A stretch of DNA of 58,123 nt, taken from Nitrospirota bacterium. GTDB lineage: Bacteria > JACPQY01. How positions within the stretch are numbered: the stretch's first letter is position 1; every line of letters begins with the position of its first letter. Where the stretch lies: positions 62,001 to 120,123 of the forward strand of contig JACPAV010000015.1 in NCBI GenBank assembly GCA_016180645.1, read 5' to 3'. Under the pieces are notes generated by a model. The model had not been told where the DNA came from. It searched no databases and was given only the letters and a program-made list of their open reading frames with translations. Of this stretch, positions 1-58,123 are shown one piece after another. The position numbers and the translations under genes are program-made.

Positions 1-3000
1 TCCCGGTTCAGCCGGATTCAGGACACCACTCCACCCCCCGCGCCGGACCCTGCGAAGCTCACTGTGACAATGAATCCACCTGGCGCCGGTGATGCCCTGA
101 GCGGGGCCGCGGGCGCGGTGGAGGCCTTGGCCGTGGTCCGTGTGTACAAGGATGGTCTCCTGACGACCTCTATCGGTTCCGGGCAGGCCACGGGCAATGG
201 ATCACTGATCGCGATTTCGATCGGTGACAATCAGGCGGATGCGAACAACAAGATTTACCTCATCGCCGTAGACAAGGCGGGCAACATGAGCCCGGTAACA
301 ACCATGACCAACGACATCATGCCTCCGGACACGTCTTTCGTAGGGGCGGGCTTGCCCGCCCTCCTGAGCAACTCCATTTCCGCAACATTCACCTTCACGT
401 CCACCGACACGACGGCGACTTTCCAGTGTTCCGTGGACAGCGCAGCCTATTCCACCTGCCTCAGTCCGCTCGTCCTGAGCGTGTCGAAGGACGGTCTCCA
501 CACCTTCGGCGTTCGCGCTGTAGATCAAGCCGGCAATCCGGACCCGACCCCCGCCTCCCACACCTGGACTCTGGATACGACGCCTCCGAACACGCTCTTC
601 GTAGGGGCGGGCTTGCCCGCCCTCCTGACCAATTCCACGTCCGCCTCGTTCTCCTTCACATCCAATGATACGGCTGCCACTTTCGCGTGCAGTCTGGATG
701 GTGCGACCTTCGCCTCCTGCACCTCGCCCAAGACGTACACCTCAATCCCGGACGGCCCTCATACCTTCCAAGTGAAAGCAACAGACCAGGCCGGCAACGA
801 GTCCGCTGCCGCCTCATACACGTGGACGATCAACACGATCCCACCCGACACGATACCCCCCACGTTTGCGGGCCTGGTCTCCGCCACGGCGGTCTCCACT
901 TCCCAGATTGACCTCACGTGGTCCCCTGGCTCCGACAATCTCAGTCCCGCCTCGGATATCACCTACGAAATCTGCCGGGCGACCGGCGCCGGTGCCTGCA
1001 CATCGACCTTCACCGCCACCTACATCACCTCCGCGGGTGCGACTTCTTACAGCGTCCCGAGTCTCGCGTCCGGCGTCCGCTATTATTTCGTCGCAAGAGC
1101 CAGAGACCAAGCCGGCAACATCGACGCCAACACAACCGAGAAATCTGCCCTCACATGGTCAAGCGGAGTAGTCCAGGCAATCAGTGCCCACCGAAGTTTC
1201 CACACCTGTGGGCTCCTTTCTGACGGAACGGTCAAATGCTGGGGAGTTAATTCTTTGGGTCAATGCGGAAACGGAGCGACAACGCTCCAGCAGACGACCC
1301 CTGTGGCTGTTAGCTCGCTTACGGGCGTTGTGACGCTGGGGGCTGGGGGTGGTGGTTCCGGCAGCGCGAATGGTCACACATGTGCGGTTCTGTCCGATGG
1401 CACGGTCAGGTGCTGGGGGGCGAACAGTGCTGGCCAACTGGGCGATGGGACAACGTCGCCTCGGACCACTCCCGTCGCTGTCAGTGGCCTCGCCGGTGCC
1501 GTCACTGTCGCGGGCGGATGGAAGCACACCTGTGCTGTCATTTCGGACGGTTCGGTCAAGTGCTGGGGGTACAACCTCCAAGGTCAGCTTGGGGACGGGA
1601 CGACAGCTAACGGATTGACTTCTGCGGCTGTCTCGTCGCTCACCGGTGCTGTTGCAGTCGGGGCAGGGAGCAGTCACACGTGCGCGCTGGTATCCGACAG
1701 CACAGTGAAATGCTGGGGATTCAATGGTTATGGTTCCCTGGGGGATGGAACGACAGCCGATAAGCTCACCCCCGTCGCGGTGTCGGCTCTTTCCGGCGTG
1801 ATGGCCTTAGCCATAGGGACTTTCCAGACCTGCGCGCTTCTTTCGGACGGGACGGTCAAATGCTGGGGACGCAATGAGTCTGGTCAGCTTGGGGACGGGA
1901 CAACAGTCAACACACCCACTCCCGTCGCGGTTAGCAATCTTACGGGGGCAACGGCCATAGGCGCAGGAAACATTTACACCTGCTCACTCGTTTCCGATGG
2001 GACGGTCAAATGCTGGGGGTCCAATAGCTTCGGTCAGCTCGGCGATGGAACGAATGTTGACAAGGCAACTCCTGTTGTCGTCAGCGGCCTTACAAGCGCA
2101 ATGGCCGTCACAGTTGGGTACCAGCACACCTGTTCGCTCCTATCGGACGGGACGCCCAAATGCTGGGGATACAACTTTCTCGGCCAACTAGGCGATGGCA
2201 CCACGGCGACCAAGCCGACGCCCGTCGCCGTGACCTCTCTCGCCGGCCCGCTCGGCGTGAAACTCCCGCGCCTCCACGAATCCACCGCCTCCGGCGCCCC
2301 CGCCCGCCCCTTCCGTGAAGGGATCCGTACGGGTGGCAATAGCATTTCAGGCAACACATGCGTACTGGTTTCAGATGGAACAGTGAGGTGCTGGGGATCC
2401 AACGCTGACGGGCAGCTTGGCGACGGAACAACCGTTGACAAGACAAGACCCGTAACGGTGTCTTCTCTGACCAGTGCAGTTGCAGTTGCCACCAGGGGCC
2501 CTTCCGTGTGTGCGCTGGCATCGGATGGCAGCATCAAGTGTTGGGGAAAGAACTCATCCGGCCAACTGGGAGACGGGACATCCGTGAGCAGAACTGTTCC
2601 CGTGGCGGTTTCCGGGCTGACCGCGGCTATCGCGATCAGCGCGGGAGGCTCTCATGCCTGCGCTCTAGCGTCCGACGGAACCGTCAAATGCTGGGGAAGC
2701 AATGCTGGAGGTCAACTCGGCGATGGGACAACGGTGAATTCACTCACGCCGTTGACCGTAACTGCGCTTGTGGATGCCATCGCTGTCAGTGCGGGGCTCA
2801 TCCACACGTGCGCGCTCCTCTCGGATGGTAGCGCCAAGTGCTGGGGGGATAACCCGTACGGTCAGCTTGGCGATGGAACGAATGTTGACAAGGCAACTCC
2901 TGTGCTGGTGTCCACACTAACTTCTTCGATCTCGCTCGCGTCAGGTGGTTCCCACACGTGCGCCTTGGGATCGGATGGGACCGTGAAATGCTGGGGAGCC

Positions 3001-3396
3001 AATGGCAATAATCAGCTTGGAGATGGGTCAACCGGTGCATCGGGAAGAACCCCCGTGACAGTTACTTCGCTGTCAAGCGTGGTTGCGATAACTGCCGGCG
3101 GCTCCATCTCGATAGCTGGCGACCATACATGCGCGGTGATCTCGGACGGAACAGTCAAGTGTTGGGGAGCGAATTGGAAAGGGCAGTTGGGTGACGGCAC
3201 GACGGCCTTTAGATCAACCCCCATAGTAATCTCCGGACTTTCGGGCGTTCTTGCCGTCAGCGCCGGCTTCGACCATACCTGCGGCCTTCTGGGCAACGGC
3301 TCCGTCTTGTGTTGGGGAAACAACAAGTACGGCTCGCTCGGCGACGGGACGACGGTGAATCGGTTGACGCCCGTCCCGGTGACCAACCTGCCGTGA
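1..3396 (+). CDS. Surface protein, 5'-partial: Ig-like (DTTPP-type) domains + FN3 + two 7-bladed RCC1/BLIP-II propellers
   Basis: Frame is open from base 1. 14 repeats of [19 protein letters not shown] split 7+7 by a linker; FN3-like segment (IDLTWS...YYFVARARD). Confidence 0.9.
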   Translation, partial: SRFSRIQDTTPPPAPDPAKLTVTMNPPGAGDALSGAAGAVEALAVVRVYKDGLLTTSIGSGQATGNGSLIAISIGDNQADANNKIYLIAVDKAGNMSPVTTMTNDIMPPDTSFVGAGLPALLSNSISATFTFTSTDTTATFQCSVDSAAYSTCLSPLVLSVSKDGLHTFGVRAVDQAGNPDPTPASHTWTLDTTPPNTLFVGAGLPALLTNSTSASFSFTSNDTAATFACSLDGATFASCTSPKTYTSIPDGPHTFQVKATDQAGNESAAASYTWTINTIPPDTIPPTFAGLVSATAVSTSQIDLTWSPGSDNLSPASDITYEICRATGAGACTSTFTATYITSAGATSYSVPSLASGVRYYFVARARDQAGNIDANTTEKSALTWSSGVVQAISAHRSFHTCGLLSDGTVKCWGVNSLGQCGNGATTLQQTTPVAVSSLTGVVTLGAGGGGSGSANGHTCAVLSDGTVRCWGANSAGQLGDGTTSPRTTPVAVSGLAGAVTVAGGWKHTCAVISDGSVKCWGYNLQGQLGDGTTANGLTSAAVSSLTGAVAVGAGSSHTCALVSDSTVKCWGFNGYGSLGDGTTADKLTPVAVSALSGVMALAIGTFQTCALLSDGTVKCWGRNESGQLGDGTTVNTPTPVAVSNLTGATAIGAGNIYTCSLVSDGTVKCWGSNSFGQLGDGTNVDKATPVVVSGLTSAMAVTVGYQHTCSLLSDGTPKCWGYNFLGQLGDGTTATKPTPVAVTSLAGPLGVKLPRLHESTASGAPARPFREGIRTGGNSISGNTCVLVSDGTVRCWGSNADGQLGDGTTVDKTRPVTVSSLTSAVAVATRGPSVCALASDGSIKCWGKNSSGQLGDGTSVSRTVPVAVSGLTAAIAISAGGSHACALASDGTVKCWGSNAGGQLGDGTTVNSLTPLTVTALVDAIAVSAGLIHTCALLSDGSAKCWGDNPYGQLGDGTNVDKATPVLVSTLTSSISLASGGSHTCALGSDGTVKCWGANGNNQLGDGSTGASGRTPVTVTSLSSVVAITAGGSISIAGDHTCAVISDGTVKCWGANWKGQLGDGTTAFRSTPIVISGLSGVLAVSAGFDHTCGLLGNGSVLCWGNNKYGSLGDGTTVNRLTPVPVTNLP
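340..361 (+). repeat. GTAG-type REP hairpin inside the CDS (second copy 601-622)
   Basis: GTAGGGGCGGGCTTGCCCGCCC twice, encoding VGAGLPA; 7-bp stem. Confidence 0.7.
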
Positions 3397-3483
3397 TGTA
3401 TGTGATCTCGGCACTCGATATTGCGAACCGCCCCGGTATCGAACCTACCGTAAGGGGTGATGGGGTGGGGATGAGACTCTTCG

Positions 3484-3538
3484 GTAGGCGCACCCTTCAC
3501 GGGTGCGTCCTCAAGCGCAGGCTGAAGCCTGCGGCTAC
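3484..3538. repeat. GTAG-type REP doublet (BIME-like)
   Basis: GTAG-hairpin...hairpin-CTAC; right unit nearly identical (reverse complement) to the unit at 39666. Confidence 0.8.
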
Positions 3539-3573
3539 CATGGGGTAGGGGGGTGGGGATGAGAGAAAAGTCG

Positions 3574-3828
3574 TCAGCGAGACGTCAAGCGCCGGATCGT
3601 CTCGATGTACTCGCCCGCAGCTCGAAGGTCCCGCTCAATGATCTTGGCCGAGATAACTTCCATGTATCCCGCCGCAACATGTAAGCGAGAATGAAAGTTC
3701 GCAAATTTCCCCTTTATGTCTTCCTTCCGGATTTCAGGGACACGCTTTTCCAAGTCGATCAGATCCTCCTCCTTGCGGTGCGTCCCCGCCGTAATCTTCT
3801 TGTGGAAGCGGTCCTGCCTCGTAGCCAT
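3574..3828 (-). pseudogene. Small ORF or fragment resembling the C-terminal part of DUF5618 / HEPN-like proteins
   Basis: FHSRLHVAAGY...AGEYIETI motif, recalled similarity only; flanked by REP doublets. Confidence 0.3.
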
Positions 3829-3848
3829 GTCGCACTCAACATCAATTC

Positions 3849-3900
3849 GTAGGGGCGCCCTCCAGGGCGCCCGATCGGGCGGCGTAGACGCCGCCCCTAC
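3849..3900. repeat. GTAG-type REP doublet
   Basis: GTAGGGGCGCCCTCCAGGGCGCCC...GGGCGGCGTAGACGCCGCCCCTAC. Confidence 0.8.
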
Positions 3901-3979
3901 GCGGAGGGAAACGTCCGGTGTAAAACCGGACGCTACCGGAACCTCCTTCACCGATGACGGCGAGGCGTCGCCTTGCGAC

Positions 3980-4150
3980 GCCGAGCAATACGTCGGCTTC
4001 ATCGCCGAGGACGTGCCGAACCTCGTCGCCACGAACGACCGCAAGGGCCTCTCCTCCATGGACCTCGTCGCCGTGCTCACGAAAGTCGTTCAAGAACAAC
4101 AAAGACAGATCGAAGAACTGCGAATGCGCATCGAGAAGGATGAACGCTGA
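3980..4150 (+). pseudogene. Orphan C-terminal fragment of a peptidase S74 / intramolecular chaperone domain
   Basis: GFIAEDVP...LVAVLTKVVQEQQRQIEEL signature with coiled-coil tail; no upstream SD..LK motif or passenger domain. Confidence 0.65.
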
Positions 4151-4379
4151 TCCCGAAGGAACCGCGGATCACCTCCCTTCCGCGGTGCGTAGGTCCCAAA
4201 CCGCAAGAGACGAACTGGGGCGCTTCTCGGAGAGCCCGAACGAGACCGCCTCCGACGCCATCCGATGGGAGACGCTCATGAACAACCTGGGGGCAGGCCT
4301 GACCGCGCGGACTGTACCCGCATGACAACGGCAAGATGGCATCGCTTCGGCGGACCCCTATGCGTGATATGCTACCACC

Positions 4380-5921
4380 GTGTGGCGTCGAGCACTTGCG
4401 GTTGGATTGATTCTCGCGGGGTGTGAGTCGGCCCAAACGGGGCCGCTGCCCGACGGGACCGAGTTGGAGATATCGGGTCAGCTTGTCGCCGGTTCGGCGG
4501 TGGAAGGAGTGCGTACCGGCGTGCGTGGCCTGACGGAAACGGAGCCGATCCCCGGCATCACAAGACCGGATGAAGGAGCAGGGACCTCACCGCGCCGGAC
4601 CGGTAGGGAAAAGCGGCAATCGAGCTTCGAGGCCGGACAGCCGCTGCCGGACTACGGCCTCTTCTGCGTCACTTTCGAAGAGAACCCCCGCTCAGGGAAG
4701 GGGGCGGCGAACAAGCAAGGCCGTTTTGAACTGAAGATACAGGCTGCGGGGATTCCATTCGGATGTTTCGTTGTTGATCCGAGCGGAAAACGCATCGCAG
4801 ACCTCTTCTTCGTCGGGGATAGACAACTCTCCTCCGGGGATCATGAGCTCACGGGCGCGATGGTCTTCGATCGCCATCAGAATCTGGGCCGGGTATGGGT
4901 TGATTTTTCCACCGCGGTTGCCTTGGCAGGCACTCCCCTCGAAACCGGTCCTTCTCCACCGGCCGAAGAAGATGCCTGGGATCCCACCGGCACGTGGGCG
5001 TTTGCTGAATGCCTCGACATCGCCGCAGACAAACCGTGCTCCGGCGCGGATCTCCTGCTCCACGCGGCGCTTTCCGCCACCTACCCCGCACTGTACTATC
5101 ATCGGATTGAGGGACGCGACGACTTGACCGGGAAACGTAGATACCTATTCGACATCTGGCACGACAAAGAGAGCTACGTCGCGTGCGGTCAAACGGAGGG
5201 GATGAGCCGCCAACAGGCCCGCGACCTTCACGGGTTGGAACTTGATCCCGAAGTGAATACGACCCCCTTCGGTTTTCTCGGCGAGCCGCCGGGGCCGAAC
5301 AGTTGGGATGCGAATGACTCCTGCGTGGGACCGACTGACCTGAAAGGAACGATCGGACGTTGCGTCTCCGTGACCGACCCCGGGTTACAGGCACTCTGCT
5401 ACAAAAGCTGCTGGCAGAACTACGACTCGCAAGGATTGGCCACGTGTCATCGGGCTCGGACGTGGAATGACGCGTACATACAGCGGCACCTGGAATCGCT
5501 GGAGAGAGGCGAGAGTCCCGTGTACGACCGAGCCGCCTATCTGACGCTGCTCCCTTTCCCTCAACGTTCCTTGATCTCGTCCCTGGGAAGCAATGCCTTG
5601 CACCCTGAGATGCGGTACCAGAACGGCCATACGTGGTCGATAGCCACATTATCGATCAATCCATCGTACTTCAAGGACACTTCGGGCCGTTACCGTCAGT
5701 GTGACATTGTTTTCAGCTTCCAGATGAATGCTTCGCGCTTATCCCCCGAGGATGCCCTGGCGACGGCCGTCGTGGGGGCCAACGTGTCCAACACTTCACC
5801 CGATTTTCAGTGGTGCCTCCAGTATGCGAGGCAAAGCCTTCCACAAATCGGCCTGAACCTTTCAGATCCCACCGGGACCGGTATTCGCTTCCGCACACGG
5901 CTCCGGCGGGTGAAGGAGTAG
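4380..5921 (+). CDS. Cys-rich hypothetical lipoprotein
   Basis: 513 aa ORF; MWRRALAVGLILAGC lipobox. Confidence 0.7.
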   Translation: MWRRALAVGLILAGCESAQTGPLPDGTELEISGQLVAGSAVEGVRTGVRGLTETEPIPGITRPDEGAGTSPRRTGREKRQSSFEAGQPLPDYGLFCVTFEENPRSGKGAANKQGRFELKIQAAGIPFGCFVVDPSGKRIADLFFVGDRQLSSGDHELTGAMVFDRHQNLGRVWVDFSTAVALAGTPLETGPSPPAEEDAWDPTGTWAFAECLDIAADKPCSGADLLLHAALSATYPALYYHRIEGRDDLTGKRRYLFDIWHDKESYVACGQTEGMSRQQARDLHGLELDPEVNTTPFGFLGEPPGPNSWDANDSCVGPTDLKGTIGRCVSVTDPGLQALCYKSCWQNYDSQGLATCHRARTWNDAYIQRHLESLERGESPVYDRAAYLTLLPFPQRSLISSLGSNALHPEMRYQNGHTWSIATLSINPSYFKDTSGRYRQCDIVFSFQMNASRLSPEDALATAVVGANVSNTSPDFQWCLQYARQSLPQIGLNLSDPTGTGIRFRTRLRRVKE

Positions 5922-6258
5922 TTGTCCTCGACGGATACTGAAATGCGCCCCCCCTCTGCCGGTTCCTCGTGCTCGTGCACGGTGTTGACAACTGCATCGC
6001 AACTGCCGGGGGCCTTGTGCTGATGCAGTGACACACTGTTATGCTCGAATGCCTGGAGGGGTGAAGAGATCGGAACGGATCGTGATTGCGGCACGCCCAA
6101 CGCAGGCGTTCGAATCTTGACGAAATCCTCGAAGTTCACGCCGCACAAGTTGTAACTTCTCTTGGCCGTTTCACAGCCGACCCTTCGGAAAAAGGGGCCA
6201 ACCATCGTAATGCAAGGATTTCGTCCGGACCCTCACGGAGGGTGTGGGTTTCGAACGG

Positions 6259-7209
6259 TCAGTACTTCGTGCCGTACGGTTCGGCTTCGATGGAGAACTT
6301 GACGTCCGGGTTGGCGGCGACGGCGTCGAGAAGGGCATCGACTTCCTTCACGTAAAACACCGGCGCGATGCACATCTCATTGGTGTCCGCAGACGGACCG
6401 AAGCCGATGGTCTCGGGGACGTCATCGTTGGCAAACTGGCATTCGAACTTCAGCTTGGCTCCCTTGGACTTCCTAAGGACCAGCGGATCGGGGAAAACCT
6501 GCAAAGGCGGGGCGGCCCAATCGTTGTTGAAATAGACCTGAGTTTCCTGACCATCTTCCACTTTCCAGATGGTGAACGTCTGGCCGTGGCGATGCATGTG
6601 GGAGGTCATGAGGAGGACGGCGACGTCCTCCTGAGGGTTCCATTCGCCGGTGGTCACCGAAGTGCCCTTGTAGGGAACGGCAATCTGGATTGAACCCGGA
6701 AGTTCGGGGCGCGCGAGGAAGTGCATTTGCTCGGGGGGCACGACTTCGATCTCGACCTCCGTCTCCCCGTAGGTGATCTTGTCGGAGGTGTTGATCCAGT
6801 GGCCGTTCAAGACCAGATGGCTGTTTGCCGGGATGAAAACGCCCACGGTACTTCCGGTGTCGATTCGGACGTTGCGGTAGATCGAGCCGACGAGTGTGTT
6901 CGAGCCGGCGATGAGCGCGAGTGAAGGGCCGCTGAAGAGATCGTGGGGCCCACCGGACGGGGGATTGGACTCGGAGTCTTGCCAATGATTCACGAGAAAG
7001 TGATGGCAGACCTCGCCTTTCTGCCGGACTTCCAGCCGGAGAATGGCGCCGTCTTCGAGATTGCCCATGGGCATGGCTTGGTAGACTTGGCGGTCGGAAT
7101 ACGGTTGAAGTTCGACGGGTCCGAGTTTGAATGTGTAGACTTGACCGCGCGGTCGGTTGGCGTCCGAACACGAGACGAGCAGTAATCCCCAGAAGAGAAA
7201 TCGCCTCAC
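6259..7209 (-). CDS. Copper type II (PHM/DBH-like) monooxygenase-family lipoprotein
   Basis: HH (CHHFLV), GHW, HMHRHG and NEMC copper-ligand motifs; LVSC lipobox. Confidence 0.75.
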   Translation of the reverse strand: MRRFLFWGLLLVSCSDANRPRGQVYTFKLGPVELQPYSDRQVYQAMPMGNLEDGAILRLEVRQKGEVCHHFLVNHWQDSESNPPSGGPHDLFSGPSLALIAGSNTLVGSIYRNVRIDTGSTVGVFIPANSHLVLNGHWINTSDKITYGETEVEIEVVPPEQMHFLARPELPGSIQIAVPYKGTSVTTGEWNPQEDVAVLLMTSHMHRHGQTFTIWKVEDGQETQVYFNNDWAAPPLQVFPDPLVLRKSKGAKLKFECQFANDDVPETIGFGPSADTNEMCIAPVFYVKEVDALLDAVAANPDVKFSIEAEPYGTKY

Positions 7210-7331
7210 TGGTTTCGAGCGTACTCATGGTGACCGCGGTTGTCAACATATACTGGCGGGAGTAGACTGTGCGGGTGAAAGTCTGGCAACTGATCAGATA
7301 TCTGCTGAGCCCTCATGGGAAGGAGGAGACG

Positions 7332-7772
7332 ATGGTGAAGGTGGGAGAGGCGGCGCCGGAGTTTGACGCGCCGGATCACACGGGAAAGACGAGGCGTCTT
7401 TCGGAGTTCAAAGGAAAGAAGGTGGTTCTGTGGTTTTATCCGGCGGCCGACACACCTGGGTGAACGGCCGAGGGTTGCGGGTTCCGCGACAAACTGAACG
7501 ACTACGAGAAGCGAGGCGTCCAAGTTCTAGGGATTTCATTCGACTCGGTTGAGTCCAATGCCAAGTTCGCGCAGAAGTACAATTTCAATTTCCCGCTCCT
7601 GTGCGATACGGAGCGACGGGCCGGCCTGTTGTACGGCGCGTGCGACTCGAAGGAGGCGGGCTATGCGAAGCGGATCACCTACATCATCGACGTGGCGGGA
7701 AAAGTGACCCACGCGTTTCCGAAGGTGGATCCGCGGATCCACGTCGAGGAGATTCTAAAGGCAATAGGCTGA
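7332..7772 (+). CDS. bcp: Selenocysteine-containing peroxiredoxin (BCP/PrxQ type)
   Basis: AGGAGG RBS; FYPAADTPG-TGA(7461)-TAEGCGFRD; frame continues as Prx (LGISFD, FPLLCD, KRITYIID) to TGA at 7770-7772. Confidence 0.9.
7475..7490 (+). promoter_or_regulatory. Candidate bacterial SECIS hairpin
   Basis: GTTGCGG-GTT-CCGCGAC stem-loop about 10 nt 3' of the in-frame UGA; loop starts with G. Confidence 0.6.
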
Positions 7773-7890
7773 GCCGTACGGGAGACCCCAGAGTCCGTAG
7801 AATACCTGCGCTTCTGCCGCCGGATTCCATCATCGCGCCGGGCGCCGCCTGCCGCAAGCGCTTGTTCGGCGGCCCCTTGTACCGATAGGT

Positions 7891-8322
7891 TCATGGCAGC
7901 AGTTCCAGTGCCCGAGTGAACCCTCGTCCGATTCGGATCGCGCCGAAATCGCGCCGATCCGTCGTCAACACCCTGTAGACGTCCCGCCGCTCGGCCACGG
8001 CGGCCACCGTGCCGTCGACCAGCCCTATGTGGAGGTCCCTGAACCTGGCGTCGAACTCCAGCGCGCGAACGATGTCGGATGCCAGCGGAAGTTCGTATTC
8101 GTACCGCGTCCGAGCATCGAAGACGTCCGTGATCAACCTGCGCATGGCGCTTCGGTTTTCTCGCAGGAAGTAATCCACTTCCGCCAAGACGAGCCCCGGC
8201 ACGATGACTACCCTTGCGGAGGTCAACACAGCTTCGTAGTCCGGGAAGCTCGGACCACCCTCGCCGGTGCGGGCCAGCGCACGAAGCAGCCCGCCGGTGT
8301 CGGCGATGACAGGCGCCGTCAA
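7891..8322 (-). CDS. vapC: PIN-domain (VapC-like) toxin
   Basis: IADTGGL, VLAEVDY, GLVDGTV and LTTDRRDF acidic motifs. Confidence 0.9.
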   Translation of the reverse strand: MTAPVIADTGGLLRALARTGEGGPSFPDYEAVLTSARVVIVPGLVLAEVDYFLRENRSAMRRLITDVFDARTRYEYELPLASDIVRALEFDARFRDLHIGLVDGTVAAVAERRDVYRVLTTDRRDFGAIRIGRGFTRALELLP

Positions 8323-8546
8323 TCTTCCAGGCCGCGGAACAGCTCTGACTCATCCCCGAGCTTCGTGTCCGTGGATTCGAACAGACGTGTCGAAGGAGGA
8401 CGGCGCCCCGAGTAGTAGCGCGCAGCGACAACGCGCAGGCCCTTCCGGACCAGGTCAGAGGCGGAGAGCCCCGCGGTTCGCGCGCGCTTCAGAGCGCGTA
8501 GGTCCTCCTCGTCGAGACGAATCGTTGTCGAAATCAACCTTGCCAT
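8319..8546 (-). CDS. CopG/RHH antitoxin
   Basis: TTIRLDEED...SDLVRKGL; 4-nt overlap with the PIN gene. Confidence 0.75.
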   Translation of the reverse strand: MARLISTTIRLDEEDLRALKRARTAGLSASDLVRKGLRVVAARYYSGRRPPSTRLFESTDTKLGDESELFRGLED

Positions 8547-8839
8547 ACATTCACCATACAACAACCACGGCGAGAAGACAAGGGATCGCGGCGGGAGTGG
8601 CCGCCCCGAGATCCTTGTCCGAGTACGCGCAGATCATGGTTCTTGGGTCGATCCGTGCCTCCACGCGAATGAGATCCTGAAGGCGCCGGGCGGGTAGCGG
8701 CCTCCAAAGCCATCTGATCGGGCTCTTTTTCAACGGCGCGCGCCGCTCGACGATATCCACTATTGGGGATACCCTTTCCCCCTGGCGCCGGCGCCAAATC
8801 GCAAGCGACTCTCCGGCCCCAAGAATTCCTGTGGAGGAT

Positions 8840-9171
8840 TTATCCCTTCCGTGGCTCTCGGTCGGCTGATTCGGCGGCTTTGCCCTCTCGATACCGTGCA
8901 TAAAGAAACGATCCGACCAGCCCGGCCAGTGCCACAATAATCGCCGCCATCCCCTGGGCATCCTTGTCGTGTGCAACCAGGTAGAAACCTCCGAGAATCG
9001 TGGCCCCGGCCAGGGCAAAACCCATCCATTGGCCGCGACCCTTTGATTGTATGTAGCGAGAACCTGGGGAGGCGGGATAGGGCCTTGGAAACTGAATTCT
9101 TGGAGCTGAATCTGTTGAATCTGAGTCTGCGAAGCCGCGCTAGCGCTCGTTTTCGGTTGCTCGCCCGGCAT
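8840..9171 (-). pseudogene. DUF2335-like membrane protein with internal deletion and frameshift
   Basis: N-part FQGPIPPPQVLATYNQ joins out of frame to C-part RGQWMGF + 2 TM helices near 9042; the usual central helix is missing. Confidence 0.6.
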
Positions 9172-9206
9172 ATTGCCGCCTTCCGACGGCATGACCTGGA
9201 TTGGAG

Positions 9207-9455
9207 TCAGGCGACCGGAGACGGCTTGCGGGAAACAGGTGACGGGCTGGCTACGTACGCGAGGCCCAATGCTTTGAATGTCGTTCCCAGGTCAGCACCA
9301 ACTGTTTTCCAATCGGTTGAGAGGGCCTCACTCGTGCTCAGTGGCACGTAGCGCGCTATCGAGGTCCCTGGTCCGAGGGTGCCCCAGAAATCGAGGACGC
9401 GTCCAAAGCCGTGAATTGCAGGGTGGGCTGAAAAGAGAGTTCTCACGCAGTTCAT
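9207..9455 (-). CDS. Small hypothetical protein of the type often found upstream of DUF2335
   Basis: GFGRVLDFWGTL...ALSTDWKTVGADL. Confidence 0.5.
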   Translation of the reverse strand: MNCVRTLFSAHPAIHGFGRVLDFWGTLGPGTSIARYVPLSTSEALSTDWKTVGADLGTTFKALGLAYVASPSPVSRKPSPVA

Positions 9456-9582
9456 TGGATGATAGTATCAGAAATGATCGCGCCGGGGAATAGTGGTATG
9501 GCTGCGGATACAGGGTAGGGAGTGACGGACGATGCGGGCCTTACTTCCAGGAGAACGGGTGCGCCTTGGCCTGAATCCAGTC

Positions 9583-10446
9583 CTACTTCGGGTACCGGTA
9601 GAAGCCGCGGCCGGTTTTCTGGCCGAGGTGGCCGGCGTCCACGTATTTGCGGAGGAGCGGGGCGGGGCGGAACTTGGGATCGCCGATCTCGTGGTGCATG
9701 ACTTCGAGGATGGCGAGACACACATCGAGTCCGATGAGATCGGCCAACGCGAGGGGTCCCATGGGCTGGTTCGTACCAAGCTTCATGGCCTTGTCGATGT
9801 CCTCCGCCGTGGCCAAGCCTTCCTGAAGCGTGTAGATGGCTTCGTTGATCATCGGCAGGAGGATGCGGTTGACGATGAATCCGGGTTGCTCGACACATTT
9901 CACGGCAGTTTTGCCGAGTCTCTCTGCGAGATCTTTCGTGAGCATCTGAGTTTCTTCGCTGGTGTCGAGCCCCGGAACAATTTCCACGAGCTTCATCAGG
10001 GCGGGCGGGTTCATGAAGTGCATGCCGACGACCTTGTCCGGTCGCGACGTCGCGGCGGCAAGCTTGGTGATGGGGATGGAGGAGGTATTGGAGGACAGCA
10101 CGGCATTCGGACGCAGAGTCTTATCCAGCTCTTTGAAAATCGAAAGTTTCAGGTCCACTCTCTCCGTCGCAGCTTCGATGGCGAAGTCACAGGCTTGCAG
10201 GTCGGCAATCTGCGAGGTGGATTTCAACTTCTGCTGAGCGTCTTTCGCCTGTTGTTCGGAGATGACTTTCTTCGCCGCGAATTTGTCCAGCGACTTTCGG
10301 ATGGCCGCCATCCCCTTCTCGATTTGCTTCGGGGCGACGTCGTGGAGAACGACCGAAAATCCGGCGGTCGCGCAGACCTGCGCGATGCCACTGCCCATCT
10401 GCCCTGCGCCAACCACTCCGATGGTACGAACGTCGATCAAAGTCAT
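9583..10446 (-). CDS. hbd: 3-hydroxybutyryl-CoA dehydrogenase
   Basis: GAGQMGSG, SNTSS, GMHFMNP, PGFIVNR, PMGPL, GRGFY. Confidence 0.95.
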   Translation of the reverse strand: MTLIDVRTIGVVGAGQMGSGIAQVCATAGFSVVLHDVAPKQIEKGMAAIRKSLDKFAAKKVISEQQAKDAQQKLKSTSQIADLQACDFAIEAATERVDLKLSIFKELDKTLRPNAVLSSNTSSIPITKLAAATSRPDKVVGMHFMNPPALMKLVEIVPGLDTSEETQMLTKDLAERLGKTAVKCVEQPGFIVNRILLPMINEAIYTLQEGLATAEDIDKAMKLGTNQPMGPLALADLIGLDVCLAILEVMHHEIGDPKFRPAPLLRKYVDAGHLGQKTGRGFYRYPK

Positions 10447-10487
10447 CTGCCTCCGGGCATGATAGTCGCGCGGTTCATTTAGAGCAA

Positions 10488-10630
10488 GCCAGCCATGGAT
10501 GGTGCGGTACTTGCCGCAACGGGCGGAGCGTGATGCGGAGCCTTGGAATGGCAAGTGCCAGCCATGGATGGTGCGGTACTTGCCGCAACGAGAGCGGCCC
10601 ATGGATGGGCGGCGTTGGGACGGCAAGTGC
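10488..10630. repeat. Intergenic direct repeat: two ~34-bp copies plus a degenerate third
   Basis: GCCAGCCATGGATGGTGCGGTACTTGCCGCAACG occurs twice, about 68 bp apart. Confidence 0.8.
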
Positions 10631-10717
10631 GATGACGGCGACCCATCGAGTGCCTCTTCGACGCTTGACTTGGGGACTCAAATCGTCAACAACTGCACGA
10701 AGCTGGAGGCCTGAGTG

Positions 10718-11140
10718 ATGAGACGAAAACTGATGGTCATGATTCTCGTGACGGCATCGTTGGCGGCGTGCGGCGATGCCTATGAGGGAACGGATTCGAG
10801 CCCCTGCACGGTGGTTGAAGCATCATTCGGTGTGATCCAATCGGAAGTTTTCTCGAAGTCGTGCGCGTTTTCCGGATGCCACGGGCGCGGATCCAAGAAT
10901 GCGGGTCTGAACCTGGATGCGAACGGTGGCGACGTTTATGAGAATCTGGTCGGGGTTGATTCAACGGAAGTGACGCTGAAACGCGTGGCTGCGGGGGATC
11001 CTGAGAACAGCTACCTCGTCAAGAAACTCGAGGGCAAGGACATTGTGGAGGGCCGTATGCCGCTCACGGGCGCCAAGCTCCCTTCGTGTAAGATCCAAGC
11101 CGTTCGGGACTGGATCGCCGCCGGCGCGCCGAAGAACTGA
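10718..11140 (+). CDS. Lipoprotein with atypical CX4CH c-type heme motif
   Basis: LAAC lipobox; CAFSGCHG...GDPENSYL...RMP...WIAAGA. Confidence 0.7.
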   Translation: MRRKLMVMILVTASLAACGDAYEGTDSSPCTVVEASFGVIQSEVFSKSCAFSGCHGRGSKNAGLNLDANGGDVYENLVGVDSTEVTLKRVAAGDPENSYLVKKLEGKDIVEGRMPLTGAKLPSCKIQAVRDWIAAGAPKN

Positions 11141-11235
11141 CCGGTATCGCTTTCCCGCGGCGGGTATGGGGCGAAAAGGGGAGCCAGGCTTCCCCACCGA
11201 CTTGATTGGTTCATCCCGTGTGTTAGTATCACCTC

Positions 11236-14200
11236 GTGTTATGTGGGGTTAGGAGCGGGCTGCGCGGTGTTCCCGGCGCACAAGTCGCCTTGGCGCGCCT
11301 TCAACCTGTGCGTTTCGGGTCGGTTCTCTTTCTGAGCTTCCTCTTTTCGGCCTGCGGGGACGGAGGTTCGCCGCCACCTGACCTCCCATCCGGAGAACCG
11401 CAAGCCGTTTCCGCTTCTTCACCCGACCCGCCTGACACGATGGCCACCTGTCCCTCCGATGCCTCGGATGGAAACAGCGTGTCGGTGGGTTTCTCCTCAC
11501 CCGTTTCGGGTGCGGCTTTCTTCTGCAAGTTGGACAACAAGGCAGCCGTGCCGTGCGCCTCGCCGTTCGAAACGGGTCCGCTCGCGGTGGGCGCTCACAG
11601 CTTGACCGTGGGATCGCGGGACGGGAACGGCAACACGGATCCCACGCCGGTCACCTGCCAATGGTCCGTGGCGCGGGATGCAAACTCGGAAGGGACCAAG
11701 CCGCCGTCGGCCTCTGATCTGGGCGCTCCTTCAAGTGTGAACATCGTGCCGGGGAATGGGTCGATGACCCTGAGTTGGACGGCCGTCCCACAAGCTGTGA
11801 GCTACGAGATTCTCTACAACACCCAAACCTTTTTTGTGGGACCGGAAGGGGGGGTCGTCACCGCTTCGAAGTCGGTGGTGACGACCGCCACCCAGGTGAC
11901 GATTGCGGATCTTTCAAACGGAACGAAGTATTTCTTTGCCGTTTTTGCGATCGATTCGGCCGGAAAGAAGAGCGGAGCCTCCACCGAGGTCAGCGCGACG
12001 CCCGTTGCACCGGTGGTCACGGCTCCCACCGATACGACCGCGCCGATCTTCCTGGGATTGACGTCGGCCGCCTCCCTTTCCAGCACCCAGATCAATCTCG
12101 CCTGGACGGCCGGGAGCGACAATGTGGCCGCTCCAGCGGACCTCAGTTACAAAATTTGCCAAAGCACGACTTGGGGGGCGTGTCAGACGGCGTTCGCGGC
12201 GACGTACACAACGACGGCGGGGGCCACAAGCTATTCGGTGACCGGTCTTACGGCCTCGATGCTTTATTACTTTGTCGCGCGCGCGCAGGACCCTGCGGGA
12301 AACACCGATGGCAACACGATTCAAAAGAGCGCGACGACGCAGGCCGGTGCGGATACGACACCGCCGACGTTTTCCGGGATTTCCTCGGCCACCGCGGTTT
12401 CGAGTAGCAAGATCAATCTTGCCTGGTTCGCGGCCTACGATGGCGTCACCCTGACCAGCGCCCTGGTGTATGACGTTTGCCAATCCACAACATCAGGCTC
12501 ATGCGCATCGAGTTTCGCAGCCACCTATTCCAGCTCGGCCGGCGCGACGGCTTACTCCGCAACCGGCCTCACTCCGGACACCCCTTACTACTTTGTTGTC
12601 CGCGCGAAGGACACGGCGGGCAATCGCGATACGAACACCGTGCAGAAAAGTGCAGTGACGAGTGTGACGCAGGTTGCCCAAGCAGTGACCGCCCACATGG
12701 GGGGCCACTCTTGCAGCCTCCTGGCGGACGGCTCGGTGAGTTGTTGGGGAATCAATACCTACGGCCAACTTGGGGATGGTACGACCGTGAACAAACTCAC
12801 CCCTGTGGCCGTGAGCGGCCTGTCCACTGCCTTGGCGGTGTCAGGGGGCGACTCACACACCTGCGCCCTTCTTTCCGACGGCACGGTGAAATGCTGGGGA
12901 TACAATTTCTACGGTGGGCTTGGGGACGGGAGCACGGCCCACAGATCGACCCCGGTGGTGGTGAACAGCCTCTCGGGCGCGGTGGCCGTCGCGGGGGGTG
13001 GATCTTACACCTGTTCGCTACTGTCCGATGGCACGGTGAAGTGCTGGGGGTACAACAACTCGGGCCAGCTTGGGGACGGGACGACAGTGGGCAAATTGAC
13101 GCCCGTGGCCGTGAGCAGCCTCTCGGGTGCTGTGGCCGTTGCGGGGGGCGGCACTCACACCTGTTCCCTTCTTTCCGAGGGGACGGTGAAATGCTGGGGG
13201 TACAACAACTCGGGCCAGCTGGGGGACGGGACAACAGTGTACAAATCGACGCCCGTAGCCGTGAGCAGTCTCTCGGGCGCCCTGGTCGTCGCAGAGGGCA
13301 CCTCGCACACCTGTTCTCTGCTTTCCGATGGGACGGTGAAATGTTGGGGGTACAATGTCTCCGGCCAGCTGGGGGACGGGACGACGGCGGACAAGTCAAC
13401 CCCGGTAGCCGCGAGCAGCCTCTCGGGCGTAGTGGCCGTTGCGGGGGGCAACAATCACACTTGTTCCCTCCTTGCGGACGGAAAAGTGAAGTGCTGGGGG
13501 CGCAATGATTTTGGCCAGCTTGGGGACGGGACGACGATGAACAAGTCAACTCCTGTGACCGCGAGCAGCCTCTCGGGCGCCGTAGCCGTCTCAGGAGGTG
13601 TCTATCACACCTGTTCCCTTCTTTCCGAGGGGACGGTGAAATGCTGGGGGGGCAACGGGTACGGTCAGCTTGGGGATGGGACGCTCGTGAGCAAATCGAC
13701 CCCTGTGACCGTTCCCATAACCGGGGGAGCGCTCGGCGTGATTTCGCCCAACCTCCACGAATCCGCCGCATCCGGCGCACCGGCGCGGCCCTGGCGGGAG
13801 GGCTTGAGCGGTGGAATGGATCATTCTTGCGCGATCCTTTCGGATGGCACGGGACGATGCTGGGGGGAAACTACTGGTACCAGTTAGGCGAAGGGAACTG
13901 GGCCTACGACGACAAGTCCGTCCCCGTAGTGGTGACGAGCCTGAGCGGCGCCGTGAGCATCACGGGAGGGGTCTACCACACTTGCGCACTGATCGCGGAT
14001 GGTACGGTTCGGTGCTGGGGGTATGGGTCCTCCGGCCAACTCGGGAGCGGGGGAACCTCGTCGAATGTGGCTCCGACGGCGGTCTCTTCTCTCTCCGGCT
14101 CGAGCGGAGTCTCAGCGGGCCAGATCCACACCTGCGCGCTTAAGTCCGACGGTACGGCCAAATGCTGGGGGAACAATCTGTACGGTCAACTGGGTGACGG

Positions 14201-14849
14201 AACGTCAACCAATAGAACAACGCCCATAAGCGTCACCTCGCTGACCGGCGTGCTGGCGATCTCGGCAGGGGGTTCTCATACGTGCGCCCTGCGCGTCGAC
14301 GGAAGCGCCATGTGCTGGGGGGCCAATGACTACGGACAGGTAGGCGATTCGACGTCGGCGAACAAGAGCGTTCCCACCGCCGTAACGTCCCTCTCCGGCG
14401 GCGTCGCGGTGGTCGCGGGTGGCAGTGGGTCGTGCGCGCTCTTGGCCGACGGCACGGTGAAGTGCTGGGGACGCAACAACTATGGTCAAATCGGAGACGG
14501 TACAACGGTGGACCGTCTGTCACCCACCGCAGTCTCGGCCCTCACGAGCGCCACCGCCGTCTCCGGAGGCCAGTCCCACAACTGTGCCCTGATTTCGGAT
14601 GGATCCATCAAGTGCTGGGGGTATAACGCCTACGGTCAGATCGGAGACGGCGCCTCCGTGAACCGCACGACGCCCGTTGCCGTTTCGGGGCTGAACTCCG
14701 CCGCGTCCGTAACCGCGAGGGGTTCTCATTCGTGTGCCCTGCTTTCAGACGGGACCGCAAAGTGCTGGGGCCGAAACAGCTCGGGCCAAGTTGGCGATGG
14801 AACGTCCATCCAGCGGCTGGTCCCCACTCCCGTGACAGGGTTGCCATAG
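11236..14849 (+). CDS. Lipoprotein: Ig-like + 3 FN3 + two 7-bladed RCC1 propellers, with a frameshift in a G run at 13862-13867
   Basis: FSAC lipobox (start may be GTG 11308). One extra G restores CWGGNYWYQLG and joins ORFs 11236..13887 and 13641..14849. Confidence 0.85.
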
Positions 14850-14866
14850 CCGATGAAATCAAACAG

Positions 14867-17182
14867 ATGAATCGTCTGGACGCGGGCGCCATCCGAGTAT
14901 TGTTCTGGGTCGGCATGGCGGTGGTTTCCTGCAAGATTGACGCCTCCAGCGTGGTCAGCGAATCGTTGGTCTACGGGAAGATCACGGATGGCGATGGGAA
15001 TCCCCTGGGCGGAGTGCAGGTGCAGGCTCTCCTCGGCGGACGGATTGAGAAGTCTGCCTTCTCGATGACGGTTGACGATCCTTCCTCGATCGAGGATGAT
15101 ACCGGCGCCTACCGGGTCTTCGGCGTGCCCGGAGGAGACGTCCAAATCCGATTCACCCGGGAAGGATTCGCGCCGAAATTCCACAGCATCACACTCGCGC
15201 AAAAGAACCTTCGATTGGATACCACTCTGGTACCGATGGATGGGCGTCTGAAAATAAACGTTCAGAGCATTATCGGTCCACAGGCCGGCGCCAAGGTCAT
15301 TGTAAGCCACCCGAACTACGACCTGGCATCGCCGTCTGCTTCTCCTTCGCGGGGCATCGAGGCGCGGCGAGCGAGCCCTCGCACGCGCTCCACGGGATCG
15401 GATGGGATCGTGAGTTTCGACGAATTGCCCGCCGACGATGGCTTTGTCGTCACCGTGCCGGACGTGGACCTCGACAACGACGGCGTGGGGGACATGGAGG
15501 GGGGCAAGCAAACGGCCAACCTCATGAAATCTTCGCCCTCCGTGGCGCGCTCGCTCAACTTTTTTCTCAACAAGAAGGTGACCTACACGGGTACGCTTTC
15601 CGTTCAGGTGTACGGCGTATCGGGGCCGGTACCTGCGGCGACCGTGACCCTCGTGAACTCCGAGCACGGTCTGACCACGGAACGCAAGACGAACGAACTC
15701 GGCGTGGCCGACTTTTCGTCCCTCCCCACCACCACGGGCTACCAGATCTACGTCAGTCCTCTCGACACGGACGGCGACGGCGAATTCGACTACGAGGCTT
15801 ACATCCACCCCATCAACGACCTCAACGAATTCGGCGACAGTCCGGGCGTCGCGTCCACCTTTGCCCTCAACACCTACACGGGAACCACGGTCAAGGTCCG
15901 GCTCAAGCGGGCGGCCACGTTTCGAGTGGTGTACACGGACATCGGGGCGGACGATGCCGTGGCGCCGGGTGACAAGATCAGCATTCTTTTCTCGCATGAG
16001 GTGGAGAAGTTGAGCGTGGATGAGCCCAATCAGGATCTCTTCATGGCCGCCGATCTGAACCGCGATGGATCATTCGACTGTTCGGTGGACTCGGCTTCCT
16101 CCTCCGAGTGCATCCCGTTCAAATCGGCCTTGGACAGCAGTCCCGGAACGAAACTGACGATCGAATTTGTGGAGAAGCCGCGCGCGGGGTTCCGGTACCT
16201 GCTCGATATGGGATTTGTGTCCTCGACAGCCGGACAACTCCTACAGTGGGACGATCCCACGAATGCCTCCCTGATGTTCTGGGTGAGGTCGGGTGCGAGC
16301 AAACCGACCAGCCCGACGATAGCCCTCTGCTCGGTCTCGGCGCTCAGTTGCAGCACCCCCGTGGCTACGGCGATCAATTACAACACCGTGCCGGATCTTC
16401 AGTGGCCCTCCGTTGCCGGCGCCCTCGAGTACCGCTTGTACGCCAAGAATTCGAAGGGCGTTACGGGGTGGGTGCGCCTGGCCTCCTTCGCGCCGCGCTA
16501 CCCGGAGGGCACGGAATTCATCACGGACAGTCAATACACCATGCCGAGCGTGTTTCTGATCTATCCCACGCTGCCTACGAGCATCTTCGGCGGGTCCACC
16601 TCGGTCACGTATGCGGTCACGGCCGTAAGCTCGGATGGAATCGAAGGCGACATCGATGCCTCCCGCGCGTTGGTGCTGTCGGACAAGGTGGCGCCGCTCA
16701 ACTTCGGCACGATCATGACTTCCACGGACCAGAGCGTCGTACCGGGGCAGGATGGGTCAAAAATCAGGGCCAGCAGCAGTTCCGCCGACAACACCAAGTC
16801 CACGGATACGGGGGTGACTCCTCCCACGGACTCAAAAAAAATCCAGGTGATTGTCCGGACCTTCCTCGAACCGATGAGCGGTTCGGTAAGCATCGATGTC
16901 ATTGAGGAGGGGACGGCGGGCTGTCCCGCCTCGGGCGCAGCCAATGTGGAGTCGCTGTCGAAGCCGAGCTGGGTGTGGGGGCCGTTGGCCATGGAGGGGG
17001 TCATGGACATCACCATCGGTTCGAACAGGGACAACTCGGGTGACTGTCTCTTGTTGAAATTCGACGGGATCAGCGACGCGTCTGGAAATCGGGAATCGTT
17101 GACGACCCCCACCTCGAATCCCAACCCGACCTACGGCTTTCTGGTGTGCAGCGGGGACGTCTGCATCTATCAGCTGGATTGA
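14867..17182 (+). CDS. Lipoprotein with carboxypeptidase-regulatory-like/Ig domains and DxDxDG calcium-binding motifs
   Basis: VVSC lipobox; GKITDGDGNPLGGVQV; DLDNDG, DTDGDG, DLNRDG. Confidence 0.7.
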   Translation: MNRLDAGAIRVLFWVGMAVVSCKIDASSVVSESLVYGKITDGDGNPLGGVQVQALLGGRIEKSAFSMTVDDPSSIEDDTGAYRVFGVPGGDVQIRFTREGFAPKFHSITLAQKNLRLDTTLVPMDGRLKINVQSIIGPQAGAKVIVSHPNYDLASPSASPSRGIEARRASPRTRSTGSDGIVSFDELPADDGFVVTVPDVDLDNDGVGDMEGGKQTANLMKSSPSVARSLNFFLNKKVTYTGTLSVQVYGVSGPVPAATVTLVNSEHGLTTERKTNELGVADFSSLPTTTGYQIYVSPLDTDGDGEFDYEAYIHPINDLNEFGDSPGVASTFALNTYTGTTVKVRLKRAATFRVVYTDIGADDAVAPGDKISILFSHEVEKLSVDEPNQDLFMAADLNRDGSFDCSVDSASSSECIPFKSALDSSPGTKLTIEFVEKPRAGFRYLLDMGFVSSTAGQLLQWDDPTNASLMFWVRSGASKPTSPTIALCSVSALSCSTPVATAINYNTVPDLQWPSVAGALEYRLYAKNSKGVTGWVRLASFAPRYPEGTEFITDSQYTMPSVFLIYPTLPTSIFGGSTSVTYAVTAVSSDGIEGDIDASRALVLSDKVAPLNFGTIMTSTDQSVVPGQDGSKIRASSSSADNTKSTDTGVTPPTDSKKIQVIVRTFLEPMSGSVSIDVIEEGTAGCPASGAANVESLSKPSWVWGPLAMEGVMDITIGSNRDNSGDCLLLKFDGISDASGNRESLTTPTSNPNPTYGFLVCSGDVCIYQLD

Positions 17183-17183
17183 G

Positions 17184-18149
17184 ATGAGGCCGTCTCGAAG
17201 GCGGAGCGCGCGGCGGTGGGCCGCCGGTGTCGCTTGCGCTGTGGTTCTGGGTGTCCGGGCCGCTGAGGCATCCGCACAATCCAGCACGCCGACACCGGTA
17301 TTTGTCGTGGATGGCTCGAACAAATTGGTTTCGATGGATCGGGTGAGAGCGGCCGTGGAGTCGGCGGGGTTCTCCTTGAACGGCATCCGGCCCGCGAAGA
17401 AGAAGACGGACAAGACCTATGTTCTGTGCGAAGAAAGCGCCAAGTCCGAGGCCGTGCGCCTGGTCGATCAACTCGGATTGAGCGCGGAGATTCTGACACG
17501 GGGGAAGATAAAGCAGGCTCCGATCATGCTCGTCCTGGGGGCCGACTGGGCCGATCCGCCCGGACCCAAGAAGACCGTTCGCAACACCAAGCGGCGCCGA
17601 TCCCGATCCCTCCCTTGGATGGTTGGTCTTGCGGCAGGGTTCATTCCCGTCGGCTCGCTGACCCAGGACGAATTGGGGGAGCAATCTTCTTATTCCCAGT
17701 CGATGGACGTGGGGCCGGAGCTGACGATCGAAAGAGTTTGGGCGCGATGGATTTCGACGGGGTTGGCCCTGTCATCCCTGGTTACTTTCCATGCCGAAAC
17801 GGAAAACCTCAATGAGCCGGAGGCCAGTTCGAATCTTGGCCAGCAAATCATGCTGGCTCCCTACCTGCGCGTTTCACTTCCGGTGGCGGATGAATACACG
17901 GCGTTTGCGAGGGGAGGGATCGGTCCGGCCTACTTTCGGCCGAACGGCGACGAGGAGACGCAAGCGGCAGGCTACTCAGGCTCGGCGGGCGTCGGTGCGA
18001 TGTGGTCCGCGAAAAAAAAGAAGTCACTCCGCCGGTGGAGCGTGCTCGGTGAAGCCTCGGCGCACTTCACGCAGTTCTATCCCTACATTATCAACAGTTG
18101 GACACTCTACTACGCCCGGCTCGGCTTGGGCGTGGGCTATCGGTTCTAA
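17184..18149 (+). CDS. Secreted protein: LytR_C-like domain + C-terminal outer-membrane beta-barrel
   Basis: Signal peptide; IMLVLGADW; C-terminal RLGLGVGYRF barrel signal. Confidence 0.55.
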   Translation: MRPSRRRSARRWAAGVACAVVLGVRAAEASAQSSTPTPVFVVDGSNKLVSMDRVRAAVESAGFSLNGIRPAKKKTDKTYVLCEESAKSEAVRLVDQLGLSAEILTRGKIKQAPIMLVLGADWADPPGPKKTVRNTKRRRSRSLPWMVGLAAGFIPVGSLTQDELGEQSSYSQSMDVGPELTIERVWARWISTGLALSSLVTFHAETENLNEPEASSNLGQQIMLAPYLRVSLPVADEYTAFARGGIGPAYFRPNGDEETQAAGYSGSAGVGAMWSAKKKKSLRRWSVLGEASAHFTQFYPYIINSWTLYYARLGLGVGYRF

Positions 18150-18195
18150 GCTCGACTTTTGCCATTTTTTGAAAGGTTTATGTTGGTCATTATGC

Positions 18196-18247
18196 GTAGG
18201 GGAGGGTCTTCAGACCCTCCCGACAAGAGGGAGCATCTGAAGATGCT
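18196..18247. repeat. GTAG-type REP doublet, second unit degenerate
   Basis: GTAGGGGAGGGTCTTCAGACCCTCCC...AGCATCTGAAGATGCT. Confidence 0.7.
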
Positions 18248-18253
18248 ATTCTG

Positions 18254-19546
18254 TTAGAGGCTCTTAACTTCGCAGTAGACGGGGATGAGCCACTCGGGGC
18301 TCCGTTCTCCGAGGATCAGATCGGGTGTCAGCCGGGCGCATACGCCGGCGAACCGTCCCCCGATCACGAATATTCCAAGGTTGAGCCGGAGGTCCCCGTA
18401 CTTGGCCAACCCCAACTCGCGCGGCGCGCGGAAAGGCGGGGGTAGCACCAGTTTCTGGAGAGCGCCTTCTCCGCGCCGGGCCTTTGCAACCAAGCCGAGC
18501 CACGATGCGCGATTCAAATGTGCCCCCAGACGGATTCCCTTTCCCTGGTTTCGATCGGCCGGCTTGTATAGGTAATCGTTCTGTTGGCGGATCGCCCGGT
18601 CCGCAGGAGGTCCGATGAGAATTCGGGGAATGTGCGGTTCCAGGCGTATTCGCTCTTTGGGCGGCAGCGAGTCGAGCGCCCATTGGAGGGACGCCTTGTG
18701 AAAGCCCGGATCGGAGTGGAAGGACCCGACGACGCAAATGGCTTTCGAGCGGTACGCCGCGAGGAAGGACCTGAAGTCGTGAGGCCGCGTGAAGATTTCG
18801 CGGGAAGTGGCGCGGCGGTAGATGATGTCGATGGGCGTTTTACCGCGGTAGAGCCGACCAGCCCGGAAATTCAGCTCTCGCGGATCGACCGTCATGCTGG
18901 GCAGGCCGCGGTCCACCAGGTAGACCGCGATGTTCGTTTGGTCCTGCCGCGTCTTAACTTCGCGGTAGTCCATGATGGCCACGAGAGGATTTGACTTCGG
19001 GCGTCGTCCCGAGGTCGCGCAAAACTGCCGGTAGGATTCGAGGAGGGTGTCCAGGAGAGCTTGTCTCACGGAGAGAGATTCGAATCGCCGGGCGTGCGAA
19101 CCGAGGAACGGCCCCATGACTTCGAGGTAGTGGCTGTTCAATCGATCGGAATAATCGATGTAGGCCGTTCCGTCCGTGTTGATTTCCAGGAATTGAGGCC
19201 CTCGGGTCGTCCAATACGCATCAATTCTGGCGATGGGGACGGCGCGTGGGTAGCCGGCTGGCGCAGTTACAAACTCCTCTTGAAGCCGAGAAAATCCCAT
19301 GCCTTGTACTCTTCTCTCCCGTAGCCTTTGGCGGGTGAAGGACTCCAAACCCCCGGCAACCGCGGAGGATAGCCGGCGGAGAAGGTTCGTTTCAGAAGCG
19401 GAGAGGACGAGGGGCAGTCCGAGCAGGGGAAGGGGTTTGTTGCCGTACTTCAGGCGGGCCGAATTCGGCGATCTTCGAAAGGGCTGGGCATTTCGAACCA
19501 CGAAGCCCGCCTGTGCGAGGGGTAATACTTCGTGCAACCAGTACAT
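18254..19546 (-). CDS. Circularly permuted ATP-grasp / glutathionylspermidine-synthase-like ligase
   Basis: ARIDAY...FLEINTDG, IDIIYRR, KPADRNQGKGI. Confidence 0.75.
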   Translation of the reverse strand: MYWLHEVLPLAQAGFVVRNAQPFRRSPNSARLKYGNKPLPLLGLPLVLSASETNLLRRLSSAVAGGLESFTRQRLRERRVQGMGFSRLQEEFVTAPAGYPRAVPIARIDAYWTTRGPQFLEINTDGTAYIDYSDRLNSHYLEVMGPFLGSHARRFESLSVRQALLDTLLESYRQFCATSGRRPKSNPLVAIMDYREVKTRQDQTNIAVYLVDRGLPSMTVDPRELNFRAGRLYRGKTPIDIIYRRATSREIFTRPHDFRSFLAAYRSKAICVVGSFHSDPGFHKASLQWALDSLPPKERIRLEPHIPRILIGPPADRAIRQQNDYLYKPADRNQGKGIRLGAHLNRASWLGLVAKARRGEGALQKLVLPPPFRAPRELGLAKYGDLRLNLGIFVIGGRFAGVCARLTPDLILGERSPEWLIPVYCEVKSL

Positions 19547-19685
19547 GGTGATTTAGGAGTGGACAATTTACGGACAGGAATCCTTTCCCACGACCCGATG
19601 GATGGCGTGAAATCGGCGGGGCAAAGACTCGCGGACGCTCCAGCGCAGTGCTATCCGTATCTCCGTCGGATGGCACTCCCTGGAG

Positions 19686-19725
19686 AAAGAGAAAAGCCGC
19701 GCCCCAAGCGGAGCCTGGGGCGCGG
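19686..19725 (-). terminator. Rho-independent terminator
   Basis: 10-bp stem CCGCGCCCCA/TGGGGCGCGG followed by a pyrimidine/U tract on the minus strand. Confidence 0.6.
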
Positions 19726-19741
19726 GGAAGTTGTGACTGCC

Positions 19742-19945
19742 TTACTTCGGCTGCTCAGCCGGAGCTTCAGCCGGAGCTTCGGCCGGGGCGCCCTCAACCG
19801 GTGGGGCTGCCTGCTCCATCGGAACCGGGGCTACCGCCTCGGCAGGGGGCATCGTCGGGGGAGCCGAAGACTCCTCCGCTTGCTTGGTGCAACCGGCAAC
19901 GCTCATGACAAAGAAGAGCGCCGTTGCGGAAATCAATTTCTTCAT
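19742..19945 (-). CDS. Small Pro/Ala/Glu-rich lipoprotein
   Basis: AAGGAGG RBS; VAGC lipobox; PAEA repeats. Confidence 0.8.
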   Translation of the reverse strand: MKKLISATALFFVMSVAGCTKQAEESSAPPTMPPAEAVAPVPMEQAAPPVEGAPAEAPAEAPAEQPK

Positions 19946-20136
19946 GTGGATTCCTCCTTCGTTGGAATATCGGCCGGGATTACCCTTGCCGACGGTGAAT
20001 TGGGCAGGTCGAAACCCCCGGGGGGGTCAGTTGAACCAATTCTTGATGCTGACTCATTTATGACGCGGCGCATTATAGGTAGAGCCACTCCGGATGTCAA
20101 GCCTAACCGCGATAAAAAATTCCTGTTTTCAGGGCG

Positions 20137-22740
20137 TCACGAAACCGGGGCGGGCAGATCGATCCGGAACTCCGTGCCTTTGTGGGGATCACTTTCCACC
20201 GAAATGGTTCCCTTGTGCTTCGTGACGATCTGGTGGCAGATGTAAAGCCCCAGCCCGGTGCCCTGGCCTGCCGGCTTGGTGGTGTAGAACGGTTTGAAGA
20301 TGTCCACCAGGATGTCTTTCGGAATGCCGCTGCCGTTGTCCTTGCAGAAGAAGATGACGGACCCGCCTCGACCGTCGTCCCGACGAAGGCGAGTTCCGAC
20401 TTCGATCTTCCCGCCCTGATTCGGCAGGGCCTGGATGGCGTTCTGGATGATGTTAATGGCGACTTGTCCGAGCTGCGAGAAATTGCCGACGATCATCGGG
20501 AGTTTCTCTCCAAACGATTTCGTAATCTCGACGGGGCTGCGCTTGTACTTGTTGTAGAGCACGCGGAGGGCGTCCTCCACCACGTCGTTCAGGTTGATCA
20601 TTTCCGTGTAGCTTTCCGATTGCCGAGAGAGATCGAGGAGACTCCGGATGATATCGCGCGCCCGCTGTTGCTCTTTAAGAATGAACTTGAGATCGTCTTT
20701 CACGGCCTCGACGTTTTCGCCCTGCATGGCTCTCTTCTCTTCCACGTCTTCGAGAATGCTCTGAATGAGGCTGTAGGCGCTGGCGAGGGGATTGTTGATC
20801 TCATGGGCCACGCCGGCCACGAGTTGTCCGATGGCCGCAAGGCTTTGGGAGCGGACCAATTCCTCCTGCGTCTGTTCCTTCTCCTTCAATGCCTCTTCGA
20901 GTTCGCGCGTCCGTTGCTGGACCTTTTCTTCGAGGTTGAGGTTGAGCACCTTGATCGTTTGGTACGAGATCGCATTTTGGAGCGAAACGGCCGTTTGGTT
21001 GGCGATCGTGCGGAGGAGGTCCATGTCTTCATCGGAGAAATGCCCGCCGTCCTTCCGTTCGCCCAGGATGAGCAGACCCTTCATCTCCTCCTGGAACAGG
21101 ATGGGGAGGATCACGGTGGCTTTCACCGCGTCGAGTGCGGGGATGCACATGGGGCAGAATTCGCGGAGCCGGGGCGATTCGAGAATTTCATACGTGGTCA
21201 GTTCCCGTCGCATGGTTTTGAGGAGCTGCACCAGTTCCGTATCGGCCATGAGCACGACGTCCGACGCTTGCAGGGGCGCGTCCCCTTCCGTCATGACCAC
21301 CTTGAAATCGCCGCCGGAGGACGTGGGGAGCAGGAAGACGCCGTGCGACAGATTCATGTATTTCACGAGGGTGTGGAGGACCTGGCGGAGGATCTCGGTG
21401 ACGTCGAGAAGATGCGTGAGGCGCGAGCTGACGTCCTGGATCGCCTTCTGGTACGAGTAGTCCACCCCCATCCGCCGCGCGAGCCACCGGCTGAGGCGGC
21501 GTTGCAGCGGATACACGAGGATCAGAGTCAGCAGGAAGATGAGCCAGGCGAAGCCGAGGGCGTAGATGAAGCCGATCTTGTCGGCGAGCCAGAAGAGGAT
21601 GACGAGATTCGCGCCGTAGATGAGAATGGCCGGGACCGAGGCAAGGGTGAAGGACAGGCCCTGCGTGAAGAGGCGGTCCATCGTGAAAAGGTCGAATCGG
21701 ATGATGCTGTAGCCGACGGCGAGCGGGTAGGCGATGAGGAACAAGAAGAGAGGGCCGAGGGGGATGACCACGTCCGTGAAGGTCATGATCGCCAGCGGAA
21801 TGATGACGGGACCGAAGGAGACCCACCCGCCGACGTTCAGCGCCTTCGCGCGCTGACGGTCCAGGCTCGTCGGTGGATGGCGCCACTTGTACATGCCCAC
21901 CACGCCCAGGATGCCGAGGGAGGCCAGGGCGTAGAGATTGGCAGCGGTGCTGACGGTGCGATAGGTCGCGCCTCCCCTCATCGAGGCCAGCGCAAGACCG
22001 ATCAACAGGACTGTGGACAGGGCGGCGATCGTTCCAAGCCACCTCCATCTGGCCTTGGCCGAGATGGCGAGCGGATAGGGAACGTGGAGGTAGCCGACGG
22101 CCACGGCGAGGGGAAAATAGCAGTAGAAAATCATCGAGAGCGGCACGAAACGATGGCCGAGGGTCAGGTCGTAGAGGCACAGTACGGCGGCACCGACGCC
22201 GTACATGATGATGAAAAACGGGAGGGCGGTGGCCACGTGATGGCGCCGGACGAAAATGACGAAGCCGAGGAGGAGGTAGATGAAGGCCACCCACGGAAGG
22301 ACACCGATCGAGTAGAACCAGTCCCGAGCCGAGAAGTCCATCGTGGCGACGGAAACGGTCTGAATCTTTCCGTTTCGCCGGATGGAGTAGCTGACGCTTT
22401 GGGAGAGAGCGTGTGCGATTCCGATTTCGTCGTCAAAGTCTCTTCGGGACATCGTTCGCAAGGCTTTCCCATTGATCGTGAGGATTTGATCCCACGTTTT
22501 CAGTTCCGCTTCCCGCCCCGTCCATCCCTCAAATCCGGAGTAGAAGACCGAACCGGCGCGCGTCATGAGAAAACCCTGGAACGGTTTCCCAATCCGGCTG
22601 ACGGAGTCGTACAGCCCCAGGACGGCGGCGGGCGCGATCACCGCCATCATGACGACGACGAGGGTCCATCGGGACCAGTGGGTGCCGTGGTGGGCGGGCG
22701 GATGAATGGGATCGTGCGGGGAGTGGACGTGTGAAGTCAC
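20137..22740 (-). CDS. Membrane sensor histidine kinase (PDZ-like + multi-TM + GAF + HisKA + HATPase)
   Basis: AGVAHEINNPL, NAIQA, DNGSGI, PFYTTK, GTGLGL. Confidence 0.93.
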   Translation of the reverse strand: MTSHVHSPHDPIHPPAHHGTHWSRWTLVVVMMAVIAPAAVLGLYDSVSRIGKPFQGFLMTRAGSVFYSGFEGWTGREAELKTWDQILTINGKALRTMSRRDFDDEIGIAHALSQSVSYSIRRNGKIQTVSVATMDFSARDWFYSIGVLPWVAFIYLLLGFVIFVRRHHVATALPFFIIMYGVGAAVLCLYDLTLGHRFVPLSMIFYCYFPLAVAVGYLHVPYPLAISAKARWRWLGTIAALSTVLLIGLALASMRGGATYRTVSTAANLYALASLGILGVVGMYKWRHPPTSLDRQRAKALNVGGWVSFGPVIIPLAIMTFTDVVIPLGPLFLFLIAYPLAVGYSIIRFDLFTMDRLFTQGLSFTLASVPAILIYGANLVILFWLADKIGFIYALGFAWLIFLLTLILVYPLQRRLSRWLARRMGVDYSYQKAIQDVSSRLTHLLDVTEILRQVLHTLVKYMNLSHGVFLLPTSSGGDFKVVMTEGDAPLQASDVVLMADTELVQLLKTMRRELTTYEILESPRLREFCPMCIPALDAVKATVILPILFQEEMKGLLILGERKDGGHFSDEDMDLLRTIANQTAVSLQNAISYQTIKVLNLNLEEKVQQRTRELEEALKEKEQTQEELVRSQSLAAIGQLVAGVAHEINNPLASAYSLIQSILEDVEEKRAMQGENVEAVKDDLKFILKEQQRARDIIRSLLDLSRQSESYTEMINLNDVVEDALRVLYNKYKRSPVEITKSFGEKLPMIVGNFSQLGQVAINIIQNAIQALPNQGGKIEVGTRLRRDDGRGGSVIFFCKDNGSGIPKDILVDIFKPFYTTKPAGQGTGLGLYICHQIVTKHKGTISVESDPHKGTEFRIDLPAPVS

Positions 22741-22752
22741 ACGACTCCCTTG

Positions 22753-23772
22753 CTAAAGCACGCGGAGGAGTTCGTAAGCCGTGACGGGCTTGTCGAAGCC
22801 CTTGATCTTCAGATCGGTGAGGGCACGGGCTTCCACCCGGCCGCTGACTTGCGCGTGGGCCGCCTCCGAGAGGAGGATCTGGCCGGGGGCGGCGGTGGAT
22901 TCCAGACGAGAGGCCAGATTCACCGTGGATCCCAGGGCGGTGTACTCCTTCTTGTGTTGGGAGCCGAGCAGGCCCGCGACCACGCGGCCTCGAGCCACGC
23001 CCACGCCGATTCGGAGCTCATGCAGCCCGCCGTTGCGGTGAGACGTGAGCTCGGCGCTCATGGACTGAATTTTCTGCCGTATTTCCTCCGTGGCGCGGAT
23101 GGCCCTGAGACAATCGTCCTCGAACGAGACCGGCGCGCCGAAGATGGCCATGATGCCGTCCCCGATATGCTTGTCGATGATTCCGTTGTGCTTCATGATC
23201 GTCTCGCCGATTGGGGTGTAGTAGTGGCTTTCGAGGTCGCGGGAGAGGGCTTCGGGCTCGGCCAGTTCGCAGGCCTGCGTGAAACCGCGGATATCGACGA
23301 ACACGATCGTGGCGTCCTGCCGCCGGGGATTCAGGAGCTTCGGGTTCCGCTGGATGTGCTCGAAAATCTGGGGCGACACCAGTTGGCGCAGTTTCTTCTT
23401 GAGATAGAAATCGCGGATGCGGATCCGCAGTTCCTCGTTTTCGAACGGCTTGGTCAGGAAACCGTCGATCCCGTGGTTGGTGGCGTCGATGGCGCTTTCG
23501 AGGGTGGCGTAGCCGGTGAGGACGATGCGGGTGAGGTCGGGGCGTATGCCGCCGATCTGTTCGAGGGTCTCGATCCCGTCCATCCCCGGCATTTTCAGGT
23601 CGGAGATGACGATTTCGATGCCCGGCTCGGATTGAACCATCCGGACGGCCTTGCCGCCCTCTTCGGCCAGGTGGATGGCATAGGATTCTCGCTGGAGCGC
23701 GCGGTGGATGCTCCGCCGCACTCCCTCTTCGTCGTCGACGACCAGCACTCCGATTCCGGCGGAATCTTCCAT
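22753..23772 (-). CDS. Response regulator receiver + class III adenylate/guanylate cyclase
   Basis: VLVVDD, DLKMPG, KPF; FVDIRGFT, DKHIGDG, VNLASRLE. Confidence 0.93.
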   Translation of the reverse strand: MEDSAGIGVLVVDDEEGVRRSIHRALQRESYAIHLAEEGGKAVRMVQSEPGIEIVISDLKMPGMDGIETLEQIGGIRPDLTRIVLTGYATLESAIDATNHGIDGFLTKPFENEELRIRIRDFYLKKKLRQLVSPQIFEHIQRNPKLLNPRRQDATIVFVDIRGFTQACELAEPEALSRDLESHYYTPIGETIMKHNGIIDKHIGDGIMAIFGAPVSFEDDCLRAIRATEEIRQKIQSMSAELTSHRNGGLHELRIGVGVARGRVVAGLLGSQHKKEYTALGSTVNLASRLESTAAPGQILLSEAAHAQVSGRVEARALTDLKIKGFDKPVTAYELLRVL

Positions 23773-23852
23773 GGTGGTGGGAGTATACCCCAAAGCGGGG
23801 CGTGCGTCACCCCCGGAAGCGGGGCGAATTGACGCAGTGCGTCAACAGGAAT

Positions 23853-23930
23853 GGGGTCATGTAGGAATGGTGCCATGGAGTCATGTAATCATCGGGTCAT
23901 GTGTTCATGTTCCCATGCGGCCATGGGGTC
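23853..23930. repeat. Period-8 CAT(G) degenerate tandem repeat; second copy at 38131-38200
   Basis: GCCATGGA-TCATGTAATCATCGGGTCATGTG shared, 31/32 nt identical. Confidence 0.75.
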
Positions 23931-24007
23931 AAGTGGCCGGCGTAGCGCCCCGGGCAGGAGGGGGACCGGGGCTCGCCATTGCCGCCCGAGGGATCTACAA
24001 TGGGCCG

Positions 24008-24202
24008 ATGCGGTTCCGCACGGCCATTGTCGACGAGCAGGATATTCGAGATGCGCGCCGTTTGACGGACGAGGACAGGGCGAGAATCATGCGTGAGCTG
24101 GCAAGATGGGCCGATCCACTGTGGAAACTTCCAGAGGAAAGAACATGGGGATTTTCGAGACGCGACTTGAGGAGACGTTCCAAAGGGCCGTCGGCGCGCT
24201 AG
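24008..24202 (+). CDS. Small protein upstream of nucleotidyltransferase (putative antitoxin-like partner)
   Basis: 64 aa; RRLTDEDRARIM; overlaps the next gene. Confidence 0.5.
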   Translation: MRFRTAIVDEQDIRDARRLTDEDRARIMRELARWADPLWKLPEERTWGFSRRDLRRRSKGPSAR

Positions 24203-24750
24203 AGAGAAAACATTTCCGCTTCTTTCTCATTGGCGCGGTTGCGCTGGGACACCGTCTTGTTCCCCAGGCCACGCAGGACGTCGACATCATCGTCGACCCG
24301 ATGCCTTTTGGACCGGAGGCCGTCCTTGGCTCGATGCTCGGGGCCGGATTCGATCTCGACACCTCGAAGCATTCCAAGGAGGGCCTGCGCCGTTTCTTCG
24401 CCCAAGGGCGCTTCATCCGATTCTACCGCGACGTGCACTGGGTGGACCTGTCCGTGGTGACGACCGGGCAGGACCGGCGTGCGCTCGACAACGCCACACC
24501 TCTGAAGGTATTCGGCCGCAGGGTTGCGGTTGCGACGGTCGAGGATTTGCTTGTCTACAAACTGCTTCGGGACGAGCCGAAGGACATCGAGGACAGACAC
24601 TTGATCATGAGCCGCCGGCTGCCGGAACTGGACCTTCGTTACGTGGAGGAAGCGGTGGTGGGGACCTACGATCCGCGAGCACGGCGGTTGTGGGCAAAGC
24701 TCAAGGCGGAATATCGGCGGAAGAGGCGACGCCGCGCGGCGCGGGAATGA
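24145..24750 (+). CDS. Nucleotidyltransferase (DUF6036/AbiEii-like)
   Basis: IGAVAL...ATQDVDII, EDLLVYKL...KDIED. Confidence 0.8.
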   Translation: MGIFETRLEETFQRAVGALERKHFRFFLIGAVALGHRLVPQATQDVDIIVDPMPFGPEAVLGSMLGAGFDLDTSKHSKEGLRRFFAQGRFIRFYRDVHWVDLSVVTTGQDRRALDNATPLKVFGRRVAVATVEDLLVYKLLRDEPKDIEDRHLIMSRRLPELDLRYVEEAVVGTYDPRARRLWAKLKAEYRRKRRRRAARE

Positions 24751-24756
24751 TTCGTG

Positions 24757-27700
24757 TCAGGGGAGGTTTTGCACTTGGACGGGGGTGGATTTGTTGGTCG
24801 TTGTTCCGTCGCCGAGTTGGCCGTTGGCATTGTTGCCCCAGCATATCACTGTGCCGTCGGAAAAGAGGGAACAGGTGTGATATTCGCCCCCCGCGACGGC
24901 CACACCGCCCGAGAGGCCGCTCACGGCCACGGGGGTCGATTTGCTTGCCGCCGTCCCGTCCCCAAGCTGACCTTCGAGATTGCGCCCCCAGCATTTCACC
25001 GTGCCGTCGGAAAGAAGGGAACAGGTGTGAGATTTGCCCGCCGCGATGGCGACAGCCGCGCTCAGCGTGGACACAGCGACGGGGGTCGATTTGTCCGCCG
25101 TTGTCCCGTCCCCAAGCTGACCGGAGAAATTGTACCCCCAGCATTTCACCGTGCCATCGAAAAGAAGGGAACAGGTGTGATAGTAGCCCCCCGCCACGGC
25201 CACGCCGCCCGACAGGCTGCTCACGGCGACGGGGGTCGATTTGGGCGCCGCCGTCCCGTCCCCAAGCTGACCGTAGAGATTGTACCCCCAGCATTTGACC
25301 ATGCCGTCGGAAAGAAGGGAACAGGTGTGATAGTAGCCCCCCGCCACGGCCACACCGCCCGACAGGCTGCTCACGGCCACGGGGGTCGACTTGTCCGCGG
25401 TCGTCCCGTCCCCAAGCTGACCGTTGACATTGCGCCCCCAGCATTTCACCGTGCCGTCGGAGATGAGGGAACAGGTGTGAGAGTAGCCCCCCGCCACGGC
25501 CACGCCGCCCGACAGGCTGCTCACGGCCACGGGGGTCGATTTGTCCGCCGTCGTCCCGTCCCCAAGCTGACCGAAGTTATTGATCCCCCAGCATTTGACC
25601 GTGCCGTCGGAAAGAAGGGAACAGGTGTGATTGCCGAGGTGGGCGGTGAGGCCTTCGCGGAATGGCCGGGCGGGGGCGCCGGAGGCGGTGGATTCGTGGA
25701 GGCGGGGGAGTTTCACGCCCATTGGTCCGGCGGGCATCGAGACGGTTACGGGTGTGGACTTGTCGATGGTCGTCCCGTCCCCAAGCTGACCGAAGTTATT
25801 CCGCCCCCAGCATTTCACCGTGCCGTCGGAGATGAGGGAACAGGTGTGAGAGTCGCCCCCCGCCACGGCCACGCCGCCCGACAGGCTGCTCACGGCGACG
25901 GGGGTCGATTTGGGCGCCGTCGTCCCGTCCCCAAGCTGACCGTTGCTATTGATCCCCCAGCATTTCACCGTGCCGTCGGAAAGAAGGGAACAGGTGTGAT
26001 AGTAGCCCCCCGTAACGGCCACGCCGTTCGACAGGCTGCTCACGGCCACGGGGGTCGATTTGTCCGCCGTCGTCCCGTCCCCAAGCTCACCGTCGCCATT
26101 GTATCCCCAGCATTTCACTGTGCCGTCGGAAAGAAGGGAACAGGTGTGAAGGTAGCCCCCCGCGACGGCCACGCCGTTCGACAAGGAGCTCACGGTGAGC
26201 GGAGTGGCCCGATCGGTGGTGGTCCCGTCCCCAAGCTGACCGTTGCTATTGTACCCCCAGCATTTCACGGTGCCGTCGGAAAGAAGGGAACAGGTGTGAA
26301 GGTAGCCCCCCGACACGGCGACGCCGTTCGACAAGGAGGTCACGGTGACCGGAGTGGCCCGATCGGTGGTGGTCCCGTCCCCAAGCTCACCGTCGCCATT
26401 GAACCCCCAGCATTTCACCGTGCCGTCGGATAGGAGGGAACAGGTGTGATCGCCGCCCCCCGACACGGCGACGCCGTTCGACAAGGAGGTCACGGTGAGC
26501 GGAGTGGCCCGATCGGTGGTGGTCCCGTCCCCAAGCTGACCGAAGTTATTCCGCCCCCAGCATTTCACCGTGCCGTCGGAAAGAAGGGAACAGGTGTGTC
26601 GGTAGCCCCCCGCCACGGCGACGCCGTTCGACAAGGAGCTCACGGTGAGCGGAGTGGCCCGATCGGTGGTGGTCCCGTCCCCAAGCTGACCGTTGCTATT
26701 GTACCCCCAGCATTTCACTTCGCTTGAGGCGGACAGGCTACAGGTGTGATTGCAGAGGTGGGTGGTGACGGCCACGGCGGCGCCGGTGGTGGACCAGGTG
26801 AGGGCGGATTTTTCGGTGGTGTTGGTGTCTGAGTTGCCGGCCTCGTCCTTGGCCCGGACGACGTAGTAGTAACGGGTGGCCGCCGAGAGGCCGGTCGTGT
26901 CGTTGTAGCTTGTGGCGCCGGCGGTGGAGGTGTACGTCGCGGAAAACGCCGAGCATCCGCCCGAGGTGGCCGATCGACAGATGTCGTAGACAATGGCTCC
27001 GGAGGCGCTCACGGTGTCGGTCGCGGCCGACCAGGAGAGGTTGATTTGGGTTGTTGACACGGCCGTTGCGCTCGTGAGTCCGCCGAAGGTCGGCGCGGAC
27101 CAGTCGTTGGTCCACGTGATGTCCAAATTGTTCGCCGTGGAACTGCCGTTCCCGGCGGCATCCACGCAGGCCATGTATCGGGCGTAGGTGGCATCCGCGG
27201 CGGCGGCGCCGGTAAGCTGGCAGGCCGTTGCGCTCGCGCAGGCCGTCCCCGTCCCGCTGCTGTACGCGCTGTCGGTTGTGTACCACCGGCAGGCGGTGGT
27301 GCCGGAGACGGCATCCGTGCTGGTGAAGACGATGTCCGTATTGGAATCGTTCGCCGTGTCGTAGTACGTCGCCGCCGCGTCCCCCTCCACACTCGTCAGG
27401 GTGAGCGGCGGGGCGGTCCAGTCGTTCGTCCACGCAACGGCGACGTTGGTGGCCGCGTCGTTCGCGTTCCCGGCACTGTCAATGCAAGCGATGTATCGCG
27501 TGTAGGTCGTGCCCTCCGTGGCCGCCGCCGTGATGGTGCAGAGGCTTGTGGACGCGCAGGTGTTTGCCATCGAGCCGTAGGCGATGTCCGTGGTGTCCCA
27601 CTTGCACGTGGCGACGCCGGCGGAGTCGGTGGCGGAGATGGCGATGTCGGTGTTCGTGTCATTGACGGCGTCGTAGTACGTGGAGGCGGTATCCCCTTCG

Positions 27701-30255
27701 ACATTCGTGATCGAGATCGAGGGAGGGACCCAGTCGTTCGTTTTGGACGTTGAGCCGCCTTGGTTCCCGGCGGCGTCGGTGGCGGTGACGTAAACGGTTG
27801 CATTGGTATTGTCGCCGATGCTGATCGCATCGAAGACGCCGCTCGCGGAGGCCGTGCCCTGACCGAGAAGCGCGGTGAGAAGCGCGTCGGCCCATACTTT
27901 CACAGTAGATGAGGCTTCCACGGCACCCCCTGCTCCGCTCACCGTATCGTTTGTTCCAGGATTATTCTGTGAAATGGTGAGCTTCGCAGGGTCCGGGGCG
28001 GAGGGGGCGGTCGTGTCGAGGGTCCAGGTGTATGAAGTCGTGCCTGGGTTTCCGGCGGGATCGGTGGCTTGAACGGTGAAGGTGTAAGAGCCGTCGCCCT
28101 TCGACAGGCTCAGGGCGAGCGGGGAGGAGCAGGTTGCGTACGAACCGGCGGCGCCAGGTTGATCGAGTTTGCAGGCGAAGGAGCAAGAGGGCGGGGCAAG
28201 CCCCGCCCCTACATCGGAACAGGCAAGAGAGAAGGAGACGGAGACTTGATTACTGACGGCTGAAGGCTGAGAGCTGATCGCTACAGTGGGCGGTGTGAGG
28301 TCGATGGTCCAACTGTAGCCCGCGGGGGTCCCGTCGGCATTGCCGGCGGGGTCGAGGGCCCGCACACTGAACGTGTGTGCTCCCGCCGTGAGGGGTGAGA
28401 GGGTGAGGGGTGAGGCGCAAGAGGCATAGGAAGCAGAGTCCGCGGAGCACTCGAACGAGCACCCCCCACCCGAACCCTCCCCCGCGGGGGGGGAGGGGCA
28501 GGAAAAGGTGAATGAGCCCGAAGTCTGATTGCTGACCGCTGACGGCTGACTGCGGATCGCTGTTTCAGGCGGTGTCGTATCGACCGTCCACGTGAACGAG
28601 GCCGGTGTGGGATCCTTGTTGCCGGCGGGGTCTACGGCGTAGACGGAGAAGGTGTGCGACCCTTCGACGGCGCTCAGGGTGAGCTGACTTGTACAGGGAG
28701 AAGGGGTGCCGGTGTCGAGTTGGCAGTAGAAAGAGCAGGACTGAGGGCTGAGGGCCGAGGACTGAGCCGAAGAATCGGAGCACGAGAACCCAAAGGTTGC
28801 CGTGGTCTTGTTGCTGATAGCTGACGGCTGTACGCTGATGGCTGTCTCGGGCGGGATCGTGTCGGTGGAGGGGGGCACGACCGCCCAGGTGTAGACGATC
28901 GGGTTTGAGGTTTTTCCATCCGAGGCGGTACCGCGAACGGAAAGGGTGTGGTTTCCCGCGGCAAGGCCCGTGAAGGTAATGGGGCTTGGACAGGCCGCGA
29001 ACGGCCCGCCGTCAAGAGCACAACTGAGGAGGCAGGTTCCGTTGCAAGCGAAGGAGAATGAGGCCGTCGTGTCCGTGGCGGCTTTCGGGGTTTCCGTGAA
29101 GCTTACGCTCGGCGGATTCTCCGCGCTCGGGGTTGAAGTCCCTCCGGAATCGCCGGCAGGCAGTTTGACGAGGAAAACCGCGTTCGCCGCCGAACCGACG
29201 ACGCCCCCGCCGGTCTTGGGGCGGACCGCGAAGCTGTGCGCGCCATCGGCAAGGCCCTGCCAGACATAGGTGGCTTCGCAGTCCGCGAAAGCTCCTTTGT
29301 CGAGAGAGCACTCGAACGCGCACCCTGCCGCGCGGTCGCAGCCGAAAGTGAAGACCACCGAGGTTGTCGCCAAGGTTACCCCCGAGCCGCACTTGTCCGT
29401 TCCTGCCGCCACGCACTGGAAGTTCGCTATCGAGGGCGCGGAGAGGACGGCGGCATCGACCGGGAGCGCAACCTGGACGTTCTGCTTGATCTGGATTTCA
29501 GCGGCGAGATCCTTGGCCGCGCCCTCGAGTTGCGGCTTGAGAGCAGCGACGATCCTGGAAATCTCCTCTTCCGTCAGCGGCCGCGTGTCTTTCGTGGGGT
29601 CGATCCCGAGATCCGGGGCTTTTTCCATGGCGAACGCCTGGACGAGGTTGGGCAGGCCGGACTTGTTGTTGGAGGGCATCGCTACGTCGATGGGGTCGAT
29701 GGGGGCATCCTGTATCCGGCCTCCGCTCACCGCCACGGAGGTCTCTGCCTTCAGGAGCGATATTTCAGGGTGGCCGGGGAGAATGAGAACGACGACAAAC
29801 ACGTGCACCCCTTCGGAAAGCGCCAGGGGCAAGGTGAGTTCCGTGACGAAGGCAAGCGCGTTCGGGCTTCGGGGCTGCCTGCCGATCCTGTCTCCAGAAA
29901 GTTCTTGCCTGGGCGGCGCGCCTGGAACCGGTTCCGGTTCCCCTCCGATCGCTCTCCTTCCCGCGCGAACACCGCCCATTGCGCCCGAGAGGATCTCTCC
30001 TCGGACGCCTTGGCCCACCATCTCATCGTCCACGCTCACGTCCACGGTTGCCGCCCGCACGCCCTGAAGCATCGCCGCCTGCTCGGACGTGAGAGGAACG
30101 GCCACGGTGACATCGCGGGCGCTTTCGCCGGCGGGATCAACGGAAACTCTTTTCTTCTTCTTGGACTTCCCACACCCGAGAGGTCCACATATCGCAAGGA
30201 CGAGAAGCGCGAATACGATGGTCGGCCATCGGCGCGATCGGCCCTCTGCTCCCAT
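24757..30255 (-). CDS. Large lipoprotein: multiple Ig-like domains + FN3 + RCC1 propellers (7+6 blades)
   Basis: PLGC lipobox; DTTPP Ig-like repeats; 13 near-identical 150-bp RCC1 repeats. Confidence 0.9.
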
Positions 30256-30325
30256 CCGGCTGCGGGGATTGTACATCATGCTCACGGCCGATGACACTCG
30301 TCTTGCTCTTTCGTTCCGGGTCGCA

Positions 30326-30685
30326 TCATCTCGCGCTGAAGGCCGCGAACGCGAGCCACAGAAGGGCCCACGGACCGATCTCTCGGCCGAGAAACAAAAC
30401 ACCCTTGAATACGGTCTTGGTCGATCCTGTCATGCGATACCTCCTTTGCTCCATGAACCTGACGTTGAAATCATGCGCGATCCCGCCGGCCAACGGCCCG
30501 ACCGACTCCATCGGGACCTCATCGTCGTCAGGCAATGTGGTTGGGCCTCCATGGGAGCGATCGTGGCAGGCCATGCAATAGGGACCGTCTGAATAGCGCG
30601 GTTCACCCGGAGAAATCTCCCTTCCGCATTTGAGGCATGCGCACACCCAAGACTTCTGCTTCCTGTTTTCGAGACTCGGTTCCAC
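30326..30685 (-). CDS. Small protein with CxxC..CxxCH motif and a His-kinase H-box remnant; internal start at 30433 would give a 35-aa hydrophobic peptide
   Basis: GGAGG-GTG start; CLKC...[22 protein letters not shown] before ATG 30433. Confidence 0.4.
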
Positions 30686-30757
30686 GCCTCCCCCCTTTCG
30701 GTTATGTCTTTCCGTGTTGCTTGGTTGTTGACTTTCCATTGCACTTGTCTTGGAGAG

Positions 30758-30774
30758 AGCAACGGCCATGCCAG
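30758..30774 (-). promoter_or_regulatory. Sigma54 -24/-12 promoter
   Basis: CTGGCATGGCCGTTGCT matches TGGCA-N6-TTGC; divergent from a sigma54 activator gene. Confidence 0.65.
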
Positions 30775-31107
30775 CGGGCGAGGGATGACCGTCGGTCCAC
30801 CGAGAACGAGGTCGTGGCACGAAGCGTGATTTGCGAATGGAATTGCACATCTTGTTTCCGTGTGCCGGGGGCGTGGCTTCGGTCGCCGGACTGCGCCATT
30901 CCTGAGCGTGGGCCGGAAGGCGTTGTTGGAGAAGTGTCCCGACTCGTACCCATGTTGTGCCGAACCCCGTTGAAGGGATGGAGGAAGACGCCGACCGCGC
31001 GCTTTCGATTCAATTATAGATACATACAGTCCAGGACAGGCTCCGTCCGGAAAAAAGACGGCGCCGTATGGATTGAAAACGGCACCCGTTCCCGTAGAAT
31101 CGCGCGG

Positions 31108-34100
31108 ATGGGAGTCGTTGTGCTGGAGAGATTTGAAGTGCGCGAGATATTGGGGGAAGGACATTTCGGCAGGGTCCACCGCGCGTTCGACCGAGTGCTG
31201 AAGAAGGAGGTGGCCCTCAAGGAATTTTTTCCGGACCCGTCGGATTCAGGCGGGGAGTCGTCCAAGCGCGAAATGGAGTTCCTAGCGCACCTGAGCCATC
31301 CGGCGCTCGTCCGAGTCCACGATTTCCTGATCGACGAAAGTTCGGGGACCCACTATCTGACTCAGGATCTGGTCCGAGGAGAGAGGCTGTCGGACTTTCT
31401 ACTTGCCGCTGATTGGGAAGCCCGGCTGAACGTTTTCATCCAACTCCTACACGGCCTTGAGTACCTGCATCAGCGAGGGGTGATCCATCTGGACATCAAG
31501 CCCTCCAACGTGCTGGTGTCGATTCCGACGGCTCCGGGTCTTCCTGAGGCGCGGATCCTTGATTTCGGCGTCGCCGAGAGGATGGATCCTACCCGCCGGA
31601 GGGCGCTCATCACCGGAACGTTCCCCTACGTCGCGCCGGAGGTTGTGCGGGGCGATCCGGTGGACGGCCGCGCGGACCTTTACTCGTTGGCGCGGATCTA
31701 CTTCGAATCGTTGCGGCCGCGGCCTTTGCCGGCCGGAGATGGAGCTTCGGACCCCGCCGGTCGGGACGGGGACGATCTGGAAGCGATGATCCGTGAAACG
31801 CTCCGCCGAAAGGCGCCCGAGTTGGAGGATTTTCCCGAGGAGATTCCGCTCTACTTTAGGGAGATTCTTGTGTCGCTTCTCCAGCCCAATCCGCGCGGAC
31901 GGTTCTGGTCCGCCAACGAGGTGGTCCGGCGGATCAACATGCGGACGGGCCTGGCCTTCCCGCTTGAGCCGGGCCGCGTGCGGCTTCCCGACAAGACGAG
32001 CGCGATTCTCGCCGGCCGGACGGCGGAATTTGAGACTCTTTGCCGGTGGTTTGAACAACACCTCCAAGGGGCACGGGCGCTTTCATTTGCGGCCGTGTTC
32101 GGCAAACCGGAAACCGGCAAGAGCGCATTGCTGGACGAATTCCGTCGCTGGGCCGAGCTTCGGGAGATGGAGGTGATCAGTCTGCAACATCCCGATGACG
32201 GAGTGGGGGATCTTTTTCGACGAGCCGCAAAGGATTCCGACCTCGAATCGCTTCGGCCCTTCGCGCCGTTTCTCAAGAACGTCCTTCCCGGTCCCTTCGG
32301 AAATGCGCCGGACCCTCCCGTCATCGAGGCGAGTCCCGATCTCCAGCAGGCGCGCGCCTTCGACAAGTGGACGGAGGCCCTGCGCGTTTTGCTCGATCGT
32401 CGGCCCGTCGCCATCCTCGTGGACGATGCGCATCTGAAGCCCCCGCTTGCGGATCTTCTGCTCCGGCTCGTCCATCGATTACGCGCGCCGGGCGGGATCT
32501 CGGACGTTCCGGGCCCGGCAAAGACTTTCATCAGCGTTCACCCCCACCCTGACCCTCCCCCGTCGAGGGGGAGGGAGAAAGAGGGTGAGGCGCGCTCCTT
32601 CTTGTCCCTTCCCCCCTTGCGGGGGAAGGTGAGGATGGGGGGTGCTGAACGATTACAGACTTTCATTCTGTTCACGGCTGCGGCGGAGGGATTCATTCCG
32701 CCCCAGGCCGCGCCGGATTGGAGCCTCGGCTTGGCGGCCTGGACCAAGGGTCAGGCAACGGGTGTTCTTTTGCGGTTGCTTGGTGTTGACACCGTGCCGG
32801 AGTATTTGTTGGAGCGGCTCGTGGGCGCGACCGAAGGGGTTCCCGGTCTGTTCGTCGAGTGTGTGCGAAGAATGGCAAGCGACGTCCTCCAGCCCGGCGA
32901 AAACATGGAGGCCCAACTGGACGCGCTTGACCCGAGCAGGGTCGACGGCATTCTCGATGCGGGCGCATGGTACGGCGGAGAGATCAAGGCCCTGCCCGGT
33001 TCGGAACAGGACGTGCTGGCTTGGCTCGCCGTTGCCGCGGCGGAACTCCGTTCGGAGGATCTTGAACGCCTTGAGCCCTCCGTGGCCGGGAGTTCGGTTG
33101 CGTTGCTGCGTCGGCTGGAGAGTCTGGGTTGGGTACGATCGGGTCTGCATGGGTATCAGCTTGCCGGGGACCTCCGTCGGGCCGCGGTCGACCGAGCGCT
33201 TGAACCGGGCCGGCGCCAGGAAATGCATTTCCAGATTGCGCGGCGCTGGCGGGAACTGTCCCTGCATCATGCGCGAACGGGGCTTGGTCATGACGGGGCG
33301 GCTCTCGCGCAGGCGGGCCATTGCTTCCGGGCCGGGCGGGCGGAGACGGCGTTTGAGATCGCCGCTCCCGAACTTGCGTTGAGGCTGCGCCTGCACCAGC
33401 CGGAACCGGTCCTCCGGTTCTTGGAGGAGCATCGAGAAGCCGCCGGTCGCCTGCCCCCCGATCCTGGCCGGATGTATCGCAAGCTCCTTGCCGAGGCTTC
33501 CTTCCTCACCTCCAATTTCGCGGCCGCGGCCGCGACCTACCGGGACTTCGCAAGCCAGGGCCTTACGCCCGAAGAACGCGCGGAGTGCACGGCCGGGCTC
33601 GCCCGTTCGCTCCGCTTCGGGGGAAAGCTTGCGGAGGCCGCGGAGGTGATCGAAAGGTCCGGATCGGAGATCCGAGGCGATTCACCCTGGCGGCCGGAGC
33701 TGGACGCCCTGTATGCCGACATTCTCCTCGAACAGGCTCGATACCCGGAGGCGGCGGCCGTCTGTCGGCCCTACCTCGACGGAGGCAGACCCTGCGGGCC
33801 GGACGAAATTCTCGCGTTCCGGCACGTGCTGGCCAAGACGCATTTCTACCGACGCGAAACGGAGCAGGCGATCGCCCTCTTCAAGCAAAACAGCCAGGAG
33901 AGTCGGAGGTCCGGCAGGCTCGCTCGACATGCACTCTCTCTCAATTCACTTGGGGCCGCGTACCTTCTGGCCGGGGCGACCGACGCCGCCGTCGAATCGC
34001 TTCATGCGTGCTCGGTCCTAAGCCAGGAGATCGGCGATCTTCGCGGCATGGCTCTGGCGCATGTCAACCTCGGCGTCTCGTACCAGAAGACGGGCCGTTC

Positions 34101-36477
34101 CGAGCTGTCCGCCGAACACTATGAAAAGGCGCTCGCCATCTCCCGCGGGATCGGGGCCCGAACGGAGGTCGCGCGCATCTTGTACAACCTGGGCATGCTC
34201 CGTTGCGCGGTGGGCGATCTGGAAGGCGGCGAAGACGCCCTGGCTGAGGCCGCGTCCCTCTGCTCTGAATTGGGCATGTCCCATCTGGAGGCGAAGGTTT
34301 GTTTCGAACGGGCGGGTGGCCTCTTGCGACGCGGAGATCGAGCCCGCGCGCGGGCGGAGTGCGAGAAAGGCGAGGCGCTCTATGAAAAGCTCCGAATGCC
34401 GACGGAGCTGCTGGAGATGCGGCTCAAGCGGGCGCAGGTTGAACTGGAGGACGGCCGAGGGGACGAAGCCACGAAGATCATTGAAACCGCGGGAGAGGAG
34501 GCGAGTAAGTCACCCACGCCGTGGCTGCAAGCCCGCATCCTCTACCTGAAGGCCAGGCTCGCCGGCCGGCGCATCGACGTGGCGCGCGATTTGCTGGAAC
34601 GTTCGATGGTGAAATTGGAGTCTTCGGATCGAAAGGATGAGGATCTGAAGCGTCTTGTCATGGAGGAGTTGGGCAGGCTGTCTTCCCCCGGCGGCGCGAG
34701 CCGAGAGCCGCCGGAAGCGGGAGGAGCCGCGCCCGAGCCGACCGGGGAGCGAAGAGCGGGAGGACCGGAGTCGGAGGAGCATGGGGAAACAACGCGCATT
34801 CCTCTCCAACGGAGAAGGGCGGACACCCTGGGTCTGACGCTCTTGGAAATCGCGCGCAAGATCAGCTCCCCGTTGAATGCGGAGGGCGTGCTGGTGGAAA
34901 TCGTGGATTCACTTCTCGCCTTCACGGAGGCCGATCGCGGGTTCCTGTTGCTGATGGAGAAAGGACATCTGGACGTGCGGGTGGCCCGATCGAGGGACAG
35001 GAAGGACATCCTGGACCCGGCCGAGAAGTTCAGCCTGACGGTAGCCGAGGAGGCCTTGAAGGAGCGGCAACCGGTCGTCTCCATGGACGCCGCGAGCGAT
35101 CCTCGGTTCAAGGACTCCGCCAGCATCTACCAGCTTCAACTGAGGTCCGTCGTCGGCATCCCATTCTTCGTGGGCCGGGAGCCTTTGGGGGCGCTGTACC
35201 TCGACACCCAGGAGGGGGAGGGACGGTTCGGCGAGGCCGATTTTCCGCTGCTCTCTTCCCTCGGCGAACTGGCCGCCGTGGCCATCCACAAGGCCGATCT
35301 CACGGCTCAGCATATTCGTGACCAGCGTGAGCTTAGGAAGACCGTCCGGGAACTGCGGGAAGCCAAGAACAGGGTGGACGACCTGGCCCGGAGTCTCGAA
35401 GATTCCAACCGCAAACTCGAGGACAAGGTTGCGACGCAGGAGGGTGAATTGGAGGAAGCCCGGGTTCGCCTGACGGCCTTGATCCACCAGGAGCAACCCA
35501 AGTATGGGTACGACCGAATCATCGGTTCAAGTCGGGCCCTCCGGGACGTTCTCCTCATGGTGGACCGCGCCGTTGAGAGCCGCGTACCCGTCTTGATCGA
35601 GGGCGAAAGTGGAACCGGCAAGGAGCTGGTCGCGCGCGCCATTCATTTCAATTCTTCCAGGAAGGAGAAGCCCTTTGTCCCCATCAACTGCGGGGCGGTG
35701 CCGTATGACTTGTTCGAATCCGAGTTGTTTGGACACGTAAAGGGCGCCTTCACGGGGGCGGATCGCGACAAGCCGGGCCTGATCGAAGTGGCGGCCGGAG
35801 GAACCCTGTTCCTAGATGAGATCGGGGAGATGCCCCTGGGGCTCCAGGTGAAGATGCTCAGAGTTCTCCAAGAAAGCGCGGTGCGGCGCATCGGAGGCGT
35901 GGCGGAGGTTCCGGTCGACGTGCGCATCGTGGCTGCGTCGAACAGGGACCTGAAGACGCTCGTCTCCGAAAAGAAAGTCCGCGAAGACTTCTATTATCGC
36001 CTGAGCGTGTACCGTATCACGGTCCCGCCGCTTGGCCGGCGGAAGGAGGATATTCCACCCTTGGCGGAGCACTTCTTGAAACGAATTGCCGAGGAAGAGG
36101 GCAGGCCGGTGAAAAGCATCTCCCAACAGGCCTTGTCTCTTCTGGCGGGTTTCCATTGGCCCGGCAATGTGCGGGAGTTGGAGAACGCCGTGAGGAATGC
36201 CGCCGTGGCTTGCCGCTCGAACCGGATCGACGTTCAGGATTTGCGGCACAAGCCCGAGCTGTTCGGGGAGTCCGCCTTGATTTCAGCCTCCGGAAATCGA
36301 AGGCTCCGGGATCTTCTCCGAGAAGTTCAGAAGAAAGCGATTGTGGAGGCTTTGCGAAGAAGGGACGGCAACATCACCCTGGCGGCTCAAGACCTCGGTG
36401 TGGGCCGATCTCTCCTTTCCCTTTGGGTGAAGAAGTTTCGACTCAAGTCAAAGGCCGCCGCGGAAAGGACGGGTTAG
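31108..36477 (+). CDS. Ser/Thr kinase + AAA + TPR + GAF + sigma54 activator + Fis HTH fusion
   Basis: LGEGHFG, HLDIKPSN, DFG, APE; GKPETGKS; TPRs; GESGTGKE, GAFTGA, WPGNVRELEN. Confidence 0.93.
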   Translation: MGVVVLERFEVREILGEGHFGRVHRAFDRVLKKEVALKEFFPDPSDSGGESSKREMEFLAHLSHPALVRVHDFLIDESSGTHYLTQDLVRGERLSDFLLAADWEARLNVFIQLLHGLEYLHQRGVIHLDIKPSNVLVSIPTAPGLPEARILDFGVAERMDPTRRRALITGTFPYVAPEVVRGDPVDGRADLYSLARIYFESLRPRPLPAGDGASDPAGRDGDDLEAMIRETLRRKAPELEDFPEEIPLYFREILVSLLQPNPRGRFWSANEVVRRINMRTGLAFPLEPGRVRLPDKTSAILAGRTAEFETLCRWFEQHLQGARALSFAAVFGKPETGKSALLDEFRRWAELREMEVISLQHPDDGVGDLFRRAAKDSDLESLRPFAPFLKNVLPGPFGNAPDPPVIEASPDLQQARAFDKWTEALRVLLDRRPVAILVDDAHLKPPLADLLLRLVHRLRAPGGISDVPGPAKTFISVHPHPDPPPSRGREKEGEARSFLSLPPLRGKVRMGGAERLQTFILFTAAAEGFIPPQAAPDWSLGLAAWTKGQATGVLLRLLGVDTVPEYLLERLVGATEGVPGLFVECVRRMASDVLQPGENMEAQLDALDPSRVDGILDAGAWYGGEIKALPGSEQDVLAWLAVAAAELRSEDLERLEPSVAGSSVALLRRLESLGWVRSGLHGYQLAGDLRRAAVDRALEPGRRQEMHFQIARRWRELSLHHARTGLGHDGAALAQAGHCFRAGRAETAFEIAAPELALRLRLHQPEPVLRFLEEHREAAGRLPPDPGRMYRKLLAEASFLTSNFAAAAATYRDFASQGLTPEERAECTAGLARSLRFGGKLAEAAEVIERSGSEIRGDSPWRPELDALYADILLEQARYPEAAAVCRPYLDGGRPCGPDEILAFRHVLAKTHFYRRETEQAIALFKQNSQESRRSGRLARHALSLNSLGAAYLLAGATDAAVESLHACSVLSQEIGDLRGMALAHVNLGVSYQKTGRSELSAEHYEKALAISRGIGARTEVARILYNLGMLRCAVGDLEGGEDALAEAASLCSELGMSHLEAKVCFERAGGLLRRGDRARARAECEKGEALYEKLRMPTELLEMRLKRAQVELEDGRGDEATKIIETAGEEASKSPTPWLQARILYLKARLAGRRIDVARDLLERSMVKLESSDRKDEDLKRLVMEELGRLSSPGGASREPPEAGGAAPEPTGERRAGGPESEEHGETTRIPLQRRRADTLGLTLLEIARKISSPLNAEGVLVEIVDSLLAFTEADRGFLLLMEKGHLDVRVARSRDRKDILDPAEKFSLTVAEEALKERQPVVSMDAASDPRFKDSASIYQLQLRSVVGIPFFVGREPLGALYLDTQEGEGRFGEADFPLLSSLGELAAVAIHKADLTAQHIRDQRELRKTVRELREAKNRVDDLARSLEDSNRKLEDKVATQEGELEEARVRLTALIHQEQPKYGYDRIIGSSRALRDVLLMVDRAVESRVPVLIEGESGTGKELVARAIHFNSSRKEKPFVPINCGAVPYDLFESELFGHVKGAFTGADRDKPGLIEVAAGGTLFLDEIGEMPLGLQVKMLRVLQESAVRRIGGVAEVPVDVRIVAASNRDLKTLVSEKKVREDFYYRLSVYRITVPPLGRRKEDIPPLAEHFLKRIAEEEGRPVKSISQQALSLLAGFHWPGNVRELENAVRNAAVACRSNRIDVQDLRHKPELFGESALISASGNRRLRDLLREVQKKAIVEALRRRDGNITLAAQDLGVGRSLLSLWVKKFRLKSKAAAERTG
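32539..32644. repeat. Palindromic element inserted in frame in the kinase-activator gene
   Basis: CACCCCCACCCTGACCCTCCCCC..GGGGGAGGG ... CCCTTCCCCC..GGGGGAAGGTGAGGATGGGGGGTG; encodes HPHPDPPPSRGRE...PPLRGKVRMGG. Confidence 0.8.
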
Positions 36478-36581
36478 ATTAAATGAACGAGCCAGCAACC
36501 GGCGTGATTGTTTGGTATACGCGGGTTACGCCTCCGATGAAGGGGGCGCCTATCCGCAAAACAACACGGAGGTACTGGCTC

Positions 36582-37694
36582 ATGACGGAAGATAACAGAA
36601 TTTTGGTGGGATTGGATGTGCATAAGGATTCGATCGCGGTGGCGGTGTTGCCGCCGGGATCGGACCGTGTGACCGAGGCGCCGTCGATCTCGAATGACCC
36701 GGGCAGCCTTCGGAGGCTGGCCGACCGGTTGTCGAAGGGAGGAGCCTTGGCGTTTGTGTACGAGGCGGGACCCTGCGGCTACGAGGTCCACCGGCAGATC
36801 ACTGGGATGGGACATGCCTGCGAGGTGATCGCTCCGGCGCTGACCCCGGTGCGTCCGGGCGACCGGGTCAAGACGGATCGGCGGGATGCCGAGAAGTTGG
36901 CGCGATTCTACCGGGCGGGAGAGCTCACGCCCATTCGGGTCCCGACGCGAGAAGAGGAAGCGGCGCGAGACTTGGTGCGGATTCGGGAGGATGCCCTCTC
37001 CGATCGGCTTCGGGCGCGTCACCGGCTCGGAAAGTTTCTGCTTCGGCAGGGGCGTATCTACCGGGAGACGAAGGCGTGGGGGGTGGCCCATCGAGCATGG
37101 CTCAAGAAAGAGCGGTTTGAGTTCGATCCCTTGCAGCGGACCTTCGAGGGCTATATCCGCGCCCTGGAGGAAACCGAGGCCCGTCTCGCCGTGCTCAGTC
37201 AGCAGGTGTTGGACTTGGCCGAGCGTGAACCCTACCGCGAGACGGTGAAGGCCTTGCGGTGTCTCAAGGGCATCGACACGCTGGGCGCGATCACGCTCAG
37301 CGTTGAGGCGCAGGAGTTCAGGCGATTTGGGAAGGCGCGGGCGTTCATGAGTTACACGGGCGCGGTCAGTTCGGAGTACAGCTCGGGCGAGAAGACCCGC
37401 CGGGGGAGCATCACCAAGGCGGGCAACGCCCATCTCCGGAGAATCCTGGTCGAGGCGGCTTGGAGTTACCGGCGTCCAAACTTGGAAGGTCGATCCTTGT
37501 CCGAGCGCCGGAAAGGCTGCCCGCCCGAGGTCGTGCGGATCGCCAAGAAGGCCCAGGATCGGCTGACTCGGAAATTCGCCCGGATGGTCGGCCGGAGCAA
37601 GCCTTCCCAGGTGGCCGCGGTCGCGGTGGCGCGCGAACTCTCCGGCTTTGTCTGGTCGATCGCCCGGCACGTTCCGGAGGGGAAGACGGCCTGA
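36582..37694 (+). CDS. IS110 DEDD recombinase/transposase
   Basis: GLDVHKDS, YEAGPCG, KTDRRDA, EYSSG, GSITKAGN. Confidence 0.95.
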   Translation: MTEDNRILVGLDVHKDSIAVAVLPPGSDRVTEAPSISNDPGSLRRLADRLSKGGALAFVYEAGPCGYEVHRQITGMGHACEVIAPALTPVRPGDRVKTDRRDAEKLARFYRAGELTPIRVPTREEEAARDLVRIREDALSDRLRARHRLGKFLLRQGRIYRETKAWGVAHRAWLKKERFEFDPLQRTFEGYIRALEETEARLAVLSQQVLDLAEREPYRETVKALRCLKGIDTLGAITLSVEAQEFRRFGKARAFMSYTGAVSSEYSSGEKTRRGSITKAGNAHLRRILVEAAWSYRRPNLEGRSLSERRKGCPPEVVRIAKKAQDRLTRKFARMVGRSKPSQVAAVAVARELSGFVWSIARHVPEGKTA

Positions 37695-37744
37695 TGCACG
37701 GCCTATCCTTGGGAGAGTCCCGGCCCCGGAGGCCAGGCAGCGGA

Positions 37745-37897
37745 AAGGAGAACCCTCGGCGACACTATGTGCAGTGGATGAGAGATCATTCATGACGCAC
37801 GACTCTAGATCGAGGCAGCTCCCGACGAATCACCATCATGCGCCTCTGTCCCGCCTCGGCGGGATAACACGCGAATATCAGTTTGATTCACCGTCGC
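37745..37897 (+). ncRNA. Putative bridge/seek RNA of the IS
   Basis: 3' non-coding region with two hairpin modules: GGAG..CCTCG/CGAGG..CTCC and CGACG..ATCA/TGAT..CGTCG. Confidence 0.55.
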
Positions 37898-38201
37898 AAA
37901 CCAAGAAGAAAAGAAAAAACACGCTCAGCGTTGACCGGCTCGTTCAAATCAGTACCGCGTTGAGTAAGTCCTGCAAGATTCCCTGTACGGGCTTCCAGCG
38001 TCAACACGGTACATACGCCCCGCCGCCATTCGGAAATTCAAACGGAGAGCGGGGCTACCGCACCGCGACCAAGCCCGAAGTATTTGCGGAACTTGTTCAA
38101 CGCGGTACTAGAGGCAGGTCAGAAATGGGGGCCATGGATTCATGTAATCATCGGGTCATGTGGACATGATTCGATGACCACATGGTTCCATGATTACATT
38201 C

Positions 38202-39617
38202 CTAGGAGAGTCCGTACTCCTTGAGTTTGCGCTGGAGTGTGCGGAGGCCGATGCCGAGGGACTTCGCCGCCTGCGTGCGATTTCCCTCCTGGGCGGAGAG
38301 AGCGGATTGGATGGCCATTTTTTCGATCTCCTGCATCGTCAGTCCCGGAGTAACCCTGAAACCGTCGGATTCGGATTCGTTCGCCGCTCCGCGAATCGGA
38401 TGGGGAAGATCGTTGACTCCCAGGGTGGGGGAGTGTCCCAGCACGACCATCTGTTCGATGACGTTACGCAATTCGCGGACGTTCCCCGGCCAGCGATAGT
38501 TGACCAAGTGCTCAAGCGCGGCGGGCTCCACGCTGCGAATGGTCTTGTGGTTTTCCTCCGAGGTGACTTGGATGAACGCTTCCACGAGCAAGGGGATGTC
38601 TTCCTTCCGGTCGCGGAGAGGAGGGACTTCCAAGGTAATGACTTTCAGGCGGTAGAGCAAATCGTCCCGGAATTTTCCCTGGTCCACCAGGGCCTCAATG
38701 TTGCGGTGGGTGGCGGCAATCACTCGAACGTCCACGGAGATCGTCCGGTCGCCGCCCACGCGCATGAACTCGCGCTCTTCGAGGACGCGGAGGAGTTTGG
38801 CCTGCATGGTGTGGGGCATTTCGCCGATCTCATCGAGGAACACGCTTCCCCCATGGGCGAGTTCGAACCGGCCCAGTCGTCGTTCATAGGCCCCGGTGAA
38901 GGCTCCGCGTTCGTGCCCAAACAGTTCGCTCTCCAGGAGGGTTTCCGGGAAGGCGGAGCAGTTGATCGCCATGAAGGGGCGTTCCCTCCGGGGCGAGAGC
39001 GTGTGCAGGGCGCGGGCGACGAGCTCTTTGCCTGTTCCGCTTTCGCCCAGAATGAGGACGCTGGCTTTCGCGGGGGCCACGCGGCGGATTCGTTCGAAGA
39101 GTTCCCGAATGTTGGCTGACTGCCCGATCACGGCGGGAGAGCGGTGCTTTTCCGCGTCGTGCCAGAGGTGCATCAGCTCTTCGTGCTTGCGGGAATCGGC
39201 GAGGATCTTTTCGATGCGGACGAAGAAGTCCCGGAGATCGACCGGTTTGGCGAGGTAATCGGCGGCGCCTTCTTTCATCAGCTCCACTGCGTCGTTGATG
39301 TTGCCCTCGGTGGCCACCATGATGACCGGGAGATTGGGGTGGGTCTCGCGGACGACCTTGAGGATGTCGATGCCTTTCCGGTCCGGGAATTCCGCGTCGC
39401 AGATGATGAGATCGAGATCCGCCGCCTTCAGGACTTTGAGCGTTTCCCTCGCCCGTTCCGCTTCGAAAACGCTGTAGCCTTCCGAGGTCAGCGCGCGGGC
39501 GATGCTGAGCCGGTCGTCGGCCTCGTGAAGGGCGACGAGGATGGACTGGGCGGCCTTGGCGCCCACCCGGGGGGGCTTGGCTCGGACAATCGCCTGGGTT
39601 TCTTTGTCGTTGTTCAT
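38202..39617 (-). CDS. NtrC-family sigma54-dependent response regulator
   Basis: Receiver domain; GESGTGKE, GAFTGA, WPGNVREL; C-terminal HTH. Confidence 0.93.
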   Translation of the reverse strand: MNNDKETQAIVRAKPPRVGAKAAQSILVALHEADDRLSIARALTSEGYSVFEAERARETLKVLKAADLDLIICDAEFPDRKGIDILKVVRETHPNLPVIMVATEGNINDAVELMKEGAADYLAKPVDLRDFFVRIEKILADSRKHEELMHLWHDAEKHRSPAVIGQSANIRELFERIRRVAPAKASVLILGESGTGKELVARALHTLSPRRERPFMAINCSAFPETLLESELFGHERGAFTGAYERRLGRFELAHGGSVFLDEIGEMPHTMQAKLLRVLEEREFMRVGGDRTISVDVRVIAATHRNIEALVDQGKFRDDLLYRLKVITLEVPPLRDRKEDIPLLVEAFIQVTSEENHKTIRSVEPAALEHLVNYRWPGNVRELRNVIEQMVVLGHSPTLGVNDLPHPIRGAANESESDGFRVTPGLTMQEIEKMAIQSALSAQEGNRTQAAKSLGIGLRTLQRKLKEYGLS

Positions 39618-39622
39618 CTTGG

Positions 39623-39647
39623 AGCTGTCAGCAATCAGCCGTCAGCC
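39623..39647. repeat. Heptamer tandem repeat (GCNNTCA); similar tract at 45664-45694
   Basis: AGCTGTCAGCAATCAGCCGTCAGC. Confidence 0.6.
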
Positions 39648-39665
39648 TCCGGTGCAGGGGATGTG

Positions 39666-39718
39666 GTAGCCGCAGCCTTCAGGCTGCGTCCGGGACGCGG
39701 GCTGAAGCCCGCGCCTAC
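39666..39718. repeat. GTAG-type REP doublet
   Basis: GTAGCCGCAGCCTTCAGGCTGCG...CGCGGGCTGAAGCCCGCGCCTAC. Confidence 0.8.
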
Positions 39719-39853
39719 CGGTCTCCCGCATTGGCCATCGATAGACTGTCCGCTGGATGCTGATGGCTATTGTAGCCCCTACCGCCCTTCCGAATCCAGG
39801 ACGGCCCTCATTCGTAACGTGACACGGGACACGTGGCACGTGGCACGGTGACC

Positions 39854-40417
39854 CTACGCCTTGACGCGTTGGAGGAACGAATTGTCCCGCGTGTCGATCA
39901 TGATCTTCTCGCCGGTGACAACGAACTGGGGGACTTGGACCATCAGGCCGGTTTCCAGCTTGGCGGGCTTCTTGGAGGCGCTTTGCGTGGCGCCGGCCAG
40001 GGAGGGATCCGTCTCGACGACCGTCAGGGCGACTTGGGTCGGAGGTTCCACGGCGGTGGGTTTCTCATCGCAGAAATCGACCGTTACCGTGGTGTTGGGA
40101 AGAAGATAGTTGGTCGCTTCGCCGACGATGTCCTTGTGGAGCGAAAGTTGGTCGAATGTCTTGCTGTCCATGAAGACGTAGTTTTCGCCGTCCAGATACA
40201 GATACTCCATGTCTTTGCGCTCCAGGACGGCGACGTCCACTTGGTCCTCCGAGCGGAAGCGGTGGTCCAGCGTGCGCCCGGTGGCGATGTTGCGGATTTT
40301 CGTCTGGACCATCCCGCGCCAGTTTCCGGGGGTGACGTGCTGGATTTCCGACACACGGCAGAGCTTTCCCTCGTAGTAAATGATCATGCCGACCTTGAGC
40401 TGCGTTGCGGGGATCAT
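39854..40417 (-). CDS. efp: Elongation factor P
   Basis: HVTPGNWRG, YLYLDGENYVFMD, KPAKLETG..VQVPQFV. Confidence 0.95.
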   Translation of the reverse strand: MIPATQLKVGMIIYYEGKLCRVSEIQHVTPGNWRGMVQTKIRNIATGRTLDHRFRSEDQVDVAVLERKDMEYLYLDGENYVFMDSKTFDQLSLHKDIVGEATNYLLPNTTVTVDFCDEKPTAVEPPTQVALTVVETDPSLAGATQSASKKPAKLETGLMVQVPQFVVTGEKIMIDTRDNSFLQRVKA

Positions 40418-40551
40418 GAGGGGCGGGATAGTAGACCAGATGGGGTAAAGGATCAAGCGCCCGAATTGTCGGCCTTCTCCGCCGACCTTGCTTCGTCCGC
40501 CAGAGCGGGTTTCGCGAAGGTGGGAGCACCGCCCGACGTGGATTCCAGAGG

Positions 40552-40944
40552 TTATCGGGCTTGGGCCTTGCCTTCACGAGGCGTGAGCCATGCCAGCACA
40601 GCCGCTATTGCGAACAGAGCCGAAACATCACCCCAGAGGTGACCCCTGTTATGGTCGCCGTCGAACGACTGCACGGTCATGACCCCGCCGTGTACGATGC
40701 TGGACCAGACGGTGAACCAAATGAGACTTCGGTGTGCGAGGGGGTTACGGGCGGCGAGGATGAGAAAGACCCCGAGCGTGGCGTAAACGGCGAGGATCAT
40801 TTCAAAGTAGTACGAACGACCCTCGGCATGCCACGACCAGCCGGACGGCCAGACGACCGTGAGCGGCCATAGGCCGAAAACAAAAGCCAGCCCGACAAGC
40901 ACCAGAACGATGCGCAGATACTTGATGCGATCAGATTCAGTCAT
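40552..40944 (-). CDS. Four-TM membrane protein (DUF6632-like)
   Basis: WPSGWSW, YATLGVFL, HRSLIWFTVWSS, HLWGD; AAGGAG RBS. Confidence 0.7.
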   Translation of the reverse strand: MTESDRIKYLRIVLVLVGLAFVFGLWPLTVVWPSGWSWHAEGRSYYFEMILAVYATLGVFLILAARNPLAHRSLIWFTVWSSIVHGGVMTVQSFDGDHNRGHLWGDVSALFAIAAVLAWLTPREGKAQAR

Positions 40945-41045
40945 GGTCTTCTCCTTCGGATCATCATAAATCGCGTACTTCAGGAATCGCCTCTCGCGTG
41001 CGCCGGGAGACGAAAGTCCTTGAGGGATAATCCCATGCCATCAAT

Positions 41046-41136
41046 GGCGACGAGTGAGCTAAGTGGACGAGGGAATCCCAGCGGCACGAACTTGCGAAGC
41101 GACGCTGGGGCGTCCGAGTGGAGCGCGCTGATAGCT
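41046..41136 (-). other. Degenerate attC-like imperfect palindrome downstream of the kinase gene
   Basis: Minus strand AGCTATC-AGCGCGCTCCACTCGGACG...CGTCCACTTAGCTCACTC-GTCGCC; core boxes are non-canonical. Confidence 0.35.
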
Positions 41137-41150
41137 GCAAACCGTTGCAT

Positions 41151-42389
41151 CTATAGCTTGACCTTGCTCAGAATGTTCTTTCTGAACTCAGCCTGAGCTG
41201 CCTGTTTCTCCAGAGCTGCACGTTCTTCACGCTCCTGGCGGGCAGCATGCTCCCGTTGTCGCTCGACATAGCCACGGTTTGCAGCAGTCACGTAGTTCCT
41301 GGCGTGATTAATCAGCCGCTGCACGAGTTGCTCGTCCTCGCGGACGGCGATTGTCATCGTGTCTCCCCGAATCTCAAATGTTTCTGGTCCAAGGCCAATA
41401 ATTGCGCCGCGCGCGCCGCGCGGCTGCCGAAACTCCTGCGACCACCCGGGTGGGGCATTCCGACTCAGCCTGAGAGTCAAGCTGCCATTGTTGTAGTCAA
41501 ACCCGACAAGGGAAATGGGTACAAACTCAGGTGGCGTAGAAGCCGACAAGACTTGCCTACTGGCGGCGTCGTACTGCTGGAGTGCCACAAAGGCGTTCTT
41601 CCGCGCAATGAGTTCCTTCTTAATTGCCTCGATCGTGGGTGGCCGATTTTGGGGATTCTGCTGGATCATGGGCTCCACGATCTCATCGATGTAGGCGTAC
41701 GGCGGGTTCACGTCCTTCACATGCTTGAACCCCGCGCCTTGCGGCACCGCCGTGGTGAACAACTCATTAAGCATGAGTCCGAGCGAGAATATGTCGGCAC
41801 GGTGATCGACTTGGGCGCCTCTAGTTCTTTGTTCCGGTGCCGAATAAAGGAAATTCGCCATACGAGCGACAAGCTTCGTTTCAACGGCCGTGTAGATTTC
41901 CTCTACTTCGAAGTGTGCAATGCCAAAGTCGGCTACCACCGGAATGTTCTCGGGGTCATTCCACAAGATGTTCTCTGGCTTCAGGTCGCGATGCCAGACA
42001 CCGGTGAGGTGTGCAGCCTCAACGCCGTCGAGTATTTGGGCAAAGACGCGCAAGGCCTCGTCCGGCTTTAATTGGCCCATCTGGGTCCGCAAAGTCCCAG
42101 CGTAGAGGCGCATTACGTAAAACGGACATTTCACACCGTGGTCTGATGTGGCGCCCGTGTCGAGTACTTTTACGATGTTTGGGTGATCTTGTATCTGGCA
42201 GAAAGCGACCTCGTTCTTGAAGCGTTTGAGTCGCTCTGAATTGACACGCTCAGGCGCCAGGCACTTGAGGGCGTACGTCTCACCGGCGGTGTTGGCCACC
42301 TCGTAGACGCGGCCCGCGCCACCTTCGCCGATAACCTTCGTGGCGCGGTAGGACTCGAAGGGCGTTTCAAACGACGTCTGTTTGATCAC
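41151..42389 (-). CDS. Stand-alone Ser/Thr protein kinase with lower GC
   Basis: IGEGGAG, HRDLKPEN, DFG, YSAPE. Confidence 0.9.
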   Translation of the reverse strand: MIKQTSFETPFESYRATKVIGEGGAGRVYEVANTAGETYALKCLAPERVNSERLKRFKNEVAFCQIQDHPNIVKVLDTGATSDHGVKCPFYVMRLYAGTLRTQMGQLKPDEALRVFAQILDGVEAAHLTGVWHRDLKPENILWNDPENIPVVADFGIAHFEVEEIYTAVETKLVARMANFLYSAPEQRTRGAQVDHRADIFSLGLMLNELFTTAVPQGAGFKHVKDVNPPYAYIDEIVEPMIQQNPQNRPPTIEAIKKELIARKNAFVALQQYDAASRQVLSASTPPEFVPISLVGFDYNNGSLTLRLSRNAPPGWSQEFRQPRGARGAIIGLGPETFEIRGDTMTIAVREDEQLVQRLINHARNYVTAANRGYVERQREHAARQEREERAALEKQAAQAEFRKNILSKVKL

Positions 42390-42666
42390 GATAGCGGTCG
42401 TGTGCGGCGAATCATTGATTACCTACCATTTTGCCCTGAAAATGCGCACTCTCGTTTTCGGGCAGTTTTGCCCGAAGCCGGCTATCAGCGATCTCACGGT
42501 GTCATTACAAGAGACCTATATGCCTGGTTTGACAAATAGGCAACGGCCAACTCGGCGACTTGTCTGCATGCGTTCACGCACAGGCAGGCGGGACGGCCGC
42601 CAACAAATCCACCCCCGTCCCGGTTCAGAACTTGCCGTGGTTTCTCATCGGGCGTAGGATGAGGCT

Positions 42667-43062
42667 GTGAGCAAGCCCGTTCTCGAAGTCGGTCTCACCA
42701 CGCTGGAGGGCAAGAATACGCGCCTCCGCGCGGTGTTCGATACGGGAGCCTATCCTTCCATCGTTCGTGAGGACAGAATCCCAACAGGAGCCACGGTCAT
42801 TCGCAGAGCCGAGCCCGCTGAAATGAGGACAGCGGCCACCGGAGGCAAGCTCAGAATCACGGGAGGCGTCATTTTTGTCATTGAAATCGGGGAAAAGTTG
42901 GTTCAGACGTATGCGTTGGTCTCTCCCGACTTGGCGCAGGACATGCTCATTGGGTCGGAAACCATGCAGGCTTGGGACATCACGATTCAGAACAGCAACG
43001 GTCGGACGAAAGTGATCGTCGGACGAGACCTTCGCGACCCGGATATCCAGGAAGTTGACTGA
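42667..43062 (+). CDS. Retropepsin-like aspartyl protease
   Basis: AVFDTGA, MLIG. Confidence 0.75.
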   Translation: MSKPVLEVGLTTLEGKNTRLRAVFDTGAYPSIVREDRIPTGATVIRRAEPAEMRTAATGGKLRITGGVIFVIEIGEKLVQTYALVSPDLAQDMLIGSETMQAWDITIQNSNGRTKVIVGRDLRDPDIQEVD

Positions 43063-44607
43063 TCAGATTCGGTTCTTGGCGACCTGGCCGATTCCGAGGA
43101 CCAGGATCGCCGCCATCGCGTAGGCCCCCGCGAGAACGAGGGGCATGCTGCCCGGCGCGGTCCACGGGAGGAAAAGGCTCCCGCTTTCCAAGGGGCTGTG
43201 GACGATCCCGAACAGGGAGCATCCGCCCAACAGGAGCAGGCAAGCCGCCGCCGCCCGCGCGCGCCCATCGATCAGGAACGCGAGCGTCGATCCCCAGAGC
43301 ATTGATGAGACGACGAATCCGTTCCCGAGCAGGAGCAGCCAGGTGTAGGTGTGGACGAATTCGCCGGTGAGGTCGGCAGACGATTTTCCCAAACTTCCGA
43401 AGGCCATTCCGAGCATGATGGTGACGAGCGTGGCGGTCACGGGGACGAAACAGAGCGCAACCGCGGGAGCATGGCGCGGCTCGCTCGCGCGGAACGCCTG
43501 GGACATGATTTCGATCCCGATGAAGACCAGAATCGCCGTGATCGCAACCTTGGGAATCACTTGAACAAATACGTCCAAGAGTCCGAAGCAGCCGCCGATT
43601 CCCATGGCGATCGCGACCGCCAGCGTGTAGCCCGCCTTCCCGCCCATGGATTTGTAGGCCGGGTGGCCGATGTAGGGTGTGTTCTGAATCACGCCGCCGA
43701 AGAGACCCGCGATCAGGGTTGCGAAGGCTTCGGTCAGAAGGATGCTTCTCGTCCCGTACTTGTCGCCCGCCACCGCCGCGCTCTCCGTTACGTCGATTCC
43801 GCCGACGACCGTCGTGAGCGCAAAGGGAATGGCGATGGGGAGGTATGGAACCGCGTCGCGCAATCCTTGTCCCATCGAAGGCATGAACTCGAAGAAATGG
43901 AACGAAACATCGGCGTGCAGTTCAGGGAATGCGGTTCCGGTCGTGATCCACTGGATGAGGTAGTAGAGCACGGTGCCCACGGCAACGGCCGCGACGGCCC
44001 CCGGAACACCCCAAGGCATCCGGATCTTGGCCACGAGAGCGGCGAGGATCACCACGAGCGCCGCAAGACCGGCTATGGGTGACTGAAAAAGATCCAGCGC
44101 GGGAATGAACGCGATCAGGAGAATCGCAACGGCGGCGATGCTTCCCAAGAGCCCGGCGCGGGGCACACGCGCACGGATCCATCCCCCGAACAGAGAAGTG
44201 ACCAGTTTGAAAAGTCCCATCCACACCATGAGTCCCGCAGCCATGTGCCAAGCGGAGGCTGCCGCTTGTTCCAACGGCATCACGCCTTTCATCTTGAGAA
44301 AGAACGGCCCGATGGCGCCGAAGGTGATTCCGAAGGTGGACGGTGTATCGAGGCCGAGGGGCATGGCGGTGACGTCCGCACGGCCCTCGCGTTTCGCGAG
44401 TCGAAACGCCATCCACGTGTAGATGAGATCGCCGACGAGCACCCCGAGCGCCGTTCCGGGGATCATCCCCGTGACACTGTGGGTTGGGAACCCGTACACG
44501 TGGATCAGAATGGCCGACAGAACGATCAGATTGGATGAATTGTCCAGGAACAGCCCGAAGAACGCCCCGACGTCGCCGGGAGCGAGCACCGATCGAAGCG
44601 ATTTCAT
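43063..44607 (-). CDS. NCS2/AzgA-like permease
   Basis: FFGLFLDN, TAMPLGLDTP, ESAAVAGD, TPYIGHPAYK; multiple TM helices. Confidence 0.85.
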   Translation of the reverse strand: MKSLRSVLAPGDVGAFFGLFLDNSSNLIVLSAILIHVYGFPTHSVTGMIPGTALGVLVGDLIYTWMAFRLAKREGRADVTAMPLGLDTPSTFGITFGAIGPFFLKMKGVMPLEQAAASAWHMAAGLMVWMGLFKLVTSLFGGWIRARVPRAGLLGSIAAVAILLIAFIPALDLFQSPIAGLAALVVILAALVAKIRMPWGVPGAVAAVAVGTVLYYLIQWITTGTAFPELHADVSFHFFEFMPSMGQGLRDAVPYLPIAIPFALTTVVGGIDVTESAAVAGDKYGTRSILLTEAFATLIAGLFGGVIQNTPYIGHPAYKSMGGKAGYTLAVAIAMGIGGCFGLLDVFVQVIPKVAITAILVFIGIEIMSQAFRASEPRHAPAVALCFVPVTATLVTIMLGMAFGSLGKSSADLTGEFVHTYTWLLLLGNGFVVSSMLWGSTLAFLIDGRARAAAACLLLLGGCSLFGIVHSPLESGSLFLPWTAPGSMPLVLAGAYAMAAILVLGIGQVAKNRI

Positions 44608-44678
44608 GCGCGTTGACGCAATATAAGAGGTGACAGTATACTTGAATAGGATCAATTAGAGTATACTGTCACCCTTTA

Positions 44679-45311
44679 TCAGAGGCCGAAGAAGGCGGGG
44701 GAGACGACGGTGACGGAGCCCTGAGGGGCCGGGAAAGTCCGCATGCCGTCCTGCGTCAGAATCTGCGAGGCGGCGACGGTGGACACACCGTCCACGCGAT
44801 CCACCACAAAGCCCTTCAGCGATCGATCCACTTTGAGCAGGAGGATCTGGGCGGTTTCCAGCGGCGAGGCGGAGGCGGAGGACCGTCGGGACGCATCGAG
44901 CGAGAAGATTCCGATACGGTCGTGTATCCACCGAGGGAGACTCCCATCCGATTTCTTCATATCCCGGACATTGCGCACGCCCAGCACCCAGCCGACCTCG
45001 CAGGCGAACGGCTCGCCATCCACCATAAACAGGACGAACTGGTGCTCGGTGGCCCGGACTTCCGGCTCGGGGGGGGGGGAGTAGGAGTCGTGCCGGATTC
45101 CCGAATCGAAGACGGATTCCGGGCTCAGCGCGGCCTTGCGATACCACTCCAGAATCGTTCTCGTGCGGCTCTCGGCGGCCAGGCGGTCGCCGGCGTTGCG
45201 ATCCGGATGGTGTTTGAATAGAAGACGGCGCACTTCACGCTTGAGTTCATCGCGCGTAATCCGGCGGGCCTGGAGCTCCCGCTGAAGGGTCTGAATTTCT
45301 TCCACCGTCAT
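44679..45311 (-). CDS. J-domain + CheW-like fusion protein
   Basis: KHHPDRN; QFVLFMVDGEPFACEV...GFVVDRVDGV. Confidence 0.7.
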   Translation of the reverse strand: MTVEEIQTLQRELQARRITRDELKREVRRLLFKHHPDRNAGDRLAAESRTRTILEWYRKAALSPESVFDSGIRHDSYSPPPEPEVRATEHQFVLFMVDGEPFACEVGWVLGVRNVRDMKKSDGSLPRWIHDRIGIFSLDASRRSSASASPLETAQILLLKVDRSLKGFVVDRVDGVSTVAASQILTQDGMRTFPAPQGSVTVVSPAFFGL

Positions 45312-45317
45312 GAAAGA

Positions 45318-45344
45318 GCATCGGAAGGCGGCGGCGGACCTTTA
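45318..45344 (-). promoter_or_regulatory. Sigma28-like promoter
   Basis: TAAA-N15-TCCGATGC, 6 nt before the ATG. Confidence 0.55.
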
Positions 45345-45380
45345 GAGAAAGCTCAAGCATCACAATAACTTGAAGGGAAC

Positions 45381-45407
45381 TTAAGAACCCCATCCAAATT
45401 CCGATCA
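45381..45407 (+). promoter_or_regulatory. Sigma28-like promoter
   Basis: TTAA-N15-TCCGATCA. Confidence 0.45.
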
Positions 45408-45427
45408 TTAACCTTGAGAGGTAGAAC

Positions 45428-45658
45428 ATGACTTTGGGGGCCATTACAGGAGCCAGTGTGCTTTCGCCGCAGCTCTCGTTTTTCACGAGCAGCTTCGGGA
45501 ATCTGTTTTCGGGGTCTACGCAGTTCACGCCGAATTTTCTGGAGGCGTCCACCCTCAGCACGCTCGGTATGACCAACTCGGAACTGACGGGTCTTGCCGA
45601 TCCGATGACGCAGCTTTACGCCGGTTACGTCGGCACGATTCTGAACACGTTTGCCTGA
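45428..45658 (+). CDS. Small protein with YjfB-like C-terminal motif
   Basis: GAGAGG RBS; ends GTILNTFA. Confidence 0.55.
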   Translation: MTLGAITGASVLSPQLSFFTSSFGNLFSGSTQFTPNFLEASTLSTLGMTNSELTGLADPMTQLYAGYVGTILNTFA

Positions 45659-45790
45659 CTACAAGCTTTCGGCTATCAGCAGTCAGCTTTCAGCATTCGG
45701 ACAAAGATAGGCTCGGGACGCGGGCGTCTCGCCCATCGTCCTAATCCGGGACTGGCTCCGCAAGGCTTGCGTTTGATCTATAATGCGGCG

Positions 45791-47338
45791 ATGACGAGCC
45801 AAGAGGGACCGGCTTTCGGGCGTACACGGACCGCCTTCATCCTCTCAACGGTTTTCATCGCGGGCGCCGCCGTCATGGCGATTGAAATTCTGGGGAGCCG
45901 CGTCCTCGGTCCTTTTTTCGGCGCCACGCTTTACGTTTGGGCGGCGCTCATCACGGTGGCCCTTGTCGCGCTTGCCGTGGGTTACTTCGCGGGCGGGCGC
46001 CTTGCCGATGGACGGCCCCACTCCCCTCTGATCGAGACCCTCACCTTTGCCGCCGCCCTCGCGGCCGCCGCCATCCCCGTCCTGCGCGTGGGTGTCCTCG
46101 AATGGACCGGCCCCCTCGGGGCGGTCTCGGGCGCGTTTGTGGCGACGCTCCTCCTGTTTTCGCCGGTCCTGTTCGCCTTGGGGATGGTGACTCCCATGGC
46201 TATTCGATTATCGGAGGGGGCCGCGGAAAAGGCCGGAAGCCGATCGGGAACGATTCTGGCCTTGTCCACGATGGGGGGGGTGTCGGGCTCTCTCTTGAGC
46301 GCATTCGTCCTGATTCCCCATGCAGGAGTCCGCGCATCGATAGGGGGTATTTCCGGGCTCCTCGCGCTTACGGCTGCGGTCGGATTCGCCCTCGGCCGGC
46401 GTTGGGCTCGGGCCACGGCTTCCGCGGCGCTGATGATTCTCAGCCTTGGGTTGGCGGTGCGATCCCGACCTCCTTCGATATCGGCTGTTGTGAGTGAGGG
46501 AATTTTCAAGGGGCCGCGGGTCCTCTACAACGGCGAGAGTTTCTACGGCCGGATCCGGGTGGTGGATTCGGGCCGATACCGGCTCCTCATGATCGACGCC
46601 TACGCTCAGTCCATGGTCGATCGATCGACGGGGGAAAGCGGGTATGCCTATGTGCGGGCCTTCGGCTCATTGCGCCCGATCCTGTCGCCGTCGGCTCGAT
46701 CCGCGCTGCTCGTGGGGGGGGGGGCCGGGCATATCGCGTCCGAGCTGGCGGCCCAGGGCCTTCGTGTGGACATGGTCGAGGTGGATGGGAAGATCCTGGA
46801 CGTGGCGAGGAAATACTTCGGATTTCAGGAGAGGGGCGAGGTGTTCGTTGAGGATGGCCGAAGTTTTCTGAACCGGACCGACCGCGTTTATGATCTCATC
46901 GTTCTCGATGCGTACGCGGGCGGTTGGGTCCCCGCTCACCTGGCGTCGAGGGAATGTTTTCTCGATGCCCGCCGGGTCCTGAAGGGCGACGGCCTTTTGG
47001 CGGTCAACTGGGTGTCCACGGGTCGGATCGGCGCGGAGCAGGCGTCGGTGTATCGAACCCTGAGAGATGTTTTCCCTTCGGTGCGGGTCCATCGCCTGGA
47101 ATCGTCCGGTCTCGCCAATTTCCTGTATTTGGCGTCGGCGGCGGCCGGCGGGGGGCCTGCCGGAGACGGTTCGATTTTCACACCGGAGAATGATGTCACG
47201 GCGGAGATCGTCGCGATGTCCGAGGGAGAGATTTTGACCGACGACCGCAATCGGACCGATCTTCTCCAGACGCCGAAAGCCGAGGCGTTCCGGAATACGA
47301 TGGTCCGCCTGCTGGGCGAGTCGGTCTTCCTGGACTGA
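45791..47338 (+). CDS. Fused MFS / spermidine-synthase-like protein
   Basis: MAIEILGSRVLGPFFG TM region; LVGGGAG, VEVD, EDGR, LDAY, LTDDR. Confidence 0.9.
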   Translation: MTSQEGPAFGRTRTAFILSTVFIAGAAVMAIEILGSRVLGPFFGATLYVWAALITVALVALAVGYFAGGRLADGRPHSPLIETLTFAAALAAAAIPVLRVGVLEWTGPLGAVSGAFVATLLLFSPVLFALGMVTPMAIRLSEGAAEKAGSRSGTILALSTMGGVSGSLLSAFVLIPHAGVRASIGGISGLLALTAAVGFALGRRWARATASAALMILSLGLAVRSRPPSISAVVSEGIFKGPRVLYNGESFYGRIRVVDSGRYRLLMIDAYAQSMVDRSTGESGYAYVRAFGSLRPILSPSARSALLVGGGAGHIASELAAQGLRVDMVEVDGKILDVARKYFGFQERGEVFVEDGRSFLNRTDRVYDLIVLDAYAGGWVPAHLASRECFLDARRVLKGDGLLAVNWVSTGRIGAEQASVYRTLRDVFPSVRVHRLESSGLANFLYLASAAAGGGPAGDGSIFTPENDVTAEIVAMSEGEILTDDRNRTDLLQTPKAEAFRNTMVRLLGESVFLD

Positions 47339-47341
47339 GTC

Positions 47342-47839
47342 CTACGATCGCGTAAGGACTACGGCCACCGGGCCGGCCGAGCCGAGCAGAAAGCTCAACC
47401 GATTTCCCTGCATCTCGACGTTCGTGGCGACGAGTTGCCGCCCGCCGGAAAAGGAGAAGAGGAGCGCGTTCGCGTTGAGCACGCGGAATCGCACCGCTCC
47501 GCCCAGGCCGGTGACTCGGACTTGCGAGAGCGTCCCATCGCTCGAAAAGGTGAGGGACTGTCCGGCGACTTCGCGGAATCGCCCGTTGGGATCGGACTGG
47601 ACGGAGATGCCCGACCACTTCCCGATCACGCGGGTTGCGAGGTCATGCTGCTGGGAAAGCAGGGTTTCCGCATTCTGGAGTCTGGCTTCCAGCGCGTCCG
47701 CCCTGGACCGAAGTTCGGAAGACGACGTCTCCAAGGCCTCGACCCGTTGCGACAATTTGCGGACTTTCGTTCGTGTGCATCCTTCGAGCGGAATCAGGGC
47801 CGTGCCCAGGAAGAACATGATCAGTGCTTTGCGCAGCAT
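47342..47839 (-). CDS. Lipoprotein with coiled coil and lipocalin-like C-terminus
   Basis: GAAGGAGG RBS; LEGC lipobox; IGKW. Confidence 0.65.
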   Translation of the reverse strand: MLRKALIMFFLGTALIPLEGCTRTKVRKLSQRVEALETSSSELRSRADALEARLQNAETLLSQQHDLATRVIGKWSGISVQSDPNGRFREVAGQSLTFSSDGTLSQVRVTGLGGAVRFRVLNANALLFSFSGGRQLVATNVEMQGNRLSFLLGSAGPVAVVLTRS

Positions 47840-48059
47840 TGAAGCCTCCTTCACCAAAGATCCAGCCAATGGGGGTTTCCTTTTCTTGCGGTTGCGCCCC
47901 ATTCTACGCCGAGCCGCGAGCATGACAACCAACATTTGTGGGAAAGGTCTTCTCATCTCGCCCCTCGTCTTCGAGGCCGAAACCCTACCCTCCATGGCAC
48001 GGGGTTCGGCCTCTACCGGCGCACCCGTTGGGGTTTGAGCAGCGGTCCGTCTGGACCCC

Positions 48060-48250
48060 ACTTCACGATAAAAGTGTCAATTAGTAACGCACATGTTACA
48101 TAGAAAAACGTCTTTTCTATTCGCATGTGAGTACAGTGTACTAATTATGTATGCCCGTGTGAGTAGTTTCGATTAGATATGTGAATGTTATAAATTAACG
48201 TGTGAATCTATATGTGGACCTTTACTTGCATGTGGGAGGGTGTGGAAACT
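48060..48250. promoter_or_regulatory. AT-rich divergent regulatory region with repeated TGTGA
   Basis: TGTGA at 48126, 48158, 48180, 48201. Confidence 0.5.
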
Positions 48251-48271
48251 TTCAACCGTGGGGGTGATGCG

Positions 48272-49624
48272 ATGAACAAGATACTTCAGCGGGAGATGTT
48301 GCTTCCTCTTATCATGATCGCCGGCATCGTCGGCGGTGCCGGAACGGTCCGGGCGGCGGAATCGTCCGGTCAACCCGGGCGCTGCAACGCGGCTGCCCAA
48401 ATTGCATCCAAGAATGCGGGCAAAGGGGGGATCACGGCATTGCACAGGGTGGGTTGTCAGGATCCGGCCGGAGCCGACGAGGGGGGCGGCTCCGGTTCGG
48501 GTTCAGCGACGATCGGTCCCGACGGCGGAAAGGTCCTGAGCACGGATGGGATGGCTGAACTTTTTGTGCCGGCGGGCGCGTTGTCCGCCTCATTGGAGAT
48601 CTCCGTGCGGGCGGTGTCGTATCCGGACGGGGAAAAACTCGAGTTCGTCACCGCGGCCTACGACTTCCAACCGGACGGACTGACCTTCGCGGTGCCCGCC
48701 ACGCTCACGCTGCACTATGATCCGTCCCGTCTGCCTCGTGGGGCGACGGAGAACTTGATGAACGTCTATTTTCAGCACACGGACACGGGGAAATGGGAAG
48801 GTCTGTATGGGAAGGCGGACACAGCCACACATACCGTCACGGCGAACGTTCCCCACTTCACCACGTTCTCCGGAGCGCCCGACCGCCATATTCTCATCTA
48901 CGCCATCTCCAACCGGACGGACAGCACCGCCTTCGGCACGATGTGGTACAAGGACCCTTCCGATTTCAGCAAGTTGATCGGCGACCTTTCGTCGGCGGGC
49001 TTCAACCGGATGGATGCGAGGGATGAAGTCGATCTCCCCGAGCTCGATGCCACCACGATCTCGCGCTATCGGCAGGTCTGGGTTCTGGAGGGGGACGGGG
49101 ATGCCACCATCGACGTGACCGCCGCAGAACGAGACCTCCTCCTGCAATACTATTCATTCGGCCGCAGCGTGTGGATCTCGGGCGAGAACAACATGAATCA
49201 GACTTTTCTCGGCCTCGGCGGCGAGACGAATCTCTACTGGTATGAGGATACGAATTTTCTCATGCAGGGTTTCGGGGTGGACAATCCGGGCACGATGATC
49301 CTGACGAACGACGTCACCTACACGTACGCCGCGCACCCGCTCTTCAACAAGATCGATTGGATTTCGTTCAACGGGGAGACCGGGCGGCTGACGACCACCA
49401 ATCCCGCCCTCCAGTGGGTGGTGACGTACGTGAACCAGTTCGACGGACCCGATGCCCCGGCCGGAAAGTACACCGGCATGGGCGTGCTCGATGAAAAAGG
49501 CAAGGGGGCTGGTCGCGCGGTGTTCGATGCCGGCTGGGTGTTGGGCTACTCGTACTTCCGGCTGCACGCCGGCGACGACAACCCTGCCTTCTGTGTGAAC
49601 ATGGCTAATTTTTTGGCCAACTGA
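48272..49624 (+). CDS. Secreted ZU5-like domain protein
   Basis: Signal peptide; IGPDGG..L.VPAGAL..PDGLTFAVPATLTL..VPHFTTF. Confidence 0.75.
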   Translation: MNKILQREMLLPLIMIAGIVGGAGTVRAAESSGQPGRCNAAAQIASKNAGKGGITALHRVGCQDPAGADEGGGSGSGSATIGPDGGKVLSTDGMAELFVPAGALSASLEISVRAVSYPDGEKLEFVTAAYDFQPDGLTFAVPATLTLHYDPSRLPRGATENLMNVYFQHTDTGKWEGLYGKADTATHTVTANVPHFTTFSGAPDRHILIYAISNRTDSTAFGTMWYKDPSDFSKLIGDLSSAGFNRMDARDEVDLPELDATTISRYRQVWVLEGDGDATIDVTAAERDLLLQYYSFGRSVWISGENNMNQTFLGLGGETNLYWYEDTNFLMQGFGVDNPGTMILTNDVTYTYAAHPLFNKIDWISFNGETGRLTTTNPALQWVVTYVNQFDGPDAPAGKYTGMGVLDEKGKGAGRAVFDAGWVLGYSYFRLHAGDDNPAFCVNMANFLAN

Positions 49625-49667
49625 TCACATGTTCCTTTCATTCATCGTGGGGGTGAGGGGAACCCTC

Positions 49668-50843
49668 ATGAGACTGCGCACTTCGGTGAAAGATGCCATG
49701 CTGTCACTATTCCTCCTCGTCACTCTGGGGGTCTCCCCCGTTCAAGCGATGATGGACGATGAGGACGACGACCTCCAGGGGTTTGACGAGGAGGCATCCC
49801 TCCCGGAGTCCGACTCCGGCCGCGACGCCCTCTGCGCCGGCCCGCGCGAGCCCGGATCCAGGACCAAGGACCGGAAGATGAGTGACTCACAGTCTCTATC
49901 CGAATGTCGAGGAGCGGAGGGCTTTTCCGGAGGCGGCGTGCGGGGTCCCGAATCCGCTCTCCTTGGGCCGGAGGGCGGAACCCTTTTCAGCCGAGACGGG
50001 CGCGTGGAGCTTCGCGTTCCCTCCGGCGCCTTGGACTCCTCGGTCCGCATCACGGTCCGCCCCGTGGCGTATCCCGCCGGGGAGAACCTGGAGTTTGCGA
50101 GTCCTGCCTACGATTTTCAGCCCGACGGCCTCCGGTTCGCCGTGCCGGCCCGGCTGACGGTTCGCTACGACCCCTCGGACTTGGATCGGGTGGTGGACCG
50201 GCTCCGCAACGGGGGATTCCCGAGGACCGATGCCGTGGATGAAGCGCTTCGGCCCGATCTGGACTCGGCCACGCTGTCGCATTATCGGCAGGTCTGGATC
50301 GTCGAAGGGGACGGCGATCGGACGATCGACGTCACCGCCGCGGAGCGCGACCTCCTGCTCCGGTTCTATTCCACGGGTCGGGGAGTATGGATCTCAAGCG
50401 AAAATGACATGGACCGCCCGTTCATCAGTTTTGGAATGCCCGAGACGAACCTCTCGTGGTACGAGGACGCGAATTTCCTCATGCAGGGTTTCGGGGTGGA
50501 AAACCCGGGGGACATGATCCTGACGCACGACGTGGCCTACACGTTCAATCATCCGGAGTTGTTCAGGCGGATTGACTGGCTGTCCTTCAACGGAGAGATC
50601 GGGCGGCTCACGGGAACGAATCCGTCGATCCGATGGGTGCTGACGTTCGCCAAGGCCGCCGACGGTCCCGATATCCCCGCCGGAACGTACAACGGCATGG
50701 GTATACTCGATGAGCGCGCCACCGGCGCGGGACGGGCGGTCTTCGATTCGGGGTGGGTGCTCGGCTACGCGTTCCACCGGCTGCACCCCGGCGACGACAA
50801 TCGCCGATTCACGCTGCGGGTCGCACGCTGGATGGACAACTGA
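49668..50843 (+). CDS. Tandem paralog of the ZU5-like protein with a 78-aa in-frame deletion
   Basis: Aligns to 48272..49624 except between the two DPS motifs; start uncertain. Confidence 0.7.
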   Translation: MRLRTSVKDAMLSLFLLVTLGVSPVQAMMDDEDDDLQGFDEEASLPESDSGRDALCAGPREPGSRTKDRKMSDSQSLSECRGAEGFSGGGVRGPESALLGPEGGTLFSRDGRVELRVPSGALDSSVRITVRPVAYPAGENLEFASPAYDFQPDGLRFAVPARLTVRYDPSDLDRVVDRLRNGGFPRTDAVDEALRPDLDSATLSHYRQVWIVEGDGDRTIDVTAAERDLLLRFYSTGRGVWISSENDMDRPFISFGMPETNLSWYEDANFLMQGFGVENPGDMILTHDVAYTFNHPELFRRIDWLSFNGEIGRLTGTNPSIRWVLTFAKAADGPDIPAGTYNGMGILDERATGAGRAVFDSGWVLGYAFHRLHPGDDNRRFTLRVARWMDN

Positions 50844-50845
50844 AA

Positions 50846-50965
50846 ATGGAATCCGATCGAACCGGGAGCGGAGTGTACGCGACGAGACTGTTTTACGTGG
50901 AAGCGGGATTCTACGCCGTTTTCTTCGGATTCATGGTTGCCGCGATTGCCGTGGCGGCCTGGTGA
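50846..50965 (+). CDS. 39-aa single-TM peptide
   Basis: Starts 2 nt after the previous stop; hydrophobic C-terminal half. Confidence 0.35.
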   Translation: MESDRTGSGVYATRLFYVEAGFYAVFFGFMVAAIAVAAW

Positions 50966-50969
50966 GAGC

Positions 50970-52034
50970 CTACAAGCCCACGCCCAGCGAGAAACGAATT
51001 CCCGAACCCTCCCGCGAATCGGCCAGCGTCCCCTCCGGGGCGAGCCAGGCCAACTCCGCGCGCATCACCGCCCTCCGTCCGATGGAAATCGACGCTCCTC
51101 CGCGAACGGCGTAGCCGAACGCAAGCGCGGTCTCCCCGCCCGCCTGCGTCCCCTCGATCGTGGCGGCGTTGCTGAGCGAGACAACCTCGATCACCGGTCC
51201 CGCCCCGAAAAAGGGACGGACCGCGCGCGCATGGCCCGTCTCGTGGAGGAGGGTCAGCCCGATGGGCATAAGGCTCAAACGTCCCTCCGTCGGTTCGTTC
51301 GACCGGAGATCGATCACGCTGACGCTTCCCGTGTAGTAATCCGTGTTGAGTTCGACGGCCCACGGGTTGGACCACGCGTAGCCGAGGGCGGCCCCCCCCC
51401 CGAACATCTGGCCGAAGGTCTGCCCGATCCGCCCGCCGGGTGAAAGCACCGCGCCGTACGCCGTGGCGCGGAGCCCCTTGCGGGAGGCTTCCTTGGGCGG
51501 CTCGGTCGCGGATTCCGCCTGAGCGTTGGGCGGCGCGGGCGGAGGGATTCGATCGAGCATGGCATTGAGTTTCGTTTCCAGCATCGACAGTCGGCGATCG
51601 AGCATCCCGACGCTCGCCTCGAGATTCCGGAAAGGCTGCCGGAGATCCGCCTCCAGGTCCGACGCCGGCGTGAACGCGATGTCCTCCGACAAGTCCACCG
51701 CCACGTCGAAGGCCGCCGTGTCCTCGACGCGCGCCATCGGAAAGGCGCCCAAAATCCGGCTGATCTCCCGCGCCTCTTTTTCGTAGGGCTCCTTGTAAAG
51801 CACGCCGTTCAGAAGTCGCGCTGAAAAGGGCTGGAGCGAATCGATCCGGAACCCCCGCGCGCCGAGTTTGGCGTTGACCAAATCGATGGAGTCCGATCGA
51901 ACCGCCGGGGAGACGAACAGGGTGATGTGGAGCGAGGCGGAGGGAGGCGTCGGGGCGTCCGACGCCGGTTCCGCGCGGCCGACACGGGCGAACGCCAATG
52001 CAGCAATCAGCCAAATCCAAAAGAATCCAGTCAT
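50970..52034 (-). CDS. Secreted protein: periplasmic domain + coiled coil + OmpW-like beta-barrel
   Basis: Signal peptide; VRPFFGAG; C-terminal RFSLGVGL. Confidence 0.65.
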   Translation of the reverse strand: MTGFFWIWLIAALAFARVGRAEPASDAPTPPSASLHITLFVSPAVRSDSIDLVNAKLGARGFRIDSLQPFSARLLNGVLYKEPYEKEAREISRILGAFPMARVEDTAAFDVAVDLSEDIAFTPASDLEADLRQPFRNLEASVGMLDRRLSMLETKLNAMLDRIPPPAPPNAQAESATEPPKEASRKGLRATAYGAVLSPGGRIGQTFGQMFGGGAALGYAWSNPWAVELNTDYYTGSVSVIDLRSNEPTEGRLSLMPIGLTLLHETGHARAVRPFFGAGPVIEVVSLSNAATIEGTQAGGETALAFGYAVRGGASISIGRRAVMRAELAWLAPEGTLADSREGSGIRFSLGVGL

Positions 52035-52152
52035 CCTCACCAAGCTTTCGCCATTCTCGCCCATGCCGGAGCGACTTGCAACTGTGATCTGGATCACAGG
52101 GGCAATGTATCAGAATATCGGTTATTCCAGAGTGTTATGGGCTGAATAACGG

Positions 52153-52170
52153 TGTGAAGATACCTTCACA
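52153..52170. promoter_or_regulatory. Palindromic operator candidate
   Basis: TGTGAAG-ATAC-CTTCACA in an AT-rich divergent intergenic region. Confidence 0.5.
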
Positions 52171-52334
52171 AGATGCTCGATATTTCCCCCTATTTCGCGA
52201 GTGAGAGGTGGTTCTGAGCGGTATGTAATCCATCGCCAATAGTATTTACATAACGTATTGAAATATCATGAAATAGAATGCGATCGGCAACGAAAAATCA
52301 CAACGTGGAAGAAATCTTGCTTATTTCTTAGCAG

Positions 52335-54437
52335 ATGGACAAGTCTATTTCCCTATCCGCAGGCAAAACGGCGAGTCGGAGTATCCTTTCGATCGTTTGC
52401 CTCGTCGGGCTGCTTCTCATGGCGCTGGGCGCTCCGGCCTGCCATCGGAAGGTGAGGAAGGATCGCCGGCTCCCCGAAGGATTTTCGACTTTCTCGGTTG
52501 AGCCGACGCTTGCGAAGGCGGGGGATGTGCTGAACGTTCGCGTGTCGGTGCAGCTCGCCGCTGCCAAACCGCCTGAAGTCCTTGTCACGGACAGACCCGC
52601 GGAGTTGGTCGCGGAGCCGTCGGAGGATTCCGCGTCGATCTGGACCTACGAGTACTCCTACACCGTCGCCGGTGACGAACCGGAAGGCGACGCCGAGGTG
52701 AGGGTGAGCTTCCGCGACCGACAAGGCGGAAAGCATGAGGCGGGCGATCAAGTCCGGTTCGATTTCACGCCGCCGAGTTTCCAGGTCACATCGCTCTTTC
52801 CGGGCCGCGCCGAGCGGCCGTGCGGAATTGTCAAGGGGTCCGGGGGGGGGGAGGATCGAGCGGCGTCCTACGCCGGGGATTCCTACGCTGAAGACAAGGT
52901 CGCCACGGTTCAGGTGGTCGCCACCGAGACGTTGACCGGACCGCCCTCGGCGAGCATCGCCGGGTCGCCCGCGTACGGGCCGGCCATCGGCGGCGAGCGG
53001 TTCAGTCTCGAAGCCCCCGTGGTCGTTCGTCCGCTTTCGGAATCGTTTCCCGGCCGGCTGTTTTCGAACGAGTCGCCGGTTGCGGTGAGCGTGGAAGGCC
53101 GGGATCGGGCGGGGAACGTGGGGCGGGCGGACGTTCAGGTGATTCCAACCGGCGCCCCGCGGTTCTGTCTGCATCTCACCCAGCCCGCGGAGGGTGTCTC
53201 ACTGGCGGGGGAGATCACCGTGGCGGGCACGGTGGAGCCGAAAGGCTCGGAGGATCGCGTGGAGGTTTATCTCAACCGCGAACCGCTGGCCCGCGCGCGT
53301 TCGGCGCCGTTCCGCGAGAGCGGGAGACCCGGCGTGAGCGCGCTCGGCGCCGCCGAACTTCTCGTGGCCGCCGTGAGTGGAAACGGCCGGTGGATTTACG
53401 TTCTGCGTCGGCTCGAACTGGAAGCGGCGTTGCCCGAGGTCTCGGCCCTCGGCCCGGGCCCGCTGAGCGCGCTGCGCTCGCTGGAATTGGGCACGGGTCC
53501 CGTTACGCCGAAAGGGATCGTGGGATCCCAGGGCCGCGTGATCCGCGCGCTCGCGGTCGATCCGCAGTCCGGCTCGGTGTGGATCGGCACCTCCGGCGGA
53601 CTCAGCCGGTTCGACGGCGGGCGTTTCCGCGGATTCGGCGTGGACGACGGACTCGGCATGACCATCATCCGGGGCGTGGCGGTGGGTGAGGACGGGCGGG
53701 TGGCGGCCGCGGGTCACGGCGGCGTGGCGATTTCTTTCGGGGGCACGTGGCGCAGTTTCGGAGTGAAACAGGGCCTGCCGAGCGAGGCGGCCTACAGCGT
53801 GGCGATCGCGCCGGACGGGAGTGTGTGGGCCGGAACGGCTGCCGGATTGGCCAGGCTGGAGCCGGAAGCGTCGCGGTTCGAATGGGTCGAGGAACTCGGC
53901 GATGAGAGGGTCGCCGCGCTCGAAGTCGTTCCGACCAAGGCGAAGAAAGGCTCGCCTGCGTTCTACGTGTACGCGGCGACCGGCGCGGGACTGTTTGTGG
54001 TCGATCCGCGCGCCCTGACCGCAACGAAAGTCCGCGGATTGCCGGATGCAGCCATGTCGGCGCTCCGGCACTCGCCCGACGGCCTCCTCTGGCTGGGGAG
54101 TTGGGGCGATGGAGTCCTCGGAGTGCAACTGGCGGAGCCGGATCGCGCCGTTCCGGTCGAAGGGCTGACCTCGCGCGATGGCTTGGGCAGCGACCAGGTG
54201 GTGACGCTCTCGATCGGTCCCGCCGAAGAGGCGGAAGGATCTGAACACAAGAAATTGAAATCCTACTCGCTCTGGGTGGGAACGACCCGCGGGCTCGGGC
54301 GGTGGGACGGAGCGGAACTCAAGAGTTTCACGCCCGCGGATGGACTGCTCGATTGGAGCGTAAACGCGGTCGCCTTCGATCCGGCGGGCGGCCGCTGGTT
54401 CGGCACCAGCCGCGGGCTGACGAGGATTGGGGGCTGA
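52335..54437 (+). CDS. Predicted lipoprotein: Ig-like domains + Reg_prop-type beta-propeller
   Basis: APAC after a hydrophobic stretch; repeats of WIGTSGGLSRFDG / DGL. Confidence 0.75.
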   Translation: MDKSISLSAGKTASRSILSIVCLVGLLLMALGAPACHRKVRKDRRLPEGFSTFSVEPTLAKAGDVLNVRVSVQLAAAKPPEVLVTDRPAELVAEPSEDSASIWTYEYSYTVAGDEPEGDAEVRVSFRDRQGGKHEAGDQVRFDFTPPSFQVTSLFPGRAERPCGIVKGSGGGEDRAASYAGDSYAEDKVATVQVVATETLTGPPSASIAGSPAYGPAIGGERFSLEAPVVVRPLSESFPGRLFSNESPVAVSVEGRDRAGNVGRADVQVIPTGAPRFCLHLTQPAEGVSLAGEITVAGTVEPKGSEDRVEVYLNREPLARARSAPFRESGRPGVSALGAAELLVAAVSGNGRWIYVLRRLELEAALPEVSALGPGPLSALRSLELGTGPVTPKGIVGSQGRVIRALAVDPQSGSVWIGTSGGLSRFDGGRFRGFGVDDGLGMTIIRGVAVGEDGRVAAAGHGGVAISFGGTWRSFGVKQGLPSEAAYSVAIAPDGSVWAGTAAGLARLEPEASRFEWVEELGDERVAALEVVPTKAKKGSPAFYVYAATGAGLFVVDPRALTATKVRGLPDAAMSALRHSPDGLLWLGSWGDGVLGVQLAEPDRAVPVEGLTSRDGLGSDQVVTLSIGPAEEAEGSEHKKLKSYSLWVGTTRGLGRWDGAELKSFTPADGLLDWSVNAVAFDPAGGRWFGTSRGLTRIGG

Positions 54438-54438
54438 G

Positions 54439-56667
54439 ATGGCGCCTTTTCTGCGCCGGCTCGTACCTGCCGCCTGCGTGCTTGCGCTCGCCCTGTTGGG
54501 CGGCGCAAGGCACGCAAGAGCCGCCGCCTGCCCGGACGATACGATGACGGCGTTCGGCCCGGAATCGTCCGGAATGGCGCCGGAGTTCGCCAACGTCGTT
54601 CCGAACGCCGGTGACGAAGACCTCTGGGTCGGTTCCTTCCGCGTGCGGCGCACCGGCGGCGGGGGCGGAGCGATCTCGTTCCTGTCTTTCATCCTCGCCG
54701 AGTACGGCACGATCACGGCGAATACGGGCGTTACCGCGGTGCGCGTGTATTTCGACAATGACAACAACTATCGCGGCATCGATACGGGCCTTCTGGTGTG
54801 CGGGCCCATTACCTTCGATGCCTTGTCCAATGCCAACTGCGATTTGGTCCCGGATCAAGGCGTGGACACGAATGACTATTGGCTCCACGTCGCCGTGGAT
54901 TTGGCCGCCGACGCGCCCGTCTCGACCGTCGGTGTCCGGATCGACGCGGTGGCGAATCTCGTGGTCAGCGTGGGCGATTGCACGGCGCTCAACGCGACTC
55001 CTCTCCCGCTCGGAACGGTCAACATCCTGGCGCCCACGGTCGCTTCCGTGGCGCCGAACCTCTTCAGCAGCCAAGTGGACCCCGCGCAAACGCTCACGGT
55101 GACCGGCACGAACTACGCCACGGGAAACGCATCGAACGGGGCGAACGACAACACCGATCCGCTCCGCATTCGAGATTTCACCGATGGCGTGGAGTTCACG
55201 GGCGAGGCGACGACGAGCTCGACCGTCGTCACCGGCACGTTCGATCCCTCCGGCGTGGCGGCGGGCTCCGGAAAAGTGCTCCGCGTGTGCAACTACTCCC
55301 GATGCAGCGCGGCCGAACCGGGCGTGATGGAGATCTACAGCACGGCATCGGGAGTGAAAGTGACGAGCGTCGCGCCGACGACCGGACAAGCGGGGGTGGA
55401 CGTCGACCTCACCCTCGGCGGTCGAAACTTCAAGTGGGGCGGGGCGTCGCCGCCGGTCTTCAAGGCCTACCTCTGCACCATCGACGGGGGCGACAACTGC
55501 ACGGCGAACGTCTGCAATCTGACGAACGTTACGATTGTCGACGATCGTTCGATGACGGCCCGCGTCCCTTCCACCTGCGTCCTCGGCGCGGCGACGCACC
55601 GGGTCATCGTCGAACCCACCTCCGGCAACGACAACCAGGCCGACGGGAACAAGACGGACGACAAGTACACCGTGGTCGTGCCGAAGGTCTACTACGTGGC
55701 GAAAACCGGCGCGGATGCCGGCTGCGGCGGTCGTGTGGACAATCCGGCCAGCCCCTTCCTCACGATCAACGCCGCCTTCGACTGCATCGTGGCGAATACC
55801 GGCGCGAACCTGACCGACGGCGACGGCCCCCATGCGATCCAGATTCAGGATTCCGGGGCCTACCTCGAGAACTCCGGCGCGGCGGGCCGCGGCGTGGATC
55901 TCACGGGCCTCACCACCAGTTTGGCCAACAACCTCGCGATCCGCGCGGCGGCGGGCCAAACCCCCGTGGTCAAAGCGGACGTGGCGACAAAAGATGCGAT
56001 CTATCTCGGGACCGGGGCCGCGGGCAGTTTGGATGGCACCAAGATTTCGGGATTGGTCATCCGCGATTCAGCCCCCAGCGGCAGCGGCACGGCCTACGCG
56101 GGAGTCCGCATCCGCGCTTCCGATGTAACCATCGAATATTGCACGTTCACGAACGACGACTACGGCCTCCACACCATCGCCGGGGTGAACAACAATAATC
56201 TGACGTTTGCGTACAACACGTTCTACCAAAACAACCCTCAAGACGACGCCGGCGGCGCATCCAACCGGTTCGAGGACGATACGAACGTGTCCTTCCACCA
56301 CAACCTGCTTTTCTCGAACGATTTCGGAAACGGTCTCGATTTGCGGAATGTGGATGGGATCGAAATCTACAACAACACCTTCTACAGCAATGGGAACGAG
56401 GACAACAATCAATCCGAGCTCTACATCCGGGACAACGGGAGCGGCGATTCGTCCAACGTTACGCTTCGAAACAACATTTTCGTCATGCGCGACATCCGGG
56501 CCGGGGCACAGACCCGGAGGGGATACCGTCTGAAGGATGGTTCGCAAGTCGGCTTCGCAGCCGATTTCAACGTTTTCTACCGCGATCCGAATTCAAACGA
56601 TTTCGGCGACCTCAACGTGGTGGAGAACATCGCCATTCGCCGGGGTAGAATACTGCCCGAAACGTAG
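54439..56667 (+). CDS. Secreted IPT/TIG + right-handed beta-helix protein, possibly C-terminally truncated
   Basis: Signal peptide; VTSVAPT; YYVAKTG..PFLTINAA; YNNTFY, RNNIF. Confidence 0.75.
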   Translation: MAPFLRRLVPAACVLALALLGGARHARAAACPDDTMTAFGPESSGMAPEFANVVPNAGDEDLWVGSFRVRRTGGGGGAISFLSFILAEYGTITANTGVTAVRVYFDNDNNYRGIDTGLLVCGPITFDALSNANCDLVPDQGVDTNDYWLHVAVDLAADAPVSTVGVRIDAVANLVVSVGDCTALNATPLPLGTVNILAPTVASVAPNLFSSQVDPAQTLTVTGTNYATGNASNGANDNTDPLRIRDFTDGVEFTGEATTSSTVVTGTFDPSGVAAGSGKVLRVCNYSRCSAAEPGVMEIYSTASGVKVTSVAPTTGQAGVDVDLTLGGRNFKWGGASPPVFKAYLCTIDGGDNCTANVCNLTNVTIVDDRSMTARVPSTCVLGAATHRVIVEPTSGNDNQADGNKTDDKYTVVVPKVYYVAKTGADAGCGGRVDNPASPFLTINAAFDCIVANTGANLTDGDGPHAIQIQDSGAYLENSGAAGRGVDLTGLTTSLANNLAIRAAAGQTPVVKADVATKDAIYLGTGAAGSLDGTKISGLVIRDSAPSGSGTAYAGVRIRASDVTIEYCTFTNDDYGLHTIAGVNNNNLTFAYNTFYQNNPQDDAGGASNRFEDDTNVSFHHNLLFSNDFGNGLDLRNVDGIEIYNNTFYSNGNEDNNQSELYIRDNGSGDSSNVTLRNNIFVMRDIRAGAQTRRGYRLKDGSQVGFAADFNVFYRDPNSNDFGDLNVVENIAIRRGRILPET

Positions 56668-56703
56668 AAAGCTCGGCCTGCAGAAGGCCCTCGGCAAAAT
56701 CGG

Positions 56704-56735
56704 AAGGGCCCTCGACATCGTCGAGGGCCCTTTTT
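56704..56735 (+). terminator. Rho-independent terminator
   Basis: AAGGGCCCTCGAC-ATC-GTCGAGGGCCCTTTTT. Confidence 0.75.
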
Positions 56736-56862
56736 CATTCCTCTGCCAACTCAAAGCCTGTGGTTAGGAAATTCACATTAACCGTGATAGAAATAAAGCG
56801 GATGTGCTCGCAAGTCGAACAGTTCGACTTGCGAATTAAATCATGCCACAGCGGAGGACCGA

Positions 56863-57350
56863 GTGAACAAGCGGATCGCGGTGCTCGTATCCGGTACTGG
56901 CTCACTACTCGATGCGATGATCAAGGACGGTCTCCCGATCGACCTGGTCGTGGCTGATCGCCCCTGCCGCGGGATCGACGTGGTGACGCTAAGCGCCCAG
57001 CCGGCGATACCTGCAGCTGTTCTCTACCGCGCTAGCTACGGAAAGGGGCTAGCCTTCAAGCGGGAACTCTACACGGCCTGGCTCACGGACTTCCTGGAGC
57101 GGTTTGGCATCGACATCGTGGTGATGGCGGGGGAGATCGCGCGGTTCGAGACGCACTCGCTTCCGGCGTGCAGATCACCGGGACCACGATCCATGTCGCG
57201 ACACCCGAAGTTGACAGCGGTCCCATTCTCGCTCAGGAGGAGGTGCCCATCCTCGATGGAGATACCGAGGGAACGCTCCATGAGCGTATCAAGCAGGTGG
57301 AGCGGGTCCTGTACCCCAAGACCATCCGCGCCTTCGCAGCTCACCTGTAA
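56863..57350 (+). pseudogene. purN: Phosphoribosylglycinamide formyltransferase with internal deletion and frameshift
   Basis: IAVLVSGTGS...VVMAG joins out of frame to [18 protein letters not shown]...VDSGPILAQ; the NxHP catalytic motif is absent. Confidence 0.85.
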
Positions 57351-57365
57351 CCGCCAGGAGGAAAC

Positions 57366-57536
57366 ATGAGTTCTCCACAGACGGGACTCGAGGGCGAGAT
57401 CTGCTCGGACTGTCACGACAAGGGATTCGTCTGGACAGGGCCTAGGAATGACCCCAAGAACCGGATTCCCTGTGATTCCAGCGGCTGTCCCTTCCGCAAG
57501 TCGCTTCAGGAGTTGCAGGACCTTCGGCCGCGATAA
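57366..57536 (+). CDS. 56-aa Cys-motif microprotein
   Basis: AGGAGG RBS; CSDCH...CDSSGC; followed by a terminator; below the ORF-track length cutoff. Confidence 0.5.
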   Translation: MSSPQTGLEGEICSDCHDKGFVWTGPRNDPKNRIPCDSSGCPFRKSLQELQDLRPR

Positions 57537-57565
57537 CAAGGCCATCCTCGAGAGACGGAGAAAGT

Positions 57566-57595
57566 GGCCGTCTCTCGGGACGGCCTTTCTTTTTT
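57566..57595 (+). terminator. Rho-independent terminator
   Basis: GGCCGTC/GACGGCC stem + T tract. Confidence 0.7.
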
Positions 57596-57724
57596 ACATA
57601 TCCAGGCAAATCAACAGCGAGCCTTATCTCAGTATTTTTGCGAAATACTACATTAATAATATGAAGTAGTTATAGCCGTATGTTCCTTAATAGTAACGGT
57701 CGTATGTATTATGGAACACCTTGA

Positions 57725-58123
57725 TCATTCTTCCATTTCTTCTATCAAACCGAGTCGATAAATATCGAACGAGTGGTCGCCCTCGAACATGTCGGAGGGG
57801 TTCGGCAGCCAGATACGCCGGCGGGAGATCTCGGCGGTAGCATCCTCGATAAGCCGGCGGAAGACTACGAAGTCGCGCTCGAGCGTCTGATAATCGAGCA
57901 CGTAGCGTTTGAGCTGAGCGGACCCGTCGGCGTTCCTCGTTTTCTTGCATTCATAGACGATGAACCGCCGCACCGGCTTCTCAAAGAGCTTCCCGACCGT
58001 GTAGTAATTGAATAGCGCCTGAAGGACGAAAAGCGTTTTGGCCGAGCCGCCTTTGCTGAACGCAGTGACGAACTTGTGATCCACTATATCCACCGCGCCC
58101 GATTCTGCTCGCGCGTCTGCGCG
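57725..58123 (-). CDS. PD-(D/E)XK nuclease-family protein, 5'-partial
   Basis: IVDHKF...LQALFNYY (RecB-like DxK and QxxxY motifs), LPNP. Confidence 0.6.
   Translation of the reverse strand, partial: RADARAESGAVDIVDHKFVTAFSKGGSAKTLFVLQALFNYYTVGKLFEKPVRRFIVYECKKTRNADGSAQLKRYVLDYQTLERDFVVFRRLIEDATAEISRRRIWLPNPSDMFEGDHSFDIYRLGLIEEMEE

Follow-up and report, generated by a model that had tools for sequence, protein, structure and literature searches.

Intragenic REPs that are read in frame are already known, and the copies described here are an unusually systematic form of them. In Pseudomonas, according to excerpts of Di Nocera, De Gregorio and Rocco (2013; PMC3733652), intragenic GTAG-1 REPs encode the peptide VGAGLPA in Pput_0606, PFL_1383, and Pput_5167 (Additional file 3 of that article). 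The same excerpts present Rickettsia palindromic elements (RPEs) as in-frame palindromic repeats in still-functional genes, that is, as selfish DNA in proteins, and describe no length-neutral replacement by them (PMC3733652). RPEs insert in many unrelated genes and belong to CGTC or other classes, not to GTAG. At about 100 to 150 bp, RPEs are also much longer; the elements described here are 22 to 28 nt and GTAG-tagged rather than long Rickettsia-specific inserts, and the likeness is one of analogy only. DNA uptake sequences (USS/DUS) are words of 9 to 12 nt that spread via uptake bias and recombination. They resemble the present repeats in that an over-represented DNA word is imposed on tolerated coding sequence with no change in length, but nothing ties the present repeats to DNA uptake. 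With the REPIN/RAYT systems, as far as the excerpts of two articles describe them (Bertels and Rainey 2011, PMC3116915; Nunvar et al. 2010, PMC2817692), the genome studied here shares a REP-flanked RAYT gene, inverted REP doublets, and high identity within subfamilies; REPINs, however, are extragenic doublets, whereas the copies on which we focus are single hairpins inside open reading frames (ORFs).

Here, we analyzed a window of 58,123 nt from a Nitrospirota bacterium (assembly GCA_016180645.1, contig JACPAV010000015.1, positions 62,001 to 120,123), in which a giant surface-protein gene carries two kinds of hairpin, elements 1 and 2 (Table 1). Like the Pseudomonas GTAG-1 REPs, element 1 combines a GTAG head with a short G+C-rich palindrome, lies in frame in ORFs, and appears to belong to a RAYT-associated superfamily (PMC3733652, in excerpt). 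Unlike the copies described in those excerpts, the copies here (i) lie deep in a structural domain and not near the protein end, (ii) recur at a homologous position of tandem and paralogous domains, (iii) take the place of canonical residues, for a net gain of +2 to +3 aa, and are not plain additions, and (iv) belong to a 22-mer subfamily found in this genome in ORFs only (PMC3733652).

Results

The gene at the start of the window spans 1,657 aa from stop to stop (genome coordinates G000:C10:60422-65393; ORFs here are frames called from stop to stop rather than predicted genes). Its part in the window contains, in a single frame, Ig-like domains, one fn3 domain, and 14 RCC1 repeats, with Pfam matches to Big_6 (residues 37 to 103), Big_13 (210 to 279), fn3 (292 to 373), and RCC1 (14 matches). 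A local HMM detected 148 copies of the Ig-like domain family across 48 ORFs of the genome. The single-sequence AlphaFold model of residues 100 to 287 (mean pLDDT 50.1) was too poor for placing the element-coded residues, and a PDB sequence search for fold placement returned a weak match only (2yn3, E = 0.092). To check the assembly, we used DNA contigs from four public runs of one study, one run possibly being the source sample. These contigs covered positions 1 to 366, 338 to 627, and 603 to 1857 with zero mismatches, breaking at the 31-nt repeat described below, and no other letters were listed within positions 1 to 1200. Because this mismatch-free cover spans both copies of element 1 and their junctions, we rejected an assembly artifact of this record alone. 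Among the joints listed, none skipped the 261 nt between the two copies, an observation of little weight since contigs drop rare variants. For positions 1 to 3400, the public runs listed included none of RNA.

Table 1. Genes, domains, and repeats of the window discussed in the text
Feature	Position	Strand	Remarks
Giant surface-protein gene, 3' part	1..3396	+	5'-open ORF; from ORF list and translation
Ig-like domain D1	307..591	+	Residues about 103-197; element 1 at start, element 2 in second half
Element 1, copy A	340..367	+	GTAG-tagged REP-type palindrome with tail CTCCTG(A); frame reads VGAGLPALL
Element 2, inner stem-loop	466..493	+	CCGCTCGTCCTGAGCGTGTCGAAGGACG; CCGCTC-GT-CCTGAGC-GTG-TCGAAGG-AC-G; reads PLVLSVSKD
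Ig-like domain D2	568..852	+	Residues about 190-284; element 1 at start
Element 1, copy B	601..628	+	Identical 22-mer and tail; 261 nt (87 codons) 3' of copy A
Paralogous giant Ig-like/RCC1 gene	24757..30402	-	1,881 aa; from ORF list, translation, and Pfam
Element 2 copy of the paralogue (the "28094 copy")	about 28095..28122	-	CCGCTCGCCCTGAGCCTGTCGAAGGGCG
REP variant of the paralogue	28189..28212	-	GTAGGGGCGGGGCTTGCCCCGCCC; one extra G:C pair; in-frame VGAGLAPP
Four heptamer units	28249..28276	-	Element 1 position, third domain of the paralogue
Element 2 copy with 12-nt loop	28648..28691	-	CTCACCCTGAGCGCCGTCGAAGGGT; reads LTLSAVEG
Five CAGCNNT heptamer units	28810..28844	-	At the D1/D2 element 1 position

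An earlier note on this DNA had placed a repeat reading VGAGLPA at positions 340 and 601, right after a PPDT/PPNT motif, and both copies proved to be exact and in frame. The 22-mer GTAGGGGCGGGCTTGCCCGCCC occupies positions 340 to 361 and 601 to 622 of the + strand, and these are its only matches in the window with up to three mismatches (0.01 expected by chance; at least two matches in 0 of 100 shuffles). Both copies read GTA GGG GCG GGC TTG CCC GCC (VGAGLPA, residues 114 to 120 and 201 to 207) immediately C-terminal of PPDTSF and PPNTLF, and each lies in an identical run of 31 nt consisting of TTC, the 22-mer, and CTCCTGA. The hairpin is a short palindrome as in GTAG REPs, with stem arms GGGGCGGG and CCCGCCCC and a CUUG loop; GTAG lies outside the stem, on its 5' side, in both window copies and is GCAG in one genomic copy. 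Calculated folding energies were −17.8 kcal/mol (z = −2.76) for copy A and −17.5 kcal/mol (z = −2.49) for copy B, a level reached by 2 of 200 shuffles in either case. Across the genome, the 22-mer subfamily comprises seven exact copies and three near variants, all of them single units in ORFs, and the first-strand position is occupied by element 1 in 7 of the 148 Ig-like domain copies. Within this genome, the subfamily is thus neither mostly extragenic nor arranged as inverted dimers, as GTAG REPs are, and no extragenic donor of the exact 22-mer subfamily was seen there.

The 22-mer is one of many related repeats. Perfect hairpins follow 371 of the 773 genomic GTAGGGG sites, and the subfamilies differ by fully compensated stems, in keeping with the many copies and compensated subfamilies of the GTAG REP superfamily. 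The large subfamilies avoid ORFs of at least 300 aa (10 of 113 and 31 of 122 copies, versus 78% of random positions). Ig-domain ORFs, at 4.7% of the genome, hold 25 of the 371 copies, no clear excess over their length. A 159-aa ORF (C25:35023-35499) matches the NCBIfam model of the REP-associated tyrosine transposase (NF047646, 100.4 bits, cutoff 80), and this predicted RAYT gene has REPs to either side, 12 in all within about 620 nt; these are of the GAGCATC, GAGGGTC, and GCGGATC subfamilies and none of GCGGGC, the subfamily of the 22-mer itself. Elsewhere, the exact 22-mer occurs at 60 loci of other genomes (Omnitrophica, Desantisbacteria, Anaerolineae, Elusimicrobia, and others) and at 119 metagenome loci; the foreign loci are non-coding, have mostly AT-rich flanks, and are often inverted doublets. 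The CTCCTGA tail or the domain context was found in 0 of 91 distinct public contexts of the 22-mer, a set from which records near the genome of the window were possibly excluded. Judged by its sequence, element 1 is a GTAG-tagged REP of the GTAG-1 type, in the RAYT-transposase-associated class. A reading of the 22-mer loci as a CRISPR array was rejected on mixed strands and irregular spacing, and Rfam returned no matches at gathering score in the whole window.

At the DNA level, element 1 is conserved beyond what its peptide demands. Same-residue codon pairs differed in 5 of 130 cases inside the element 1 block versus 360 of 645 in the remaining domain. Every synonymous site of the block is kept in five copies and a further copy has a single change, whereas synonymous differences are saturated in the surrounding domains. 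The block uses rare codons (GTA, 6.3% of Val codons; TTG, 12.1% of Leu codons). The copies at the first strand share 27 to 28 nt, extending 5 to 6 nt past the 22-mer, which copying from one paralogous domain to another would explain better than transpositions that occurred independently. Purifying selection on the DNA would likewise leave perfect identity amid saturated surroundings.

Element 2 is of a second family. The window copy is identical over 28 of 28 nt to a copy outside any long ORF (G000:C31:27323-27350) and has the invariant CTGAGC...TCGAAGG core of the family consensus, CCGCTC-RY-CCTGAGC-loop-TCGAAGG-RY-GAGCGG. The genome holds 45 matches to the pattern; of the 42 that were aligned, 19 fall within long ORFs and 23 do not, with the same three stem variants and two loop lengths in both settings. 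Domain D2 is without an element 2 copy and has SPKTYTSIPDG there instead. The core was found in 11 of 41 genomes, unrelated families included (reversed control, 0), and element 2 corresponds to the inner stem-loop of this second hairpin repeat, which crosses phyla. Since a literature search with four 16-mers of the family and their reverse complements gave no match, we assign it no published name; given the count of the core among genomes, it is presumably the widespread repeat read as "FDKLR/SLSKG."

Compensatory stem changes (CGTCCT/AGGACG versus CGCCCT/AGGGCG) had been noted between the copies at 466-493 and at about 28122-28095(-), with covariation across a larger set of copies as the proposed test. 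The changes are correct and covariation was detected: across the 42 copies, the score was 0.204 versus 0.143 in shuffles (reached by 0 of 500), pair 13-32 being C-G in 28 copies, U-A in 12, U-G in 1, and unpaired in 1, and pair 12-33 being A-U in 13, G-C in 12, and G-U in 6. Because this signal consists mostly of three stem subfamilies common to ORF and non-ORF copies, it represents few independent events. The copies in ORFs retain just the inner 5 to 6 of 11 stem pairs. In the window, element 2 has 6 pairs and a wobble rather than the full 11-bp stem, and domain codons replace both the outer pairs and the upstream GAGCGG...CCGCTC hairpin. It folds no better than shuffles (−10.2 kcal/mol, z = 0.09, 99 of 200), its minimum-energy fold being a different small hairpin; the copy in the paralogue at about 28095..28122 folds as proposed (−16.6 kcal/mol, z = −1.94, 11 of 200 shuffles).

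The recurrence of repeat recruitment in the paralogue, including heptamer coding at the position equivalent to element 1, was likewise confirmed. The paralogue reads AISVQPSA, AIRSQPSA, or AISSQPSA there, encoded by 4 to 5 CAGCNNT units. Its second copy of element 2 reads LTLSAVEG, so that the frame used for the TCGAAGG core differs from that of the SKD copies. The REP variant of the paralogue occupies the Cys-flanked loop of the third domain, and the sister-genus orthologue is without it. In-frame REPs nevertheless lie in the same loop of homologous domains in the sister genus, as different variants, and such differences between orthologous loops indicate turnover rather than conservation.

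To determine how the domain reads elsewhere, we examined 120 foreign homologues. VGAG or VGAA was found at 0 of their 735 domain starts, and LS.SK[DG] had no occurrences in them. Of 707 foreign matches, 610 have a stretch of 16 aa following PPDT, and the seven REP-bearing copies have one of 18 to 19 aa. The C.SP..G.H.F stretch measures 8 aa in 1,044 of 1,122 foreign matches; in the copies studied here, it measures 8 aa in the SKD form and 7 aa in the VEG form. These lengths show that the element-coded peptides take the place of canonical residues and leave the domain about as long as before.

Discussion

We think it probable that both hairpins are intragenic, in-frame copies from genome-wide palindromic repeats, which were copied into permissive spots of Ig-like domains and tolerated there. 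A pool of repeats would supply the permissive parts of the domain, present in about 148 copies in giant surface-protein genes, and copying would have happened more than once at fixed spots, namely the first strand, the Cys-flanked loop, and the stretch after C-x-S-P. The event at the Cys-flanked loop looks like plain insertion. At the first strand and the C-x-S-P spot, the near length-neutral replacement of codons is more readily explained by ectopic gene conversion, or by an insertion that was later trimmed, than by simple transposition. The copies would owe their persistence to tolerance of the Gly/Ala/Pro/Leu or Leu/Ser/Lys peptides that they encode, presumably without effect on fitness, and their nucleotide identity would reflect recent copying from, or homogenization with, the repeat family and not a dedicated function in the gene. 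Against this reading count the tail that the first-strand copies share beyond the 22-mer, the lack of any extragenic donor of its subfamily seen in this genome, an identity that purifying selection would also give, and the single clade of carriers that the tree test below did not reject.

It is unlikely that the in-ORF hairpins are instead functional cis elements kept by selection, whether as mRNA stabilizers, pause sites, or protein-binding or RAYT-cleavage recombination sites. Pauses, of translation or transcription, would then fall at domain boundaries of 5- to 6-kb messages, and recombination would proceed in register between domains or paralogues. Such a function would account for the synonymous sites of the 27-nt block, all identical in five copies between saturated flanks, and would agree with the fixed position at the first strand, the stability of the element 1 hairpins, the covarying stem of element 2, and the REPs in the same loop of a second genus; the 31-nt direct repeats, 261 nt apart, would permit in-frame loss or gain of a domain. 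It is at odds, however, with the truncated stems of element 2 in ORFs and the shuffle-like folding of the window copy, with the sister-genus orthologue, which has an A.C mismatch in the stem and no loop REP, with the presence of element 1 at its position in so few of the domain copies, and with the turnover of variants between orthologous loops. The earlier note had proposed that the hairpin is maintained as a DNA or RNA element inside the ORF. The repeats are indeed discrete DNA elements in the ORF, with synonymous sites kept and with both families extragenic too, but, given the few independent events behind the covariation, the incomplete stems, the window fold, and the A.C mismatch, the data do not support upkeep for function.

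A single old acquisition that then passed through duplications, with short-patch gene conversion confined to the paralogues and mobile REPs no longer involved, is also improbable. This history would explain the CTCCTGA tail that the first-strand copies share beyond the 22-mer and the common reading frame and strand of all copies. When the element columns were removed, the domain tree scattered the seven REP-bearing copies (7 changes, shuffled mean 6.9), which suggests polyphyly of the carriers; a single clade of the seven was not rejected by the AU test (p = 0.112), so a single origin followed by domain duplication is still compatible with the tree. Harder to reconcile with one acquisition are a different REP variant, a 24-mer reading VGAASTPPA, which sits at the domain position of element 1 in a neighboring domain of another gene and in the sister genus is extragenic, forming half of an inverted REP doublet that no long ORF spans; the 22-mer at two other, non-homologous positions and within non-homologous sequence (C10:46400, and a ChsH2-type OB-fold gene on C32 with a close variant); and collinear paralogues that differ in having or missing element 1.

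As a long shot, the surface-protein family may use the REP hairpins (first strand and Cys-flanked loop), the second hairpin (after C-x-S-P), and the heptamer arrays as in-register exchange points. RAYT cleavage or hairpin-stalled replication at such identical blocks would then drive conversion and domain shuffling across roughly 48 paralogous genes, giving a REP/RAYT-based variation of surface proteins and an explanation for the length-neutral overwriting by selfish repeats. Hardly credible is the idea that VGAGLPA and PLVLSVSKD are conserved peptide motifs, or chance, with the palindromes as by-products of codon choice: all copies do share a reading frame, but codon-level and cross-genome data contradict it, in that the rare GTA and TTG codons are conserved (probability of the element 1 encoding given its peptide, 5.9e-6 per copy), the peptide is absent from all 735 foreign domain starts, the same DNA lies outside genes in this and other genomes, and the TCGAAGG core is read in two frames (SKD and VEG).

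If the copies do come from a tolerated repeat pool, as we favor, selfish palindromes stand in here for part of a folded domain rather than for loose tails, and at the same spots in many paralogues. The locus would offer REP biology a natural test case, since simple transposition hardly accounts for length-neutral replacement or two-genus turnover, which point instead to conversion drawing on the repeat pool. For annotation, the repeats would explain the lineage-specific peptides VGAGLPA, LSLSKDG, and LSAVEG in giant proteins, and they caution against taking every palindrome within an ORF as regulatory. At least two unrelated repeat families have entered the domain, and a third, the heptamer arrays, is found at the same place.

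Element 1 is an in-frame REP

Element 1, a 22-nt GTAG-tagged palindrome (GTAGGGGCGGGCTTGCCCGCCC), occurs twice in Ig-like domains of the window's first ORF, with no further match in the window when up to 3 mismatches are allowed (chance expectation, 0.01; two or more copies in 0 of 100 shuffles). As the earlier note held, and as sequence and translation agree, both copies read VGAGLPA (GTA GGG GCG GGC TTG CCC GCC), directly after PPDTSF in the first and PPNTLF in the second. They are spaced 261 nt (87 codons) apart and share an identical run of 31 nt. Contigs from four DNA runs of one study covered both copies and their junctions without mismatch, and no domain-sized joint was among the joints listed for these contigs. 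The host protein carries Big_6, Big_13, fn3, and 14 RCC1 matches in a single frame, with a full length of 1657 aa in the genome. This gene is the last of four giant genes with the Ig-like domain lying head to tail at G000:C10:45352-65393 (1597, 1994, ~1324, and 1657 aa).

Features of the host gene and its paralogue in the window
Feature	Position	Strand	Remark
Host frame of both 22-mers	1..3396	+	5'-open ORF
Element 1, two copies	340-361, 601-622		VGAGLPA
Element 2	466-493		Stem-loop; PLVLSVSKD
RCC1 insert, host gene	2245-2325	+	Reads GP(L/M)...
Paralogue	24757..30402	-	Giant Ig-like/RCC1 gene
RCC1 insert, paralogue	near 25.7 kb	-	Reads GP(L/M)...
Element 2, paralogue copy	~28.1 kb		
Loop REP in paralogue	28189-28212	-	VGAGLAPP, Cys-flanked loop
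Second-domain loop palindrome, paralogue	~28500-28470	-	CCCTCCCCC ... GGGGGAGGG
CAGCNNT heptamer arrays, paralogue	28810-28844, 28249-28276	-	Element 1 position

Element 1 is a REP. Across the 4.72-Mb genome (60.8% G+C), in which the window occupies G000:C10:62001-120123, a perfect hairpin follows GTAGGGG at 371 of 773 sites, and the REPs form two subfamilies of 98 to 99 copies each and many smaller ones differing by fully compensated stems. The big subfamilies are depleted in long open frames: 10 of 113 and 31 of 122 copies fall in those of at least 300 aa, versus 78% of random positions. Among seven Y1-transposase matches, a 159-aa frame scores 100.4 bits against the NCBIfam model "REP-associated tyrosine transposase" (RAYT; cut-off, 80) and has 12 REPs around it, on both sides, all of subfamilies other than that of the 22-mer. 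The exact 22-mer occurs outside this genome at 60 genome and 119 metagenome loci (91 distinct contexts) and is repeated in Omnitrophica, Desantisbacteria, Anaerolineae, Elusimicrobia, and other assemblies, with mostly AT flanks and often as inverted doublets. Intragenic GTAG-tagged REPs have been documented by Di Nocera et al. 2013 (PMC3733652), whose Additional file 3 includes Pseudomonas GTAG-1 units encoding VGAGLPA. Element 1 is therefore a repeat of an already known kind. Over loci L028 to L167, one Omnitrophica and one Desantisbacteria assembly have the exact 22-mer as a high-copy REP, and it occurs in several other phyla; its identity across phyla may reflect a shared RAYT lineage, transfer, or convergence.

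REPs in the Ig-like domain

In this genome the 7 exact 22-mers and 3 near variants are all inside open frames and sense-oriented, read in the frame starting GTA GGG GCG. The host Ig-like domain numbers 148 copies in 48 frames, and a REP stands right after PPDT, at the domain's first strand (position a), in 7 of them. Five of these share the block GTAGGGGCGGGCTTGCCCGCCCTCCTG, one carries GCAG, and one, in the domain that follows it in that gene, has a different stem (GTAGGGGCGGCGTCCACGCCGCCC, VGAASTPPA). The Cys-flanked loop is the REP site in other domain copies, the window paralogue among them. Two giant Ig-domain ORFs hold multiple REPs, including doublets (10 at G000:C65:1-6244 and 5 at G000:C44:27-4023); these read RRGASLDAP... 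or, on the other strand, GGSEDPPLR. A close variant of the 22-mer also lies within a 168-aa ChsH2-type zinc-ribbon/OB-fold gene (G000:C32:587-1093; L262:388-894, minus strand), where the perfect palindrome GTAGGGGCGGGGCATGCCCCGCCCCTAC is in frame as VGAGHAPP inside the OB-fold match, which exceeds the profile stretch by only 2 residues.

Within the nine-codon block, 5 of 130 same-residue codon pairs among the six position-(a) copies differ, versus 360 of 645 over the remaining domain (Fisher's p = 1.7e-32, the pairs not being independent). The block uses rare codons (GTA, 6.3% of Val; TTG, 12.1% of Leu), and the probability of its encoding given the peptide is 5.9e-6.

In a tree of 97 domain copies with the element columns removed, the 7 carriers were scattered (7 changes versus a shuffled mean of 6.9), and the AU test did not reject a single clade of them (p = 0.112). 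Collinear paralogues differ: a gene on contig C22 starts with two REP-bearing domains where its C51 counterpart has the heptamer form. In the one other genome compared within the family, from a sister genus, the REP superfamily is present (57 pattern matches versus 8 for the control), homologous domains contain in-frame loop REPs (VGAASSDPPS once, VGAVSSDPPS twice), and the 24-mer variant is an extragenic doublet. No REP was found in the sister-genus orthologue of the paralogue's third domain, and the loop REP adds ~7 residues relative to the sister-genus orthologue.

Among 120 homologues from other organisms, VGAG or VGAA stood at 0 of 735 domain starts and LS.SK[DG] did not occur; SPL.LS was found 3 times among 1122 matched stretches versus 14 in the 148 local domains. 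Following PPDT, 610 of 707 foreign matches and 43 of 68 local REP-free ones have a stretch of 16 aa, and the 7 REP-bearing copies one of 18 to 19 aa. Between C.SP and G.H.F, 1044 of 1122 foreign matches have 8 aa, and element-bearing copies 8 or 7 aa. Plain insertion appears to fit only the loop site, and the other sites look like replacement. Most likely, these intragenic REP-type repeats were copied out of the genome's repeat pool into permissive regions of this very abundant domain, probably more than once and probably in part by conversion-like replacement.

Other repeats read in frame

The paralogue carries heptamer-encoded peptides where the window gene has element 1, as the earlier note held; the heptamers are of the form CAGCNNT. 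The genome contains 64 arrays of at least four CAG[CT]NNN heptamers, versus 2 to 17 for five control patterns; 13 of the 64 are sense-oriented in Ig-domain ORFs and occupy the otherwise REP-bearing position, and several others form inverted pairs 50 to 70 nt apart. The paralogue's second-domain loop is encoded by another palindrome, and SPSPLAGEGGGEG-like loops recur in three other genes. Both RCC1 proteins have an ~80-nt insert between propeller blades, with 20 genome copies at 80 to 100% identity (blastn), many in giant Ig/RCC1 genes and some elsewhere; it is a candidate for a fourth in-frame repeat family.

Element 2 belongs to a second repeat family

Element 2 and its paralogue counterpart match their earlier description in sequence, and the hairpin is a member of a second repeat family. 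Of 45 genome matches to the pattern CTGAGC-N(2-6)-TCGAAGG, 42 were aligned (one was excluded for its odd loop and two because they overlapped); 19 of the aligned copies are in long frames and 23 are not. In the copies that are not, the stem (CCGCTCACCCT/AGGGTGAGCGG) is 11 bp and a GAGCGG...CCGCTC hairpin lies upstream. Across the 42 copies, pair 13-32 is C-G in 28, U-A in 12, U-G in 1, and unpaired in 1; pair 12-33 is A-U in 13, G-C in 12, G-U in 6, and unpaired in 11. The earlier note had proposed that the hairpin is maintained as a DNA/RNA element and had named absent covariation in a larger copy set as the outcome that would refute this. Covariation is present: the score is 0.204 versus 0.143 for shuffles, is reached by 0 of 500 shuffles, and compares with 0.062 to 0.120 for slid controls, so the proposal is not refuted by this test. 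Still, three stem subfamilies common to ORF and non-ORF copies give rise to the signal, and the outer six stem pairs hold mainly outside ORFs; in the sister-genus orthologue of the paralogue's third domain, the element 2 copy contains an A.C mismatch.

Loops of 11 and 12 nt each occur in both ORF and non-ORF groups. The core reads TCG AAG GAC (SKD) with the 11-nt loop and GTC GAA GGG (VEG) with the 12-nt loop; being read in two frames, the conserved unit of element 2 is therefore DNA and not peptide. In the ten SKD-type domains, synonymous differences are less frequent inside the block (107 of 359) than elsewhere (781 of 1442). The window copy is identical at 28 of 28 positions to one at C31:27323-27350. 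The core is present in 11 of 41 genomes, unrelated families included (reversed controls, 0), and 16-mers of the family had no match in the literature text searched.

It is possible that the hairpins act in mRNA or in recombination. As RNA, the element 1 copies fold at -17.8 and -17.5 kcal/mol (z = -2.76 and -2.49); element 2 does not stand out from shuffles in the window copy (z = 0.09) and does so moderately in the paralogue copy (z = -1.94).

At window positions 457-570, summed contig depth in one DNA run was 3427 versus 4 to 14 in adjoining bins, a peak that likely reflects other organisms in the sample carrying the second repeat family.

What the first reader, a model, noticed from the sequence alone, without database searches (positions are those of the whole stretch)
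28094..28845. Ig-like domains of a surface lipoprotein are partly encoded by several unrelated intergenic repeat families, all in frame
Seen: about 750 bp of the CDS holds nine repeat-like tracts. They are CCCTTCGACAGGCTCAGGGCGAGCGG (28094-28122, PLALSLSKG); a GTAG-REP (28189-28212, VGAGLAPP); GCNNTCA heptamers (28251-28282, 28531-28561, 28813-28844, AI..QPSA.S); GTGAGGG heptamers (28388-28416, SPLTLSPLT); a CCCTCCCCC/GGGGGAGGG palindrome (28462-28498, [11 protein letters not shown]); CCCTTCGACGGCGCTCAGGG (28658-28682, LTLSAVEG); and CTGAGGG heptamers (28736-28770, [11 protein letters not shown]). GTAG-REPs and GCNNTCA heptamers also occur intergenically here (3484, 3849, 18196, 39666; 39623, 45664). 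Three different families fill the same C-x(n)-CS loop, and two families encode the same SPLxLS strand in different domain copies. Established: in-frame palindromic insertions such as Rickettsia RPEs exist, but usually one family per insertion. Inference: dispersed repeats are being copied into homologous codon positions by gene conversion or targeted insertion, a possible undescribed route to surface-protein diversification.
Basis: partly seen in the sequence, partly recalled or inferred. Interest (0 to 1): 0.85.

Follow-up and report, generated by a model that had tools for sequence, protein, structure and literature searches.

The report
Genomic repeats translated inside Ig-like domains
A giant envelope protein gene of an uncultured groundwater bacterium carries, in frame, copies of several short DNA repeats that normally lie between genes, always at the same three spots of its antibody-like domains, so repeat DNA is repeatedly being turned into protein loops and strands.

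Summary
Of nine tracts, seven belong to four genome-wide repeat families that also lie between genes. These are a GTAG REP hairpin, GCNNTCA heptamer arrays (three tracts), a hairpin "PFD" arm (two variants) and a C5/G5 palindrome. The GTGAGGG tract is not supported and the CTGAGGG tract is marginal.

The gene is one of 48 paralogs holding 143 copies of a PKD/Big_13-like domain. The repeats occupy three fixed places: strand A, a cysteine-bracketed B-C turn, and strand E with its turn. Outside these places, synonymous sites among paralogs are saturated. Inside them, codons follow the repeat consensus.

Six diverged domains carry a complete REP doublet at the same codon. The closest paralogs, and the ortholog in the sister genus, hold different families in the same loop. 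None of 2117 domain copies in 120 homologs from other organisms has these loop or strand-E peptides.

Best reading: recurrent in-frame insertion or short-patch replacement from the dispersed repeat pool, filtered for an open frame and a foldable domain. Mechanism and benefit are unproven. In-frame REPs are known; the multi-family, fixed-position turnover is a new variant. This scan noted a similar landing loop earlier on other DNA (not tested here).

The parts
24757..30402 (-). Gene for a 1881-aa envelope protein. It has a signal-like N-terminus with cysteines (lipobox not verified), five Cys-containing Ig-like domains, an fn3-like region and 13 RCC1 repeats.
   Evidence: ORF. Pfam RCC1, RCC1_2, WD40_RLD and Big_13 (44.6 bits, cut-off 27). 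Coding score 334.5 in my caller.
28012..28296 (-). Ig-like domain copy D4 (residues about 703-797).
   Evidence: HMM hit 2.3e-23. AlphaFold model pLDDT 91.1: strands 4-9, 19-27, 39-46, 60-63, 69-78, 84-93, and a low-confidence loop at 28-38. Best fold match is a PKD domain, TM 0.73.
28297..28575 (-). Ig-like domain copy D3.
   Evidence: HMM hit 4.4e-34.
28576..28857 (-). Ig-like domain copy D2.
   Evidence: HMM hit 1e-31.
28189..28212 (-). T2: GTAG REP hairpin read as VGAGLAPP. It fills the Cys-bracketed B-C turn of D4.
   Evidence: A 7-codon gap stands at this place in the sister-genus ortholog. A sibling variant with one base pair less stands in 7 places, all in frame in paralogs.
28464..28497 (-). 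T5: C5/G5 palindrome with a GGGTGGGG flank, read as [12 protein letters not shown]. It fills the B-C turn of D3.
   Evidence: Family of 22 loci. Oriented pattern: 19 hits, of which 6 intergenic, 1 edge, 4 in Ig genes, 8 in other coding. The ortholog has a GTAG REP of equal length at this place.
28247..28281 (-). T3a: five GCNNTCA units (the last is GTAATCA) read as [12 protein letters not shown]. This is strand A of D4.
28526..28560 (-). T3b: five GCNNTCA units (the first is imperfect) read as [12 protein letters not shown]. This is strand A of D3.
28813..28844 (-). T3c: heptamer array with one broken unit, read as [11 protein letters not shown]. This is strand A of D2.
28094..28122 (+). T1: PFD hairpin arm (core 28098-28114), read on the antisense strand as PLALSLSKG. 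This is strand E and its turn in D4.
   Evidence: It is 32 of 33 nt identical to the sister-genus ortholog.
28658..28682 (+). T6: variant PFD arm, one base longer (core 28661-28678), read as LTLSAVEG. The same DNA motif is read in another frame than in T1.
28736..28770 (-). T7: B-C turn of D2 ([11 protein letters not shown]). Possibly a decayed GCNNTCA array with two perfect units; marginal.
   Evidence: 0.057. No family of its own.
28388..28416 (-). T4: SPLTLSPLT tract. Not a member of any genome-wide repeat family.
340..361 (+). Sibling REP read as VGAGLPA in strand A of a domain in the neighbouring paralog (the gene ends at 3396).
601..622 (+). Second sibling REP, same frame, in the next domain of the same paralog.
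474..490 (-). PFD arm in the same paralog, read as LVLSVSKDG.
39624..39718 (+). Intergenic example: a heptamer array followed by a REP doublet.
   Evidence: It lies between genes ending at 39617 and 39854.

Best explanation
In this lineage, short interspersed repeats of at least four families have been written again and again, in frame, into three fixed places of one Ig-like (PKD/Big_13-type) domain. The families are GTAG REPs and REP doublets of the RAYT type, GCNNTCA heptamer arrays, a 'PFD' hairpin arm and a C5/G5 palindrome. The domain is present in 143 copies in 48 giant envelope protein genes.

Shown:
- The elements are there and are in frame.
- Their DNA follows the repeat consensus while the rest of the domain DNA is saturated at synonymous sites.
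- Close paralogs and the sister-genus ortholog hold different families at the same place.
- The peptides are lineage-specific.

Inferred: the elements enter by insertion, or by short-patch replacement templated by the many dispersed copies (RAYT action or gene conversion). An element already in place makes the site a target for the next one. Selection keeps only events that preserve the frame and the fold. The tolerated places are a disulfide-bracketed B-C turn and two edge strands. The outcome is lineage-specific variety in exposed parts of envelope proteins. Whether the cell profits from it is not shown.
For: Element identity and abundance:
- 594 GTAG hairpins with a stem of 8 or more: 453 intergenic.
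- 7 Y1_Tnp (RAYT or IS200-type) matches over the cut-off. One, at C25:35110-35430, lies among REPs that share the stem base of T2.
- 70 heptamer arrays against 0-10 for 12 permuted motifs.

Density per Mb in Ig genes, other coding and intergenic DNA:
- REP: 188 / 19.8 / 598.
- Heptamer: 43.7 / 1.1 / 60.7.
- PFD arm: 96 / 4.0 / 25.
- Palindrome: 17.5 / 2.1 / 7.9.

DNA-level signal:
- The Ser codon at HMM column 12 is TCA in 19 of 32 copies, against 6% genome-wide. Column 47 Ser codons are scattered.
- In 11 copies picked by peptide only, third bases at heptamer-fixed positions are kept (T in 10/11, A in 10/11). Third bases at the NN positions vary.
- In peptide-defined groups, codon identity inside vs outside the segment is 0.63 vs 0.47, 0.83 vs 0.47, 0.81 vs 0.47 and 0.89 vs 0.50. 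The other 98 copies are at expectation.

Complete mobile unit:
- Six domains carry a 56-nt REP doublet as 22 codons between the two Cys codons. It matches 22-35 intergenic copies over 50 nt or more.
- These loops are 86-97% identical, while the rest of those domains is 48-68% identical.
- 78 such doublets are in the genome, 45 of them intergenic.

Turnover:
- The nearest paralogs of D2 (0.79, 0.74 and 0.69 identity) hold a REP doublet, a single REP and the palindrome.
- The nearest neighbour shares the state in 4 of 26 copies (B-C turn) and 3 of 18 (strand E).
- In the ortholog, the D4 loop is absent, and the D3 loop has the same 12 codons but holds a REP instead of the palindrome.
- The same REP occurs in strand A and in the B-C turn.
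- The same PFD motif is read in two frames.

Lineage specificity: 0 of 2117 domain copies in 120 homologs have an expanded Cys loop or the strand-E peptides.

Structure: the REP-coded stretch is the low-confidence B-C loop.

Assembly: unitigs of four runs span T2 and T5 without a difference.
Against: - No empty and filled site pair with a target duplication was seen, and no event was caught in a population. The runs were contigs only and show no length variants.
- The pairwise synonymous test against the ortholog is not significant (15/24 inside vs 72/132 outside, p 0.51).
- Strand-A states carry descent signal. The nearest neighbour shares the state in 9 of 23 copies, against a shuffled mean of 2.4 and a maximum of 9. 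Part of the heptamer pattern is therefore inherited.
- The strand-A and strand-E peptides stay close to the family consensus and keep the domain length. These two places look like overwriting or moulding, not plain insertion.
- The ortholog already has a partial heptamer register, 18 of 25 fixed positions by my reading of the codons (24 of 25 in D4).
- The exact T2 variant and its sibling occur only inside these genes.
- The sister genome has few REPs: 6 and 0 hits at 84% completeness.
- Paralogs are not independent, so the p-values overstate.
- Gene calls come from my own crude caller.
Confidence: 0.55

Rival explanations
1. A few ancient insertions were inherited through domain and gene duplication. 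Their DNA is kept unchanged in place by selection on the nucleic acid itself. The hairpins and heptamers would work inside the long mRNA or the DNA, for example as sites for a binding protein, as pause or stability elements, or as partners for repeat-derived RNAs.
For: - DNA-level conservation against a saturated background.
- The PFD arm keeps its stem in coding copies: flank pair 1 is Watson-Crick in 21 of 22, against 11 with shuffled partners.
- All six REP doublets in the loop have one orientation and one frame.
- Strand-A states follow relatedness in part (9 of 23).
- The PFD tract is 32 of 33 nt identical to the sister-genus ortholog.
Against: - Different families fill the same loop in the closest paralogs and in the ortholog.
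- The same REP stands at two different domain positions.
- The heptamer tracts have no predicted structure (z 0.21).
- No Rfam family matches the intergenic copies.
- No binding factor or RNA is known.
Confidence: 0.2
2. A programmed diversification or switching device. The heptamer arrays slip to switch genes on and off or to lengthen strand A. The loop acts as a cassette site that the cell uses to vary exposed epitopes under selection from phages, predators or surfaces.
For: - The variety falls in exposed parts of envelope proteins.
- Strand-A variants differ by 7 residues, which is three heptamers.
- All combinations of strand-A and strand-E states occur.
Against: - Units within an array are not identical, which lowers slippage.
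- No unit-number or frame variants appear at the arrays in four runs, but these were contigs only.
- No dedicated recombinase sits next to the genes.
- In-frame copies of the same families also sit in unrelated genes, such as the kinase gene at 32542-32575. That fits a passive process.
Confidence: 0.12
3. Nothing special: the cause is paralogy, low-complexity peptides, chance or misassembly.
For: - T4 and T7 behave this way.
- T5 folds no better than shuffles (z 0.08).
- Unitigs break at the PFD, T6 and T7 tracts.
Against: - Recoding controls.
- Matches of 50 nt or more to intergenic REP doublets.
- Codon tests with peptide-defined groups.
- Overlapping unitigs from four runs agree with the window.
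- The sister genome shows the same kind of thing: an in-frame REP in a loop and a heptamer array inside an Ig gene.
Confidence: 0.03

Closest known systems
Intragenic GTAG- and CGTC-tagged REPs (Di Nocera et al. 2013, PMC3733652; abstract and passages read)
   Same: GTAG plus a GC-rich hairpin, mostly extragenic, with some copies lying wholly inside ORFs as singles, dimers or clusters that encode 20-30 or more residues. RAYT genes are present in the genome.
   Different: In that paper the decorated proteins are unrelated (many are repair and replication enzymes) and the sites are scattered. Here one domain family takes elements of several families at the same three codon positions, with family swaps between close paralogs and an ortholog.
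Rickettsia palindromic elements in protein-coding genes (Ogata et al. 2000; not read here, known to me through citations in PMC3733652 and PMC3184786)
   Same: Selfish palindromic repeats inserted in frame and tolerated in proteins.
   Different: The RPEs are another repeat class (the short ones are CGTC-tagged, per PMC3733652). No fixed landing position within a repeated domain is reported in the passages I read.
REPIN-RAYT systems (Nunvar 2010, PMC2817692, and Ton-Hoang 2012, PMC3333891: search listings only; Bertels and Rainey 2011: recalled, and named in an earlier scan note)
   Same: REP doublets of 53-57 nt, 78 copies, and Y1 transposase genes with REPs beside them.
   Different: REPINs are described as extragenic. 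Here 14 of 78 lie inside Ig-domain genes, and six sit at one codon position.
Heptameric simple repeats with a preference for four units near gene ends (Rehm et al. 2015, PMC4692102; abstract read)
   Same: Arrays of 7-nt units, mostly in non-coding DNA and often close to a stop codon (my reading of the flanks, not counted).
   Different: The unit here is GCNNTCA, not G-rich, so no quadruplex is expected. Here the arrays also encode strand A of an Ig-like domain in all three frames.
Repeat-ORF fusions reviewed by Delihas 2011 (PMC3184786; passages read), for example BRE inserts inside about 9 genes and REPs as targets for IS insertion
   Same: Small repeats fused in frame inside protein genes. 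REPs act as hot spots for further insertion.
   Different: There is no report there of several families sharing one structural site of a multi-copy domain.

Membership tests
GTAG-tagged REP / REPIN-RAYT | GTAG tetranucleotide directly 5' of a GC-rich stem-loop of 20-40 bp | tested here: met
   T2: GTAG plus a 9-bp perfect stem and a 2-4 nt loop, -10.9 kcal/mol, z -3.1.
GTAG-tagged REP / REPIN-RAYT | Many copies in the genome, mostly between genes | tested here: inconclusive
   Superfamily: 594 with a stem of 8 or more, 453 intergenic. The exact T2 variant is single, and its 7 siblings all lie in frame in paralogs.
GTAG-tagged REP / REPIN-RAYT | A RAYT (Y1 HUH transposase) gene with related REPs beside it | tested here: met
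   7 PF01797 matches over the cut-off. REPs that share the stem base of T2 lie on both sides of C25:35110-35430. Catalytic residues were not checked.
GTAG-tagged REP / REPIN-RAYT | Doublet (two inverted REPs) as the replicating unit | tested here: not met
   T2 is a single REP. The doublet is met in six paralog loops, not in this gene.
Heptanucleotide simple-repeat arrays | Three or more head-to-tail 7-nt units of one motif, more frequent than for permuted motifs | tested here: met
   T3a and T3b have 4 perfect units. The genome has 70 arrays against 0-10 for the controls.
Phase-variable contingency repeat | Identical units, and unit-number variation within populations | tested here: inconclusive
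   Units differ at the NN positions. No length variant was seen in four runs, but contigs drop rare variants.
In-frame selfish palindromes of the RPE type | The element adds a peptide at a surface-exposed, structurally tolerant site of an intact protein | tested here: met
   The ORF is intact. The REP-coded residues 28-38 of D4 form the B-C loop with low pLDDT, between Cys26 and Cys38. Translation has not been shown.
In-frame selfish palindromes of the RPE type | Sequence relation to Rickettsia RPE families | not tested
   No RPE sequence was compared.
Big_13 / PKD-like bacterial Ig domain | Pfam profile match over the cut-off, and an Ig-like beta sandwich | tested here: met
   Big_13 at 44.6 bits against a cut-off of 27. 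The model has seven strands. Best TM is 0.73 to a PKD domain, but no Foldseek E-value at or below 0.001.

The most novel reading that the evidence does not exclude
The three repeat islands are designated landing or exchange sites. Elements of the genome's repeat pool are targeted to an element already sitting in the domain, by a RAYT or by conversion. The B-C turn and the two edge strands then behave as repeat-templated hypervariable cassettes. The islands would also be the only stretches long enough for recombination among otherwise saturated paralogs. Together this would be a new route to diversify envelope proteins, and a natural assay for REPIN target choice.
Probability: 0.2. Interest if true: 0.85.

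Novelty: new variant of a known kind. Interest (0 to 1): 0.62.

Why it matters
How REPs and REPINs choose where to land is an open question; the abstract of PMC8266576 (search listing) calls their dissemination mechanisms poorly understood. Here, six young-looking REP doublets sit at one codon of six old, diverged domains, and families swap at an orthologous loop. This gives a concrete natural system in which target choice, replacement and conversion could be tested.

It also shows how non-coding selfish DNA can become protein sequence, including beta strands and not only loops, in a large family of envelope proteins. Finally, it warns annotators that odd lineage-specific peptides in such proteins may be translated repeats.

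Tried and rejected
- Fuzzy-regex counting of 18-mers timed out with no output. I replaced it with exact 12-mer counts.
- A first codon-identity test used groups defined by the DNA feature itself. That is circular. I dropped it and repeated the test with groups defined by peptide only.
- The k=12 profile over the gene was too noisy to read.
- The search for related loci in genome contigs gave only two distant loci, in an Actinomycetes and a Planctomycete record. They were used only as rows of the structure alignment.
- Rfam at E up to 1 on seven intergenic repeat loci gave five matches, all far below their gathering scores.
- Foldseek against the PDB gave no match at E 0.001 or below.
- No RNA holder was listed among the sequencing runs.
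- I suspected the 35-residue substitution in an RCC1 blade (25633-25740) of being a repeat insertion, but it shows no hairpin or known motif.
- A tree of the masked domains was not built: about 37 columns would remain. I used nearest-neighbour identity instead.
- Paper searches found no description of several repeat families sharing one site of a multi-copy domain. The term sets were: REP / inside genes / GTAG; palindromic element / in-frame / Rickettsia; REPIN / RAYT / in-frame; MITE / in-frame / surface protein. The library lacks most subscription journals, and I did not open supplements, such as Additional file 3 of PMC3733652, which lists intragenic REPs.
Full report
**What is there.**
The finding lies in a 5646-bp gene on the minus strand (24757..30402, 1881 aa). 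The protein has a signal-like N-terminus with cysteines, five Cys-containing Ig-like domains, an fn3-like region and 13 RCC1 repeats. Pfam gives Big_13 at 44.6 bits against a cut-off of 27 and RCC1 families at E 1e-113 or lower. The flagged 28094-28845 is residues 520-770, that is domain copies D2, D3 and D4. Earlier scan notes call the organism an uncultured groundwater Nitrospirota bacterium. The four runs that hold the stretch are labelled groundwater metagenome. The genome has 4.72 Mb in 65 contigs at 97% completeness.

**The domain family.**
- An HMM built from D1-D4 and iterated once finds 143 domain copies in 48 predicted genes, 228.7 kb in all.
- An AlphaFold model of D4 from 41 aligned copies has pLDDT 91.1 and seven strands.
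- The best fold match is a PKD domain (TM 0.73), but no Foldseek E-value reaches 0.001.
- I call three stretches P1 (HMM columns 4-19, strand A after the PPxT linker), P2 (columns 22-36, the B-C turn) and P3 (columns 45-61, strand E and its turn).

**Are the nine tracts repeats?**
The genome is rich in short repeats:
- 894 GTAG-plus-perfect-hairpin sites. Of these, 594 have a stem of 8 or more: 453 intergenic, 24 at gene edges and 117 in called genes.
- 7 Y1 transposase matches.
- 70 arrays of three or more GCNNTCA units, against 0-10 for 12 permuted motifs: 46 intergenic, 10 edge, 14 coding.
- A hairpin arm that I call PFD after one of its translations. It gives 34 hits at 4 mismatches or fewer, 11 of them intergenic.
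- A C5/G5 palindrome with a GGGTGGGG flank at 22 loci.

I tested the tracts against 2000-5000 synonymous recodings drawn from the genome's codon usage.
- T1, T3a, T3b, T3c and T6 share far more 12-mers with intergenic DNA than recodings do: 47, 38, 56, 25 and 52 against means of 3.5-7.0. The fractions reaching the observed value are 0.0015, 0.0035, 0.0005, 0.02 and 0.
- In a sliding scan of the whole gene, these same tracts are the top windows.
- The three heptamer tracts match 23 heptamer-fixed positions each; recodings reach this in 0.0002 or fewer.
- T2 has a 9-bp perfect stem after GTAG, reached by 0.18% of recodings, and folds at -10.9 kcal/mol with z -3.1. Its exact words are not intergenic (7 vs 5.2).
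- T5 shares about 40 nt, flank included, with the palindrome family, although the 12-mer test (0.08) and the fold test (z 0.08) are weak.
- T4 is not supported (0.14 and 0.35, no family).
- T7 has two perfect GCNNTCA units and is marginal (0.057).
- T1 and T6 are variants of one family. The variants stand side by side in intergenic DNA.

**The same elements in the paralogs, at the same places.**
- A sibling of T2, one base pair shorter, stands at 7 places. All are in frame as VGAGLPA in paralogs: six in strand A and one in the B-C turn. One further copy has AGAGLPA.
- Ten of the 14 coding heptamer arrays are in Ig genes. Eight are in one frame, encoding AIS.QPSA.SNQ directly after PPxT.
- Of 22 PFD arms in Ig genes, 21 are antisense in one frame. 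They encode LVLSLSKDG-type or, with one base more, [12 protein letters not shown] strands, so the same DNA motif is read in two frames.
- Density per Mb in Ig genes, other coding and intergenic DNA is 188 / 19.8 / 598 (REP), 43.7 / 1.1 / 60.7 (heptamers), 96 / 4.0 / 25 (PFD) and 17.5 / 2.1 / 7.9 (palindrome).

**Is the signal in the DNA or only in the protein?**
- Among all copies with Ser at column 12, the codon is TCA in 19 of 32 (genome 6%). Ser at columns 8 and 15 is AGC in 25 of 39 and 23 of 34 (genome 22%). Ser at column 47 uses all six codons.
- In 11 copies chosen by the peptide AI[SR]xQPSxxSx alone, third bases at heptamer-fixed positions are kept: T in 10/11 (genome 13% T3), A in 10/11, and C in 10 or 11 of 11 (C in all 11 at three of the four positions). 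Third bases at the NN positions vary, for example G6/T3/C2.
- With groups defined by peptide, the share of same-residue sites using the same codon was compared inside and outside the segment:
  - QPS copies, n 22: 0.63 inside vs 0.47 outside.
  - GAGLPA copies, n 6: 0.83 vs 0.47.
  - LS[LV]SK[DG] copies, n 7: 0.81 vs 0.47.
  - LS.VEG copies, n 7: 0.89 vs 0.50.
  - Codon-usage expectation is 0.34-0.46. The remaining 98 copies are at expectation inside (0.38 and 0.29).
- So the paralogs are saturated at synonymous sites, except where a repeat is written.
- A first version of this test, with groups defined by the DNA feature, was circular and is not used.

**The B-C turn.**
- 28 of 137 copies have a Cys-bracketed loop of 6-40 residues; the minimal state is C-x4-C.
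- Six loops hold a complete 56-nt REP doublet as 22 codons. These match 22-35 intergenic copies over 50 nt or more. 78 such doublets exist in the genome, 45 of them intergenic.
- The six loops are 86-97% identical in DNA (mean 0.91). The rest of those domains is 48-68% identical, with 34-62% residue identity and codon identity 0.47.
- Others hold single REPs of several sub-families or the palindrome.
- The nearest paralogs of our D2 have different contents at the same loop:
  - 0.79 identity outside the loop: a REP doublet.
  - 0.75: no loop.
  - 0.74: a single REP.
  - 0.69: the palindrome.
- The nearest neighbour shares the state in 4 of 26 copies (P2), 3 of 18 (P3) and 9 of 23 (P1). Shuffled means are 1.4, 1.3 and 2.4.
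- All combinations of P1 and P3 states occur.

**Relatives.**
- Among 30 other genomes searched, only one is of the same family but another genus (G001, 84% complete). It has 43 matches to D2-D4.
- Its ortholog lacks the D4 loop, with a 7-codon gap and Ser for the first Cys.
- Its D3 loop has the same 12 codons but holds a slightly imperfect GTAG REP where our gene has the palindrome.
- It shares the PFD tract of D4 at 32 of 33 nt.
- It has a weaker heptamer register, 18 against 24 of 25 fixed positions by my reading of the codons.
- Other G001 paralogs carry an in-frame REP in the loop, and a heptamer array lies inside an Ig gene.
- A pairwise synonymous test against this ortholog is not significant (15/24 vs 72/132, p 0.51).
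- In the 120 best-scoring homologs of 1034-3292 residues from other organisms (of 1677 hits at E 1e-10 or lower), 2117 full domain copies include no expanded Cys loop (nine C-x4-C turns, all in one protein), no LSLSKD or LS.VEG strand, no VGAG, and 17 QPS.

**Reality of the sequence.**
- Unitigs from four runs of one study span T2 and T5 with no differences.
- Unitigs end at the PFD, T6 and T7 tracts, as expected for repeats longer than the word size.
- The PFD bin reaches depth 3151 against about 44 beside it in one run, so that arm is common in the community.
- One G>A site (28735) and one single-base gap in one low-depth contig (28400) were the only differences.

**Interpretation.**
- The parsimonious reading is recurrent in-frame insertion or short-patch replacement from the dispersed repeat pool, filtered by selection for frame and fold.
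- For the B-C turn the case is strong. A complete mobile unit, young relative to its host domains, stands at one codon in six diverged domains, and families swap between close relatives.
- For strands A and E the peptides stay near the family consensus and the length is kept. There the process looks like overwriting or moulding toward the repeat consensus, and part of the pattern is inherited.
- Selection on the nucleic acid itself is the main rival. The PFD stem is kept in coding copies: flank pair 1 is Watson-Crick in 21 of 22, against 11 shuffled.
- A benefit through surface variety is possible but not shown.

**Comparison with what is known.**
- In-frame GTAG and CGTC REPs, singly, as dimers and as clusters, are described in several species, in unrelated genes at scattered sites (PMC3733652, passages read).
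- Reviews list further repeat-ORF fusions and note that REPs attract insertions (PMC3184786, passages).
- Heptamer arrays of about four units near gene ends are described for other motifs (PMC4692102, abstract).
- Four paper searches found no description of several families sharing fixed structural sites of one multi-copy domain. The library is incomplete and I did not open supplements.
- Earlier notes of this scan report heptamer arrays and REP doublets in this genome and a recurrent repeat-landing loop in a GH92 gene of Acidobacteria. I did not test the latter.

**Limits.**
- Gene calls are from my own codon-usage caller (3299 genes, 83.7% coding).
- The genome is a metagenome assembly.
- Paralogs are not independent samples.
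- The reads were contigs only.
- Nothing here shows translation or mobility directly.

Noticed in passing
window 32542-32575 (gene 30637..36477, + strand): The neighbouring 1946-aa Ser/Thr-kinase and sigma-54-activator-like gene carries a copy of the C5/G5 palindrome in frame, read on the other strand as HPHPDPPPSRGREKE. In-frame repeats are therefore not confined to the Ig-domain genes.
   Followed up: partly
window 25633-25740 (minus strand, residues about 1555-1590): One RCC1 blade has about 35 residues of unrelated sequence where the other blades have the [12 protein letters not shown] stretch. I saw no hairpin or known repeat motif in the DNA.
   Followed up: partly
G000 contig C10:45371-65396 (upstream of, and running into, window 1-3396): Four consecutive large Ig-domain genes lie just upstream. 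The last one runs into the window and carries two in-frame REPs (340, 601) and a PFD arm (474). The first one has a REP doublet and two single REPs in frame, and a strand-E region expanded by a REP cluster.
   Followed up: partly
G000 C65:2-5959: This 1986-aa Ig-domain ORF reads through tandem REPs as repeated linker peptides (SRRGASLDAPS-type units) between domains.
   Followed up: no
paralog strand A, e.g. G000 C63:20477-25450 and C44:103-4026: A second heptamer type (GTGGYCA-like) encodes longer strand-A variants (ALSAVSGQ...). These are 7 residues, that is three units, longer than the usual form.
   Followed up: no
window 28064-28145, laid runs: Summed contig depth at the PFD arm is 1811-3151 in run X2, against about 44 beside it. 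The arm must be common in other, more abundant organisms of the same groundwater community.
   Followed up: no
G001 (sister genus), whole genome: The control pattern (the heptamer pattern read backwards) is as frequent as the pattern itself (35 vs 25 matches). This hints at another heptamer family in that genome.
   Followed up: no
window 28735 and 28400: At 28735, G>A is carried by contigs with more than half of the summed depth in all four runs. At 28400, a one-base gap appears in one low-depth contig of run X4, inside the T4 tract.
   Followed up: no
intergenic heptamer arrays, e.g. G000 C3:315845-315941, C19:4581-4691: Intergenic GCNNTCA arrays often come as inverted pairs a few tens of bases apart, and often start within a few bases of a stop codon. 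This was seen by eye in the listing and was not counted.
   Followed up: no
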